Assembly: GCA_015659815.1 (NCBI GenBank)
Contig: DQME01000184.1
Location: forward strand, 1-52,147
Length of the DNA stretch: 52,147 nucleotides
Reading direction: 5' to 3'
Source of the DNA: Gammaproteobacteria bacterium
GTDB taxonomy: Bacteria; Pseudomonadota; Gammaproteobacteria; PS1; Pseudothioglobaceae
Shown here in pieces: positions 1 through 52,147 of this stretch; position 1 is the stretch's first letter, and every line of letters starts with the position of its first letter. A program made the position numbers and the translations under genes. The notes below the pieces were generated by a model. That model was not told the DNA's origin, did not search any database, and saw nothing but the letters and a program-made list of their open reading frames with translations.

Positions 1-2
1 AA

Positions 3-2189
3 AGCTTCGTTAGCTCTGATGAGCAGATATGTATCACCAATGCAAGCATCCGGGACGGGCTTCTCGGGGAAGAGTTGGCAGTAATTACTGAGGATAACCT
101 ATTTGGCAAGGATGTAGTTAAACAGCACAGAAGGAGGAGGGCAAAACACAAGGACTTTGATGAAGCAATAAAGAGTTTAGTTGAAATTAATATAAATGAC
201 CCTATAGTTCATGAGAATTACGGTGTTGGAAGATACCTAGGCCTCAAAACTCAAATGTTCGATGATCGGCCACAAGAATTGTTAATTCTAGAATATGCAA
301 ACGGCTCAAAATTAATGGTGCCAATTACTTCACTTAATTTAATTTCAAGATATTCAGGGGCAACCGCTGAAAATGCTCCGCTACATAAATTGGGCTCTAA
401 TCAATGGATAAAAGCCAAGAAAAAAGCAAGTGAATCTTTGTATGATATTGCAGTCGAGCTTCTAGAAATATATGCTAAACGAGAATCGCAAAAGGGTTTT
501 GCATTTCCAGGGCCAGATGATGCATACTCTTCATTCGTTACCAGTTTTGCCTTCGAAGAGACGCCCGATCAAATTAAAACTATGGAAGATGTGCTTACTG
601 ATATGCAGTCAGAAAGACCTATGGACAGGCTTGTATGCGGAGATGTTGGTTTTGGTAAAACTGAAATTGCAATGCGTGCAGCATTTTTGGCAATTGAAGC
701 TGGAAAGCAAGTAGTGGTTCTTGTTCCTACTACCCTTTTAGCTAGCCAGCACTATCAATCTTTTAGTGATCGTTTCACAAACTACCCTGTTGAAATTGCT
801 GCCATTTCAAGGTTTCAAACAAGTTTAGAACAGAAAAATATTGCAGCCAAATTGAAACAGGGAACTATAGACATTGTTGTAGGAACACATAAACTCATCC
901 AGGGAAATATAACATACAGTAATCTTGGCTTAATTATTATTGATGAAGAGCATAGGTTTGGAGTAAAACAAAAAGAGGCACTCAAAAAATTGCGCGGCCA
1001 AAGCGATATTCTAACTATGACAGCCACACCAATCCCTAGAACCCTTAATATGGCTCTCGGTTCATTAAGGGAGCTCTCAATTATTGCAACACCGCCAAAA
1101 GGGCGTAGTGCTATCAAGACGTTTGTTGATGAGTGGAACGACGAAACTATTAAAGAGGCGTGCTCCAGAGAACTGCATCGCGGGGGGCAAATTTTTGTTC
1201 TTCACAATGACATAGACTCAATCGACAATATGGCAGAGAATATAAAAACGTTAATACCAAACATCAGAGTAAGAGTAGCACACGGGCAGATGCCAAGCAA
1301 AGAATTAGAAAATATAATGGGGGACTTTTACCATGGCAGGTTTCAGTTATTGGTTTGCACTACTATTATAGAAACTGGAATAGACATACCTAACGCTAAT
1401 ACAATAATAATTAATAATGCTCAAAATTTTGGTCTTGCTCAATTACATCAATTACGAGGTAGAGTTGGGCGTTCTCATCATAGGGCATATGCATACTTCG
1501 TTATTAAGTCGCACCAATCATTAACAGGCAATGCGAAAAAGAGGCTGGACGCAATTGAATCATTAGAGGAGTTAGGGGCAGGATTTATGTTGGCGAATCA
1601 TGACCTTGAAATCCGTGGCGCAGGAGAGCTACTAGGTGACAACCAGTCAGGAAAAATAAACGAGATTGGGTTCAACCTTTATCATGATTTATTGAAGCGC
1701 ACAATTAATGCTATTCGAACCGGAAAATCTATCAACCTTGACGACCCCATCAATCATGAAATTCAAATTGACCCAGGTATTGCTGCCATTATTCCAGAGA
1801 CATATACACAGGACGTACATGAAAGACTTGTTCTCTACAAGAGAATATCTAGCGCTAAAAATGACAACGAACTTAAATCTTTGCAGATTGAGATGATTGA
1901 TAGATTTGGACTGCTGCCGGAAGCTACAAAAAACTTATTTGCAACCACATCTCTAAAGATATATTCTGAAAAAATTGGAGTTGAAAAGGTGGTTATCTAC
2001 GAGGACAAGGCGCACATTACATTTTCTGAAAATACAAATATTGAGCCGATTAAGGTTATTAACTTAATCCAAAAACAACCAAAAGTTTACCACCTAAAGG
2101 GCCAAAACCAATTGGTTTACAATCAGGAAATGCCTGACGACATCAAAAGAATAGTTTTGATAGATAATTTACTTAAAAAACTGGACTAA
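3..2189 (+). CDS. mfd: Transcription-repair coupling factor Mfd, C-terminal portion (5' end upstream of window)
   Basis: The reading frame is open from nt 3 to the window edge, so the ORF-track start at 75 (TTG) is an artefact. Superfamily-2 helicase motifs GDVGFGKTE, DEEHRFG, TATPIPRT and QLHQLRGRVGRS are present, followed by an Mfd-type C-terminal region. Confidence 0.93.
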   Translation, partial: SFVSSDEQICITNASIRDGLLGEELAVITEDNLFGKDVVKQHRRRRAKHKDFDEAIKSLVEININDPIVHENYGVGRYLGLKTQMFDDRPQELLILEYANGSKLMVPITSLNLISRYSGATAENAPLHKLGSNQWIKAKKKASESLYDIAVELLEIYAKRESQKGFAFPGPDDAYSSFVTSFAFEETPDQIKTMEDVLTDMQSERPMDRLVCGDVGFGKTEIAMRAAFLAIEAGKQVVVLVPTTLLASQHYQSFSDRFTNYPVEIAAISRFQTSLEQKNIAAKLKQGTIDIVVGTHKLIQGNITYSNLGLIIIDEEHRFGVKQKEALKKLRGQSDILTMTATPIPRTLNMALGSLRELSIIATPPKGRSAIKTFVDEWNDETIKEACSRELHRGGQIFVLHNDIDSIDNMAENIKTLIPNIRVRVAHGQMPSKELENIMGDFYHGRFQLLVCTTIIETGIDIPNANTIIINNAQNFGLAQLHQLRGRVGRSHHRAYAYFVIKSHQSLTGNAKKRLDAIESLEELGAGFMLANHDLEIRGAGELLGDNQSGKINEIGFNLYHDLLKRTINAIRTGKSINLDDPINHEIQIDPGIAAIIPETYTQDVHERLVLYKRISSAKNDNELKSLQIEMIDRFGLLPEATKNLFATTSLKIYSEKIGVEKVVIYEDKAHITFSENTNIEPIKVINLIQKQPKVYHLKGQNQLVYNQEMPDDIKRIVLIDNLLKKLD

Positions 2190-2207
2190 AGAAATATATA
2201 TTTTTCT

Positions 2208-2807
2208 TCAATTGTTTTTTTGTCTAAAGTAGCTCATAAAGGGGCTGACTATCAATGCCAAAATAAAGATAAAAGCCACTCCTCCAACAATATCGCCAAA
2301 AAAATACGACTGTACAAAGCTAGCAATATCAATTTCTCTAGGAGGAAGGTCTGGGTAAAGAATAGAGTTTCTAAATGTAGTGTTAACAAATAATTTTAGT
2401 GATGTGTTATACACGGCAGCCAGGATAGCCAGAAATATAATGTGTTCGAAAATAAGCTTTTTGTCTTCATAAAAGCTAGATAACTTAAAAAGCTTCATAG
2501 TCTGAATTGCCAAAAGAGGGGCAATAGAGCCAGCAAATGCTTGTGACCAGTTCAAGGAGGAACCGGGCCATCCCCAGACAAAATATCCAGACAACAGTAT
2601 TCCAATAAAGATCCCGAAAAAGACTCTATAACCAAAAAGCAAATAAGACATGGTAACTGCGCCTATCTGTAGCCACACCGGTTGCCCAACAAGGTCCTTT
2701 ACACTACCAAATATTAAAGCGGATAGATAAACTACAAGTATTGTTACTAGGTTTGTAACTATGAATTCGGAAATATTGAATTTATCAATATTTGTTATTT
2801 TGTCCAT
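2208..2807 (-). CDS. Hypothetical polytopic inner-membrane protein
   Basis: ATG-initiated 199-aa ORF with about 6 hydrophobic helices. No catalytic motif recognised. It lies 48 nt downstream of a small HTH gene on the same strand. Confidence 0.6.
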   Translation of the reverse strand: MDKITNIDKFNISEFIVTNLVTILVVYLSALIFGSVKDLVGQPVWLQIGAVTMSYLLFGYRVFFGIFIGILLSGYFVWGWPGSSLNWSQAFAGSIAPLLAIQTMKLFKLSSFYEDKKLIFEHIIFLAILAAVYNTSLKLFVNTTFRNSILYPDLPPREIDIASFVQSYFFGDIVGGVAFIFILALIVSPFMSYFRQKNN

Positions 2808-2855
2808 ACCCTTGTTTAAGTTATAAGGTATAAGCTATAAATCAATGTGAGCTAA

Positions 2856-3140
2856 TTAACTAGGACAGAAAGATAAATTCATCTTCCTCTTGTCTTCTGA
2901 TGACTGTTCGGAACTAATCGTGCCATCATACTGTAACTTTGCTACTACACGATTAACGGTTGAAAGGGAAACATCGGCAAAATATGGATGCTTCATTATC
3001 TTAGATATGGTAGTCTTCTCTTCGCTAACAATAAATTCCAGGATCGCCTTTTCAACTTCAGAGTAGTCACGAATACCTAATGCATCTTCATATTCGAATA
3101 GCGATTGCCTTAATTGAAATAATCTGTCTAGTGCTTGCAT
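2856..3140 (-). CDS. Small winged-helix (MarR-like) DNA-binding protein, hypothetical
   Basis: 94 aa. The segment TTISKIMKHPYFADVSLSTVNRVVAKLQYDGTI looks like an HTH plus wing. ATG start. Confidence 0.5.
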   Translation of the reverse strand: MQALDRLFQLRQSLFEYEDALGIRDYSEVEKAILEFIVSEEKTTISKIMKHPYFADVSLSTVNRVVAKLQYDGTISSEQSSEDKRKMNLSFCPS

Positions 3141-3248
3141 AATTCAAATCATAATATAATAATTAATCTTTCATGTTACCATACAAATTTATTTAAAATA
3201 TATATCAATTAAATACATTAAATAGATGTATTAATGCTATAATAAATT

Positions 3249-3333
3249 TGTCTTGGTAGAGTGTTCCAACAATAGTTATATAAACTGTTATATTTTTCAT
3301 CTCCTTGATATAAATACATACTCTACCAAGGCA
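3249..3333. repeat. Long-range inverted repeat (11-bp perfect core CTTGGTAGAGT / ACTCTACCAAG, extendable to about 14-16 bp with G-T pairs on the + strand) enclosing about 57 nt
   Basis: Arms at 3249-3262 and 3320-3333 were paired base by base. Located in the 251-nt spacer between the ispH stop and the HTH gene start. Confidence 0.5.
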
Positions 3334-3391
3334 TTAACATTTACTTATCTAAATAACGCTAACCTCTTCAAATTCAATTAGTTGTATGTTG

Positions 3392-4333
3392 CTATTTATT
3401 TTTTTCAGTTCTTAGCGACTTTGGCACAGGGAAGTGTGTAGATTCCTCTATACCATCAATCTCAATAACCTCACCACCTCCATAAGAGCTTAAGAAATCC
3501 ACTACCTCTTGCACTAACAGCTCTGGTGCAGAAGCTCCAGCGGTTACTCCAACACTATTAATGCCGTCTATCCATGATTTCTGTATTTCGTCTGCCCCAT
3601 CAATCAGATATGATGGTTTATTCATATTAATAGCAATTTCCATTAAACGGTTTGAGTTAGATGAGTTTTTTGAACCCAGAACGATAAGAATATCTGAGTA
3701 TTTCATTATCTCCTTTACGGCGTCTTGTCTGTTTTGTGTGGCATAGCAAATATCATTCTTTTTTGGCCCATTAATGTGCGGAAATTTATCCTTAAGAGCT
3801 TTAACAACGAGCTGTGTGTCGTCTACTGAAAGTGTTGTTTGTGTAGTGTAGGATAAATCTATATCTTGATTAAAAAATAGCCCCTCTACATCTTCCACAT
3901 CCTCAACAAGATGAATATGTTGGCCTTCACTTGACTGGCCCAAGGTCCCCTCAACTTCAGGGTGACCTTGGTGTCCTATTAAAACTACGCCGTGTTTTTT
4001 CTTTTGATTTCTCAATACCTCTTTGTGTACCTTGGTTACCAGCGGACAGGTGGCATCATATATCGTGTTACTTAGTGCGTTTGCGCTATTGCGAACTGAC
4101 TGAGAAACGCCGTGTGCGCTAAAGATTATTACGCCTCCTTCAGGTATATCTTCTATATCGTCAACAAAAATAGCTCCCATCTTAGTTAATCTATTAACAA
4201 CGAACTTATTATGGACTACCTCATGGCGGACATAAATTGGCTTGCCATGCAACTCTATGGCACGCTCCACTATCTCGATAGCGCGCTCAACACCGGCACA
4301 AAACCCTCTTGGATTAGCGAGTAATACTTTCAT
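3392..4333 (-). CDS. ispH: 4-hydroxy-3-methylbut-2-enyl diphosphate reductase
   Basis: N-terminus MKVLLANPRGFCAGVERAIEIVE plus full-length colinearity with IspH/LytB. 313 aa. Confidence 0.95.
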   Translation of the reverse strand: MKVLLANPRGFCAGVERAIEIVERAIELHGKPIYVRHEVVHNKFVVNRLTKMGAIFVDDIEDIPEGGVIIFSAHGVSQSVRNSANALSNTIYDATCPLVTKVHKEVLRNQKKKHGVVLIGHQGHPEVEGTLGQSSEGQHIHLVEDVEDVEGLFFNQDIDLSYTTQTTLSVDDTQLVVKALKDKFPHINGPKKNDICYATQNRQDAVKEIMKYSDILIVLGSKNSSNSNRLMEIAINMNKPSYLIDGADEIQKSWIDGINSVGVTAGASAPELLVQEVVDFLSSYGGGEVIEIDGIEESTHFPVPKSLRTEKNK

Positions 4334-4529
4334 AGATTTATTTAATAGAGACCTATTTTAAATTAGCTAGTTAATTTTATCATATGCCAACTCTTATCTT
4401 TATTGCAGGACATTTTGATTATATTAAATTTATATATTACTATATAACAATATTCTCATAGTAAGATCACTCTAATATAATGAAATTATTATAGTAATAA
4501 CATGCATTTCATATAGGTATATAATCGTG

Positions 4530-4560
4530 AAAACCTCTACAAAAAGGAGAGGTTTTTTTT
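4530..4560 (+). terminator. Intrinsic-terminator-like hairpin plus T-run in the leader of the nucleoside operon
   Basis: AAAACCTCT (4530-4538) pairs with AGAGGTTTT (4548-4556) around a 9-nt loop and runs into a stretch of 8 T. There is no upstream + strand gene for it to terminate. Confidence 0.4.
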
Positions 4561-4585
4561 GATTAATTTTAATAGGAGAATAGAT

Positions 4586-5635
4586 ATGAAATACACTTTA
4601 CTTGGTAAAGTCATTAAACAGTCAGGACTGTTACTGGTTGCTGGCTCTATGTTGCTAGGAGTAACTACCTTACAAGCAGAAATTAAACCTGCCGTTGTAT
4701 ATGATACTGCAGGTAAGTTTGATAAATCTTTTAACGAAGCTGTGTTTAGGAACGGTGTTCTAAAATTTAAAGCGGACACAGGTATAAGGGTTACTGAAAT
4801 TGAACCTACAAACTCAACACAACGAGAGCAGAGTCTTAAAAAGCTAGCGAAACGTGGACATGGACCTATTGTAGCTGTTGGTTTTTCTATGGCTAGTGCT
4901 ATAGAGTCTGCCGCGAAGGCATACCCTGACACTCACTTTACAATTATAGACATGGTTGTCGGTCTTCCAAATGTACAGAGTGTTGTATTTAAAGAGCACG
5001 AAGGTTCATTCTTGGTTGGTGTGTTAGCTGCAATGAAGTCTGAAACTGGAGTTGTCGGTTTTGTTGGAGGAATGGATATACCTCTTATTCGTAGGTTTGC
5101 TTGTGGATATGAGCAAGGAGCTAAATATCAAAACAACAATATTGAGATATTACAAAACATGACAGGCTCTACTGGAGCAGCATGGAACAACCCAACTAAG
5201 GGTGGTGAGCTTACTCGTAGTCAAATCGAGGCTGGAGCAGACGTTGTATACGCAGCTGCAGGTGGCACTGGTATAGGCGTTTACCAAGCGGCTGCAGATC
5301 TGGGCAAGTACGCAATTGGTGTTGACTCTAACCAAAACTATATGCAGCCTGGTACCATGCTGACCTCAATGGTTAAGAGGGTTGGTGATGCGTCTTATAA
5401 TAGCTGGCAGGCCGGCCTAGATGGCAACTGGAAGGCAGGATTTCAAGCACTTGGTCTAGCCGAGGGTGGCGTTGACTGGGCATTAGATGAGCACAACCGT
5501 GAACTAGTAACCGCAGCAATGGAGGCTAGAGTTAACGATGTGAAAGCTAAAATCATTGCTGGTGATATAACTGTACACGACTACATGTCTGATAACACTT
5601 GTGCTGCCCCTCAAGGAATTAATTTCTCTAATTAA
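4586..5635 (+). CDS. BMP-family (PnrA/Med-like) ABC transporter substrate-binding protein, probable nucleoside receptor
   Basis: I prefer the ATG at 4586, preceded by AGGAG with 7-nt spacing, over the ORF-track TTG at 4559. The signal peptide MKYTLLGKVIKQSGLLLVAGSMLLGVTTLQA fits this start. BMP-family sequence throughout, and it is followed by the cognate ATPase and two permeases. Confidence 0.85.
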   Translation: MKYTLLGKVIKQSGLLLVAGSMLLGVTTLQAEIKPAVVYDTAGKFDKSFNEAVFRNGVLKFKADTGIRVTEIEPTNSTQREQSLKKLAKRGHGPIVAVGFSMASAIESAAKAYPDTHFTIIDMVVGLPNVQSVVFKEHEGSFLVGVLAAMKSETGVVGFVGGMDIPLIRRFACGYEQGAKYQNNNIEILQNMTGSTGAAWNNPTKGGELTRSQIEAGADVVYAAAGGTGIGVYQAAADLGKYAIGVDSNQNYMQPGTMLTSMVKRVGDASYNSWQAGLDGNWKAGFQALGLAEGGVDWALDEHNRELVTAAMEARVNDVKAKIIAGDITVHDYMSDNTCAAPQGINFSN

Positions 5636-5651
5636 TTAATTCTTTAAACCC

Positions 5652-5687
5652 AAACCCTAGGCTATTATGTGGCCTGGGGTTTTTTGA
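5652..5687 (+). terminator. Intra-operon hairpin plus T-run after the binding-protein gene (partial terminator or stabiliser)
   Basis: AAACCCTAGGC (5652-5662) pairs with GCCTGGGGTTT (5672-5682), giving 11 bp with one G-U pair, followed by TTTTT. Confidence 0.5.
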
Positions 5688-5718
5688 TTTGAATTGAAAG
5701 TAGCAAATAATTGTTGAC

Positions 5719-7269
5719 ATGAACAAACCACAATATGCCATTGAGTTAGTGGACATTAATAAACGGTTCGGAGCTGTCTATGCCAACAATAAGGTATGCC
5801 TGAACGTTGAAGAAGGCACTATTCATGGCATTATTGGCGAAAATGGTGCTGGAAAATCAACCTTGATGAGCATACTGTATGGCTTCTACCAGGCCGACTC
5901 TGGCCTAATAAAAGTATTCGGTAATAGTCTTCAATTTAAAGACTCCCATGAAGCTATAAGTTCTGGGATTGGCATGGTACACCAACACTTTATGCTTGTA
6001 GATAACTTCACTGTACTTGAAAATGTAATTCTGGGTACAGAAGGTGGAGCATTACTGCATGAAGGCTTAAGAGAAGCCAGGAAAGAGCTAACAAGGCTTG
6101 GTCAAGAGTATGGCCTCAAAGTAGACCTTGACGCTACAATTGAATCTCTGTCAGTTGGGTCTCAGCAAAGAGTTGAAATTCTTAAGGCGCTATACAAGGG
6201 TGCAAAGATATTGATTTTTGATGAGCCAACAGGAGTACTTACACCTCAAGAAGCCCAAGACCTATTTAGGATTTTTTCAGCCCTTAAGAACGAAGGGGTA
6301 ACAATAATACTAATAACCCATAAGTTACATGAAATTATTCATATAACTGACAATGTTTCCGTTATGCGTGCTGGCAAAATGGTTGCCCAGAAAGTTACAT
6401 CTAAAACCGACCGTGAAGATTTAGCTGAACTTATGGTAGGCCGTAAAGTTCTATTACAAGTCGACAAGGAAGATAAAGATAAAGGAGAAGTTTTACTAAA
6501 AGTTAACAAACTAAGTGTACTTGACGAGAACAACATATTTAGGCTAAAAGATGTTAGCTTTGAGGTTCATGCTGGCGAAGTAGTAGGTATTGCTGGCGTT
6601 TCTGGTAATGGTCAAAGCGCACTACTTAAAGTGCTATCAGGAATATCTAATATTACCCAAGGAAGTGTCGAAATACTAGGCCAAAAAATGGACTCAAAAA
6701 ATCCAATTTTCCCAGACAAGTTAAGAGAACTTGGCTTGTCTCATGTTCCTGAGGACCGTCTAAGAATGGGCCTAATAAGTGAATTCAGTGCAAGTGAGAA
6801 CTCAATAATTGGCTACCACAACGACAAACAGATTAATGGTAGGTTTATTATGAACAATGCTAAAGTAAGAAACGAATGCGCAAAACTAATGGAAGGTTTT
6901 GATGTTAGGCCTGCTGACCCTGACCTAAAGTCATCAAACTTCTCTGGAGGGAACCAACAAAAACTTATATTGGCTCGTGAATTTAATCGTAATCCCAAAA
7001 TATTACTCATAGGTCAGCCTACCAGGGGGGTGGATATTGGGGCAATAGAGTTTATACATAAAAGAATTATTGAAATGCGTAATTCAGGCAAAGCGGTGCT
7101 ATTGGTATCAGTTGAGCTAGATGAGATTATGTCAATAAGCGACAGAATTATCGTCCTTTGTGATGGACATATTAGTGGAAGGGTTGATGCAAAAAGTGCG
7201 GACGAACGTACACTAGGATTGATGATGGCGAACGCATACGATACAACAAATAATTTAGAGAGTAACTAA
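5719..7269 (+). CDS. ABC transporter ATP-binding protein, duplicated cassette
   Basis: Walker A motifs GENGAGKST and GVSGNGQS. ABC signatures LSVGSQQR and FSGGNQQK. 516 aa. Confidence 0.9.
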   Translation: MNKPQYAIELVDINKRFGAVYANNKVCLNVEEGTIHGIIGENGAGKSTLMSILYGFYQADSGLIKVFGNSLQFKDSHEAISSGIGMVHQHFMLVDNFTVLENVILGTEGGALLHEGLREARKELTRLGQEYGLKVDLDATIESLSVGSQQRVEILKALYKGAKILIFDEPTGVLTPQEAQDLFRIFSALKNEGVTIILITHKLHEIIHITDNVSVMRAGKMVAQKVTSKTDREDLAELMVGRKVLLQVDKEDKDKGEVLLKVNKLSVLDENNIFRLKDVSFEVHAGEVVGIAGVSGNGQSALLKVLSGISNITQGSVEILGQKMDSKNPIFPDKLRELGLSHVPEDRLRMGLISEFSASENSIIGYHNDKQINGRFIMNNAKVRNECAKLMEGFDVRPADPDLKSSNFSGGNQQKLILAREFNRNPKILLIGQPTRGVDIGAIEFIHKRIIEMRNSGKAVLLVSVELDEIMSISDRIIVLCDGHISGRVDAKSADERTLGLMMANAYDTTNNLESN

Positions 7270-7285
7270 TTAATAATTACAAAAA

Positions 7286-8386
7286 ATGAATCGAGATACC
7301 CGCATAAACTGGATTAACAGGCTGATTTTACCGGTATTAAACGTACTGACAGCGTTTGCTGCAACAGCAATTATTTTTGTAATAATTGGTGTAGACCCAA
7401 TAGAGGCTGCTGAAATATTACTGTATGGCGCTTTTGGATACCAAGAAGGCTTAGGTTACACACTATATTATGCTACAAACTTTATTTTCACTGGTTTGGC
7501 AGTTGCCGTAGCCTTTAATGCAGGTCTTTTTAATATCGGTGGAGAGGGTCAGGCATATATCGGTGGCCTCGGAACCGCGCTTATTATATTTGCAATTGAC
7601 CCAAACACAAGTGCATGGATATTTATCCCTGCGAGCATTTTAGGGGGTTTATTGTTCGGAGCACTTTGGGCCTTAGTTCCTGCATACCTACAAGCGTACC
7701 GTGGTAGCCATATAGTAATAACCACAATAATGTTTAACTTTCTGGCTTCCTCATTGATGGTATATATGCTAGTAAATGTTTTGAGAGAGCCAGGAAATAT
7801 GTCTCCAGAAAGCCAACTGTTCCCACAAAACTCCTGGTTTCCATTTATCCATGATTTGTCTACAAATTTTGGATTTGTGATGGAAGAGTCTCCATTAAAT
7901 GTTTCTTTGTTTGTGGCATTATTCTTTGCGGTTATAGTCTGGATTCTTATTTGGCATACTCGCCTAGGTTACTCTTTACGTGCCACAGGTTTGAATAGCG
8001 AAGCTGCTATTTATGCCGGCATCAAGCCTAAGCGTATTATTCTTATAACCATGTGTATATCAGGAGCATTGGCAGGCCTAGTAGGTATAAATGAGTTAGT
8101 TGGCTATCAACATAGAATTATTATGGACTTTCACTTTGGCTATGGCTTTGGCGGAATTGCGGTAGCATTGATGGGCCGAAACCACCCTATAGGCATAATT
8201 ATTGCAGCACTACTATTCGGAGTTCTCTACCAAGGCGGTGCTGAGTTAGCATTTGAATTAAGCAACATATCAAGAGACATAGTTGTTGTTATGCAAGGGC
8301 TCATAATTTTATTCTGTGGAGCGCTACAGTACATGTATAAGCCTTGGGTAATTAATGCATTAGCACCAATTCAAAAGGAATCATGA
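7286..8386 (+). CDS. ABC transporter permease (BMP-type system)
   Basis: 366-aa polytopic membrane protein placed between the ATPase and the second permease. Confidence 0.85.
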   Translation: MNRDTRINWINRLILPVLNVLTAFAATAIIFVIIGVDPIEAAEILLYGAFGYQEGLGYTLYYATNFIFTGLAVAVAFNAGLFNIGGEGQAYIGGLGTALIIFAIDPNTSAWIFIPASILGGLLFGALWALVPAYLQAYRGSHIVITTIMFNFLASSLMVYMLVNVLREPGNMSPESQLFPQNSWFPFIHDLSTNFGFVMEESPLNVSLFVALFFAVIVWILIWHTRLGYSLRATGLNSEAAIYAGIKPKRIILITMCISGALAGLVGINELVGYQHRIIMDFHFGYGFGGIAVALMGRNHPIGIIIAALLFGVLYQGGAELAFELSNISRDIVVVMQGLIILFCGALQYMYKPWVINALAPIQKES

Positions 8387-9360
8387 TGGACGACCTACTC
8401 TTAACTCTAGTTCTTACATTTGATGCTGCACTCAGAGTGTCTACACCCCTCATACTTGCATCTATGGCTGGACTTTTTGCTGAGCGCTCAGGAATAGTAG
8501 ATATTGGTCTTGAGGGGAAAATGTTGGCCTCAGCATTTGCAGCTGCAAGCGCAGCAACTGTATTAGGTTCTCCATGGATCGGGTTAATGGCTGGAGTTAT
8601 AGTTTCATGTGGTTTGTCAATGCTACATGGATTTGCAACCATAACCCACAAAGGAGACCAGATTGTGAGCGGTGTTGCTATTAATATTTTAGCTGCTGGA
8701 ATGTCCATTATTTTGGGTCTTGCTTGGTTCGGCCAAGGCGGCCTTACACCTACACTCACATATGATCAGAGGTTTCACTCCTTATCCCTTCCAGGAATAG
8801 ATATTATGGACAACATTCCACTGATTGGCACAATATACAGGGAATTAATTAGTGGACATAATGTACTAGTTTATCTGGCATTTATTATAGTCCCGATAGT
8901 TTGGTGGGTAGTTTATAGAACTAGGTTTGGTTTAAGGCTTAGAGCGGTAGGTGAAAATCCAAAGGCTGTTGATACTGCTGGTCTATCTGTAACAAAACTT
9001 CGCTATAAGGCGCTTTTAGTTGGGGGTATATTGTGCGGTATAGCTGGAGCATACCTTAGTATAGCTCATAACGCCCAATTTACTCGAGACATGACTGCAG
9101 GGCAGGGCTTTATAGCCCTTGCGGCATTAATATTCGGCAAATGGAAACCATACACTGTCCTTTCTGCGTGCTTACTTTTCGGATTTCTTGATGCTGTAGC
9201 AGTTAGACTACAGGGTGTTGTAATTCCAGGTATTGGTGAAATTCCTGTACAATTAATTGAGTCAACGCCGTATTTATTGACAGTAATACTGCTGGCAGGA
9301 TTTATTGGAAAAGCAGTTCCTCCTAAGTCGGTTGGAGTGCCATACATAAAAGAGCTATGA
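8383..9360 (+). CDS. ABC transporter permease (BMP-type system)
   Basis: 325-aa polytopic membrane protein. ATGA overlap with the preceding permease gene. Confidence 0.85.
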   Translation: MMDDLLLTLVLTFDAALRVSTPLILASMAGLFAERSGIVDIGLEGKMLASAFAAASAATVLGSPWIGLMAGVIVSCGLSMLHGFATITHKGDQIVSGVAINILAAGMSIILGLAWFGQGGLTPTLTYDQRFHSLSLPGIDIMDNIPLIGTIYRELISGHNVLVYLAFIIVPIVWWVVYRTRFGLRLRAVGENPKAVDTAGLSVTKLRYKALLVGGILCGIAGAYLSIAHNAQFTRDMTAGQGFIALAALIFGKWKPYTVLSACLLFGFLDAVAVRLQGVVIPGIGEIPVQLIESTPYLLTVILLAGFIGKAVPPKSVGVPYIKEL

Positions 9361-9758
9361 CTATGACTACATCTGAACACATTTTCTTACTAAAAGATGC
9401 CATGCAAAATGCTTACGCTCCTTACTCTAATTACAAGGTGGGCGCTCTAATTATTTCAGAGACTGGTGCAATACATATAGGGTGCAATGTTGAAAACGCA
9501 AGCTATCCTCAAGGAGGGTGTGCTGAATCAGGGGCTATTTCGGCTATGATAGTGGGCGGAGATAAGAGAATAAAGCAGATTTATATAATGAGCGATGATG
9601 ATGACGGTGCAACTCCTTGTGGAGGGTGCAGACAGCGAATACGAGAATTTTCTGACTCAGAAACATTGATCACTCTATGCTCTAGTGAAGAAATTATAGA
9701 AACATTGAGTGTTGAGGATTTACTACCAAAATCATTTGGGCCAGAATACCTAAAATGA
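9357..9758 (+). CDS. cdd: Cytidine deaminase
   Basis: Zinc-ligand motifs CAESGA and PCGGCRQ. 133 aa. ATGA overlap with the permease gene. Confidence 0.9.
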   Translation: MTMTTSEHIFLLKDAMQNAYAPYSNYKVGALIISETGAIHIGCNVENASYPQGGCAESGAISAMIVGGDKRIKQIYIMSDDDDGATPCGGCRQRIREFSDSETLITLCSSEEIIETLSVEDLLPKSFGPEYLK

Positions 9759-9813
9759 TCCGGTTTAATAATTAAAGTTGTAGCGTGGCTACATTAACTC
9801 TACACAAAGACCC

Positions 9814-10788
9814 ATGAATACTGAAAACATCCAATCTGTTTTAGTAAGAAACCCAGGAATTGAATTTAATCCTGATATATTTTCCGGGATAAAGATCAAT
9901 CGCAGTGCAGTAGAAAAGAGATGTTCAGATTATTCTGTACGAAGAAGCATAAAAAAACAAAAACAGGCTGCCTGGTTAATGAAGGTTATTAGTCTTATTG
10001 ATCTTACCACCCTTTCTGGTGACGACACTAACTCACGCGTAAGAAGGTTATGCAGAAAGGCCTTGAGCCCATTGAATGAAAGGCTAGTTGAAAGCCTGTC
10101 TATTGAATCGCTAAATTTAACAACAGCTGCTGTCTGTGTATATTATGATATGCTGAATGCAGCAAAGAAGGCTCTGAATGGCTGTGACATTAACTTAGCT
10201 GCAGTCTCTACAGGGTTCCCAGCTGGACTGTCTCCCCTGCCACTTAGAATTGAAGAGATTAAGTACTCAGTAGCAGCTGGTGCAAATGAGATTGATATAG
10301 TCATAAGTCGAAGGCATGTTTTACAAGGGAATTGGCAAAAACTATATGAGGAAGTTAGATCATTCAGAGAGGCTTGCGGTGAATCACATTTGAAAACAAT
10401 TTTAGCAACCGGAGAGATCGGCAATCTGAGTAATATAGCTAAGGCCTCACAAGTATGCATGATGGCTGGAGCTGACTTTATAAAGACCTCTACTGGAAAG
10501 GAACCTGTAAATGCAACTTTGCCTGTAAGCCTTGTTATGGCAAGAATGATTAGAGATTATTACGAACAAACAGGGTATATGGTTGGATTTAAACCTGCTG
10601 GAGGCGTTAGTGATAGCAAAACAGCTCTCCAATACATGGTTATGGTTAAAGAGGAGCTAGGAAGGAGATGGCTCGAGCCAGACCTGCTACGATTTGGGGC
10701 ATCTAGCCTGTTGTCTGATATTGAACGTCAGTTAGACCACTTTGCAAGCGGTTATTACTCAACATATTATCGCCACCCATTAGCGTAA
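9814..10788 (+). CDS. deoC: Deoxyribose-phosphate aldolase (long form)
   Basis: LIDLTTLSGDDT, and the Schiff-base lysine context DFIKTSTGK. 324 aa, closer in length to eukaryotic DERA than to E. coli DeoC. Confidence 0.85.
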   Translation: MNTENIQSVLVRNPGIEFNPDIFSGIKINRSAVEKRCSDYSVRRSIKKQKQAAWLMKVISLIDLTTLSGDDTNSRVRRLCRKALSPLNERLVESLSIESLNLTTAAVCVYYDMLNAAKKALNGCDINLAAVSTGFPAGLSPLPLRIEEIKYSVAAGANEIDIVISRRHVLQGNWQKLYEEVRSFREACGESHLKTILATGEIGNLSNIAKASQVCMMAGADFIKTSTGKEPVNATLPVSLVMARMIRDYYEQTGYMVGFKPAGGVSDSKTALQYMVMVKEELGRRWLEPDLLRFGASSLLSDIERQLDHFASGYYSTYYRHPLA

Positions 10789-10798
10789 GGAGGAACTC

Positions 10799-13165
10799 AT
10801 GACAATAATTGAATCTTTTAAAGAGTTAGATTACAGTCAATCAATGGAGTCAGACTCTTTAGCTTATGACTGGCTTAAAAAGTATGGAAATAGGTTTGGC
10901 CAATACATCGATGGAGAATTCACATCACAAGAAAAAGCTAAACTTATTGAAGTAATTAATCCTTCCGACTCAAGTTTATTAGCAAAAATTGAAATAGCTG
11001 ATAAAAAGCAAATAGATGTAGCCGTCAAGGCCGCTCTAAATTCCCAAACGAGCTGGTTTAACGTTGGAGGACACGAGAGGTCTAAGGTTTTATACGCGCT
11101 TGCACGCTCATTACAAAAGCACGCAAGATTGGCCTCTGTGCTGGAAACTCTCGATAATGGTAAGCCCATAAGAGAGAGCAGAGATGCCGACATACCTTTA
11201 GCTATTAGGCACTTTTATCATCATGCTGGTTGGGCGCAATTACAAGACACTGAGCTATCTGGCTATGCCCCTATAGGTGTTGCAGCTCAAATTATTCCTT
11301 GGAACTTCCCGTTATTAATGTTGGCATGGAAAATTGCACCTGCCCTGGCTATGGGCAACTCGATAATATTGAAGCCAGCAGAACAGACTCCTCTCACTGC
11401 TATGCTATTTGCACACCTGTGTCACGATGCAGGAGTTCCAAAAGGTGTTGTGAATATTGTAAATGGCGCTGGTGATACTGGGGCTTATCTCGCAGCTCAC
11501 CCGAAAGTGAACAAGGTTGCCTTCACTGGCTCAACTTCGGTTGGGCGTGAGATTAGAAAATCCACCGCAGGACAAGGAAAAAAGTTAACCCTTGAGTTAG
11601 GTGGAAAGTCTGCATTTTTAGTTTTTGATGATGCAGACCTTGACTCGGCTGTTGAAGGCCTTGTTGATTCTATTTGGTTCAATCAGGGTGAAGTTTGTTG
11701 CGCAGGATCCAGACTACTAGTGCAAGCATCTGTAGAAGACAAGCTTCATAAGAAAATAAAACAAAGAATGAAAAAACTACGCTCAGGACAACCTCTCGAT
11801 AAGTCTATTGATGTTGGTAGTTTGGTCAGTAGGTCGCAATATGAACAGGTCGACAGTCTTGTAAAGAATGGCCTGGACAAAGGTGGGAATATCTATCAGC
11901 CCAGCAAGTCTCGTCCTGAAAATAACTACTACCCACCAACACTGATAACTGATATTGAGTCAAGCCACCCATTGGCTCAGGAAGAAATATTCGGGCCAGT
12001 ACTTATATCAATGAGTTTCAGAACTCAGAGGGAAGCAATTGAATTGGCAAACAATACAAGGTACGGACTTACGGCTAGCGTTTGGAGTGAAAATATCAAT
12101 AGAGCGATGGATGTCGCCCCAAAACTTAAGTCAGGAGTAGTGTGGATAAACAGCCACAACAGGTTTGATGCGTCATGTGGGTTTGGCGGCGTAAAGGAGT
12201 CCGGATTTGGTAGAGAGGGTGGCAAAGAGGGTCTTTATGAATACTTAAAACTAAAAGACCCTATTATAATTAAAAAAAATAAAGCAACCAAACCTATAAA
12301 GAAAGATCCAAAAAACAGTTCTATAGACCGCACTCTGAAGTTCTATATTGGTGGCAAACAGGTTAGGCCAGACGGTGGATACAGTATGGCTACATATAAC
12401 GCTGACTCTAGTTTAGCTGCATGGATTGGAGCAGGAAATCGTAAGGACATAAGGAACGCAGTTGACGCTGCATGTAAAGCTAAAGGGTGGAGTTCTAGTA
12501 CTGCTCACATACGAGCTCAAATAATCTACTACCTAGCCGAAAACCTTTCTACACGAATGGATGAATGGATAGAGCGACTACAGGTGTCTTGCGGCATTGA
12601 CTGCAAATCGTCGTTAAATGAATTTAATGCTAGTATTAGTAGGCTATTCAGTTACGCCGCTTGGGCCGACAAGTTTGATGGTTTGGCACATAATGCTCCT
12701 TATCGTGGCGTAACTATAGCTTTACCAGAGGCTGTTGGCGTAATAGCACAGATTGCACCAGAATCACAGCCACTTCTAAGCTCTATTTCTTTAATTGCTC
12801 CAGCAATCGCCATGGGCAACTGCGTAGTTTTTATTCCTGACGAAAGTAATGCAAATATAGCTTTAGAATTAATTCAGGTCCTAGAAACATCTGACATTCC
12901 TCCTGGGGTAATAAATATAGTAAGCGGTGACAAGTTGTCACTCTCTGAACAGCTGGCTGGTCACGCTGAGGTTGATTCAGTATGGTGTTGGGCAGACAAC
13001 TCCACTATTAGTGTTGTTGAATCAACCAGTGTTGAAAATTTAAAGAGGACATGGTGTCATCAAAACAATGACAGAGATTGGACAGTACTAAGACACGAAG
13101 AAGATCAAGAATTCTTACGCCAAGCAACAGAAATAAAAAATATATGGACTCCTTATGGTGATTAA
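10799..13165 (+). CDS. Aldehyde dehydrogenase fused to a C-terminal truncated, apparently non-catalytic ALDH-like half-domain
   Basis: AAGGAGG lies 5 nt upstream of the ATG. Residues 1 to about 490 form a complete ALDH (PWNFPL, ELGGKSA, GEVCCAGSR). After a Lys-rich linker, residues from about 500 to 788 repeat only the cofactor-binding half (IAPAIAMGNCVVFIPDE, GVINIVSGD) and lack the catalytic Cys and Glu motifs. Confidence 0.8.
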   Translation: MTIIESFKELDYSQSMESDSLAYDWLKKYGNRFGQYIDGEFTSQEKAKLIEVINPSDSSLLAKIEIADKKQIDVAVKAALNSQTSWFNVGGHERSKVLYALARSLQKHARLASVLETLDNGKPIRESRDADIPLAIRHFYHHAGWAQLQDTELSGYAPIGVAAQIIPWNFPLLMLAWKIAPALAMGNSIILKPAEQTPLTAMLFAHLCHDAGVPKGVVNIVNGAGDTGAYLAAHPKVNKVAFTGSTSVGREIRKSTAGQGKKLTLELGGKSAFLVFDDADLDSAVEGLVDSIWFNQGEVCCAGSRLLVQASVEDKLHKKIKQRMKKLRSGQPLDKSIDVGSLVSRSQYEQVDSLVKNGLDKGGNIYQPSKSRPENNYYPPTLITDIESSHPLAQEEIFGPVLISMSFRTQREAIELANNTRYGLTASVWSENINRAMDVAPKLKSGVVWINSHNRFDASCGFGGVKESGFGREGGKEGLYEYLKLKDPIIIKKNKATKPIKKDPKNSSIDRTLKFYIGGKQVRPDGGYSMATYNADSSLAAWIGAGNRKDIRNAVDAACKAKGWSSSTAHIRAQIIYYLAENLSTRMDEWIERLQVSCGIDCKSSLNEFNASISRLFSYAAWADKFDGLAHNAPYRGVTIALPEAVGVIAQIAPESQPLLSSISLIAPAIAMGNCVVFIPDESNANIALELIQVLETSDIPPGVINIVSGDKLSLSEQLAGHAEVDSVWCWADNSTISVVESTSVENLKRTWCHQNNDRDWTVLRHEEDQEFLRQATEIKNIWTPYGD

Positions 13166-14495
13166 TAAGAGAACCAATTTTTTGCCACAAGAGATTATAA
13201 GAAAAAAGCGTGATGGAGAATCATTAACTGATTCTGAGATTAGTTTTTTAGTTTCCGGTATAACCGACCATACTCTTACAGATGCTCAGCTTGGAGCGTT
13301 CGCAATGGCTGTATTTCATAACGATATGAGTATGGAAGAAAGGGTAAGCCTGACTCTACATATGATGAATTCTGGTAAAGTTATGGAATGGAACGATCTG
13401 AACTTGAACGGCCCAATTGTAGACAAGCACTCTACTGGAGGTGTAGGGGACAAGGTTAGCCTGATACTTGCACCTATAGTTGCATCTTGTGGTGCTTACG
13501 TGCCAATGATATCTGGAAGAGGCTTAGGCCATACTGGCGGTACACTTGATAAATTATGCAGTATACCTGGGTACAATCCCGCACCAAGTGAAAAGAAATT
13601 CAAAAACGTTGTTAAAAAGGTTGGATGTGCGATTATAGGACAGACATCTGAACTTGCGCCTGCAGATCAAAGGTTCTATGCCACTAGAGACGTAACAGCG
13701 ACAGTTGAATCAATAAGCCTGATAACTTCATCGATCCTTTCAAAAAAGCTTGCTTCTGGTTTAGATGCTCTTGTCATGGACGTAAAAACTGGAAACGGCG
13801 CATTCGCCAAAGAATATAACATGGCTAAAGAGTTAGCTAACAGTATATCCAACGTAGCAGCAAGTTCTGGAGTGCCGACCAGGTGCCTAATAACTGACAT
13901 GAATCAGGTACTAGGTGGCAGTGTTGGTAACGCTGTAGAAGTAGTAGAATGTATAGAGGCCCTAACTAATCCATCTGATGCAAACAAGCGTCTGATAGAT
14001 ATCACTACTGAACTTGCGGCACAAATGATTCAATTAAGTGGTGTAGAAGAAGACATTGAACAAGCAACCAAAAAGGTATCCGACTCACTTCACAGTGGCG
14101 CTGCTGCTGAAACATTTTCCCGTATGATAAGCGAGTTAGGAGGCCCAAAAGATTTACTTCAAAATACAAAAAAATATCTGCCCAGTATGGAAATTATTCG
14201 TCCAATAAACTCTATTAATTCTGGATATGTGTATAGCACTAATGTTAGAAATATTGGTATGAGTATGGTCACTCTAAAGGCTGGCAGAACACGTGCATCT
14301 GACAGCATTGATTATGGAGTTGGTTTGACTAGTATTTTAGAAAAAGGACAATGGGTGGAGAGCGGGCAAGCTCTTGCTTATGCGCATGTACACACAAATG
14401 ACGATTTTAATACTATGAAGGATGAGCTAATAAAGTCAGTTATAGTTTCTGACAAATCTCCTGATACAGAGCCATTGATATATGAAACAATATAA
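13155..14495 (+). CDS. deoA: Thymidine phosphorylase
   Basis: QEIIRKKRDG, DKHSTGGVGDK and SGRGLGHTGGTLDK. The start overlaps the ALDH 3' end by 11 nt. Confidence 0.92.
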   Translation: MVINKRTNFLPQEIIRKKRDGESLTDSEISFLVSGITDHTLTDAQLGAFAMAVFHNDMSMEERVSLTLHMMNSGKVMEWNDLNLNGPIVDKHSTGGVGDKVSLILAPIVASCGAYVPMISGRGLGHTGGTLDKLCSIPGYNPAPSEKKFKNVVKKVGCAIIGQTSELAPADQRFYATRDVTATVESISLITSSILSKKLASGLDALVMDVKTGNGAFAKEYNMAKELANSISNVAASSGVPTRCLITDMNQVLGGSVGNAVEVVECIEALTNPSDANKRLIDITTELAAQMIQLSGVEEDIEQATKKVSDSLHSGAAAETFSRMISELGGPKDLLQNTKKYLPSMEIIRPINSINSGYVYSTNVRNIGMSMVTLKAGRTRASDSIDYGVGLTSILEKGQWVESGQALAYAHVHTNDDFNTMKDELIKSVIVSDKSPDTEPLIYETI

Positions 14496-14512
14496 TAAGA
14501 TTAAGATTACAT

Positions 14513-15736
14513 ATGAATAGAGCAATAATTTTGGTTTTAGACTCTTTAGGGGTTGGCGCAAGTGCTGACTCGTATAAGTATGGTGACGACGGTTCTGACA
14601 CTTTGGGACATATAGCTGAATACTGTGAATCAGGCAAAGCTGACAGTGTTTTTAGGCAAGGAATGCTCAATATCCCTAACCTACAGCGATGGGGTCTTGT
14701 TGCCGCAGCAAACAACAGTAGAGGGGTTTCTATGCCTTTGAAACAACACATAAACCCTAAAGGTGCGTACGGTTATGCGCGTGAAGTTAGTATTGGGAAA
14801 GACACTCCCAGTGGCCACTGGGAGATATGTGGACTGCCTGTTTCTTTTCAGTGGGGATTGTTTCCAGATAAAGAAAACTGCTTCCCGAGAGACCTTATAC
14901 AAGAACTAATTGTGAAAGGTAAAATTAACGGAACCATCGCAAACAAGCATGCTTCTGGAACTGAAGTAATAAATGAATTTGGTGAAGAGCATATAAAATC
15001 CGGGAAGCCAATATGCTACACTTCTGCTGACTCAGTTTTTCAAATTGCAGCCCATGAGACGCATTTTGGTTTAGATAGACTTTATAAACTTTGCGAAATT
15101 GCTAAAAAGTTAGTTGACCCTCTTAATGTAGCTCGAGTAATTGCAAGACCTTTTGTCGGTGAAAATCCAACTAACTTTGAGCGTACTGCAAATCGACGCG
15201 ACTTGACCACTCCACCAATAGGTCTAACCTTGCTTGACCATATTGTAAACTCAAAGGGAAATGTGGTTTCTATCGGGAAAATAAGTGATATTTTTGCCCA
15301 TCAAGGGATAACACACAGTGTCAAGGGTGAATCTAACATGGTTCTAATTGATAAACTAATAGAGCAAATGAAAAAAACAAAAGAAGGTTTACTATTTGTT
15401 AACCTTGTTGATTTTGATAGCAAATTCGGGCACAGAAGAGATGTGCCTGGTTACGCTTATGCTCTAGAGCAGTTAGACTCAAGAATTCTAGAAATTGAAT
15501 CTCACTTGGAAGACAATGACTTGGTGCTCGTTACAGCAGATCACGGTTGTGACCCAACAAGCCCTGGCAGCAACCACACTAGAGAGCATGTTCCTGTAGT
15601 TTTTTTTAGTAAACATATAAAACAAATGGACCTGGGGGAAAGGGAAAGCTTTGCAGACATGGGGCAAACCATAGCTGTTCACCTGGAAGTAGAAAGCTTA
15701 TCGCACGGAAAATCCTGTAATCTACAATACTATTAA
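14513..15736 (+). CDS. deoB: Phosphopentomutase
   Basis: ILVLDSLGVG and TADHGCDPT metal-site motifs. 407 aa. Confidence 0.92.
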   Translation: MNRAIILVLDSLGVGASADSYKYGDDGSDTLGHIAEYCESGKADSVFRQGMLNIPNLQRWGLVAAANNSRGVSMPLKQHINPKGAYGYAREVSIGKDTPSGHWEICGLPVSFQWGLFPDKENCFPRDLIQELIVKGKINGTIANKHASGTEVINEFGEEHIKSGKPICYTSADSVFQIAAHETHFGLDRLYKLCEIAKKLVDPLNVARVIARPFVGENPTNFERTANRRDLTTPPIGLTLLDHIVNSKGNVVSIGKISDIFAHQGITHSVKGESNMVLIDKLIEQMKKTKEGLLFVNLVDFDSKFGHRRDVPGYAYALEQLDSRILEIESHLEDNDLVLVTADHGCDPTSPGSNHTREHVPVVFFSKHIKQMDLGERESFADMGQTIAVHLEVESLSHGKSCNLQYY

Positions 15737-15746
15737 CAATACTTCA

Positions 15747-16736
15747 ATGAACAAAAAAATACAAGATATACCAAAAGTGGAACTTCATAGTCATTTGGAA
15801 GGAACAATCCCACCAGTGCTAGTTAGAAAAATAGCCAAACGCAATAAAATAAAACTAAAGGATGATCTTTTTACTGCTAAAGATTCATTCGCATGGAGTG
15901 ACTTTGTGGCCTTTTTAAAGGCCTACGATGAGGCAAGTTTCTGTTTACGTAAGTCTATTGATTATGAAGATATAACGTATGAATACTATAAATCATGTGC
16001 TATCGAGGGCACTATATATGCTGAAACATTCATCTCTCCTGATCATGCAGACGCGGTCGGAATAAACTACAAAGAAATGATAAATGGTTGTGCTCGCGGG
16101 ATTGACAGAGTAGAAAAAGAATTTGACTTTATAGGAAGACTAATTGTAAGCTGCGTTAGGCATCTTGGACCTGATCAGGCTGTAAAAGTAGCTCGATTAA
16201 TGGTGGACAATCCCCACCCTTATGTTGTGGGCTTTGGGATGGGTGGAAATGAGTCTATGTATACGATGTCTGACTTTGCTCCTGCTTACAACATAGTTTC
16301 TGAAGCTGGCTACCCATGCACAGTACATGCAGGAGAGGTTTGTGGTCCAGAAAGCGTTTGGGATGCAATTAATAGCCTTCCTATTAGTCGTATAGGTCAT
16401 GGTGTTAGGAGTGTAGAAGACGATAAATTATTGGTCGAGTTGTTCAAGCGAAATATAGCTCTTGAGGTATGCCCTGGAAGCAACTTAGCTCTAAATGTTT
16501 ATCCTGACTGGGAAAGTCACCCCCTAAAACATATCCTTGAGTCGGGGATAAGTGTCAGTTTAAATTCTGATGATCCGCCATTTTTTAACACTAGCGTTGG
16601 AAAAGAATACCAAAACGCTGCAAGCTTTTTTGATCTTAGTGCTGAAAAGTTATATGAAATCTCGGCTATGGCTATTGAGGCTTCTTTTGTAGACGATCAG
16701 ACTAAAGATAAACTCATAGCAAAAATTACAGGTTAA
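15747..16736 (+). CDS. add: Adenosine deaminase
   Basis: VELHSHLEG, VHAGE and SLNSDDPPFF motifs. 329 aa. Confidence 0.9.
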   Translation: MNKKIQDIPKVELHSHLEGTIPPVLVRKIAKRNKIKLKDDLFTAKDSFAWSDFVAFLKAYDEASFCLRKSIDYEDITYEYYKSCAIEGTIYAETFISPDHADAVGINYKEMINGCARGIDRVEKEFDFIGRLIVSCVRHLGPDQAVKVARLMVDNPHPYVVGFGMGGNESMYTMSDFAPAYNIVSEAGYPCTVHAGEVCGPESVWDAINSLPISRIGHGVRSVEDDKLLVELFKRNIALEVCPGSNLALNVYPDWESHPLKHILESGISVSLNSDDPPFFNTSVGKEYQNAASFFDLSAEKLYEISAMAIEASFVDDQTKDKLIAKITG

Positions 16737-17152
16737 TGATGTTTTGATTTTTTTGATATCACCTTTACCTGGAACGAAACATCGCACCCCGCCAATGGGT
16801 GATTAAAGTTAACTGTTATTTCTTCTCCAGATATCTTATCAATACAACCAACATATGAGTCTCCTGTAGGGGTTTTAAACTCAACAGCAGCATTCAATTC
16901 AACCAACATTTCTGTAGGAAACTCTGACCTATCCATAACTTGAATTGCTTCATCATATACAGGCCCAAAAGCTTCATCAGAAGTTAAAAGAAACGTTTGT
17001 AGCTTTCCTACCTTTGCCTGTTCAACACAAGATTCAAGACAACTATCTAGCTGCCCATCTCCAACCTTAAAATTTAAGGGTTCATTCTCGGACTCGTCGA
17101 CAAGTGCGCCATTAGCATGAGAAAGCTTATACATAATTTGATATTCAGCCAT
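16733..17152 (-). CDS. FKBP-type peptidyl-prolyl cis-trans isomerase (SlyD/FkpB-like)
   Basis: 139 aa. FKBP core with an insert-in-flap segment and NFNHPLAGCDVSF. Its 3' end overlaps the add 3' end by 4 nt (convergent). Confidence 0.8.
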   Translation of the reverse strand: MAEYQIMYKLSHANGALVDESENEPLNFKVGDGQLDSCLESCVEQAKVGKLQTFLLTSDEAFGPVYDEAIQVMDRSEFPTEMLVELNAAVEFKTPTGDSYVGCIDKISGEEITVNFNHPLAGCDVSFQVKVISKKSKHH

Positions 17153-17194
17153 ATTAATTGATGATAACTATAATTAATATGTATTAAGACTCAA

Positions 17195-18037
17195 TCAGTT
17201 GGAGCAAAGTGCGCTTAATATTTTATGTACTTTGTTAGTCAATTCTGACCTATGAACTATCATGTCAATTGCTCCCTTCTCAAGCAAGAATTCACTTCTC
17301 TGGAACCCTTCTGGTAGCTCTTCGCCCACAGTCTGTTCAACAACTCTTGGACCAGCAAAACCAATGAGCGCGTTGGGTTCTGCTATATGTATATCTCCAA
17401 GCATTGCAAAGCTTGCAGAAACACCTCCCATAGTTGGATCTGTAAGTATAGACACGAAAGGTATTTTATTGTCCGCCAATAGCTTAACAGCTAAAGAAGT
17501 TTTGGCCATCTGCATTAACGAGAACAGCCCCTCCTGCATACGCGCGCCACCTGAAGCTGAAAAACAAATCAATGGTGCCTTCGTTTTAATACTTTCTTGT
17601 GTAGCACGGACAAACTTTTCGCCCACAACTGATCCCATAGAGCCGCCCATAAATCTAAACTCAAATGCCGCAACGACAACTTTCATTCCATTTATTGTGC
17701 CTTTTTTTACTATTAATGCCTCCTTTTCATTTGTAGTTTTTTGTGCAGCGCTATATCTATCCTTGTATCTTTTCTGGTCCTTAAATTTAAGAGGGTCTGC
17801 TGCCTCAAGGTCTTTTGCTATTTCCACCCTTCCTTTAGGGTCTAGGAAGCTGTTTATGCGATCTCTTGCAGAAATTCGCATATGGTAATCGCACTGTGGG
17901 CAAACATAAAAGCGCTGCTTAAGTTCCTCTTCATACAGGGTTGTTTCGCATTTGGGGCATTTGCTCCATAAACCCTCAGGAATATTTTTCTTAACTACAC
18001 TTGTAATTGATGGAAGTATTTTTTCTAGCCAGCTCAT
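17195..18037 (-). CDS. accD: Acetyl-CoA carboxylase carboxyltransferase beta subunit
   Basis: N-terminal zinc ribbon CPKC...CPQC, plus [11 protein letters not shown] and SGGARMQEG motifs. Confidence 0.93.
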
Positions 18038-18059
18038 GGTTATCTCTCCACACTATATA

Positions 18060-18860
18060 TTAATTTATAGAACTCGAAATTTCTTTAGCAAATTTAGAAA
18101 CAGCATTAATCATTTTGTCTTTGTGTTTTGCATGCTTCTCAATAAACGACACAATTGACGAGCCTACTATAACTGCGTCTGCTGTTTTAGATACAGCCTT
18201 GGCTGTGTCTGTGTCCTTGATTCCAAAACCTACCCCTAATGGCAGGTCTATGTATTTTCTAATTCTTTCTAAGTGCTCATTGACAGAATTTATCTCTAAA
18301 TTTCCTGCACCAGTTACACCCTTTAATGAAACAAAATAAACAAAACCTGAGGCTATCTTAGAGAGCAATTTTAGTCTGTAATCAGTAGTCGTTGGAGCAA
18401 CAAGGAAAATAAAATCAATCCCGACTATATTTAGAAGATGTTTAAGGTCGTGTGCCTCTTCTGGAGGCATATCGACCACCAGGACACCGTCAACGCCGGC
18501 TTGAGAAGCCTGATTTGCGAAATCCTCATATCCAAAAACCTCTATTGGATTTAAGTACCCCATAAGAACAATGGGTGTGTATGTGTTTGACTTTCTAAAT
18601 CTTCTTACGAGGCCCAGTACGTCTCTCAAGCTTATGCCATCAGCTACTGCCCTTTCGTGCGACTTAGCAATAACTGGACCGTCAGCCATTGGATCTGAAA
18701 ATGGCACACCCAGCTCAATAATGTTTGCTCCATTATTAACTAGAGACTGCATTAACTCAAAGGTATTTTCAATACCACTATCGCCGGCAGTAATGAAAGG
18801 AATAAAAGCCTTACGATTATCCTGCTTTAGGGATGAAAAAACTTTATTCAAACGAGACAT
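18060..18860 (-). CDS. trpA: Tryptophan synthase alpha chain
   Basis: IPFITAGD and ELGVPFSDPMADGPVI. 266 aa. Confidence 0.93.
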   Translation of the reverse strand: MSRLNKVFSSLKQDNRKAFIPFITAGDSGIENTFELMQSLVNNGANIIELGVPFSDPMADGPVIAKSHERAVADGISLRDVLGLVRRFRKSNTYTPIVLMGYLNPIEVFGYEDFANQASQAGVDGVLVVDMPPEEAHDLKHLLNIVGIDFIFLVAPTTTDYRLKLLSKIASGFVYFVSLKGVTGAGNLEINSVNEHLERIRKYIDLPLGVGFGIKDTDTAKAVSKTADAVIVGSSIVSFIEKHAKHKDKMINAVSKFAKEISSSIN

Positions 18861-18903
18861 AATAATAAATTAAAAGTAATCTAATTAGTGAAATTTTATC
18901 ACA

Positions 18904-19950
18904 CTATTTATTCGTACTAAACTCATGAACACTATCAACCAGTGTCTTCATTCTTTCTGGATTTACATCGGGAGAGATTCCGTGACCTAGATTAAATATG
19001 TGCCCGGTATCTCCATTGAATTGCGCAAGTAGGGCTTTTACTTCCTCTCTAATCTTTTCGTCTGTTGCATATAATACGCAAGGGTCAAGGTTTCCTTGTA
19101 GAGCAACCTTCTCTCCTACCCTTGACTGCGCATCGCCCAACTCTACAGTCCAATCTAAACCAATGCCGTCACAGCCGCTTGCAGCTATTTGTTCTAGCCA
19201 CATGCCTCCGCCCTTTGTAAATAAAGTTACGGGTATGATCTTGCCTTCGTGTTTACGTTTAATGCCGTTCACAATTTTAGTCATATATCTTAAAGAAAAC
19301 TCTTCGTAACTTTTTTTACTTAGTAACCCACCCCAAGTATCAAAAACCATAACAGAATCAGCCCCTGCAGCAATTTGACCGTTAAGGTAATCTATAATAG
19401 TGTCGGCTAACTTATCTAAAAGTTGGTGCATATGCTTTGGGTTTTCGTACATCAACCCCTTAACTTTTGAAAAGCTCTTGCTAGACCCGCCCTCTACCAT
19501 ATAGGTTGATAATGTCCAAGGGCTCCCTGTAAATCCAATCAGAGGGACTCTTCCGTTTAATGATTTCTTTATAACTGAAACAGCGTCTGTAACATATGCC
19601 AGCTTCGAGCCAACATCAGGCCTTGAAAGGGACTCTATATCGGCTAGCCTTGTAATAGGTTTAGAAAACTTTGGGCCCTCACCCTCAGTAAAGTATAGCC
19701 CTAAATCCATTGCATCAGGTATGGTCAATATATCAGAAAATAAAATAGCTGCATCCAAGTCAAACCTGTCTATCGGCTGCATTGTTACTTCACATGCCAA
19801 ATCTGGTGACTTACATAGACTTAGGAAGTCTCCAGCTTTTTTTCTGGTAGCCCTATACTCGGGAAGGTATCGTCCTGCCTGTCTCATTACCCAAACAGGC
19901 GTCCTAGAAACTGGCTTCTTTAAAAGTGCGTTGATATAGTCAAACGACAT
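18904..19950 (-). CDS. hemE: Uroporphyrinogen decarboxylase
   Basis: [15 protein letters not shown] and full-length colinearity. 348 aa. Confidence 0.95.
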
Positions 19951-20075
19951 AATGTTATAGTTAATAATGATTAAATGATTATATAGGCAATTATTTAGTT
20001 AGCTAATATTTAATGTTTGTACAAAACCAAAAGTACAGATTCTCGCTTCAATGTTAATTTTTATTAGGTGGGTAT

Positions 20076-20103
20076 AAAAAAAGCCACATAAGTGGCTTTT
20101 TCC
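20076..20103 (-). terminator. Rho-independent terminator of rpmE
   Basis: AAGCCAC (20081-20087) pairs with GTGGCTT (20092-20098) around a 4-nt loop. It is flanked by an A-run and a T-run, so the minus-strand RNA ends in U-rich sequence. It lies about 22 nt past the rpmE stop. Confidence 0.7.
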
Positions 20104-20119
20104 ATTTTTGTCAATAACT

Positions 20120-20332
20120 TTACCTTTTAAATGAAGCGTAGCGAGATTTGAATTTCTCAACGCGACCAGCGGTATCCATAATTTTTTGCTTACCAGTGTA
20201 AAAAGGATGGCAGTTTGAACAAACATCTAAGTGCAACTCGTCTTGAGATTTTGTTGAACGTGTTTCGAAAGAATTACCACAACTGCATACTACTTTAATG
20301 GTCTCGTAATCTGGATGAATTTCTGTTTTCAT
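20120..20332 (-). CDS. rpmE: 50S ribosomal protein L31 (zinc-ribbon type)
   Basis: 70 aa. MKTEIHPDY..., CSCG...[12 protein letters not shown]. Confidence 0.95.
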
Positions 20333-20618
20333 ATAAATTAATATTTTGTAAATCGCTAAGGGGGCAAATTATATACTATTTGTTGCTTTCAAAGCAAGCA
20401 TTTTGAATGCTCTATATTATTCAAGAATTGAATAATTACAAGCATAATCATGACGATTAAAAATAAATTTATTCAATATAATTCATAACAAAATACTAGT
20501 AAATAGTATTACCAAGTGTATTGCATTAAGGCAAACATGTGGCGGGTATAATAACTCAACAAAAAATTATATTAAGAGATTAATATCCTTTTAATTATAC
20601 AAACGAAAACTTTACTTT

Positions 20619-21977
20619 ATGATTGAAATTCACGCAATTATTTTAGCGGCCGGCAAGGGGACTCGCATGAATTCCAACAAACCCAAAGTGCTGCATACTA
20701 TTGCAGATATATCACTACTAGAACATGCTCTAATTAAGGCGAAAATTGTTTGCTCACATGTGCATGTGGTATACGGCCATATGGGTGAGATGGTCAGGGA
20801 TTCAGTAACTGATAAAAAGATTAACTGGATTGAGCAATCTGAACAGTTAGGAACAGGGCATGCTGTATCTCAGGCAGTGCCATACATAATTGATAACTCA
20901 GTATCACTTATTATGTACGCTGACGTCCCCTTGATTAAAGTATCTACACTAAATAGTTTGGTTGAACTTGCTAAGCGCTCTGGAGTGTCATTATTGACAG
21001 TTGATTTAGAAGACCCGAGTGGGTATGGCCGTGTTATTCGTAAAGACAACCTAATACAATCAATTGTTGAACACAAAGATGCTAAACAAGATGAATCAAA
21101 TATTACTGAAGTAAATACTGGTTTTATAGCTATAAAGACTAATTTATTAAAGAAGTACCTAAAGACCATAGAGACAAACAACTCACAGTCAGAGCTATAT
21201 CTAACCGATATAATTGAATCAGCAGTTGATGATGGTAGAATAATTGAATCATTAATTACAACGGACAGGTTCGAGGTGGCAGGTGTGAATGACAAGGTAC
21301 AACTTGCAGAAATTGAGAGGGCTTTTCAACAAAAACAAGCTGTCACATTTATGCAGGAAGGTTTAACCATTAAAGACCCAAACCGTTTCGACTGTAGAGG
21401 GGCCCTTAAATTTGGTACAGACTGTATAGTCGATATAAACGTTTTGTTTGAGGGTAATGTTGAGATAGGTGACAACTCTTCGATATCTTCTAATTGTGTT
21501 ATTAAAAACTCTACTATAGGTAATAATGTAAATATATTGCCAAATTCGGTTATTGAGAATGCGGTTATTGGAGATGGTGCTTCTGTAGGTCCGTTTTCCC
21601 GTATACGGCCAGATACGCGTATTGGAGACAATGCAAAAGTTGGAAACTTTGTTGAAGTCAAAAAAACAACCATAGGCAACAACTCTAAGGTATCTCACCT
21701 AAGCTACTTAGGCGACGCTACGGTTGGGGATGAAGTTAACATAGGTGCTGGAGTAATATCTTGCAATTACGATGGCGCCAATAAACATAAGACAGTAATT
21801 AAGGATGGTGCATTCATAGGCTCAAACTCAGAATTGATTGCCCCAATTGTTATTGGTGAGAATTCTACTATAGGTGCAGGATCAACAATTACAGAGGATG
21901 CCCCTAATGAAGCGCTAACGCTAAGCCGTACTAAGCAGTCAACGTACAAAAAGTGGCGACGCCCTTCTAAAAAATAA
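20619..21977 (+). CDS. glmU: Bifunctional UDP-N-acetylglucosamine pyrophosphorylase / glucosamine-1-phosphate N-acetyltransferase
   Basis: LAAGKGTRM nucleotidyltransferase motif and C-terminal hexapeptide-repeat beta-helix. 452 aa. Confidence 0.95.
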   Translation: MIEIHAIILAAGKGTRMNSNKPKVLHTIADISLLEHALIKAKIVCSHVHVVYGHMGEMVRDSVTDKKINWIEQSEQLGTGHAVSQAVPYIIDNSVSLIMYADVPLIKVSTLNSLVELAKRSGVSLLTVDLEDPSGYGRVIRKDNLIQSIVEHKDAKQDESNITEVNTGFIAIKTNLLKKYLKTIETNNSQSELYLTDIIESAVDDGRIIESLITTDRFEVAGVNDKVQLAEIERAFQQKQAVTFMQEGLTIKDPNRFDCRGALKFGTDCIVDINVLFEGNVEIGDNSSISSNCVIKNSTIGNNVNILPNSVIENAVIGDGASVGPFSRIRPDTRIGDNAKVGNFVEVKKTTIGNNSKVSHLSYLGDATVGDEVNIGAGVISCNYDGANKHKTVIKDGAFIGSNSELIAPIVIGENSTIGAGSTITEDAPNEALTLSRTKQSTYKKWRRPSKK

Positions 21978-21982
21978 ACTTA

Positions 21983-23161
21983 ATGCTTAAGCTCCCACGT
22001 AATGTATGGATCCTGACTCTGGCCCTGTCGCTTTTCATGTCTCTTAGTGTTTTTATTATTTTTATTGGTGGCATCATTGGTCAATCACTGAGTCCAATAA
22101 AGAGTCTGTCAACCTTGCCTGTAGCTATGATAGTGATTGGCACTGCAGTAAGTATATTTCCTATCAACTACATTATGTCTAAGATTGGCAGAAGGAGAAC
22201 CTTTCTGTATGTATGTATTTATACAATAATGAATATAACAGTAATCGTTGCTTCGCTTTACCTGCAGTCATTCATCTTATTCTGCCTATCGACATTCCTC
22301 TTTGGAGGAACTGCTGCAACGATGAATCAGTTTCGCTTCGCAGCAATTGAAAGCGTTAATAAAGAGCAGGTTGCATCAGCAACTTCCTTAGTATTACTTG
22401 GAGGATTAATTTCAGCTTTTTTGGGCCCAGAAATAGCTACCTCAGGTAGGCACTTATTTGAAGTTGAGTTTGTTGGCTCATTTATTCTGCTTGGTGTTTG
22501 TTTTGTTGTTGCATTTATATTGTTGAGCTTGTTTGTTCCAGCTAAAAAGCTGTCACTTCCACAAGATAACTCTACAAGAAAGCTGATAGATATATTAAAG
22601 CAGCCTATTTTTATAGTAGCTATGTCTAGTGCAGCCTCTGGATATGTGATTATGAGTTACATTATGACGGCAACCCCGGTAAGTATGCATAGTATGGACG
22701 GTTTCTCTTTAGAGCACACTAAATTTGTTATTCAAAGTCATGTAGTTGCTATGTTTTTACCATCATTATTTACTCCAATTATTATTAAGTTATTAGGTGT
22801 AAGCAGGATGATGCTTGCTGGGATTGTAATGTACTTTATTTGCATTGCCGTAGCTTACACAGGCCACATGTTAGTAAATTACTGGATTTCGCTTGTGCTT
22901 TTAGGACTAGGATGGAACTTTCTTTTTATCGGCGGTACCACAATGTTGCCAAGATCTTACGAAGAGAATGAGAAATATAAAGTTCAGACTATTAATGACT
23001 TTTTAATTTTTGGTCTTCAGGCTTTTGCTTCTTTATCGGCTGGTTGGTTTGTGTTTACATACGGATGGGAGGTTGTACTGGTATCTGTAATTCCGATATT
23101 ATTCATTCAGTTTATTATTCTTGTTTGGTGGTTAAAAAGCAAAAATCTATTAGCGGAATGA
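21983..23161 (+). CDS. MFS transporter, substrate unknown
   Basis: 392 aa with about 12 hydrophobic segments. Starts 5 nt after the glmU stop. Confidence 0.75.
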   Translation: MLKLPRNVWILTLALSLFMSLSVFIIFIGGIIGQSLSPIKSLSTLPVAMIVIGTAVSIFPINYIMSKIGRRRTFLYVCIYTIMNITVIVASLYLQSFILFCLSTFLFGGTAATMNQFRFAAIESVNKEQVASATSLVLLGGLISAFLGPEIATSGRHLFEVEFVGSFILLGVCFVVAFILLSLFVPAKKLSLPQDNSTRKLIDILKQPIFIVAMSSAASGYVIMSYIMTATPVSMHSMDGFSLEHTKFVIQSHVVAMFLPSLFTPIIIKLLGVSRMMLAGIVMYFICIAVAYTGHMLVNYWISLVLLGLGWNFLFIGGTTMLPRSYEENEKYKVQTINDFLIFGLQAFASLSAGWFVFTYGWEVVLVSVIPILFIQFIILVWWLKSKNLLAE

Positions 23162-23180
23162 CTAACATAACAACTAGTTA

Positions 23181-24272
23181 TTAATACAGATATTCTCTGT
23201 AGACCCTTTTAGTAATTTTTGTATAAATTTCGTATGAAATAGTATCTGCGCATCTTGCTACATCATTAATCGAGACATTCTCTCCGAACAACTCAACACG
23301 ATCATTTATATTAGTGTTAGGAATATGTGTAAGGTCAATGGTTAACATGTCCATCGAGACTCGACCAACTATATGCGTGATAAGTCCATTCAAATATACC
23401 GGTGTCCCAGTAATGGCATGCCTAGGATAGCCATCTCCATAACCAAATGCAACCACTCCAACAGTCATATCTTTAGGGCAAATGAACGTGCCCCCATACC
23501 CAATACTGTCTCCTTCGGTATATTTTTTAATAGAAATAATTGGGGCTGTAACAGTCATTGCAGTCAACAAATGTATATCGTGCTGATTCGTATCGACAGG
23601 TGACGTCCCATAAAGCATAATTCCAGGGCGTATGAAGTCTTGAGATTGGCATACCTTGGTTAGCACTCCTGCTGAGTTTGAGATTGAAAGCTTGGTTTTG
23701 TTATTATAAGATTTAAGGGATTTATAGAAGGAATCAATTTTATGCATTTGCTTGTCTGTTACTAAGCTGGTAACCTCATCGGCGCATGCAAAATGCGTCA
23801 TTAACACAATTTCTTTAATATTATTGCTGCTAGAAAGTTTCTCAAATGCATCCAAGAGAGTGTCATCTTGAAAGCCCAGCCTTCCCATTCCGGAATCGTA
23901 TTTTAAGAATAATGTTAAAGGCTCTTGGGGAGAAACACTAAGGATCCATTTCAAACCTTCTTCTGAAGTTACACAGATAAAAAAATTGTTATTATTTGCT
24001 ACTTCAATCTCATCAAACTCAAAAACACCTTCCAGTAATAGTATAGGGCTTTTTACCCCTGCTTGACGGATTTCTAAAGCCTCCTCTATGCATGCAACAC
24101 CAAATAAATCTACAGTATCATCAAGATATTTTGCCACTTCTGCAGATCCATGCCCATAAGCGTTAGCCTTTACAATTGCCACTGCCTGCGCATAAGGTAC
24201 GCATGATTTAGCGTACAAGTAATTATGTTTTATTGCAGCTAAATTAATTTTAGCAACCGTATTCCTACTCAT
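23181..24272 (-). CDS. alr: Alanine racemase (catabolic DadX-like position)
   Basis: PLP-lysine context VKANAYGHG. Its start shares one base with the dadA stop (TAATG). Confidence 0.9.
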   Translation of the reverse strand: MSRNTVAKINLAAIKHNYLYAKSCVPYAQAVAIVKANAYGHGSAEVAKYLDDTVDLFGVACIEEALEIRQAGVKSPILLLEGVFEFDEIEVANNNNFFICVTSEEGLKWILSVSPQEPLTLFLKYDSGMGRLGFQDDTLLDAFEKLSSSNNIKEIVLMTHFACADEVTSLVTDKQMHKIDSFYKSLKSYNNKTKLSISNSAGVLTKVCQSQDFIRPGIMLYGTSPVDTNQHDIHLLTAMTVTAPIISIKKYTEGDSIGYGGTFICPKDMTVGVVAFGYGDGYPRHAITGTPVYLNGLITHIVGRVSMDMLTIDLTHIPNTNINDRVELFGENVSINDVARCADTISYEIYTKITKRVYREYLY

Positions 24273-25528
24273 TATTGATAGCGCTCTATGCCCAACCCTT
24301 CTATGTCGATCATGGTGTCTTCTTTTAGCATTATTAATGAAATAAGCTTCCCAGAACCTAAACCCATAGTCCAGCCCAAAGTGCCGTGTCCGGTATTTAA
24401 AAACAGATTTTTGTAGGACGTCTTTCCTATAATGGGTGTTCCGTCAGGCGTCATTGGGCGTAGACCAGTCCAAAACTCATTATCTGTTGTCTCTCTAGTT
24501 GCTTTTGGGAAGATGTTGTTAATTACAAATGTGGTTATACTTTCACCTTTGAATGATAACTTCTTGTTATATCCATTTAACTCCGCAATTCCGGCTACCC
24601 TAACATTGTCCCCCAACCTTGTAATTGCGACCTTGTAGGTTTCGTCCAATAGTGAACCTTGTGGGGCGTCAATATCCTCTTTAACAGGTAAAGTAATTGA
24701 GTAACCCTTGACAGGATAAATTGGAAGAAAAATTCCAAGTGGCTTTAATAGTAAAGGCGAATCAGGTCCCAACGCTACAACATAGTTATCGGCTGTATAG
24801 GAGCCTGAACTTGTTTCTATACAAGACACATTGCCGTTTAATGTTTGTATGTTTTTTATGTCAACACCATACTCAAAATTAACTCCTAGTTTCTTGCACT
24901 CTTCTACTAGCTTGTTGACAAACATAAAGCAATTTGCACTTTGGTCTTCAAGCAGGCGCAAACCTCCCTTAATCTTATCTCTAGAATGTCGTAGCCCAGG
25001 CTCAGCTTCAATACAACCATCTACATCCAGTAATTCGTATTTAATATTGTATTTATCATAAATAGATGTATCCTTTTTACAGTCTGCTACTTGCTTATCG
25101 GTCCTATAAATCTGTAATATGCCGTGATTTCTGAGCTCGAAATCAAAATCATGTTCGTCAATAAATTCTGCCACTGCCATTTTGGAGAAAGAAGAAATGC
25201 GCATCATTCTTGACTTGTTTATTGTGTACCTGTCGGCTGTACAGTTTCTTAAAAGCCTAAAGATGAACTTTATGGTTTTTAAAGATAGCTTTGGGTTGAC
25301 AATCAATGGGGCATACTTAGTGAACATCCATTTAATTGCCATAAACGGCACTCCTGGAGCGGCCCAAGGGGATGACATAGCATACGAAAGCTGTCCAGCA
25401 TTGGCATGGCTAGTGCCCATAGCCGCACTATCTTCACGATCAATAACAGTTACCTCGTGGCCTGCTTTCGCTAAATAGTAAGCGGAACTTACACCGATTA
25501 TTCCACTGCCTGCTACTAATACTTTCAT
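24272..25528 (-). CDS. dadA: D-amino acid dehydrogenase, FAD-dependent
   Basis: VLVAGSGIIGVSSAYYLAKAGHEVTVIDRE, PLKGYS-like block, RPMTPDGTPIIG and LNTGHGTLGWTM. These match E. coli DadA as I recall it. Confidence 0.9.
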   Translation of the reverse strand: MKVLVAGSGIIGVSSAYYLAKAGHEVTVIDREDSAAMGTSHANAGQLSYAMSSPWAAPGVPFMAIKWMFTKYAPLIVNPKLSLKTIKFIFRLLRNCTADRYTINKSRMMRISSFSKMAVAEFIDEHDFDFELRNHGILQIYRTDKQVADCKKDTSIYDKYNIKYELLDVDGCIEAEPGLRHSRDKIKGGLRLLEDQSANCFMFVNKLVEECKKLGVNFEYGVDIKNIQTLNGNVSCIETSSGSYTADNYVVALGPDSPLLLKPLGIFLPIYPVKGYSITLPVKEDIDAPQGSLLDETYKVAITRLGDNVRVAGIAELNGYNKKLSFKGESITTFVINNIFPKATRETTDNEFWTGLRPMTPDGTPIIGKTSYKNLFLNTGHGTLGWTMGLGSGKLISLIMLKEDTMIDIEGLGIERYQ

Positions 25529-25633
25529 AATTTATTGTTTAATAAGATACGAGCGGGCATTATATTAGTTTTATAATTACAGAACATTACAAAGTGTGCA
25601 AGAAAAATCAAAAAAATATAACCTCCAAGACTC

Positions 25634-26635
25634 TTAGTTGCTGACTATTTCGGCAATAACATTTATATTATCGCCCATCTTAATAATGGATGGATAATGT
25701 TTAGCAATAACCATGCCATCTCTAGGAGCAAAATAATCAAACGGCTCCTGATTGGTGTGTTTCGTTGAATGGATTCTAGCGACAAGATCTCCACATTCTA
25801 CCTTGTCACCTAAAGCAACAAATGGCTCGATAATGCCATCGTGCGCAGAACAAATAAAAGAGCGAGCGTCGGGCATATTGAGCTCTATTATTTGTGTCTC
25901 TGGAACAAAAATATCACCAGTCATAACCCCTGTATGTATGAGAAAATTGTCAACTCCTCTCTTAGCTATATTGACAGTTTCAGGGGTAGTGGAACCTCCA
26001 CCACCGAGCTCTGTTGTTACAAATAACTTGCCCATAGACTCTGCTTGTGTATCGTACATGCTCGCGGCATCCATCTCTAGCATTTTCACATAGTATGGAG
26101 CACCAAAAGCTTTGGCAGCAAGCTCACATGCAGCGTCTTGCTTAGTATCGCTCAACACATGTGATGCTGAAAAGGGGACAAGATTTAACGTTTTGCCGCC
26201 AGAATGAATATCCAAAACTACATCCGCCATTGGTAATAGTGTTTTTGAGAAATAATCTGCTATGATTTGTGTAACTGTGCCGTCAGGTCTGCCAGGGAAT
26301 GATCGGTTCATATTTACATTGTCAATTGGAGAAACCCTGTCTCCAGAGAGAAAGGCTGGAAAATTCATTGCCGGGATTATAATAACCCGTCCAGTGATAT
26401 TGTCGATGTTTTTTCTTGAGCACAGATTAAATAGCGCGATTGGCCCTTCATATTCATCCCCATGGTTGCCTCCAGTTAATAGTGCTGTAGGACCATCTCC
26501 ATTTTTAAACTGAGTTACAGGCATCATGATGGAGCCCCAGGCAGAAGTGTTTGATGAATATGGAATCTTAAAGAAGCCGTGCTGTATTCCGTTCACATTA
26601 AAATCAATAGTTGAGGTTGTTGGATTGTTTTTCAT
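25634..26635 (-). CDS. doeB: N-alpha-acetyl-L-2,4-diaminobutyrate deacetylase-like (succinylglutamate desuccinylase/aspartoacylase family)
   Basis: GGNHGDEYEG, NRSFPG and DIHSGG motifs. It sits 6 nt downstream of the M24 hydrolase gene, the doeAB/eutDE arrangement. Confidence 0.65.
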   Translation of the reverse strand: MKNNPTTSTIDFNVNGIQHGFFKIPYSSNTSAWGSIMMPVTQFKNGDGPTALLTGGNHGDEYEGPIALFNLCSRKNIDNITGRVIIIPAMNFPAFLSGDRVSPIDNVNMNRSFPGRPDGTVTQIIADYFSKTLLPMADVVLDIHSGGKTLNLVPFSASHVLSDTKQDAACELAAKAFGAPYYVKMLEMDAASMYDTQAESMGKLFVTTELGGGGSTTPETVNIAKRGVDNFLIHTGVMTGDIFVPETQIIELNMPDARSFICSAHDGIIEPFVALGDKVECGDLVARIHSTKHTNQEPFDYFAPRDGMVIAKHYPSIIKMGDNINVIAEIVSN

Positions 26636-26641
26636 AAATTC

Positions 26642-27820
26642 CTACTTTATTAATAACTTTCTGGGCACATTAGAAAGACATTCTCCTCCTGCTGTTCCAA
26701 CACGCACGCTTTCAGTCATCTCGAATCCCCAGTCTTCAAACCAGATTGCAGGCATAAAATGAAAGGTCATATTTTCTTCTAGCACCGTATCATCCGTTCC
26801 TCTAAGACTCATTGTTCTTTCGCCCCAATCAGGTGGATAACTCAGACCTATAGGATAGCCGCATCGATTACTCTTTTCATAGCCATATTTTTTTAATGTA
26901 GCTGTAAAGTTGTCTGAAATTTGAGCACATGTATTGCCAGGCTTAAACATCTCAATTGCATTTTCAATGCATTCATTAATAACTTTTTCAAGGTCTAAGT
27001 ATTGCTGAGGAGGTGATCCTAAATAAAGTGTTCTTGAGCAGGGGCAGTGATACCTTGCGTAGGCTCCGGCTAACTCTAAAAACATACCCTCATTATTATT
27101 TAATGGTTGGTCATTCCACGTCATGTGGCATGCTGCAGCTTCCTCTCCAACACCAATAAGAGGGACGAATGAAGTATAGTCGCCATAATGACCTTGATTG
27201 CCTTGAGCTCCTGCATGCATTATTTCAGCAACTAAGTCGTTTTTTCTCATCCCAGGTTCTGCAACCTTCATGACACGTTCATAGACACCCTCAATCACCT
27301 TTCCTGCTCTTTTCATATAGGTAATTTCAGTTTCAGACTTAACTGCCCTTTGCCAATTAACGAGCCCTGTTTGATCAATAAAAGTTGAGTCAGGGAGGCA
27401 TCTGTATAAAGATTCAGCAGCTCTTGCTGAAAAATAGTAGTTATCTTTTTCAAGACCAATTCTTTTTTTATTTAGGCTCTTTTCTTTGAATATGCCTGCA
27501 AGGAATTCCATAGGGTGGCGATCAGGACTCATGACATATTCATCTGGGTATGACAATATATTGCTAATGTCCAGATCTGTGGTGAACTCAGCACCTTTAG
27601 CGTCAATTCCTCTACCGTACCAAAAAAGCTCACCATTAGTCGTAATAATTACACATTGATGAACATAAAAAGACCAGCAATCATAGCCTGTCAGCCAGTT
27701 CATGTTGGCAGGGTCATACACAATCATAACTTCAACACCACTCTCTGTCATTGCTTTGCGAGTTTTGTCTTGCCTAGAGGTGAACTCTGATGACTCAAAC
27801 TTTCTTCTAGAATCCAGCAT
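26642..27820 (-). CDS. doeA: Ectoine hydrolase-like M24 (creatinase/prolidase fold) protein
   Basis: 392 aa. Creatinase-type N-domain plus pita-bread domain. Paired with a DoeB-like deacetylase and divergent from an EutA-like gene. Confidence 0.65.
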   Translation of the reverse strand: MLDSRRKFESSEFTSRQDKTRKAMTESGVEVMIVYDPANMNWLTGYDCWSFYVHQCVIITTNGELFWYGRGIDAKGAEFTTDLDISNILSYPDEYVMSPDRHPMEFLAGIFKEKSLNKKRIGLEKDNYYFSARAAESLYRCLPDSTFIDQTGLVNWQRAVKSETEITYMKRAGKVIEGVYERVMKVAEPGMRKNDLVAEIMHAGAQGNQGHYGDYTSFVPLIGVGEEAAACHMTWNDQPLNNNEGMFLELAGAYARYHCPCSRTLYLGSPPQQYLDLEKVINECIENAIEMFKPGNTCAQISDNFTATLKKYGYEKSNRCGYPIGLSYPPDWGERTMSLRGTDDTVLEENMTFHFMPAIWFEDWGFEMTESVRVGTAGGECLSNVPRKLLIK

Positions 27821-27919
27821 ATATTATTATGTTCTAAAAAAACTCGTATATTACACAGAAATCTATACAATGTCACCGATAGTGGCTTTATTAATACAGT
27901 CAAAATAATTAAACCCTAA

Positions 27920-28648
27920 ATGATTAATTCAAATTACATAATTAACAAATTACGCGTGGCTAGTGGGATTGATGCTTATGTCCCAAAAGTAGGTATGATT
28001 ATTCTTGATACCGACCTAACCTGCGAAAGAGACTTTGCCCGAATGAAATCTGAGCACAATTCAAATTTTGACTTGTACTATAATCGTGTTACTTTTGAAA
28101 ACCCTATGACTGTAGAAAGCTTAACAGCCATATTGCCACGACTGCCTGAAGCTGCAGGCCAAATATTACCTGGCATTACTTTGGACGCTTTGGTATTTAA
28201 TTGCACCTCTTCCTCTGCTCTGTTAGGCGACAGTGCAGTGGTTTCTGCACTCTCATCAATATCGAATAATACATTCACCACTGCTTCCGCAGTAGTGTCA
28301 GAAATGAAAAAAGCAAACGTAAAAAATATCAGTATACTGTGCCCATATCCTAAGAATGTTAGCATTGGCATGGCTGATTATTTTTACTCATGTGGGTTAA
28401 ACGTTACGTCACTCACGTACCTAGATATTGAGGACGATAGAGATGTAGCTAATATTGGTGCAAAAAAAATTATTGATTCAGCAATAAAAGCGATAAGTCC
28501 CGATTCAGATGCATTATTTATTTCCTGTACGGCCCTTAGATCAGCTGAATTGGTAAAAGACCTTTGCGACTTAACTAAGAAAAAAATCTTCACGAGTAAC
28601 TACTCTACCTTCAAACACCTAGAGTCGGTTATAGGTAATAATTTGTAA
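27920..28648 (+). CDS. Asp/Glu/hydantoin racemase superfamily protein (arylmalonate decarboxylase / maleate isomerase / EutA-like)
   Basis: Two catalytic-cysteine contexts, FNCTSSS and FISCTALRS. 242 aa. Confidence 0.6.
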   Translation: MINSNYIINKLRVASGIDAYVPKVGMIILDTDLTCERDFARMKSEHNSNFDLYYNRVTFENPMTVESLTAILPRLPEAAGQILPGITLDALVFNCTSSSALLGDSAVVSALSSISNNTFTTASAVVSEMKKANVKNISILCPYPKNVSIGMADYFYSCGLNVTSLTYLDIEDDRDVANIGAKKIIDSAIKAISPDSDALFISCTALRSAELVKDLCDLTKKKIFTSNYSTFKHLESVIGNNL

Positions 28649-28659
28649 GTGGCCTAATA

Positions 28660-29553
28660 ATGGGATACCTGTTTTCTACTATAGCTGTAGCATTGTGGGC
28701 ATTTAATTTTATTATCGCTGTTATAGCTAATAATCAAATATCAGCAATTGAGCTTTCTTTTTATCGATGGCTTGTAGCACTCATTATTCTTATACCATGG
28801 ATTATTAAACTAATTCCCAAGATTGATATTGTCATTTCAAATTGGAAATATATTGTTATACCCGCAGTGTTCGGTGTTAGTATCTTTAATACAGCGTTGT
28901 ATATGGCTGCACATTACACATCATCCTTTAATCTTTCACTTATTGGAATAAGTGCCCCTATCTTAGTTATTATTATCAATAGATTTGTATTTAGAGCTCA
29001 TTACTCTAAAGCACTATGGGTTGGCGTGCTTACCGCTACTGTCGGAGTTTTGATGCTAATTAGCAAGGGCGATTTGTATGCACTTATAGGCCTTAACTTT
29101 TCCATGGGGGATTTATTAATGCTTATATCTGCTCTCTCTTGGGGGGTATACACCGTAACCCTAGAACACAAGCAACCAACAATTTTTAGTCAGATCGAAT
29201 ATTTAGCACTGATTGTTGTTTTCGGATTTTTACTATTGATCCCAGCCTTTTATTGGCAAGTTAGCAGTCATGGATACAGTCGATACAGTTCAGAGGTAGG
29301 ACTTATGGTACTGTATTTAGGTGTTTTCCCTTCTGTAGTATCTTTTTACAGCTGGAACAAGTCAATTGAAATAATTGGAGCAACTCGGACCGGTGCAACA
29401 TATTACCTCATTCCTATTTTTGTATTTATTTATAGCAGTTTATTGCTTGAGGAGGAGATAACTTATGTAGCATTATTAAGTTTTTTGTTGATATTCTCAG
29501 GGCTGCTAACCATACACTTCACAAGGGACACCTTACAAAGAAACGGCCTTTAG
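28660..29553 (+). CDS. EamA/DMT-family transporter
   Basis: 297 aa, about 10 TM helices in two repeats. Starts 11 nt after the preceding gene. Confidence 0.8.
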   Translation: MGYLFSTIAVALWAFNFIIAVIANNQISAIELSFYRWLVALIILIPWIIKLIPKIDIVISNWKYIVIPAVFGVSIFNTALYMAAHYTSSFNLSLIGISAPILVIIINRFVFRAHYSKALWVGVLTATVGVLMLISKGDLYALIGLNFSMGDLLMLISALSWGVYTVTLEHKQPTIFSQIEYLALIVVFGFLLLIPAFYWQVSSHGYSRYSSEVGLMVLYLGVFPSVVSFYSWNKSIEIIGATRTGATYYLIPIFVFIYSSLLLEEEITYVALLSFLLIFSGLLTIHFTRDTLQRNGL

Positions 29554-30131
29554 TCAAGTAGCGCTCTTACGGCCTCTCTGGCACTCAGGCGGTTTACATT
29601 TTTACTCAAGTCTTCGCCAAAATGAATATGAACCTTTCTTCTAAATATAATATAACTACTAGCGCTATCAACTCTATGCGTTTTTGAAAGCATACTGCCA
29701 CACATGTTGTTAACAGCAAAAGGTATCACGGCTAAATCAGTTCTGGTCCCACTTAGAATTTTTTCAAATCCTCGCTTAAACTCAAGGAGTTCTCCAGTCC
29801 TTGAAATCTCCCCTTCAGGAAATATTCCAACAATGTGTTGATCTTCTAGCACGTCAATCACACTCTCGAGCGCCCTTCTACTGTTGGAAGGCCTAACACA
29901 AATTACTTTCACTGCACGCCAAAACCATTTTAGTATTGGAATGTTGTAAAAATCTTCATGCATTACAAAGCGTATGGTCCTCGAAGTTGCCCATTGGACA
30001 AACGCCCAATCTATGTAACTTACATGGTTACCCAGTAACAATACTGGCCCATTTGTTGGTATATTTTCAATGCCGCTAATTTTTACACGATAGCGTAACC
30101 CAAAAACGACAATGACTAACCAGCGCCTCAC
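29550..30131 (-). CDS. Lysophospholipid (PlsC-type) acyltransferase
   Basis: HX4D motif (NHVSYID) and FPEGEISRTG. The only start that retains HX4D is the GTG at 30129-30131, which overlaps the upstream MFS stop by one base. Confidence 0.75.
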   Translation of the reverse strand: MRRWLVIVVFGLRYRVKISGIENIPTNGPVLLLGNHVSYIDWAFVQWATSRTIRFVMHEDFYNIPILKWFWRAVKVICVRPSNSRRALESVIDVLEDQHIVGIFPEGEISRTGELLEFKRGFEKILSGTRTDLAVIPFAVNNMCGSMLSKTHRVDSASSYIIFRRKVHIHFGEDLSKNVNRLSAREAVRALLD

Positions 30132-31465
30132 TACTTGTAACTTGACTTAAGCTTAATTAAAACTGAACTGAAGCCTACAAAAGCTATAGCTGCATTCAGG
30201 TAAAGAATATACTCACTGTTAACGTTGAGTGATGCTACAGAGGCTGTTATCATTAAAAAAACTAGCATCAGTGAATTTTGTAGCCAATTCTTTCCAGCCA
30301 AAACGCTTCCTAATTTATCCAGCTCGGTGTTGTCTTGTATAAGCGCATTGAATGGCACTATAGACATTCCTGCGCCCAGTCCAAATAGAAAAATATCACT
30401 TGCAACCATCAACAATATCAGCTTTACAGGCTCACCCATTCCAATTTCAACATAGTTGCTTGTTAGCACATCTGACAAAGAAAGAAGGGGCAGCAGGGTT
30501 GATGCTATAACTATCAATGTTGACCCTATATAAATATTGTTAACTTTAATTGCATTTTGGCTTTTTCGGCCTGATAAATAAGCACCTATCATGATGCCTA
30601 CAATTGATAGTGCCAACATAGCCTGCACCAATAACGGGCTATCGATTCCAAGGTTAACTTTGGCGTGGGCTGGGAATACAGCAATTAAGTTTTGCGATAT
30701 AGCCCAAAACATTGCTGTGCCTAATATCGAATACCATGTCACCTTGTTGTCTTGTAATTTATGTATATTTTTTCTAAAGTAATGTCCTGTTACAATCTTT
30801 CTAATAGATAACGCTGCAGTAGAAAATTTAGTTTCATAAAAACGGATACCAAAAGTGGCAAGCCACTCAAACACTGACATAGCAACCAAAAGCCACCCAA
30901 CTGGAGCCACTAATAGTACTATATCTTCAGGTGTGGAGTATTGTTGAGAGTCTAAATAGGATTCGAATAAATATGAAAAGAACACGGTACCCAACAAAAT
31001 AGAGGTCAGGGTTATCGCCATTACATAAGCGTTACCAACACTCAAACCTTTTTTTCCTAAGCACTCTTTAATATAGCCGTATTTAGCTGGCGAATAAATA
31101 GCACTTTGTATGGCAATCAACAACGTGAAGCCAAACGCCAAAACATATTCTCCTTGATAGTATGAGTAAGTTATGCCAAGGGTAATCAAAACCGCTGCAA
31201 AAGCACTCCAGCGCATAATTGTTGGCTTAGCAAATCTATCTGACAGGTATCCAGACAAAGTAAAAAACAAGACAAAAGGCAACAACACTAAACCATTAAC
31301 TAGTGTTGTTAATATGATTTGTGTTTGTTCATCATAAATTTTAAATATAGTGTTTTGTATTGTGATCTTGTGCCCTAAATCTACAAAGGCGTTAATAAAC
31401 AAAACAACTAAATAAATTGAAAAAACTCCCGACCTCTCCTTAAGAGTAACACTTGGATTTGTCAT
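30131..31465 (-). CDS. MFS transporter, LplT-like (lysophospholipid transporter) by context
   Basis: 444-aa 12-TM MFS protein, translationally coupled to an acyltransferase as in lplT-aas modules. Confidence 0.6.
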   Translation of the reverse strand: MTNPSVTLKERSGVFSIYLVVLFINAFVDLGHKITIQNTIFKIYDEQTQIILTTLVNGLVLLPFVLFFTLSGYLSDRFAKPTIMRWSAFAAVLITLGITYSYYQGEYVLAFGFTLLIAIQSAIYSPAKYGYIKECLGKKGLSVGNAYVMAITLTSILLGTVFFSYLFESYLDSQQYSTPEDIVLLVAPVGWLLVAMSVFEWLATFGIRFYETKFSTAALSIRKIVTGHYFRKNIHKLQDNKVTWYSILGTAMFWAISQNLIAVFPAHAKVNLGIDSPLLVQAMLALSIVGIMIGAYLSGRKSQNAIKVNNIYIGSTLIVIASTLLPLLSLSDVLTSNYVEIGMGEPVKLILLMVASDIFLFGLGAGMSIVPFNALIQDNTELDKLGSVLAGKNWLQNSLMLVFLMITASVASLNVNSEYILYLNAAIAFVGFSSVLIKLKSSYK

Positions 31466-31587
31466 AATTCTGTAAGCATTTAAATTTAATCATCCGTATT
31501 ATGACAGAATATATATCGCCTTAAATAATAATCTTATTTTGTAATTTCCAGAAACACAATCCTGATAATTAGGTGTAAAAATAATTA

Positions 31588-31616
31588 TTGACAATAATCT
31601 ATTTATAAAATAATAT
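31588..31616 (+). promoter_or_regulatory. Sigma-70-type promoter candidate for the mttB-family gene
   Basis: TTGACA (31588-31593), a 17-nt spacer, then TAATAT (31611-31616). About 60 nt upstream of the ATG at 31676. Confidence 0.4.
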
Positions 31617-31628
31617 GATTGCCATATT

Positions 31629-31646
31629 ATTGACTATTTAGTCAAT
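31629..31646. promoter_or_regulatory. Perfect 8-2-8 palindrome ATTGACTA-TT-TAGTCAAT, operator candidate
   Basis: Arms checked base by base. Begins 13 nt after the candidate -10 hexamer ends. Confidence 0.3.
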
Positions 31647-31675
31647 CTAATTAATTGTTCACGGAGGCTTGTCTA

Positions 31676-33214
31676 ATGTCGGCAAAAAGAGGTAAAAGAA
31701 ATGGTGGCAGGGCAGCAAAAATTGCTCACAGAAAGAAGACATCTCAAATAGAAGCGCCTAAATTTTTAACTCGCAATATTCCTTGCTATGATTTACTAAA
31801 TGAAGATGAGTTGGTTCGTATCGAAGACCATGCTGAATGGATACTTAAAGAGAAAGGTATTGAGTTTTGGGATGATGATGAAACTCTAGAGCTGTTCAAG
31901 GGGGCTGGTGCAACAGTTAAAAAAAATACAGTATTTTTTGATAAAGGGCATGCAAGAGACTTATGTAAAACAGCCCCGAGAGAGTTCGAAATGCATGCAA
32001 GAAACTCTAAAAGATCAACTATTTTTGGTGGTAATAGGCTTGTTCTGGGTCCCGCATATGGTTCCCCTTTTGTGTACGACTTAAAGAGAGGAAGAAGACA
32101 GGGAACAATGGAAGATTTTAATAATTTAGTTAAACTTACCCATATGACTCCCTGGCTTCATCACACCAGCGGCACTGTTTGTGAGCCGGTAGACATACCA
32201 GTCAATAAGAGGCACTTAGATATGGTTTACTCCCATATCAAATATTCTGATAAACCTTTTATGGGTTCTGTCACTGCCACTGAGCGTGCTGAGGACTCAA
32301 TAAAAATGGCCCGTATTGTTTTTGGTGAAGAGTTCATGAATTCAAACTGTGTAATTCAGGGAAACATAAACGTTAATTCGCCCCTAGTTTATGACAACAC
32401 CATGACTGGAGCATTGAAGACATACGCTAGAGCAAACCAAGGTGTTGTAATCACTCCGTTCATTCTTGGTGGGGCAATGTCTCCGGTGACCATGCCTGCA
32501 GCAATTGCCCAAGCACATGCTGAAACTATGGTAGGTGTCGCTTTAACACAACTAATTCGTCCAGGTTCTAGTGCTGTGTATGGTAATTTTTTAACAACGA
32601 TGGACCTCAAGTCTGGTGCTCCGACATTTGGTACACCAGAATCTTCACTAGCCACGCTCGCGGTTGGACAGATTGCAAGAAGGCTGGGGCTCCCTTTTAG
32701 AGCTGGGGGCCATTACACAGCCTCAAAAGTTACTGATGCGCAATCAATGCAGGAGTCTGCTGACTCAATGTATCCAGCTTTTCTGGCGGGAGCTAACTTT
32801 ATACATCAGGCAGCAGGATGGTTAGAGGGAGGACTGGTGGTTGGCTATGAGAAATTTATTATTGATTCTGAGCGCCTAGGCATCCTGCACAGAATAGGGG
32901 AAGGCATGACTATCGATGAAAACACTCTTGCTTATAGTGCTTATCGTGAAAACTCACCTGGAGAGAATTTTTTAGGAACACAGCATACTATTGAAAACTT
33001 TGAAAATGCTAACTTTCGTTGTGAAATGGCTGACAACAATTCTTTTGAGCAGTGGGCTGAGGACGGCTCTAAAAACTCTGAGCAGCGAGCATATGAGCGC
33101 TGGAATCAGATGCTAGAGGAGTACGTTGAGCCACCTTTAGATGAGTCAATAGATGAAGAGTTGATTGACTTTATAGCCAAAAAGAAAGAGGGTATGGCAG
33201 ATGAATGGTATTGA
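31676..33214 (+). CDS. MttB-superfamily (trimethylamine methyltransferase family) protein, non-pyrrolysine type; probable quaternary-amine (glycine betaine-type) methyltransferase
   Basis: I prefer the ATG at 31676 (GGAGG 8 nt upstream) over the ORF-track TTG at 31655. The basic N-terminus KRGKRNGGRAAKIAHRK and the about 510-aa length are typical of marine MttB homologues. No in-frame TAG. Confidence 0.85.
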   Translation: MSAKRGKRNGGRAAKIAHRKKTSQIEAPKFLTRNIPCYDLLNEDELVRIEDHAEWILKEKGIEFWDDDETLELFKGAGATVKKNTVFFDKGHARDLCKTAPREFEMHARNSKRSTIFGGNRLVLGPAYGSPFVYDLKRGRRQGTMEDFNNLVKLTHMTPWLHHTSGTVCEPVDIPVNKRHLDMVYSHIKYSDKPFMGSVTATERAEDSIKMARIVFGEEFMNSNCVIQGNINVNSPLVYDNTMTGALKTYARANQGVVITPFILGGAMSPVTMPAAIAQAHAETMVGVALTQLIRPGSSAVYGNFLTTMDLKSGAPTFGTPESSLATLAVGQIARRLGLPFRAGGHYTASKVTDAQSMQESADSMYPAFLAGANFIHQAAGWLEGGLVVGYEKFIIDSERLGILHRIGEGMTIDENTLAYSAYRENSPGENFLGTQHTIENFENANFRCEMADNNSFEQWAEDGSKNSEQRAYERWNQMLEEYVEPPLDESIDEELIDFIAKKKEGMADEWY

Positions 33215-33281
33215 GCTTGTATTTGATTCTTTTTTGAATTAACATTTTAGTTTTGGTTGTTTATATATTTAGGAATCCATT

Positions 33282-35696
33282 ATGAAAGATAATGCAAGAG
33301 TTGTTGTTATCGGGGGTGGTGTAGTTGGCTGTTCAATTCTATTTCACCTCGCTAAGATGGGTTGGAAAGATGTCGTTTTACTTGAAAGGAATGAACTAAC
33401 TTCTGGCTCAAGCTGGCATGCTGCCGGTTCATTTCATACAGTGAGTTCTGACCCTAATGTTTCTAAACTTCAAGATTACACAATCAGCCTTTATAAAGAA
33501 ATTGAAGAAACCTCTGGCCATTCAATCAGTATGCACAAAACAGGAGGCTATTACTTAGCCTCAAACCAGAATTGGCATGACTATCTAAAGCGAGAACGCT
33601 CTAATGCAAGATCATTAGGCTTGAATCAAGAGTTTGTGTCTCTAGATGAGGTTGTCGAAAAGCATCCATTAATCAATCCTGATCATTACGTTGCCGCTCT
33701 TTGGGATCCATCTGATGGCGATATTGATCCTTCAGGAGTTGTTTACGCATATGCAAAATCGGCTCGTGTACATGGGGCTGAGTTTTATACTCACACTCCA
33801 GTCATTGAAACCAACCAGCGACCTGACGGTTCTTGGGATGTTGTTACTGAGAAAGGCAATATTCATGCAGAGTACATAGTTAATGCTGGCGGTCTTTGGG
33901 CGCGTGAAGTTGGTCGTATGTCTGGAATTCATTTACCTGTTGTCCCAATGGAGCACCATTATTTAATTACTGAAGAAATTGAACAAATTGCCAATTTAAC
34001 AGATGGACACCGATTACCAAGTTGTATTGATTTTGAGGCGAATATTTATACTCGTCAAGAAAATACTGGGATGCTGTTGGGGACTTATGAACCCCGATCT
34101 ACACCATGGTCTTTGGACGGCACACCACAAACTTTTGGGCATGATCTACTTGAGCCAGATTTGGATCGTATTGCGGATCGATTGGAGCTAGCTTTTGAGC
34201 GTATTCCTGCACTAGGAACAGCCGGTATTAAAAATATTATTAATGGGCCATTTGTTTTCTCTCCTGATGGAAATCCAATGGTTGGACCAGTTCCAGGCAT
34301 GAAAAACTACTGGACAGCTGTTGGTGTTATGGCAGGTTTTTGTCAAGCGGGAGGTGTTGGTAAAACGTTGGCTGAATGGATGATTGAAGGAGAACCCTCT
34401 GTGGATGTGTGGGCAATGGATATTGCACGTTTTGGTGATTTTGCAACCCCTGAGTGGGGGGTTATTAAGTCTTCTGAAAATTATGAACGCCGCTTTGTAA
34501 TGACTTTTCCTAATGAGACGCTGCCTAAAGGAAGGCTTCAGAAAACAACGTCAATATACGATCGCCTAACTCAAAAAGGCGCTGTGTGGCAAGATACTTT
34601 TGGTCTTGAAAATGCACTTTGGTTTGCTAACTCTCCAGAGGATGCTTATGAAGAACCAACATTCCACAGATCAAGATCTCATGACTATGTAGCTAAGGAA
34701 GTAGAAGCTGTAAGAGAGTCTGTTGGAGCAATTGAAGTGGCGAACTTTGCTAACCATAAGTTTACGGGTAAGGGAGCTAAAGCCTTTTTAGAGATGGTTC
34801 TTGCGGGCCGCATTCCAAACCAAGGAAGGGTTAATTTATCGCCTATGCTCCTAGAGAGTGGCAAGCTCAATGGAGACTTGACAGTAGCATGTATTGATGA
34901 AGAAACCTATTATTTATTCGGATCCAGCGCCGTTCAAAACATGCATCTTCGATGGTTTGACAAGCACCTTGAGGGAGTTCAAGATGTTGTCTATAAAAAC
35001 ATGACAGATGATTTTCATGGTATTGCAATATCGGGTCCAAAATCTAGGGAATTGTTATCAAAGCTTACCCGAGAAGACGTCAGTTCTGAAGTTTTTAAAT
35101 TCCGAGATATAAGAGATACTTTTATAGGCGGGGTCCCAGCACTATGCGTAAGGATTTCATTTACAGGTGAGCTTGGCTATGAAATTTATGTTGCCCCTCA
35201 GTACCAATTAAAACTCTTTGAGGCGATAGAAGAGGCTGGAGCAGGCCTTGGTCTTAAATGGTTTGGTGGAAGGGCATTAATGTCAATGAGGCTGGAGAAA
35301 AGTTGGGGCGCATGGGCAATGGACTTTAGACCTGACTTTACATTAATGGAATCAGGACTTGATTTTTTTGTGGATTGGAATAAAGAGTTTATCGGTAAAA
35401 AAGCATCCTTAGTAGAGAAAAAGAAGGGTCCAAATAAAAAGCTTTCCGTCATACAAATAGATACCGAAACTGACGTTAGTGGTGATGAGGCTGTAATGCA
35501 TAATGGGGAATGTATTTCCTATATTACTTCTGGAGGGTACGGGCATTCGGTTAAAAAATCTCTTGCGATGACCTATCTTCCAGTTGATTTAATTAACTCC
35601 AATACAAAGCTTGAAGTAGAAATACTGGGTGAGTTTCATAAGGCTAGTGTGGTTGTTGAGCCTCTATATGATCCTAGTGGTTCGAAAATGCGATAA
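33282..35696 (+). CDS. Dimethylglycine/sarcosine dehydrogenase family flavoprotein (FAD domain plus GcvT-like folate domain)
   Basis: VVVIGGGVVGCS dinucleotide fold, GSSWHAAG (covalent-FAD His context) and a C-terminal aminomethyltransferase-like domain. 804 aa. Confidence 0.85.
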   Translation: MKDNARVVVIGGGVVGCSILFHLAKMGWKDVVLLERNELTSGSSWHAAGSFHTVSSDPNVSKLQDYTISLYKEIEETSGHSISMHKTGGYYLASNQNWHDYLKRERSNARSLGLNQEFVSLDEVVEKHPLINPDHYVAALWDPSDGDIDPSGVVYAYAKSARVHGAEFYTHTPVIETNQRPDGSWDVVTEKGNIHAEYIVNAGGLWAREVGRMSGIHLPVVPMEHHYLITEEIEQIANLTDGHRLPSCIDFEANIYTRQENTGMLLGTYEPRSTPWSLDGTPQTFGHDLLEPDLDRIADRLELAFERIPALGTAGIKNIINGPFVFSPDGNPMVGPVPGMKNYWTAVGVMAGFCQAGGVGKTLAEWMIEGEPSVDVWAMDIARFGDFATPEWGVIKSSENYERRFVMTFPNETLPKGRLQKTTSIYDRLTQKGAVWQDTFGLENALWFANSPEDAYEEPTFHRSRSHDYVAKEVEAVRESVGAIEVANFANHKFTGKGAKAFLEMVLAGRIPNQGRVNLSPMLLESGKLNGDLTVACIDEETYYLFGSSAVQNMHLRWFDKHLEGVQDVVYKNMTDDFHGIAISGPKSRELLSKLTREDVSSEVFKFRDIRDTFIGGVPALCVRISFTGELGYEIYVAPQYQLKLFEAIEEAGAGLGLKWFGGRALMSMRLEKSWGAWAMDFRPDFTLMESGLDFFVDWNKEFIGKKASLVEKKKGPNKKLSVIQIDTETDVSGDEAVMHNGECISYITSGGYGHSVKKSLAMTYLPVDLINSNTKLEVEILGEFHKASVVVEPLYDPSGSKMR

Positions 35697-35744
35697 AATT
35701 ATTTTATAAGTAAAGGTAAAGTTTATTTGATTTGAGGGGCGTTC

Positions 35745-37061
35745 ATGAATTTTAGTAACAATAAAAGACACCAACCAAAAATTAAGGTTGGCTCTAGTGA
35801 GGTAGAGGATATTTATAGCCTCAATAAGCATACGCTGGGTCCTGGAAACTTAGCTGAATCAGAATGGAAAGAGGCTGGTTTACCTAGCCCAAATATGACC
35901 AATATACATGAGTACCGATTAAAAAGAGTTCGCGACAAACTCAAGAAATTTGATTGCTCTGGAATTCTGCTCTATGACCCCCTCAACATACGCTATGCAA
36001 CGGATAGTACAAACATGTCGATATGGACATCACACAACGCTACGCGCTACGCATTAGTGATGACAGAAGGACCTGTAATAGTTTTCGAGTTTGACGGGCA
36101 TGAATTTCTATCAAATCATAACTCATTAATAACAGAGGTAAGACCAGCCAAAACCTATTTGTATTTTGCGGCTGGTGAATATAGTAGGAATCGAGCTAAA
36201 ATATGGGGCGATGAGGTTGCAGAAATTGTAGCTAGATACGGCTCTGGAAATAAACGACTGGCGCTAGATCATTGCGCTCCTGAAGGTATTCATGAGTTAC
36301 ATAGCCATGGTCTGGAGCTATTCAATGGTGAAGAGGTGATGGAACTAGCAAGGTTGATTAAGTCAGAAGATGAAATCAACGCTATGAGGCGTTCTATCTA
36401 TGCGTGTGAAAAATCTATAGATACTATGCGTACCTATTTCAAGCCAGGTATTTCGGAGCAAGAGTTATGGGGTCACTTTCAGATGGAGTCAGTCTCTAGA
36501 GGTGCAGAATGGATTGAGACGCGCCTTCTTGCTGCGGGACCTAGAGCTAATCCTTGGTACCAAGAGTGCTCATCACGCCCAATACAGAATGGGGAGCTAA
36601 TGAGTTTTGATACTGATCTGGTTGGTGCATATGGTTACTGTACTGATATGTCTCGCTGCTGGCTGTGTGGCGATGAGGCACCAAACCCAAAACAAAAAGA
36701 TATCTATACAAAGGCCTATGAACAAGTTAAACATAATATTGAGTTATTGCGTCCAGGAATCACTTTTAAGGAGCTTTCATTTTCTTCTAAAGAGTATCCC
36801 AAGGATGAGTTTCGACATTATTCGGTTCAGTACCACGGGGTAGGTCTATGTGACGAATACCCCTGCATACCTTTTACTTGGGAGTGGGACAATAACAGCT
36901 ACGATGGCACAGTCAAGCCCGGTATGGTTTTATGTGTCGAAAGCTATGTCGGTAGGCTTAACGGGGGGCCAGGTGTAAAATTAGAGGAACAAGTTTTAAT
37001 AACTGAAAATGGATATGAATTGTTGACTAGCTATCCCTTTGAATCTAATTTATTGCTATAG
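35745..37061 (+). CDS. dddP: DddP-type dimethylsulfoniopropionate (DMSP) lyase (M24-fold)
   Basis: Long blocks matching characterised DddP as I recall it: DPLNIRYATDSTNM, EWIETRLLAAGPRANPWYQEC, SFDTDLVGAYGYCTDMSRCW, YHGVGLCDEYP and KLEEQVLITENGYELLTSYPF. 438 aa. Confidence 0.8.
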   Translation: MNFSNNKRHQPKIKVGSSEVEDIYSLNKHTLGPGNLAESEWKEAGLPSPNMTNIHEYRLKRVRDKLKKFDCSGILLYDPLNIRYATDSTNMSIWTSHNATRYALVMTEGPVIVFEFDGHEFLSNHNSLITEVRPAKTYLYFAAGEYSRNRAKIWGDEVAEIVARYGSGNKRLALDHCAPEGIHELHSHGLELFNGEEVMELARLIKSEDEINAMRRSIYACEKSIDTMRTYFKPGISEQELWGHFQMESVSRGAEWIETRLLAAGPRANPWYQECSSRPIQNGELMSFDTDLVGAYGYCTDMSRCWLCGDEAPNPKQKDIYTKAYEQVKHNIELLRPGITFKELSFSSKEYPKDEFRHYSVQYHGVGLCDEYPCIPFTWEWDNNSYDGTVKPGMVLCVESYVGRLNGGPGVKLEEQVLITENGYELLTSYPFESNLLL

Positions 37062-37070
37062 TAGTATTCA

Positions 37071-38153
37071 ATGAGTCTAAGAACAATCCCAAAAACAATG
37101 AGTGCAATATTAACTACTGGCCATGGTGGTTTTGAGGTGCTTGAATTTCGTAACGATGTGAAAGTTCCTAAGCCTAAATCAGATCAAGTATTGATTAAAG
37201 TGTTAGGGGCTGGTATCAATAATACAGATATAAATACTCGCACTGCTTGGTATTCAAAATCAGTCACTGGTGAGACTAACTCCAAAGATTCACAAGGCTT
37301 AGATGACGATGGAAGTTGGTCAGGAGAGCCTATTAACTTTCCAATCATTCAGGGTGCTGATTGTTGTGGTGAGATTGTTGCCGTTGGAGATAACGTTGAG
37401 ATTGAACGAATTGGCGAGAGAGTTTTGGTTAGAACAATGCAGCAATATGCAGTGGACTATAGGCCCTATGAGTGCTGGACTATGGGATCAGAGTGTGACG
37501 GTGCTTTTGCACAATATATGGTTGCTTTTAGTGATGAGAGTTTTAAGGTTGAGAGTGATTGGAGTGATACAGAATTAGCATCTATTCCTTGTGCATACTC
37601 TACTGCAGAAAACTTACTGGAACGCTCAGCTGTTAAAGAGAGCGAGATTGTTCTGATAACAGGTGCATCTGGTGGCGTTGGTTCTGCTGCAATCCAACTG
37701 GCAAAAAGACGTGGTGCATCAGTAATTGCTGTAGCTAGCAAAGCAAAGGCTTCTGAAGTAAAAAAAATAGGCGCAGACAAAATCATTAATAGAGAGGACG
37801 GTATAAGATTTTCTATAAATAATGAAAGCGCTGATGTTGTTATTGATTTAGTCGCTGGACAGGAGTGGGGAGAGCTTCTTGACGTTCTAAAAAAAGGAGG
37901 TAGATACGCAGCAGCTGGTGCGATTGCAGGACCAATTGTAGAGCTTGATGTTAGGACACTCTACCTGAAAGACTTGACACTGATGGGCTGTACTTTTCAG
38001 GATAGCCAGGTATTTGAGAATTTGATTGGCTATATCGAAAGAAATGAAATTAAACCTTTGGTTGCGAAGAGGTACCCACTTAAAGAAATTGTGAATGCTC
38101 AAAAAGACTTTTTAGCAAAAAAATATGTAGGAAAGCTGGTTCTCGTGCCTTAA
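37071..38153 (+). CDS. Medium-chain dehydrogenase/reductase (quinone-oxidoreductase-like), NAD(P)H-dependent
   Basis: GroES-like N-domain and cofactor motif ITGASGGVGSAAIQLAKRRGA. 360 aa. Starts 9 nt after dddP. Confidence 0.8.
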   Translation: MSLRTIPKTMSAILTTGHGGFEVLEFRNDVKVPKPKSDQVLIKVLGAGINNTDINTRTAWYSKSVTGETNSKDSQGLDDDGSWSGEPINFPIIQGADCCGEIVAVGDNVEIERIGERVLVRTMQQYAVDYRPYECWTMGSECDGAFAQYMVAFSDESFKVESDWSDTELASIPCAYSTAENLLERSAVKESEIVLITGASGGVGSAAIQLAKRRGASVIAVASKAKASEVKKIGADKIINREDGIRFSINNESADVVIDLVAGQEWGELLDVLKKGGRYAAAGAIAGPIVELDVRTLYLKDLTLMGCTFQDSQVFENLIGYIERNEIKPLVAKRYPLKEIVNAQKDFLAKKYVGKLVLVP

Positions 38154-38228
38154 TAGAATAAATCAATGAAGATTACACTGATTGATGTTTTAGGTAATTC
38201 TGTAAAGATATTTATGCAGGTTATTATA

Positions 38229-38573
38229 TTAAATTGGCCTATTTATACCCATTTGAAACACCAAAAGTAGGCACCCATTTTTGGTATGCGAAGAGTGCAC
38301 ACTGCCGGGCTCAAACGTTATAAAGTCGCCCTTCCTGAATACTGCATTGTCTGAATCTACCAATTCGCCCTCCAGAACTATAAATTCTTCAAAGCCTGTA
38401 TGTTCATGAGGAATAGACTGGGCCCCAGGTTCTAACTTTAATATATAGCTCCCAAAACCTGTATCCTTGTCAAAGCTGACCAGGTGCCAACTCATTTTAT
38501 CAATAATCGATCCATATCTGTCAAAGGGTTTAAATTCAACTTCAAATGGGTTAGTACACTTTCTTTTATCCAT
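38229..38573 (-). CDS. Single-domain cupin protein (ChrR-like/cupin_7 type)
   Basis: Canonical cupin motif 1, G-x5-HEH-x3-E-x6-G (PGAQSIPHEHTGFEEFIVLEG), and motif 2 around PGSVHSSH. I prefer the ATG at 38573 (114 aa) over the ORF-track TTG at 38651. Confidence 0.7.
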   Translation of the reverse strand: MDKRKCTNPFEVEFKPFDRYGSIIDKMSWHLVSFDKDTGFGSYILKLEPGAQSIPHEHTGFEEFIVLEGELVDSDNAVFRKGDFITFEPGSVHSSHTKNGCLLLVFQMGINRPI

Positions 38574-38738
38574 AGTAGTTTGTTTGGTCTTTATTCGAAT
38601 AATTATATGTGGTTGCTTAATCAATATTTTTATAAATATAATTAAAGTCAACCTTTGATTATTATTATTAATATTTAATTATTGAATAATAATAACAAAA
38701 GTGTACAATTTATTTTATTTATTTCTGATACAAACAAT

Positions 38739-40187
38739 ATGGCTAAATTATCTAAAAATTTCATTGCTGGTGAGTGGGTTTCAGGGGACAGCACAATATC
38801 GAACATTAACCCTTCAGACACGAATGATGTGATTGGAGAGTTTGCTCAAGCAAGTACTTCACAATTGGAAGATTCGCTTAGCTGTTCTCACATAGCTCAA
38901 AAAGTATGGGCTGCAACTGGGCTGGAGCAGCGTCAAGCTGTATTGATGAGTATTGGGGAAGAGATGATGGCACGTAGCTCTGAGTTAGGAGAATTGTTGT
39001 CTAGAGAGGAGGGCAAACCTTTGGCAGAAGGCAAGGGCGAGGTCTATAGAGCTGGGCAGTTTTTTACTTACTATGCGGCTGAAGTATTGCGACAGAGTGG
39101 AGATACAGCAGACTCGGTAAGGCCTGGCATTGAGATTGATGTTCGTCGAGAGGCAATGGGGACTGTAGCTATTATATCTCCATGGAACTTTCCTACCGCA
39201 ACAGCAAGTTGGAAGATTGCCCCCGCCCTAGCATTTGGGAATGCTGTTATATGGAAGCCAGCAAACCTTACACCTGCAAGTGCTGTTGCGCTGACTGAAA
39301 TTATCTCCAAACAAGACATGCCTAAGGGCCTATTTAACTTAGTCATGGGTTCTGGTTCATCTATAGGCCAGGCCTTAGTAGAGAACCCTATGGTTGATGC
39401 TATAAGCTTTACTGGTTCATATGATGTTGGACGAATAGTTGCTGCTGCTGCTGCAAAAAATTTGACTAAATTTCAATTAGAGTTAGGATCTAAGAACCCT
39501 TTGGTTATTATGGATGATGCTGATATAGATGTTGCTGTTGCTGCAGCGACAGGTGGTGCATTTGGTAGCACTGGACAAAAATGTACGGCCTCCTCAAGGC
39601 TAATTGTTCATACCGACATTCATGATGAATTTATTGAACGTATGAAGCTCTCAACATCGGCACTTAAGGTAGGCCATGCACTTGTTGAGGGAACACAAAT
39701 CGGTCCCGCTGTTAGTGAAAAACAACTTAAATCTAATCTTGACTATATGACCTTGGGCAAAAAAGAAGGTTGTGAGGTTGTTTGTGGAGGGCGCAGTCTT
39801 GAGCTTGCGACTCCTGGACATTATATGCAACCAGCTTTACTGGTTGGTGGTAGTAACTCTATGAGACTTAACCGTGAAGAGTTGTTTGCACCGATTGCAT
39901 GCGTAATTAAGGTTGCAGACTACGATGAAGCACTTATAGTCGCAAATGACACGGAGTTTGGCCTGGTTTCTGGAATTATTACTAAATCCCTATCGAGGGC
40001 AACTCACTTTCGCAGGAACTCTGAAAGCGGCTGTGTCATGGTAAACCTTCCTACCGCTGGTACTGACTACCATGTTCCTTTTGGGGGAAGAAAAAATTCA
40101 AGCTTCGGTCCAAGAGAACAGGGTCAATATGCAAAAGAGCTATACACGCAAGTAAAAACGTCTTATATCTCTTCCGGTAATCCATAA
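38739..40187 (+). CDS. NAD(P)+-dependent aldehyde dehydrogenase, alpha-ketoglutarate-semialdehyde dehydrogenase-like
   Basis: I prefer the ATG at 38739 over the TTG at 38682. Motifs PWNFP, ELGSKN and GQKCTASSR. The N-terminal FIAGEWV...NPSDTNDVIGEF resembles the KGSADH (YcbD/GucD) branch. Confidence 0.85.
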   Translation: MAKLSKNFIAGEWVSGDSTISNINPSDTNDVIGEFAQASTSQLEDSLSCSHIAQKVWAATGLEQRQAVLMSIGEEMMARSSELGELLSREEGKPLAEGKGEVYRAGQFFTYYAAEVLRQSGDTADSVRPGIEIDVRREAMGTVAIISPWNFPTATASWKIAPALAFGNAVIWKPANLTPASAVALTEIISKQDMPKGLFNLVMGSGSSIGQALVENPMVDAISFTGSYDVGRIVAAAAAKNLTKFQLELGSKNPLVIMDDADIDVAVAAATGGAFGSTGQKCTASSRLIVHTDIHDEFIERMKLSTSALKVGHALVEGTQIGPAVSEKQLKSNLDYMTLGKKEGCEVVCGGRSLELATPGHYMQPALLVGGSNSMRLNREELFAPIACVIKVADYDEALIVANDTEFGLVSGIITKSLSRATHFRRNSESGCVMVNLPTAGTDYHVPFGGRKNSSFGPREQGQYAKELYTQVKTSYISSGNP

Positions 40188-41173
40188 TGTCAGAACAGAA
40201 ATTATTTATAGATGGGCTCCAATATAATTCTTGGAGTGAGGAAATATTTAGCCAAATTCACGAGGGCGGACTTAGTGCGGTTCACGTAACAATTAGCTAC
40301 CATGAAGATTTCCAAGAAACAGTACAAAATATTATTGATTGGAATAGATACTTTATCAAGTACTCTGACCTAATATTTCTAGGTCGCACTGCTGAAGATG
40401 TCAGGAAGGCGCAAAGGGAGAGTAGAACTGCTATTTTCTTTGGATTTCAAAACTGCTCCCCTATTGAGGATAATATTGGTTTGGTCGAAATTTTACACAC
40501 CCTAGGTGCCAGATTCATGCAACTCACATACAATAACCAAAGCTTACTGGCTACGGGCTGTTACGAGAAAAAAGATTCTGGCATAACTAGAATGGGTAAA
40601 CAGGTTATAAAAGAAATGAACAGGGTGGGACTGGTGGTTGATATGAGTCACTCAGCTGAGCGTTCAACACTTGAAGCAATTGAAGTATCCGAAAGGCCAA
40701 TAGCTATTACGCATGCTAACCCATCTTTATGGCATCCTGCACTTAGAAATAAGTCGAGCGAGGTTTTAAGAGCGCTAGGGTCTAGCGGCGGAATGGTCGG
40801 CTTTTCAATTTACCCCCACCATCTAAAAGATGGATCAAAATGTACAATAGAAAGTTTTTGTGGGATGATAGCTGAGACTGCTGACCTTGTTGGCATTGAA
40901 AGCATAGGAATAGGGAGTGATTTATGCCAAAATCAGCCCGACAGTGTGGTTCAATGGATGCGCAACGGCACCTGGTCAAATGATCTAGATTTTGGCGAGG
41001 GCTCTGCTTCACTTGCCGGCTTCCCTGAACAGCCGTCCTGGTTTAAGGATAATAGAGATTTTTCTAATATTGAGTCAGGACTTAAGAGTGTTGGAATGGA
41101 TAGCAAAAATATAGAAGCCGTAATGGGTACTAACTGGCTGAGGTTTTTTGAATCTTCTTTTGGGTCTGCCTAG
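40187..41173 (+). CDS. Peptidase M19 (renal dipeptidase) fold protein with a substituted metal site
   Basis: Colinear with M19 over the full length (VVDMSH, IAITHA, IGIGSD). However, IDGHND is replaced by IDGLQY and GVEGGH by GFQNCS. The start shares one base with the ALDH stop (TAATG). Confidence 0.8.
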   Translation: MSEQKLFIDGLQYNSWSEEIFSQIHEGGLSAVHVTISYHEDFQETVQNIIDWNRYFIKYSDLIFLGRTAEDVRKAQRESRTAIFFGFQNCSPIEDNIGLVEILHTLGARFMQLTYNNQSLLATGCYEKKDSGITRMGKQVIKEMNRVGLVVDMSHSAERSTLEAIEVSERPIAITHANPSLWHPALRNKSSEVLRALGSSGGMVGFSIYPHHLKDGSKCTIESFCGMIAETADLVGIESIGIGSDLCQNQPDSVVQWMRNGTWSNDLDFGEGSASLAGFPEQPSWFKDNRDFSNIESGLKSVGMDSKNIEAVMGTNWLRFFESSFGSA

Positions 41174-41183
41174 CAATAACTCA

Positions 41184-42884
41184 ATGACAAAAGATGTGAA
41201 GTCAAACGAATTGATTTTGCGTGACCCCGGCAAGGTCATGCGTCTTGAGAGGATGGGTTCTTCCTTCCAAACTCGGTTGAGTTTTATGCGTACACTCATT
41301 CGTAGAATGTCTACAGATAAGTGGCGATTTGAGAGACTAAGAAGCGATATTGACAGTGAGGGTTATGGGGTCAGTGTTTATGCTGCCCATACGCCTGAAA
41401 GAACTTACTCTTTAGTTGCCTTTACACAAAGCATACCCAACGATATGAGGACTGACAGGGTTATCGCTGAGGTGTGGGACGCTACATTCAGTTTGTATGA
41501 CGGGGTGCCATCTCTTGAGGATATAGAGTATCTTTCTAAGAATACACCGAAACAAGAAGCTGGCCGATTCAGACCAAGTGAGCTGGTCTTAGCGAGAGCC
41601 AACAAAAGTTTAAGACTGTTTGAGCATATAGCATCTTCACTCTCTAATGGGGAACAACCGGACATTGATTTGCTTGCGTCGGTTGGCTATTTAATGAGGA
41701 CTACAGCAGTTTATGGTAGCGGAAAGTTTGGTTGCGCTGATCGTGCTAAATTGCATGACCGTGAAGAATGTAAGGTGTCATTTCATATTGAATTGCTGGC
41801 AGTGTATTTGATACGATGGTTCACTATAGACTTAGTTGAAACTATTGCCCAAAAGAGAGGTGGAAAAAAGGCTGTTAAGCTTGAACACAATATAAGTAAA
41901 TTCATCGGTGTTGGTAACTCAACAGGACTAGGTATGGCCCCTTTTTTATTGAAACATCCAGTTCTTATTCATAACTGGGTATCAGCAAAAGAGTCCTCTT
42001 TGGGTAGAGTTAGAAGTATTAAGAATCCCACAGATTACAGTACTGAGGTATTTTTGCAAAGCCTGAAACAGGCATCCCAACATATCAGAGAATGGAACGT
42101 TGAAGATGAAGAGCAGACGCTAAGAATTGAACGCCTTAGGGCTGAAGTTGATAAGCTTGAATATTGGTGTGTCGCCAATAATATATTAAAAAAAATGTCT
42201 CCATGGAACAGTATTTATAAATTCGTTGAGGATAACTTTTCATACGAATGTCAAGAACTGACGGTCTCTTTACTGTTAGAGCCGCACGGTGAGTTAATTG
42301 ATGAGCTTGGTGACACTATGTTGGCAACTGATGACCCAGTATTCGATTCAAACATGCAACTTAAAGAGTTAACAAATATACTTAATGAGCATTATTCTTG
42401 GGCTACTAAGATTGATTTTTCTTCTGCCGAATCACAACACCACTTTTGGTACTATTCAGAAGATAAGTTAGAACCCAGATTTGGATCTATTGATACGGAC
42501 GATGGAGTTGAACAAGAGATGCCCTTGGCAATAGCTAGAGAGATAAGCGATCTACACAACAAACTGAAAACCTTCTCAAATACAATGTGTACTGGTGAGT
42601 TTGCAATGCGATATCCACAGTTCCGACACATAATACGTAGGGCTCAAAATACAGCCGTTAGGCCTTATGCAGAAGTGCAAGACAACTTGTTGAATAAAAG
42701 TATGCGTCCTCTTGACTTGTTACGCTTTAAGCTCGCTTTTTTTGGGGCATCAAAGTTTGACCCTAAGTCTGATTTATGGACAAGGATTTCAATGTATCAG
42801 GGTGCACCATTGCCAAAACAGCTAAATGACATAGACCATGATAACTGGGCATTTCCAATTAAACCGATTAAGGAAATTCAATGA
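41184..42884 (+). CDS. Hypothetical protein, 566 aa, no family recognised
   Basis: Long uninterrupted ORF. The ATG at 41184 lies 10 nt after the upstream stop, and I prefer it to the TTG at 41148, which would overlap the M19 gene. Ordinary soluble-protein composition, with no TM segments and no nucleotide-binding or metal motifs that I can identify. Confidence 0.7.
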   Translation: MTKDVKSNELILRDPGKVMRLERMGSSFQTRLSFMRTLIRRMSTDKWRFERLRSDIDSEGYGVSVYAAHTPERTYSLVAFTQSIPNDMRTDRVIAEVWDATFSLYDGVPSLEDIEYLSKNTPKQEAGRFRPSELVLARANKSLRLFEHIASSLSNGEQPDIDLLASVGYLMRTTAVYGSGKFGCADRAKLHDREECKVSFHIELLAVYLIRWFTIDLVETIAQKRGGKKAVKLEHNISKFIGVGNSTGLGMAPFLLKHPVLIHNWVSAKESSLGRVRSIKNPTDYSTEVFLQSLKQASQHIREWNVEDEEQTLRIERLRAEVDKLEYWCVANNILKKMSPWNSIYKFVEDNFSYECQELTVSLLLEPHGELIDELGDTMLATDDPVFDSNMQLKELTNILNEHYSWATKIDFSSAESQHHFWYYSEDKLEPRFGSIDTDDGVEQEMPLAIAREISDLHNKLKTFSNTMCTGEFAMRYPQFRHIIRRAQNTAVRPYAEVQDNLLNKSMRPLDLLRFKLAFFGASKFDPKSDLWTRISMYQGAPLPKQLNDIDHDNWAFPIKPIKEIQ

Positions 42885-43597
42885 ATAATGAGTTTATTAG
42901 GATTTCTCTTAACGAAATATTGTTCTACTTTACAAGGGCCGGATTTGGAGTTAATGCGCCAATAGGGTTATCAGAAGACTTTGCACGTAGTAATGTCTGG
43001 CTAGCGGAAAATGGCTTTGACCCATCCTCCTGTAGCTATTTTGCATTAGACTGTTTAGACAATAGAAAGAGTTCCCTTATAACTAAGTTTTCAGATAGCA
43101 ATACTATTGTTTGTGGTAATAAAAAATATTTGTCTGCTTTCCAAGCATCTGTAGTTGCTGCTGACTGGATCACAACTGATAGTAAAGATGAACTTAAAAT
43201 AGTTAATGTAGATTCTCCCTTTATAGTTCTGGCACAGTTAGGAGCAACCCTAGCCGAAGACCTACAAGTAAAATGGTCAGACGATAAGGGGGATAAATAC
43301 CTAGTCAACCTCAATAAAAATGAAAGATGGGAAATTGTTAGTAGTTCTGTTAACCTAATTGAACATAGCAAAGGCGCAAACATTTCAATTAAAAGTCCAG
43401 CATGCAAAGATATAGACAATAATGCAGCAGTTAAAAAATTTGACACAAAGCATGGCAGGCAAAATATATTGCAAACAGGTGTCGAAGTTAAGGACAGATG
43501 GGGTTTAGTGTATGAATACTTTTCTCGATGTCTAGTAAAATCAAACACTAGGTCGCGAGAATCTGGTGCAGGTGCAGGCCTTGTGGACAATGATTAA
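42881..43597 (+). CDS. Hypothetical protein, 238 aa, no family recognised
   Basis: ATGA overlap with the preceding gene. Ends in a Gly/Ala-rich acidic tail, SRESGAGAGLVDND. The long antisense ORF over it has junk-like composition. Confidence 0.65.
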   Translation: MNNEFIRISLNEILFYFTRAGFGVNAPIGLSEDFARSNVWLAENGFDPSSCSYFALDCLDNRKSSLITKFSDSNTIVCGNKKYLSAFQASVVAADWITTDSKDELKIVNVDSPFIVLAQLGATLAEDLQVKWSDDKGDKYLVNLNKNERWEIVSSSVNLIEHSKGANISIKSPACKDIDNNAAVKKFDTKHGRQNILQTGVEVKDRWGLVYEYFSRCLVKSNTRSRESGAGAGLVDND

Positions 43598-43611
43598 TAT
43601 TAGGTGAACAT

Positions 43612-44613
43612 ATGAACACAACTACTTTAAATAAAACAGAAATCGAACAAATAACCATTCAGGCCCTTACAAACTCTGGGGCTAGTTTGATTGCAGCATC
43701 CTCAATGGCAAGAGGGGTAGTAGCTGCTGAAATGGATGGAATATCCAGTCATGGATTGATATATGTTCCAATTTATTGTGAGCACTTAGTGTGCGGCAAG
43801 GTTAGTCCCAATGCTGAACCATCCGTCAATATTACTGCTCCCAGCGCTATAACTGTCGACGCTGATTGTGGCTTTGCACATCCTGCCATCGATGCTGGGT
43901 TTAACCTGATGATTGAGAGTGCAAAGAAGAACGGGTGTGCAGCTATGTCAATAAAAAACTCTTACAATTGTGGTGTTCTGGGATATCACACTGAGCGCAT
44001 AGCCAGAACTGGGTTGACCGGTTTAGGATACACCAATGCACCTGCATCTATTATGCCTGTCGGAGGTGACACACCTGTAATTGGCACTAACCCTTTTTCT
44101 CTGGCATTGCCCAATGGTAAGGGGGGAGTAGCTTTCGTTATTGATCAATCTGCCAGTGTTGTAGCCAAGAGTGAAATAAAAATGCATGCCCTTGCTGGTA
44201 AGCCAATTCCTGAGGGATGGGCATATGACTCTGATGGCAATATAACAACAGACGCTGAAAAAGCTATGCTTGGTTCTATGGCTCCAGTTGGCGGCTATAA
44301 AGGTTTTGGGACGGGACTTATGGTTGAATCATTCGCTGCAGTAATGTCTGGAGCGTCATTGGGGAAAGACGCTAGCCCGTTTGCCGGAACCTCTGGTGGT
44401 CCACCAAAAACTGGTCAATTTTTCTTCGCTGTCTCGCCTGAACTATTCTCACACGGTCTGTTCGCAGAAAAAGTAGAGTCTCTAACTGAATCAATAGAAT
44501 CTCAGGATGGTGCCCGTTTACCCGGCACTGGAAGGTTTGTTAATAGAGATACTAATGAAAGGAGTGGAGTTGAGGTTAGCACAGAGCTACTAGAAAAAAT
44601 ACGGTCTATTTAA
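43612..44613 (+). CDS. Ldh2-family (malate/L-lactate dehydrogenase type 2) NAD(P)H oxidoreductase
   Basis: 333 aa. Blocks GISSHGL, GTNPFSLA, APVGGYKGFGTGLMVE and C-terminal RLPG are typical of the ComC/DpkA/ureidoglycolate dehydrogenase family. AGGTG lies 5 nt upstream of the ATG. Confidence 0.85.
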   Translation: MNTTTLNKTEIEQITIQALTNSGASLIAASSMARGVVAAEMDGISSHGLIYVPIYCEHLVCGKVSPNAEPSVNITAPSAITVDADCGFAHPAIDAGFNLMIESAKKNGCAAMSIKNSYNCGVLGYHTERIARTGLTGLGYTNAPASIMPVGGDTPVIGTNPFSLALPNGKGGVAFVIDQSASVVAKSEIKMHALAGKPIPEGWAYDSDGNITTDAEKAMLGSMAPVGGYKGFGTGLMVESFAAVMSGASLGKDASPFAGTSGGPPKTGQFFFAVSPELFSHGLFAEKVESLTESIESQDGARLPGTGRFVNRDTNERSGVEVSTELLEKIRSI

Positions 44614-44614
44614 T

Positions 44615-45991
44615 TTAACATTCAGTCAAACTAACAGCCAACCCTCCAAGAGATGTTTCTTTATATTTTGTTGACATATCTAGCCCCGTCTTCCTCATAG
44701 CCTCTACACATCTGTCTAAGGAGATTAGGTGGTCACCGCTCTCTCTGAGCGCAAGTGAACTAGCCGTATAAGCTTTAATTGCGCCAAACCCATTACGCTC
44801 AATGCACGGAACCTGAACAAGGCCGTTTACTGGGTCACAGGTCATGCCCAAGTGGTGTTCTAAAGACATTTCAGCTGCATTCTCTATCTGTTTACTGTTT
44901 CCGCCCCTAACTTCACAAAGAGCGGCGGCTGCCATTGCCGCTGCCGACCCAACTTCTCCTTGACAACCTACTTCAGCGCCAGATATGGAGCTGTTGTACT
45001 TAATCAAACCACCTATAGCGGCGGCTGTTAGTAAAAACTGCCTGATTTGCTCGTTACTAGCAGACCTGTGCTTATAGAAAAAGTATAGAGTTGCTGGCAG
45101 AACTCCGGCTGCTCCGTTTGTAGGCGCTGTAACAACCATATGTCCTGCAGCATTTTCTTCATTAACGGCCATAGCATAAGCAAAAAGCCAGTCACTTGTA
45201 CTAGTGTGGCCCGAATCCTCACTTAGACTCTGGTGCAACCTTTTAGCACGCCTTACTGTGTTTAAACCTCCAGGCAAGATTCCTTCTACCGCTAGTCCAC
45301 TCTCGACGCAAGACTTCATTGCTAGCCAAATCTTATCAATTCTGTTATCCAGATCATCTTTAGAGACATGGCATAGCTCGTTAGCCTCTTTCATTTCCCA
45401 AATTTTCTTATTGCTTTTATCTGACATTTCAAGCATCTCTTGTGCATTTTTGAAAGGAAACGGATGCGCTAGTTGGCCCTCTTCATCAAGTGGAGCCTTG
45501 AGATTATCAATCTCTTCCAGGGTCGATATAAATCCTCCTCCAATTGAAAAATACGTTTCCGATAGTACGACTTCATTTGAATCGTTGTGTAGCTCAAAGA
45601 CCATACCGTTGGGGTTCTGCTTTAACGAATTCTTTGTATCAAATATGATGTCAGTGGGTGGCGAAAAGGAGCATCGCTTATCTTTTCCTATAACAACTGA
45701 ATCAGAATTCCAAATACTATCAATAAGTTCATCCATTTGTTCGTCAACAACAGTGCTCGGTAAGTAACCGTTAATACCAAGTGTAACAGCTCTATCAGTT
45801 GCGTGACCCTTGCCTGTATATGCTAGCGAGTCTTTTAATGTACAGGTAATTTTGTATTCTGATTCTGGATTAATAGCAATAAACTTTGCAGTATTGTGTA
45901 TAAAACTATTAGCCGCAACCATAGGTCCCATAGTATGAGAGCTCGACGGGCCAATGCCTACCTTGAATAAGTCAAATACACTAATAAACAC
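44615..45991 (-). CDS. sdaA: L-serine ammonia-lyase (iron-sulfur, single-chain)
   Basis: GTG start preceded by GGAGGAGAGG. N-terminus (M)[22 protein letters not shown], as in E. coli SdaA. 458 aa. Confidence 0.92.
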
Positions 45992-46093
45992 TACTACCTC
46001 TCCTCCAGAATAATAGAATCACAGTTACATGCTGTAAAAAATTGCATTATATGCCTTTTGTGCAGCCTAATATCAACATAATTTGTGAATGTA

Positions 46094-47344
46094 CTATTTA
46101 ATTTCGTAGTCATCTAAATGCTTACCTTTTTTTATTCTTGCTGCTGTTCCATTTGACTCTTTTTTAAACTCATGCGAGCTGACGCTCTGTGTAAGTAAAT
46201 CAGCCCTAAGGTCGATGGTTGAAAGGCCTGCCTGTCCACAACTACGCATACCATCAAATCTCGCCAAAGCTTTTATTTTTTTATTAGCTAGGTGTGGCTG
46301 CAGTTTGTTCATGTCACTAGGGACACACTCATAGTCCAAAGTCAAGTATCCCGACCCCTCTGCAAATTGTAGTAATTCAGCCCCCTTACTGGTTCTCGCT
46401 ATAACCGTGTTAGTTCCTAAGTCATTATTAATCATTTCCTTGGTTGGAGTACATTCAGGCCATGTATCGCCGGTAGAAATATCTGCCCCCTCACCAGTTC
46501 CGTCTGGACAAACTCTGCAGCGCCACGGCATATGCCATTGGGAAGAGTCTGTGCCCCAAAAATCTAAGTAACTTTTTTCAATGCGACTACCGTTATTAAG
46601 TTTTATTGAAGTAGGGCCAGGGCACCCGTTCCCTCTATAGCTAACACTGTCAACTTCTTCTTCTCTCACACCTTCTGACTGGAAGAAATTACTCATAGCA
46701 AATGGTGGAAAAAAGCCACCACAGAAGGGGGAAAGCATTAACGGTATATACTTATCTACCCTGGGGTCTTTTTTCGCTAACAATCGCATAGCAGAAATAT
46801 CGCAAGGCTTAGCCACAAGGGCCACCCTTATACCTTCATCCAAAACCTTTTTAATTTTGTCTAGTGGGGAGGTGGATGCATAAATAGAAGCACAGTTTTC
46901 GTTGACTTCAGACAATGTGTAACTAATAGTTGAATGGCCAAAATATGGCTTTAAACCGCTTGGCCCAACATGCAACACAGCATCGACCATTTTAGACTCT
47001 ATTAGAAACCCTGCAAGTGCAGTTAGCACACCCCCAGTGGCCGACTTATGCCGAACAGAATCGTTACTAGCGTGTGCTGCACAAATCCGTTCTATGGGCC
47101 CCCAAACTGGGTCTATTTGTACCCCTTCAGATAGGTATTTATTTGGCATTCCTGACTGTACAACTCCAGGACAAAAACTACTCAAATACCTGAGCTCTTT
47201 CTCGGTTAAGCACTTATTCTCTTTAGGCCTTAGACCTCCAACGCTTAGCTCTATATTAACCTTTTCAGAAAAAACTGAAGCGCACAACCCGCAGCCAATA
47301 CAGAGACCCTCATTTATTATTTGTTGAATACTACTTGCTGCCAT
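46094..47344 (-). CDS. FrhB-like (coenzyme F420 hydrogenase/dehydrogenase beta-subunit family) Fe-S flavoprotein, function unknown
   Basis: N-terminal ferredoxin-like CIGCGLC plus an FCPG Cys. A central flavin-binding-type block SATGGVLTAL. A C-terminal Cys cluster CRVCPDG. 416 aa. Confidence 0.7.
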   Translation of the reverse strand: MAASSIQQIINEGLCIGCGLCASVFSEKVNIELSVGGLRPKENKCLTEKELRYLSSFCPGVVQSGMPNKYLSEGVQIDPVWGPIERICAAHASNDSVRHKSATGGVLTALAGFLIESKMVDAVLHVGPSGLKPYFGHSTISYTLSEVNENCASIYASTSPLDKIKKVLDEGIRVALVAKPCDISAMRLLAKKDPRVDKYIPLMLSPFCGGFFPPFAMSNFFQSEGVREEEVDSVSYRGNGCPGPTSIKLNNGSRIEKSYLDFWGTDSSQWHMPWRCRVCPDGTGEGADISTGDTWPECTPTKEMINNDLGTNTVIARTSKGAELLQFAEGSGYLTLDYECVPSDMNKLQPHLANKKIKALARFDGMRSCGQAGLSTIDLRADLLTQSVSSHEFKKESNGTAARIKKGKHLDDYEIK

Positions 47345-47579
47345 TAATTCATTTTAATTGTGCCCAAACGTTAATTGTTGATCTACAAATATGCCAAGCC
47401 TATTCTAACAAATAAAATCTGCTAGATTTGCTTTACTAGTAATGTACATTGAAAATTGTATTGTTATTGTCAACAATAATATTCAATAGATAATGAATTA
47501 AATTTAATACACAAATATTTTATCTACTTAGTAGCTATAATTTGCGGCTTAACTATAGTACTATTATTATATAAAGCCA

Positions 47580-50447
47580 ATGAGTAAAAATCATACACAT
47601 ATGTCAGCAAATGAGGCAATAAAAAGAGGCGACTTTGTTGGTAGACATATCGGTACATCGACTCTACAGCAGGATGAAATGCTGGAGTTTCTAAAAATTA
47701 AAAGTATGGACTCGCTTATTGACAGAGTCGTGCCTAAAGCAATAAGGCGCAATAAACCGATGACAATTAAAGAGCCGGTTTCAGAGTCACTAGCATTGGC
47801 AAAAATTAAAGAGATAGGCATGAAAAACTTAATATTTAAGTCGTTTATCGGTCAAGGGTATTACAACACAATAACCCCTTCCGTTATTCAGAGAAATATT
47901 TTAGAAAACCCGGCATGGTACACTGCTTATACTCCTTATCAAGCTGAAATTTCCCAAGGAAGAATGGAAGCCATGATCAATTTTCAAACTATGGTTTCTG
48001 ATATTACTGGAATGGAACTTGCAAATGCGTCCATGCTTGATGAGGCAACTGCGTGCGCTGAGGCTATGACGTTTTGTTTGCGTACCAGTAAGTCAAAAAG
48101 CAGAACATTCTTTGTTGCACAAGACTGCCACCCAAAAAATATAGAGGTTGTTCAAACGCGTGCCATGTCAATAGATATAGAAATAATAGTTGGTGACCCT
48201 TTGAGCGATATGGATGACTTAGATTTATTCGGAGCTCTACTACAATATCCTAATACTTATGGTAGCTATACAAACCTCTCAAGTTTTATCAATAATTTAC
48301 ATAATAAGAAAGCTTTAGTTGCTATGTGTAGCGACCTGCTTGCACTTACCCTGCTAAAAACCCCTGGGGAAATGGATGCCGACGTTGTTGTTGGAAATAC
48401 GCAAAGGTTTGGCGTGCCTCTAGGTTATGGAGGACCTCATGCTGCCTTTATGGCAACCCGAGAAAAATTTAAACGGTCTTTGCCTGGAAGAATAATAGGG
48501 TTATCGGTTGATTCACAAGGAAAACACGCTTACAGGCTTGCTCTTCAGACTCGTGAACAACACATTCGAAGAGATAAAGCAACAAGTAATATCTGCACTG
48601 CGCAGGCCTTGTTGGCTGTTATGGCCAGCATGTATGCAGTATATCATGGCCCCCAAGGACTACAGAATATAGCAGAAAAATTATTGCGATTGTGTACAGT
48701 TTTTGTTAAAGGGCTTAGCAGCCTTGACACTGAAATTATAAATGATAGCTTTTTTGACACAATTTCAATAAAAGTAAATGACTCTGATGCTATCATTTCT
48801 AGTGCTGAAAAAGTAGGATTTAATTTACATCGTATTTCAGAAAGTGCTGTATCTCTATCCTTTGACGAGACAACTTCAACACAAGATATTGAGAAACTTT
48901 GGCAAGTATTCCACAAAGGCTCTAATTTAAAATTCCATAATGTAGACAACTCAGAAAAAATACACATAGACCCTGAACTCAGAAGGTCTGCCACTCTTTT
49001 GAAGCATGAAGTGTTTAATAAATATCACTCGGAAACTGAGATGATGCGTTACATGAGATACCTTTCAGACAAAGATTTAGCGCTGGACAGGGCAATGATA
49101 CCTTTAGGGTCGTGCACTATGAAGCTAAATGCCGTTACAGAACTGATGCCAATCTCATGGCCTGAATTTTCACAGATTCATCCACTTGTACCTTTAAACC
49201 AGGTGGAAGGATACATGCAAATGATAGCCGAACTGGAGGAAATGTTATGTGAAGCTACCGGGTACGACGCAATATCATTACAACCCAACTCTGGTGCCCA
49301 AGGAGAGTATGCAGGATTGCTCGCAATTAGAGCGTATCAGAACTCTATTGGGGAAGGTGATAGAAACGTATGCTTAATACCTGCCTCAGCACATGGAACG
49401 AACCCTGCCTCAGCCCATATGGCTGGACTTAAGGTTATAGTAGTAAAAACTGCTGAGAATGGCAACATTGATTTTGAAGATTTGCAATATAAGTGCGAAA
49501 AGTACAGCAACAACTTGTCGGCAATAATGATAACTTACCCCTCTACACACGGTATATTCGAAAATAACGTTGTGGAGGTTTGCTCTTTAATACATAAACA
49601 CGGTGCCCAGGTTTATATTGACGGTGCAAATATGAATGCAATGGTAGGCATCTCCTCTCCTGGTGAGTTCGGTGGTGACGTGTCTCACTTAAATTTACAC
49701 AAAACTTTTGCAATACCGCATGGTGGAGGAGGCCCAGGGGTTGGCCCAATAGGTGTTAAGTCTCATTTAGCTAAGTTCTTACCCGCAACACCGCTCAACG
49801 AAAGCACAGTTACAAGTGTCTCTGGAGCTCCATGGGGCTCTGCAAGTATTCTACCTATTAGCTGGATGTACATCACTTTGCTAGGAAGTAGTGGTTTATA
49901 TGCGTCTACTGCAAACGCAATACTTAATGCAAATTATGTTGCTTCTCGCTTATCAGATCATTACCCTTTGCTTTATACTGACAAAAAAGGAATGGTGGCT
50001 CATGAATGTATAATCGATATTCGTAAGATTAAAGATGATACAGGGGTTAGTGTAGATGACATTGCGAAACGGCTAATTGATTATGGTTTCCATGCACCAA
50101 CCATGTCCTTCCCAGTACCAGGCACTCTAATGATAGAGCCTACAGAGTCTGAATCAAAGGAAGAGCTTGACAGGTTTTGCGATGCAATGATCCAAATCAA
50201 GACTGAGATTGATGAAATAGAAAATGGAAAAATTTCAAAAACTGATAACCCATTAAAAAATGCTCCTCATACAGCAGAAATGGTAACATCATCTGAGTGG
50301 GGACGCCCTTATACAAGGGAACAGGCCGCTTACCCTATAGAAAGCTTAAAGAGGGTAAAGTACTGGTCTCCAGTAGCTAGGGTTGATAATGTTTATGGTG
50401 ATAAAAACCTTGTGTGCTCTTGTCCAAGTGTTGATGCTTATGAGTAA
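47580..50447 (+). CDS. gcvP: Glycine dehydrogenase (aminomethyl-transferring), single-chain P protein
   Basis: 955 aa. PLP-lysine context [19 protein letters not shown], and full-length colinearity with GcvP. Confidence 0.96.
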
Positions 50448-50453
50448 ATTACT

Positions 50454-50960
50454 ATGAAGTCAATAATTATTAGTGTACTGGGAGATGACAAGCCTGGACT
50501 GGTTGAAAATTTGTCTGACTTTATTGTCAAGCATGGGGGTGACTGGGTAGACAGTAGAATGTCGCACCTTGGTGGTAAGTTTGCTGGAATTTTAAGTGTT
50601 AACATGAAAGATACTGATGTTGAAGCATTTATTGAAGACATATCAAACGCAGACCTAGGGCTGAATGTATTATGTGAAACTACAGATATAGTTTCAATAA
50701 CAGAATACAATAATTACCACATAGACCTTATTGGGCAAAATCGACCGGGGATAATACATGAGTTAACTCATGTTCTGGCTGAATTTAAAGCAAACGTTGA
50801 GGACCTGACTAGTGAAATAGTCGAAGCCCCTATGTCTGGTGAAGAGCTATTTAAGGCCACTATAAATATACATCTCCCTAAATCTATTAGCAAGCTTACT
50901 ATTAAAAAGAAAATTGAAAAAATTGCTAACGAGTTCGTTGCAGATATACAACTAAAGTAA
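50454..50960 (+). CDS. gcvR: Glycine cleavage system regulatory protein GcvR-like (tandem ACT domains)
   Basis: 168 aa. Two ACT-like repeats (VLGDDKPGLVENLSDFI and LIGQNRPGIIHELTHVL). Starts 6 nt after gcvP. Confidence 0.7.
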   Translation: MKSIIISVLGDDKPGLVENLSDFIVKHGGDWVDSRMSHLGGKFAGILSVNMKDTDVEAFIEDISNADLGLNVLCETTDIVSITEYNNYHIDLIGQNRPGIIHELTHVLAEFKANVEDLTSEIVEAPMSGEELFKATINIHLPKSISKLTIKKKIEKIANEFVADIQLK

Positions 50961-50966
50961 CTCTAT

Positions 50967-52147
50967 CTATGCTTTTATTATGTTGTGCTCTGGACCGAAA
51001 GGCAGTTCAGTAATGTCGTAAGCGCTGTCTTCTGTTATCACCATAATGTCATGCTCTCTGTAACCTCCAGCTCCTGGATTTCCTTCAGGTATCATTATCA
51101 TAGGCTCCATTGATATAACCATGTTTTTTTCAATAACTGTATCAATGTCTTCCCTCAACTCAACGCCCGCCTCACGACCGTAGTAATGAGACAGAACACC
51201 GAATGAGTGTCCATAACCAAATGTACGACTTTCAAGTAGACCGTATTCTTCAAAAATTTTATTTAGCTCAAGCGCCACATCTTTACACTTAGCTCCGGGC
51301 TTTATTAACCTCATGCCCTCTTCATGTGCCTTCACATTTATCTCCCACAATTTCAATGATGCATCGTCACAGTGATCAAAAAATAATGTCCTCTCTAATG
51401 CTACGTAATAACCTGAAATCATTGAGAAACAGTTAAGGCTCAAGATGTCTCCCTTTTGTACTTTTCTTGTAGTAACTGGATTATGCGCACCGTCAGTATT
51501 AATGCCTGATTGAAACCAGGTCCAAGTATCCATAAGTTCTGTATGAGGAAACCTTTTAGCAATCTCTAGAACCATAGTTCTGGTTGAATGAAGAGCCACC
51601 TCATGCTCAGGCGCTCCCTCTTTAATGGCTTCAATAACTGCTGCACCACCAATATCACAAACGTTAGCTCCATGAATAATGTGTGATATCTCTTCATTAG
51701 ACTTTATGGTGCGCATTCTCATACATCCTAATGAAATATCTACCAGTTTGGCTTTATCGAAAGCGTCAATCATTTTATCTAGTCGATCCTTAGTAATATG
51801 ATCGAACTCCACACCTATGTTGCCAGAGTTACTTGCTAGCTGCTGAAGCGCAAAATAATAGCTGTCCTTTTGCCAGTCTGTATAAACCATATTATCTCCG
51901 AAGGTACGACGCCACGGCTGGCCACCATCAATATTGGCAGTAACTGAAGTAGCATTATCCTGTGTCACAACAAGTGCATAAGGCCTCCCAAAAGAGCAAT
52001 ATAGAAAGTCGCTATAGTAATTTATGTTGTGAATTGATGTAAAGATAATAGTATCAACCGAGTTATCACTCATAAACTTTCTCAGCCTTGTTTGGCGATT
52101 TATATATTCTGCATCACTAAATGTGTGTTTAATTTTTTCTCCGTTTG
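50967..52147 (-). CDS. Creatinase (creatine amidinohydrolase), N-terminus beyond the window edge
   Basis: Near-identical blocks to Pseudomonas creatinase as I recall it: HNINYYSDFLYCSFGRPYALVV, MDTWTWFQSGINTDGAHNPVTTRKV and RTFGYGHSFGVLSHYYGREAGVELREDIDTV. The frame stays open upstream of the ORF-track Met at 52073 and still reads as creatinase (NGEKIKHTFSDAEYINRQTRLRKF), so the gene is 5'-truncated by the window. Confidence 0.9.
   Translation of the reverse strand, partial: NGEKIKHTFSDAEYINRQTRLRKFMSDNSVDTIIFTSIHNINYYSDFLYCSFGRPYALVVTQDNATSVTANIDGGQPWRRTFGDNMVYTDWQKDSYYFALQQLASNSGNIGVEFDHITKDRLDKMIDAFDKAKLVDISLGCMRMRTIKSNEEISHIIHGANVCDIGGAAVIEAIKEGAPEHEVALHSTRTMVLEIAKRFPHTELMDTWTWFQSGINTDGAHNPVTTRKVQKGDILSLNCFSMISGYYVALERTLFFDHCDDASLKLWEINVKAHEEGMRLIKPGAKCKDVALELNKIFEEYGLLESRTFGYGHSFGVLSHYYGREAGVELREDIDTVIEKNMVISMEPMIMIPEGNPGAGGYREHDIMVITEDSAYDITELPFGPEHNIIKA

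Follow-up and report, generated by a model that had tools for sequence, protein, structure and literature searches.

Enzymes of the malate/L-lactate dehydrogenase type 2 family (Ldh_2, PF02615), among them DpkA (1wtj), AllD (1xrh/4fju), YiaK (1nxu/1s20) and ComC (2x06), have ~340 residues and carry an S-H-G motif whose catalytic histidine is His44 in the YiaK/AllD numbering. DUF3726 (PF12525) is a Pfam model of ~73 residues, with a conserved N-E-L sequence motif. The dimethylglycine demethylase operon of Pseudomonas aeruginosa, PA5396-PA5397-dgcA-dgcB, begins with a gene for an M19-like amidohydrolase, and the same M19 subtype heads the dgc operons of Vibrio natriegens (pepD_hp_dgcAB_fixAB) and Ralstonia; its partners there are a 177-aa DUF5943 / '4-vinyl reductase'-like protein, DgcAB and an ETF. 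The Puu gamma-glutamyl pathway and the degradation of ectoine (DoeA/DoeB with a transaminase and a semialdehyde dehydrogenase) combine an amidohydrolase with an aldehyde dehydrogenase.

Here we describe an operon that shares features with each of these systems and is built around two proteins, X and Y. It lies in a 52,147-nt stretch of DNA (hereafter, the window) assigned to a gammaproteobacterium of the family Pseudothioglobaceae, and contains the following features:

38682-40187, forward strand: aldehyde dehydrogenase (ALDH), first gene of the operon (Pfam Aldedh, E 2e-151); the true start is likely the ATG at ~38739
40187-41173, forward strand: M19-like amidohydrolase of the PA5396 / PDB 2I5G type (Pfam Peptidase_M19, 237.7 bits, E 2.4e-70)
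41184-42884, forward strand: X, 566 aa from an ATG start; presumed catalytic subunit, orphan family
41715-41732, forward strand: codons of the glycine-rich loop of X, G178-S-G-K-F-G183, placed directly after beta-strand 169-177 in the AlphaFold model
41907-41945, forward strand: codons of the X motif G242-V-G-N-S-T-G-L-G-M-A-P-F254, modelled as strand-loop-helix
42881-42884, forward strand: ATGA overlap of the X stop and Y start codons, a translational coupling
42881-43597, forward strand: Y, 238 aa; predicted shortened, degenerate Ldh_2-fold / DUF3726 subunit
42905-43024, forward strand: DUF3726 core of Y, residues 9-48, SLNEILFYFTRAG..., matching helices 1 and 2 of the Ldh_2 fold
43553-43594, forward strand: codons of the Y tail, S225-R-E-S-G-A-G-A-G-L-V-D-N-D238
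43612-44613, forward strand: true Ldh_2 oxidoreductase, whose gene closes the operon (Pfam Ldh_2, E 1e-91)

The M19 protein of the dgc operon is ~50% identical to that of the window, and both operon types sit amid genes for the catabolism of glycine betaine, dimethylglycine and sarcosine. However, in the window the M19 gene is accompanied by X-Y, ALDH and Ldh_2 rather than by the dgc partners. PA5397 was considered as a homologue of X or Y and rejected, being the DUF5943 / '4-vinyl reductase'-like protein and unrelated to either. The likeness to the Puu and ectoine pathways is one of operon logic only: these pathways are not known to have an X-Y homologue, and the conserved core of the X-Y operons lacks their glutamine-synthetase-like ligase or M24/AstE pair. 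Our search for publications on the X-Y family, DUF3726, DUF5943, the Phaeobacter locus tags and the RefSeq product names found none, and the X-Y genes are not treated in papers on how Vibrio, Pseudomonas, Ruegeria and Phaeobacter catabolise glycine betaine.

X and Y as one unit

A preliminary description made from the sequence of the window had named two findings that would count against X and Y as genuine genes of novel type: a dN/dS near 1 among relatives, and a match to a characterised family. Both reading frames are under purifying selection, with dN/dS of 0.13-0.16 for X and 0.14-0.16 for Y, and X matched no characterised family. The view that the frames are non-functional or mis-called, and their arrangement due to chance, has nothing in its favour except the missing annotation; it is already refuted by these dN/dS values and by synteny kept across phyla, and is also at odds with thousands of homologues that share invariant motifs. 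A TTG at 41148 was considered as an alternative start for X, but homologues give it no support. A consensus scan of positions 38100-44800 for promoters and terminators yielded no more sites than shuffled sequence.

The stop/start overlap reported earlier was confirmed at the ATGA listed above, 8 nt downstream of a Shine-Dalgarno-like AAGGAA. Such an arrangement recurs among homologous loci: where our first HMM found Y, X and Y overlap by 4 nt in 37 of 60 loci and by 1 nt in seven of the 60. In all 76 loci whose sequence continues beyond X, Y directly follows it, and in two further loci (L068 and L073) the two form one continuous reading frame. Many relatives of 760-816 aa are natural X~Y fusions, including an 814-aa product of Mesorhizobium; in one fusion of 799 aa (P0220) DUF3726 occupies residues 584-644, and two others (P0226 and P0230) end in GAGAGxxDND. 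Given the invariable order and the fusions, we conclude that X and Y are strongly supported as two chains of one functional unit, in line with the stoichiometric complex proposed at the outset. Both chains would be cytoplasmic parts of one protein, made as a single polypeptide of ~800 aa in other bacteria. Consistent with the absence of transmembrane helices noted earlier, the maximum Kyte-Doolittle mean over 19 residues is 1.49 for X and 1.43 for Y.

The family of X comprises 1415 clusters at 50% identity, from at least 599 species of Alpha- and Gammaproteobacteria, Actinomycetota (Gordonia, Acidimicrobiales), Poribacteria and Myxococcota, and the X-Y module is present on thousands of marine metagenome contigs.

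The operon and its hydrolase

The neighbours of X and Y had been described as a hydrolase and a dehydrogenase, and are indeed the Peptidase_M19 and Ldh_2 genes listed above. Upstream, the ALDH stop codon overlaps the M19 start codon as TAATG. The best NCBIfam models for the ALDH are 2,5-dioxovalerate / alpha-ketoglutarate-semialdehyde dehydrogenases, with scores below cut-off, and the closest PDB sequence to the Ldh_2 protein is DpkA, a delta1-piperideine-2-carboxylate reductase (1wtj, 150 bits). The usual gene order across loci is LysR | ALDH - M19-like amidohydrolase - [BCCT] - X - Y - Ldh_2 or RidA, with MttB, dimethylglycine-dehydrogenase-like (DMGDH-like) or M24 genes as frequent neighbours. 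In Phaeobacter inhibens DSM 17395 the genes are on pPGA1_262, as PGA1_RS18845 (ALDH), PGA1_RS18840 (M19), PGA1_RS18835 (BCCT), PGA1_RS18830 (X) and PGA1_RS18825 (Y). Within 8 kb of X in 78 loci, we counted ALDH in 30, LysR in 23, Ldh_2 in 20, BCCT in 19, DMGDH-like in 11, MttB in 10, M24 in eight, OpuAC in five and RidA in three. From this gene content, X-Y operons appear to serve the breakdown of betaine-type osmolytes in many marine and soil bacteria. The operon BCCT does not point to a particular substrate, since it is about equally distant from the solved structures of BetP, BetT, DddT, a TMA transporter and CaiT. Candidate substrates include choline, carnitine, creatine/creatinine, DMSP, proline or hydroxyproline betaine, taurine betaine or sulfonates, lactams and N-acetyl-polyamines. 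Because the type of transporter varies, several substrates are possible, and the X-Y operons may serve more than one.

At least 57 of the 78 loci (≥73%) have an M19 gene no more than 8 kb from X, and about a quarter of loci have none within that distance. The closest PDB sequence to the M19 protein of the window is 2I5G, an 'amidohydrolase' (212 bits). The binuclear-zinc ligands of M19 enzymes, as in human DPEP1, are an N-terminal HxD, a bridging Glu and two His. In the window, HxD is replaced by L-Q-Y (...IDGLQYNSW...) and the bridging Glu by Gln (...GFQN...), such that the alpha-metal ligands are gone. Three of the five canonical ligands are thus lost and the two downstream His retained. Of the 52 copies of this partner, nearly all show LQY, and GFQN was detected in 41. 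The 2I5G protein likewise lacks His-x-Asp (DGLII) and has GFQN, and the HxD and Glu ligands are also lost in the M19 protein of the dgc operon. We conclude that the neighbouring 'hydrolase' is metal-site-degenerate and part of the X-Y module. Other hydrolases occur with X-Y: in one locus (L024) an HDAC-like gene overlaps the start of X, and in another (L021) an Amidohydro_3 gene follows Y. X-Y would accordingly work with an amide/ester-type hydrolase, usually the degenerate PA5396-type M19 homologue, for which an HDAC-like or Amidohydro_3 enzyme may substitute in at least one locus each.

The loss of three metal ligands across the M19 copies, their frequent co-occurrence with X-Y, and the pseudoenzyme-like character of Y described below are what would be seen if X-Y were itself non-catalytic, an accessory, activating or scaffolding partner that makes the degenerate M19 protein active or sets its specificity. 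However, X-Y is also found beside the non-homologous HDAC-like and Amidohydro_3 hydrolases or with no hydrolase nearby, and the same M19 subtype occurs in dgc operons that lack X-Y, beside the 177-aa DUF5943 / '4-vinyl reductase' protein. Moreover, the 566 residues of X include dozens of invariant polar positions that resemble an active site. We consider a purely accessory role quite improbable.

Conserved folds and motifs of Y and X

No recognisable domain had been reported for either protein. This still holds for X, which had no match in Pfam, NCBIfam or the PDB sequences, whether searched as a single sequence or as a profile, but not for Y, which has a sub-threshold match to DUF3726 and an Ldh_2-like modelled fold. 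The DUF3726 match covers residues 9-48 with 20.9 bits (E 3.4e-4), short of the gathering cut-off of 22.1. Relatives exceed the threshold (68.6 bits for P0220 and 38.9 bits for P0226), and the RefSeq annotation pipeline of NCBI names Y orthologues DUF3726. Since these fused or orthologous relatives pass the threshold, the Y protein of the window likely belongs to DUF3726 by homology. Consistent with this, Y matches the model over its N-terminal ~40 residues, NE(I/L) motif included, and S9-L-N11-E12-I-L is invariant or near-invariant in the alignment of Y (A1).

The AlphaFold model of Y (pLDDT 88, pTM 0.85) was compared with the PDB using Foldseek. Of the top 26 matches, 25 are described as Ldh_2-type enzymes and one (3uoe) is an unnamed dehydrogenase, with probabilities of 0.75-1.00 (≥0.98 in 24), TMq of 0.36-0.60 and E values down to 2e-4; the Ldh_2 matches recur with a model of X+Y. 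At the sequence level, no Pfam match to Ldh_2 was found in the Y protein of the window, and hhalign of either the X or the Y alignment against an Ldh_2 alignment was not significant (probability 0.4% for Y, A1 versus A4). Weak, collinear Ldh_2 matches do occur in fused relatives, with E 0.022 in Pfam and E 9e-5 for P0355 in a search of 150 sequences, and Y homologues are collinear with positions 4-45 of the Ldh_2 HMM and with its C-terminal helix. We conclude from the predicted structure that Y is a degenerate, truncated version of the Ldh_2 fold; this would suggest that the DUF3726 model corresponds to the N-terminal segment of that fold. Unlike Ldh_2 enzymes, which have no counterpart of X, Y is always attached to X, as a separate chain or by fusion, and it has an additional conserved tail. 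The S-H-G catalytic His is also substituted or deleted in Y relatives: in HMM alignments of low confidence its position is Cys in one locus (L083) and deleted in three relatives (L039, L044 and P0355), and by eye the corresponding place in the window reads ENGFDPSS. Given this loss, Y would serve most likely as a structural or lid subunit.

The Gly/Ala-rich acidic tail of Y, SRESGAGAGLVDND, had been called unusual. The tail is present as described, but rather than an oddity it appears from the alignments to be a conserved functional motif. It is the most conserved part of Y, with S225, R226, G229-G233, V235, D236 and D238 invariant (alignment A1), and the ending SRxxGAGAG(L)xDxD is kept from Gordonia to SUP05. 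AlphaFold confidence is low in this segment. In several orthologues the sequence stops at ...SRRGAG(Y/PSD/PAD) or ...SRSGAGA and has no terminal DxD. The tail is absent from the Sinorhizobium meliloti-type paralogue, whose operon adds a class-III aminotransferase, SSADH and RidA, and from fusions of 840-940 aa, indicating that it is dispensable for the basic function of the fold. We propose that this conserved, flexible segment would close over or complete a site in X.

The conserved and flexible ..DxD-COOH terminus invites a comparison with LysW-type amino-group carriers or gamma-glutamyl 'protecting-group' pathways, in which case the carboxylate-rich end of Y might be covalently loaded with an amine substrate, and the tethered intermediate oxidised by ALDH and freed by the amidohydrolase. 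An ALDH and an amidohydrolase share one operon here, as they do in the Puu pathway, and three unrelated amidohydrolase types accompany X-Y. Against such a carrier, X shows no ATP-grasp or ligase signature, several orthologues lack the terminal DxD, and paralogues lack the whole tail. The idea is one of analogy, and we regard it as very improbable.

X is modelled with high confidence (pLDDT ~96). Foldseek searches of the PDB and BFVD with the concatenated 804-aa X+Y model returned nothing for the X part, suggesting a fold that has no detectable relatives in these databases when queried in this form. Two glycine-rich elements stand out. In the loop G178-G183, the family shows no variation at G178, G180, K181, F182 and G183 (alignment A3); the motif at 242-254, invariant or near-invariant in alignments A3 and A2, is modelled as the putative type of strand-loop-helix that binds anions. 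Dozens of polar residues of X are also invariant, and many Arg residues are conserved. Together, the two invariant strand-loop(-helix) elements and the Arg residues suggest that the substrate is anionic or that a nucleotide-type cofactor is bound. The enzymatic role proposed in the preliminary description is compatible with these polar and glycine-rich motifs and with the catabolic operon context, and X would be the chain that carries the active site.

The same description had listed motifs that X and Y lack. A regular-expression scan of both proteins for Walker A, GxxxxGK[ST], was empty, as stated there; the segment YGSGKFG of X falls outside the pattern, with Phe after the Lys. Likewise, the five Cys of X and the five of Y are unclustered. 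The claim that GxGxxG is missing does not stand, since GSGKFG at X residues 178-183 literally fits it. This loop follows a beta-strand and raises the alternative that X-Y is an NAD(P)-dependent oxidoreductase. X would then bind the dinucleotide through GxGKFG, and Y would mimic one protomer of an Ldh_2 dimer, completing a composite site or docking the true Ldh_2 enzyme to channel an unstable imine; the reaction would be dehydrogenation of an N-methyl- or cyclic amino acid, an alternative to DgcAB-type demethylation. The Ldh_2 fold of Y, the DpkA-like enzyme encoded directly downstream in the window, the imine-handling protein RidA in some operons, and an M19 partner common to dgc operons, in which DgcA is annotated as an N-methylproline demethylase, all fit this scheme. 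However, Foldseek with the whole X+Y model matched no Rossmann-like or other dinucleotide-binding structure, the Y relatives lack the catalytic His, a true Ldh_2 gene accompanies only about a quarter of loci, and the hhalign comparisons with Ldh_2 gave no support. We consider an oxidoreductase of this kind unlikely.

Proposed function

In our best reading, X-Y would be a heteromeric enzyme of a new kind that acts in the catabolism of a betaine-type or N-methylated solute. In its full form, with X as the catalytic chain, Y as a lid or structural chain of the same protein, and a linked hydrolase in the catabolism of such a solute, we hold this on balance to be probable. The operons would be controlled by LysR, and the solute imported by BCCT, OpuAC-type or other ABC transporters. 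We infer that the pathway yields an aldehyde that the ALDH of the operon would oxidise, and also an imine or 2-oxo-acid-type intermediate that would be taken by the DpkA-like Ldh_2 enzyme or by RidA. Products would enter the neighbouring genes for catabolism of dimethylglycine, glycine and serine.

A more far-reaching version, which we put forward tentatively as possible rather than probable, is that X-Y and its partner amidohydrolase form an unrecognised enzyme class of new fold, catalysing a key step at a C-N bond, by demethylation, deamination, or opening of a ring or amide, as an abundant betaine-type osmolyte is broken down, with the Y tail as a mobile active-site element. It would constitute a missing route of carbon-nitrogen cycling in the sea and in soils, at work in Gammaproteobacteria of the SUP05/Thioglobus type, roseobacters, rhizobia and the symbionts of sponges, and in uncultured marine lineages at present labelled Deltaproteobacteria and PS1 clade.

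Quaternary amines and N-methylated osmolytes, such as choline, carnitine, DMSP, glycine betaine and proline betaine, are major carriers of carbon, nitrogen and methyl groups in marine, soil and host-associated habitats, and the maps of their catabolism are still incomplete. The widespread X-Y module belongs to tightly conserved operons that also encode betaine-type transporters. It is present in cultured bacteria open to genetic work, including Phaeobacter inhibens DSM 17395, Ruegeria sp. TM1040 and Mesorhizobium, so the function of X-Y is directly testable. Once identified, the reaction would give a large orphan family its function, provide a marker gene for osmolyte turnover, and explain the PA5396-type 'dipeptidase' common to dimethylglycine operons.

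The X–Y gene pair

The 566-aa ORF (X) and the 238-aa ORF (Y) are both present as described in the preliminary description, with the claimed ATGA stop/start overlap between them; an AAGGAA site precedes the Y start by 8 nt:

41184-42884, + strand, X, ATG start, 566 aa
42881-43597, + strand, Y, 238 aa

A longer X beginning at a TTG at 41148 is disfavoured: it would run into the upstream gene, and homologues of 565-566 aa lend it no support. In comparisons of the window with the close metagenomic relatives L090 and L092, dN/dS was 0.13-0.16 for X and 0.14-0.16 for Y, with 0.08 for the flanking Peptidase_M19-like (M19) gene and 0.12 for the flanking type-2 malate/L-lactate dehydrogenase (Ldh_2) gene. 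The ratios for X and Y are thus not near 1, the value that had been proposed as a sign of untranslated ORFs. We conclude that the X and Y genes are real and constrained. A 184-aa antisense ORF (43036-43590, - strand) lies wholly within Y; it is probably spurious because the Y frame is under purifying selection.

X and Y behave as one unit across related loci. Among the 76 loci with room downstream of X, a first ORF and HMM pass placed Y directly 3′ of X in 60, and a broader Y HMM found it in all the others (76/76). The junction in the first-pass loci is a 4-nt overlap in 37 of 60 and a 1-nt overlap in seven of 60; at two further loci (L068 and L073) X and Y form a single reading frame. Many X-family representatives from an exhaustive search are 760-816 aa long. 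One of these cluster representatives, P0220 (799 aa), has DUF3726 spanning residues 584-644, and two others end in GAGAGLSDND (P0226) and GAGAGIVDND (P0230). In Mesorhizobium, a plasmid gene codes for an X~Y protein of 814 aa, annotated as 'DUF3726 domain-containing protein'. The order in fusions is constant, with X N-terminal and Y C-terminal, and in the plasmid collection each Y match listed adjoins or overlaps an X gene. The gene fusions and universal adjacency strongly support a physical X–Y complex, bearing out the co-expressed complex suggested earlier.

Sequence and predicted structure of X and Y

The preliminary description saw no recognisable domain in either protein. This holds for X, which gave no match in Pfam, NCBIfam or PDB sequences with the single sequence, a profile or 78 family members as query; it does not fully hold for Y, which has a sub-threshold match to DUF3726. 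Likewise, there is no sign of a TM helix (maximum Kyte-Doolittle 19-residue mean 1.49 for X and 1.43 for Y), no Walker A motif and no cysteine cluster in X or Y, but the stated absence of GxGxxG is wrong: X residues 178-183, GSGKFG, fit the pattern literally and do not vary within the family.

The X family is large. A word-indexed search found >8000 homologous 90%-identity clusters, every named one labelled hypothetical; searched exhaustively, the family comprised 1415 clusters at 50% identity (E <= 1e-3). Scanning GTDB with one genome for each species gave at least 599 carriers, including SUP05/Thioglobus, many Rhodobacteraceae, Rhodospirillales, Hyphomicrobiales, Arenicellales, sponge-associated lineages, Gordonia, Acidimicrobiales, Poribacteria, Myxococcota and genomes labelled Deltaproteobacteria. 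We found no publication on X or Y.

The concatenated X+Y sequence (804 aa) was folded with natural fusions among the aligned sequences. The whole model has a pTM of 0.78, and its X part a pLDDT of ~96 over residues 10-560. The predicted regions and conserved motifs of X are:

residues ~48-280, N-terminal alpha/beta region with a seven-stranded sheet
residues 284-410, helical middle region
residues 415-545, mixed C-terminal region
D91-R-V-I-A-x-x-W-D99
Q124-E
R138-A-N-x-S-x-R144
G156-x-Q-P
G168-Y-x-x-R-T-T-A-V-Y-G-x-G-K-F-G183
G242-x-G-N-x-T-G-L-G-M-A-P-F254, then H258
W422-Y...K428-x-E-P-R432
R514-x-K-L...F-G-A...D-P-x-S...W...R534

Because two glycine-rich elements follow beta-strands, one of them as a strand-loop-helix, and about nine Arg are nearly invariant, these residues look like a putative active site that would bind either an anionic substrate or a cofactor of the nucleotide type. 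Foldseek of the X+Y model against PDB and BFVD gave no match for the X part; the significant matches fell in the Y part only, and the best others had E >= 0.37 and probability <= 0.06. X lies outside every described family, where the structural part of this statement refers to that whole-model search of PDB and BFVD.

Modelled alone, Y is confident except at residues 231-238 (pLDDT 88, pTM 0.85). Of its best 26 PDB matches (Foldseek probability 0.75-1.00, >=0.98 in 24; TMq 0.36-0.60), 25 are described as Ldh_2 family enzymes, including 1v9n, 2g8y, AllD (1xrh/4fjs/4fju/4h8a), YiaK (1nxu/1s20), 1vbi/1x0a, 1z2i, 3i0p, DpkA (1wtj) and ComC (2x06); the other is 3uoe, an unnamed dehydrogenase. The sequence evidence for this is weak, although the alignments are collinear. 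In Y homologues, the N-terminal part, made up of the DUF3726 'S-L-N-E-I' helix and the one after it, aligns with Ldh_2 positions 4-45 and a C-terminal helix with positions ~300-333; in fused relatives of 800-940 aa, the C-terminal domain aligns with positions 4-140. Although the folds are alike, Y falls outside the Ldh_2 family in sequence, length (238 residues versus ~340) and catalytic residues, and it is a marginal member of the uncharacterised DUF3726 (20.9 versus 22.1 bits). We conclude from the model that Y is a shortened Ldh_2-fold domain, and it is probably non-catalytic because its relatives have Cys or a deletion at the S-H-G motif position.

The Gly/Ala tail pointed out in the preliminary description is the best-conserved part of Y. 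Across 26 sequences of 33-85% identity, there is no variation at S225, R226, G229-A-G-A-G233, V235, D236 or the terminal D238, and carriers from Gordonia to SUP05 share the pattern SRxxGAGAG(L)xDxD-COOH; the tail is missing in the S. meliloti-type paralogue and in 840-940-aa fusions. A carrier-type mechanism for this tail seems to us very improbable.

Operon, neighbourhood and the M19 partner

In the window, five genes lie head to tail, with X and Y third and fourth:

38682-40187, ALDH, first gene
40187-41173, M19-like, start overlapping the ALDH stop as TAATG
43612-44613, Ldh_2, last gene

The genes flanking this operon are those of methylated-amine catabolism:

31655-35696, adjoining MttB-family (non-pyrrolysine) methyltransferase and DAO+GCV_T dimethylglycine-dehydrogenase-like (DMGDH-like) genes
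35745-38651, M24 protein, MDR reductase and, on the opposite strand, a small ChrR-type cupin

No corrinoid-protein gene was seen beside the first pair, which recurs near X–Y in several other genomes. The M24 protein is closest to the DMSP lyase DddP (461 bits; cut-off 600 bits) and the MDR-type reductase resembles acryloyl-CoA reductases; this set, immediately preceding the operon, may be DMSP/acrylate-related. The methylated-amine genes around the operon also include those for L-serine dehydratase, for GcvP and for an ACT protein resembling GcvR. A 416-aa FrhB/FdhB-like Fe-S flavoprotein with an N-terminal 4Fe-4S motif (46094-47344, - strand) lies between L-serine dehydratase and gcvP, within the glycine/serine cluster of this aerobic heterotroph; the close relatives L090 and L091 have kept the arrangement. 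Elsewhere, 25634-29553 holds doeB/doeA-like ectoine degradation genes (AstE/AspA-type deacylase and M24 hydrolase), an Asp/Glu-racemase-like (Amdase) protein and an EamA transporter, and 5719-16736 is a nucleoside uptake/catabolism operon (ABC ATPase, two permeases, cdd, deoC, deoA, deoB, add) that includes a 788-aa ALDH with a long C-terminal extension.

Genes within 8 kb of X in 78 loci (crude ORF calling; counts are lower bounds)
M19-like, at least 57/78
ALDH, 30/78
LysR regulator, 23/78
Ldh_2, 20/78
BCCT transporter, 19/78
DMGDH-like, 11/78
MttB, 10/78
M24, 8/78
OpuAC-type binding protein, 5/78
RidA, 3/78

The RefSeq order in Phaeobacter inhibens DSM 17395 pPGA1_262 is LysR, ALDH, 'membrane dipeptidase', BCCT, hypothetical (X) and DUF3726 (Y), adjoining sarcosine-oxidase-family and Rieske/VanB genes. 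A Pseudomonas plasmid has the same pattern with RidA in the set, and Mesorhizobium has an MttB gene, a DMGDH-like gene and regulators of the GlxA and LysR types, followed by ALDH, M19, X~Y, Ldh and an ABC transporter. The Ldh_2 of the window is closest to DpkA, an imine reductase/N-methyl-amino-acid dehydrogenase. A reading of X–Y as an NAD(P)-dependent oxidoreductase in which Y docks the true Ldh_2 is one that we consider unlikely.

The window's M19 aligns almost full length with PDB 2I5G ('amidohydrolase', 325 aa; 212 bits), and P. aeruginosa PA5396, reported as 978 bp and 325 aa, has the same length. All but a few of 52 partner copies have D-(G/A/C/N)-L-Q-Y where the canonical motif is D-G-H-N-D, and G-F-Q-N replaces the bridging-Glu motif in 41 of the 52. 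The window's copy (IDGLQYNSW and GFQN) has lost the HxD and bridging-Glu ligands, whose identities we take to be those of renal dipeptidase; two later His are retained in the partner. 2I5G reads D-G-L-I-I, and so lacks His-x-Asp, and has G-F-Q-N. M19 of the PA5396 type also heads the dimethylglycine-demethylase operons of Pseudomonas, Vibrio natriegens and Ralstonia, followed by a 177-aa DUF5943/'4-vinyl reductase'-like protein and DgcAB-ETF. This 177-aa protein (PA5397) showed no relation to X or Y on comparison. The shared M19 subtype ties the X–Y operon to N-methylated amino acid catabolism, without specifying the role of X–Y.

The Y tail is kept whichever hydrolase accompanies X–Y, so it more probably serves X than M19. 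A role of X–Y as an accessory of this degenerate M19 we regard as quite unlikely. Two of the loci without M19 carry another hydrolase in its place:

L024, 8932-9960, HDAC-like deacylase overlapping the X start
L021, 12362-13816, Amidohydro_3 gene just 3′ of Y

These genes in the place of M19 suggest non-orthologous replacement of the hydrolase step. A distant paralogous trio occurs on S. meliloti pSymB:

L088, 8947-12393, X′-Y′-M19′; X′ 26% identical, Y′ without the GAGAG tail

This IclR-regulated operon (IclR, X′, Y′, M19′, ABC transporter, class-III aminotransferase, SSADH, RidA), whose transporter is annotated just 'extracellular solute-binding protein', probably acts on a different substrate.

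Proposed role of X–Y

On balance, and with moderate confidence, we favour a heteromeric enzyme whose subunits are fused in some lineages. X would be the catalytic subunit; Y, degenerate and derived from Ldh_2, would help to form or gate the X site with its mobile Gly/Ala-acidic tail. The imported solute on which X–Y would act, either before an amide/ester-type hydrolase or after it, may be betaine-type or N-methylated. The pathway would yield an aldehyde, to be taken up by ALDH, together with an imine or 2-oxo-acid-type intermediate to be handled by a DpkA-like Ldh_2 or by RidA. Relying for its structural side on the whole-model PDB/BFVD search, we rate X–Y as lying outside the known kinds.
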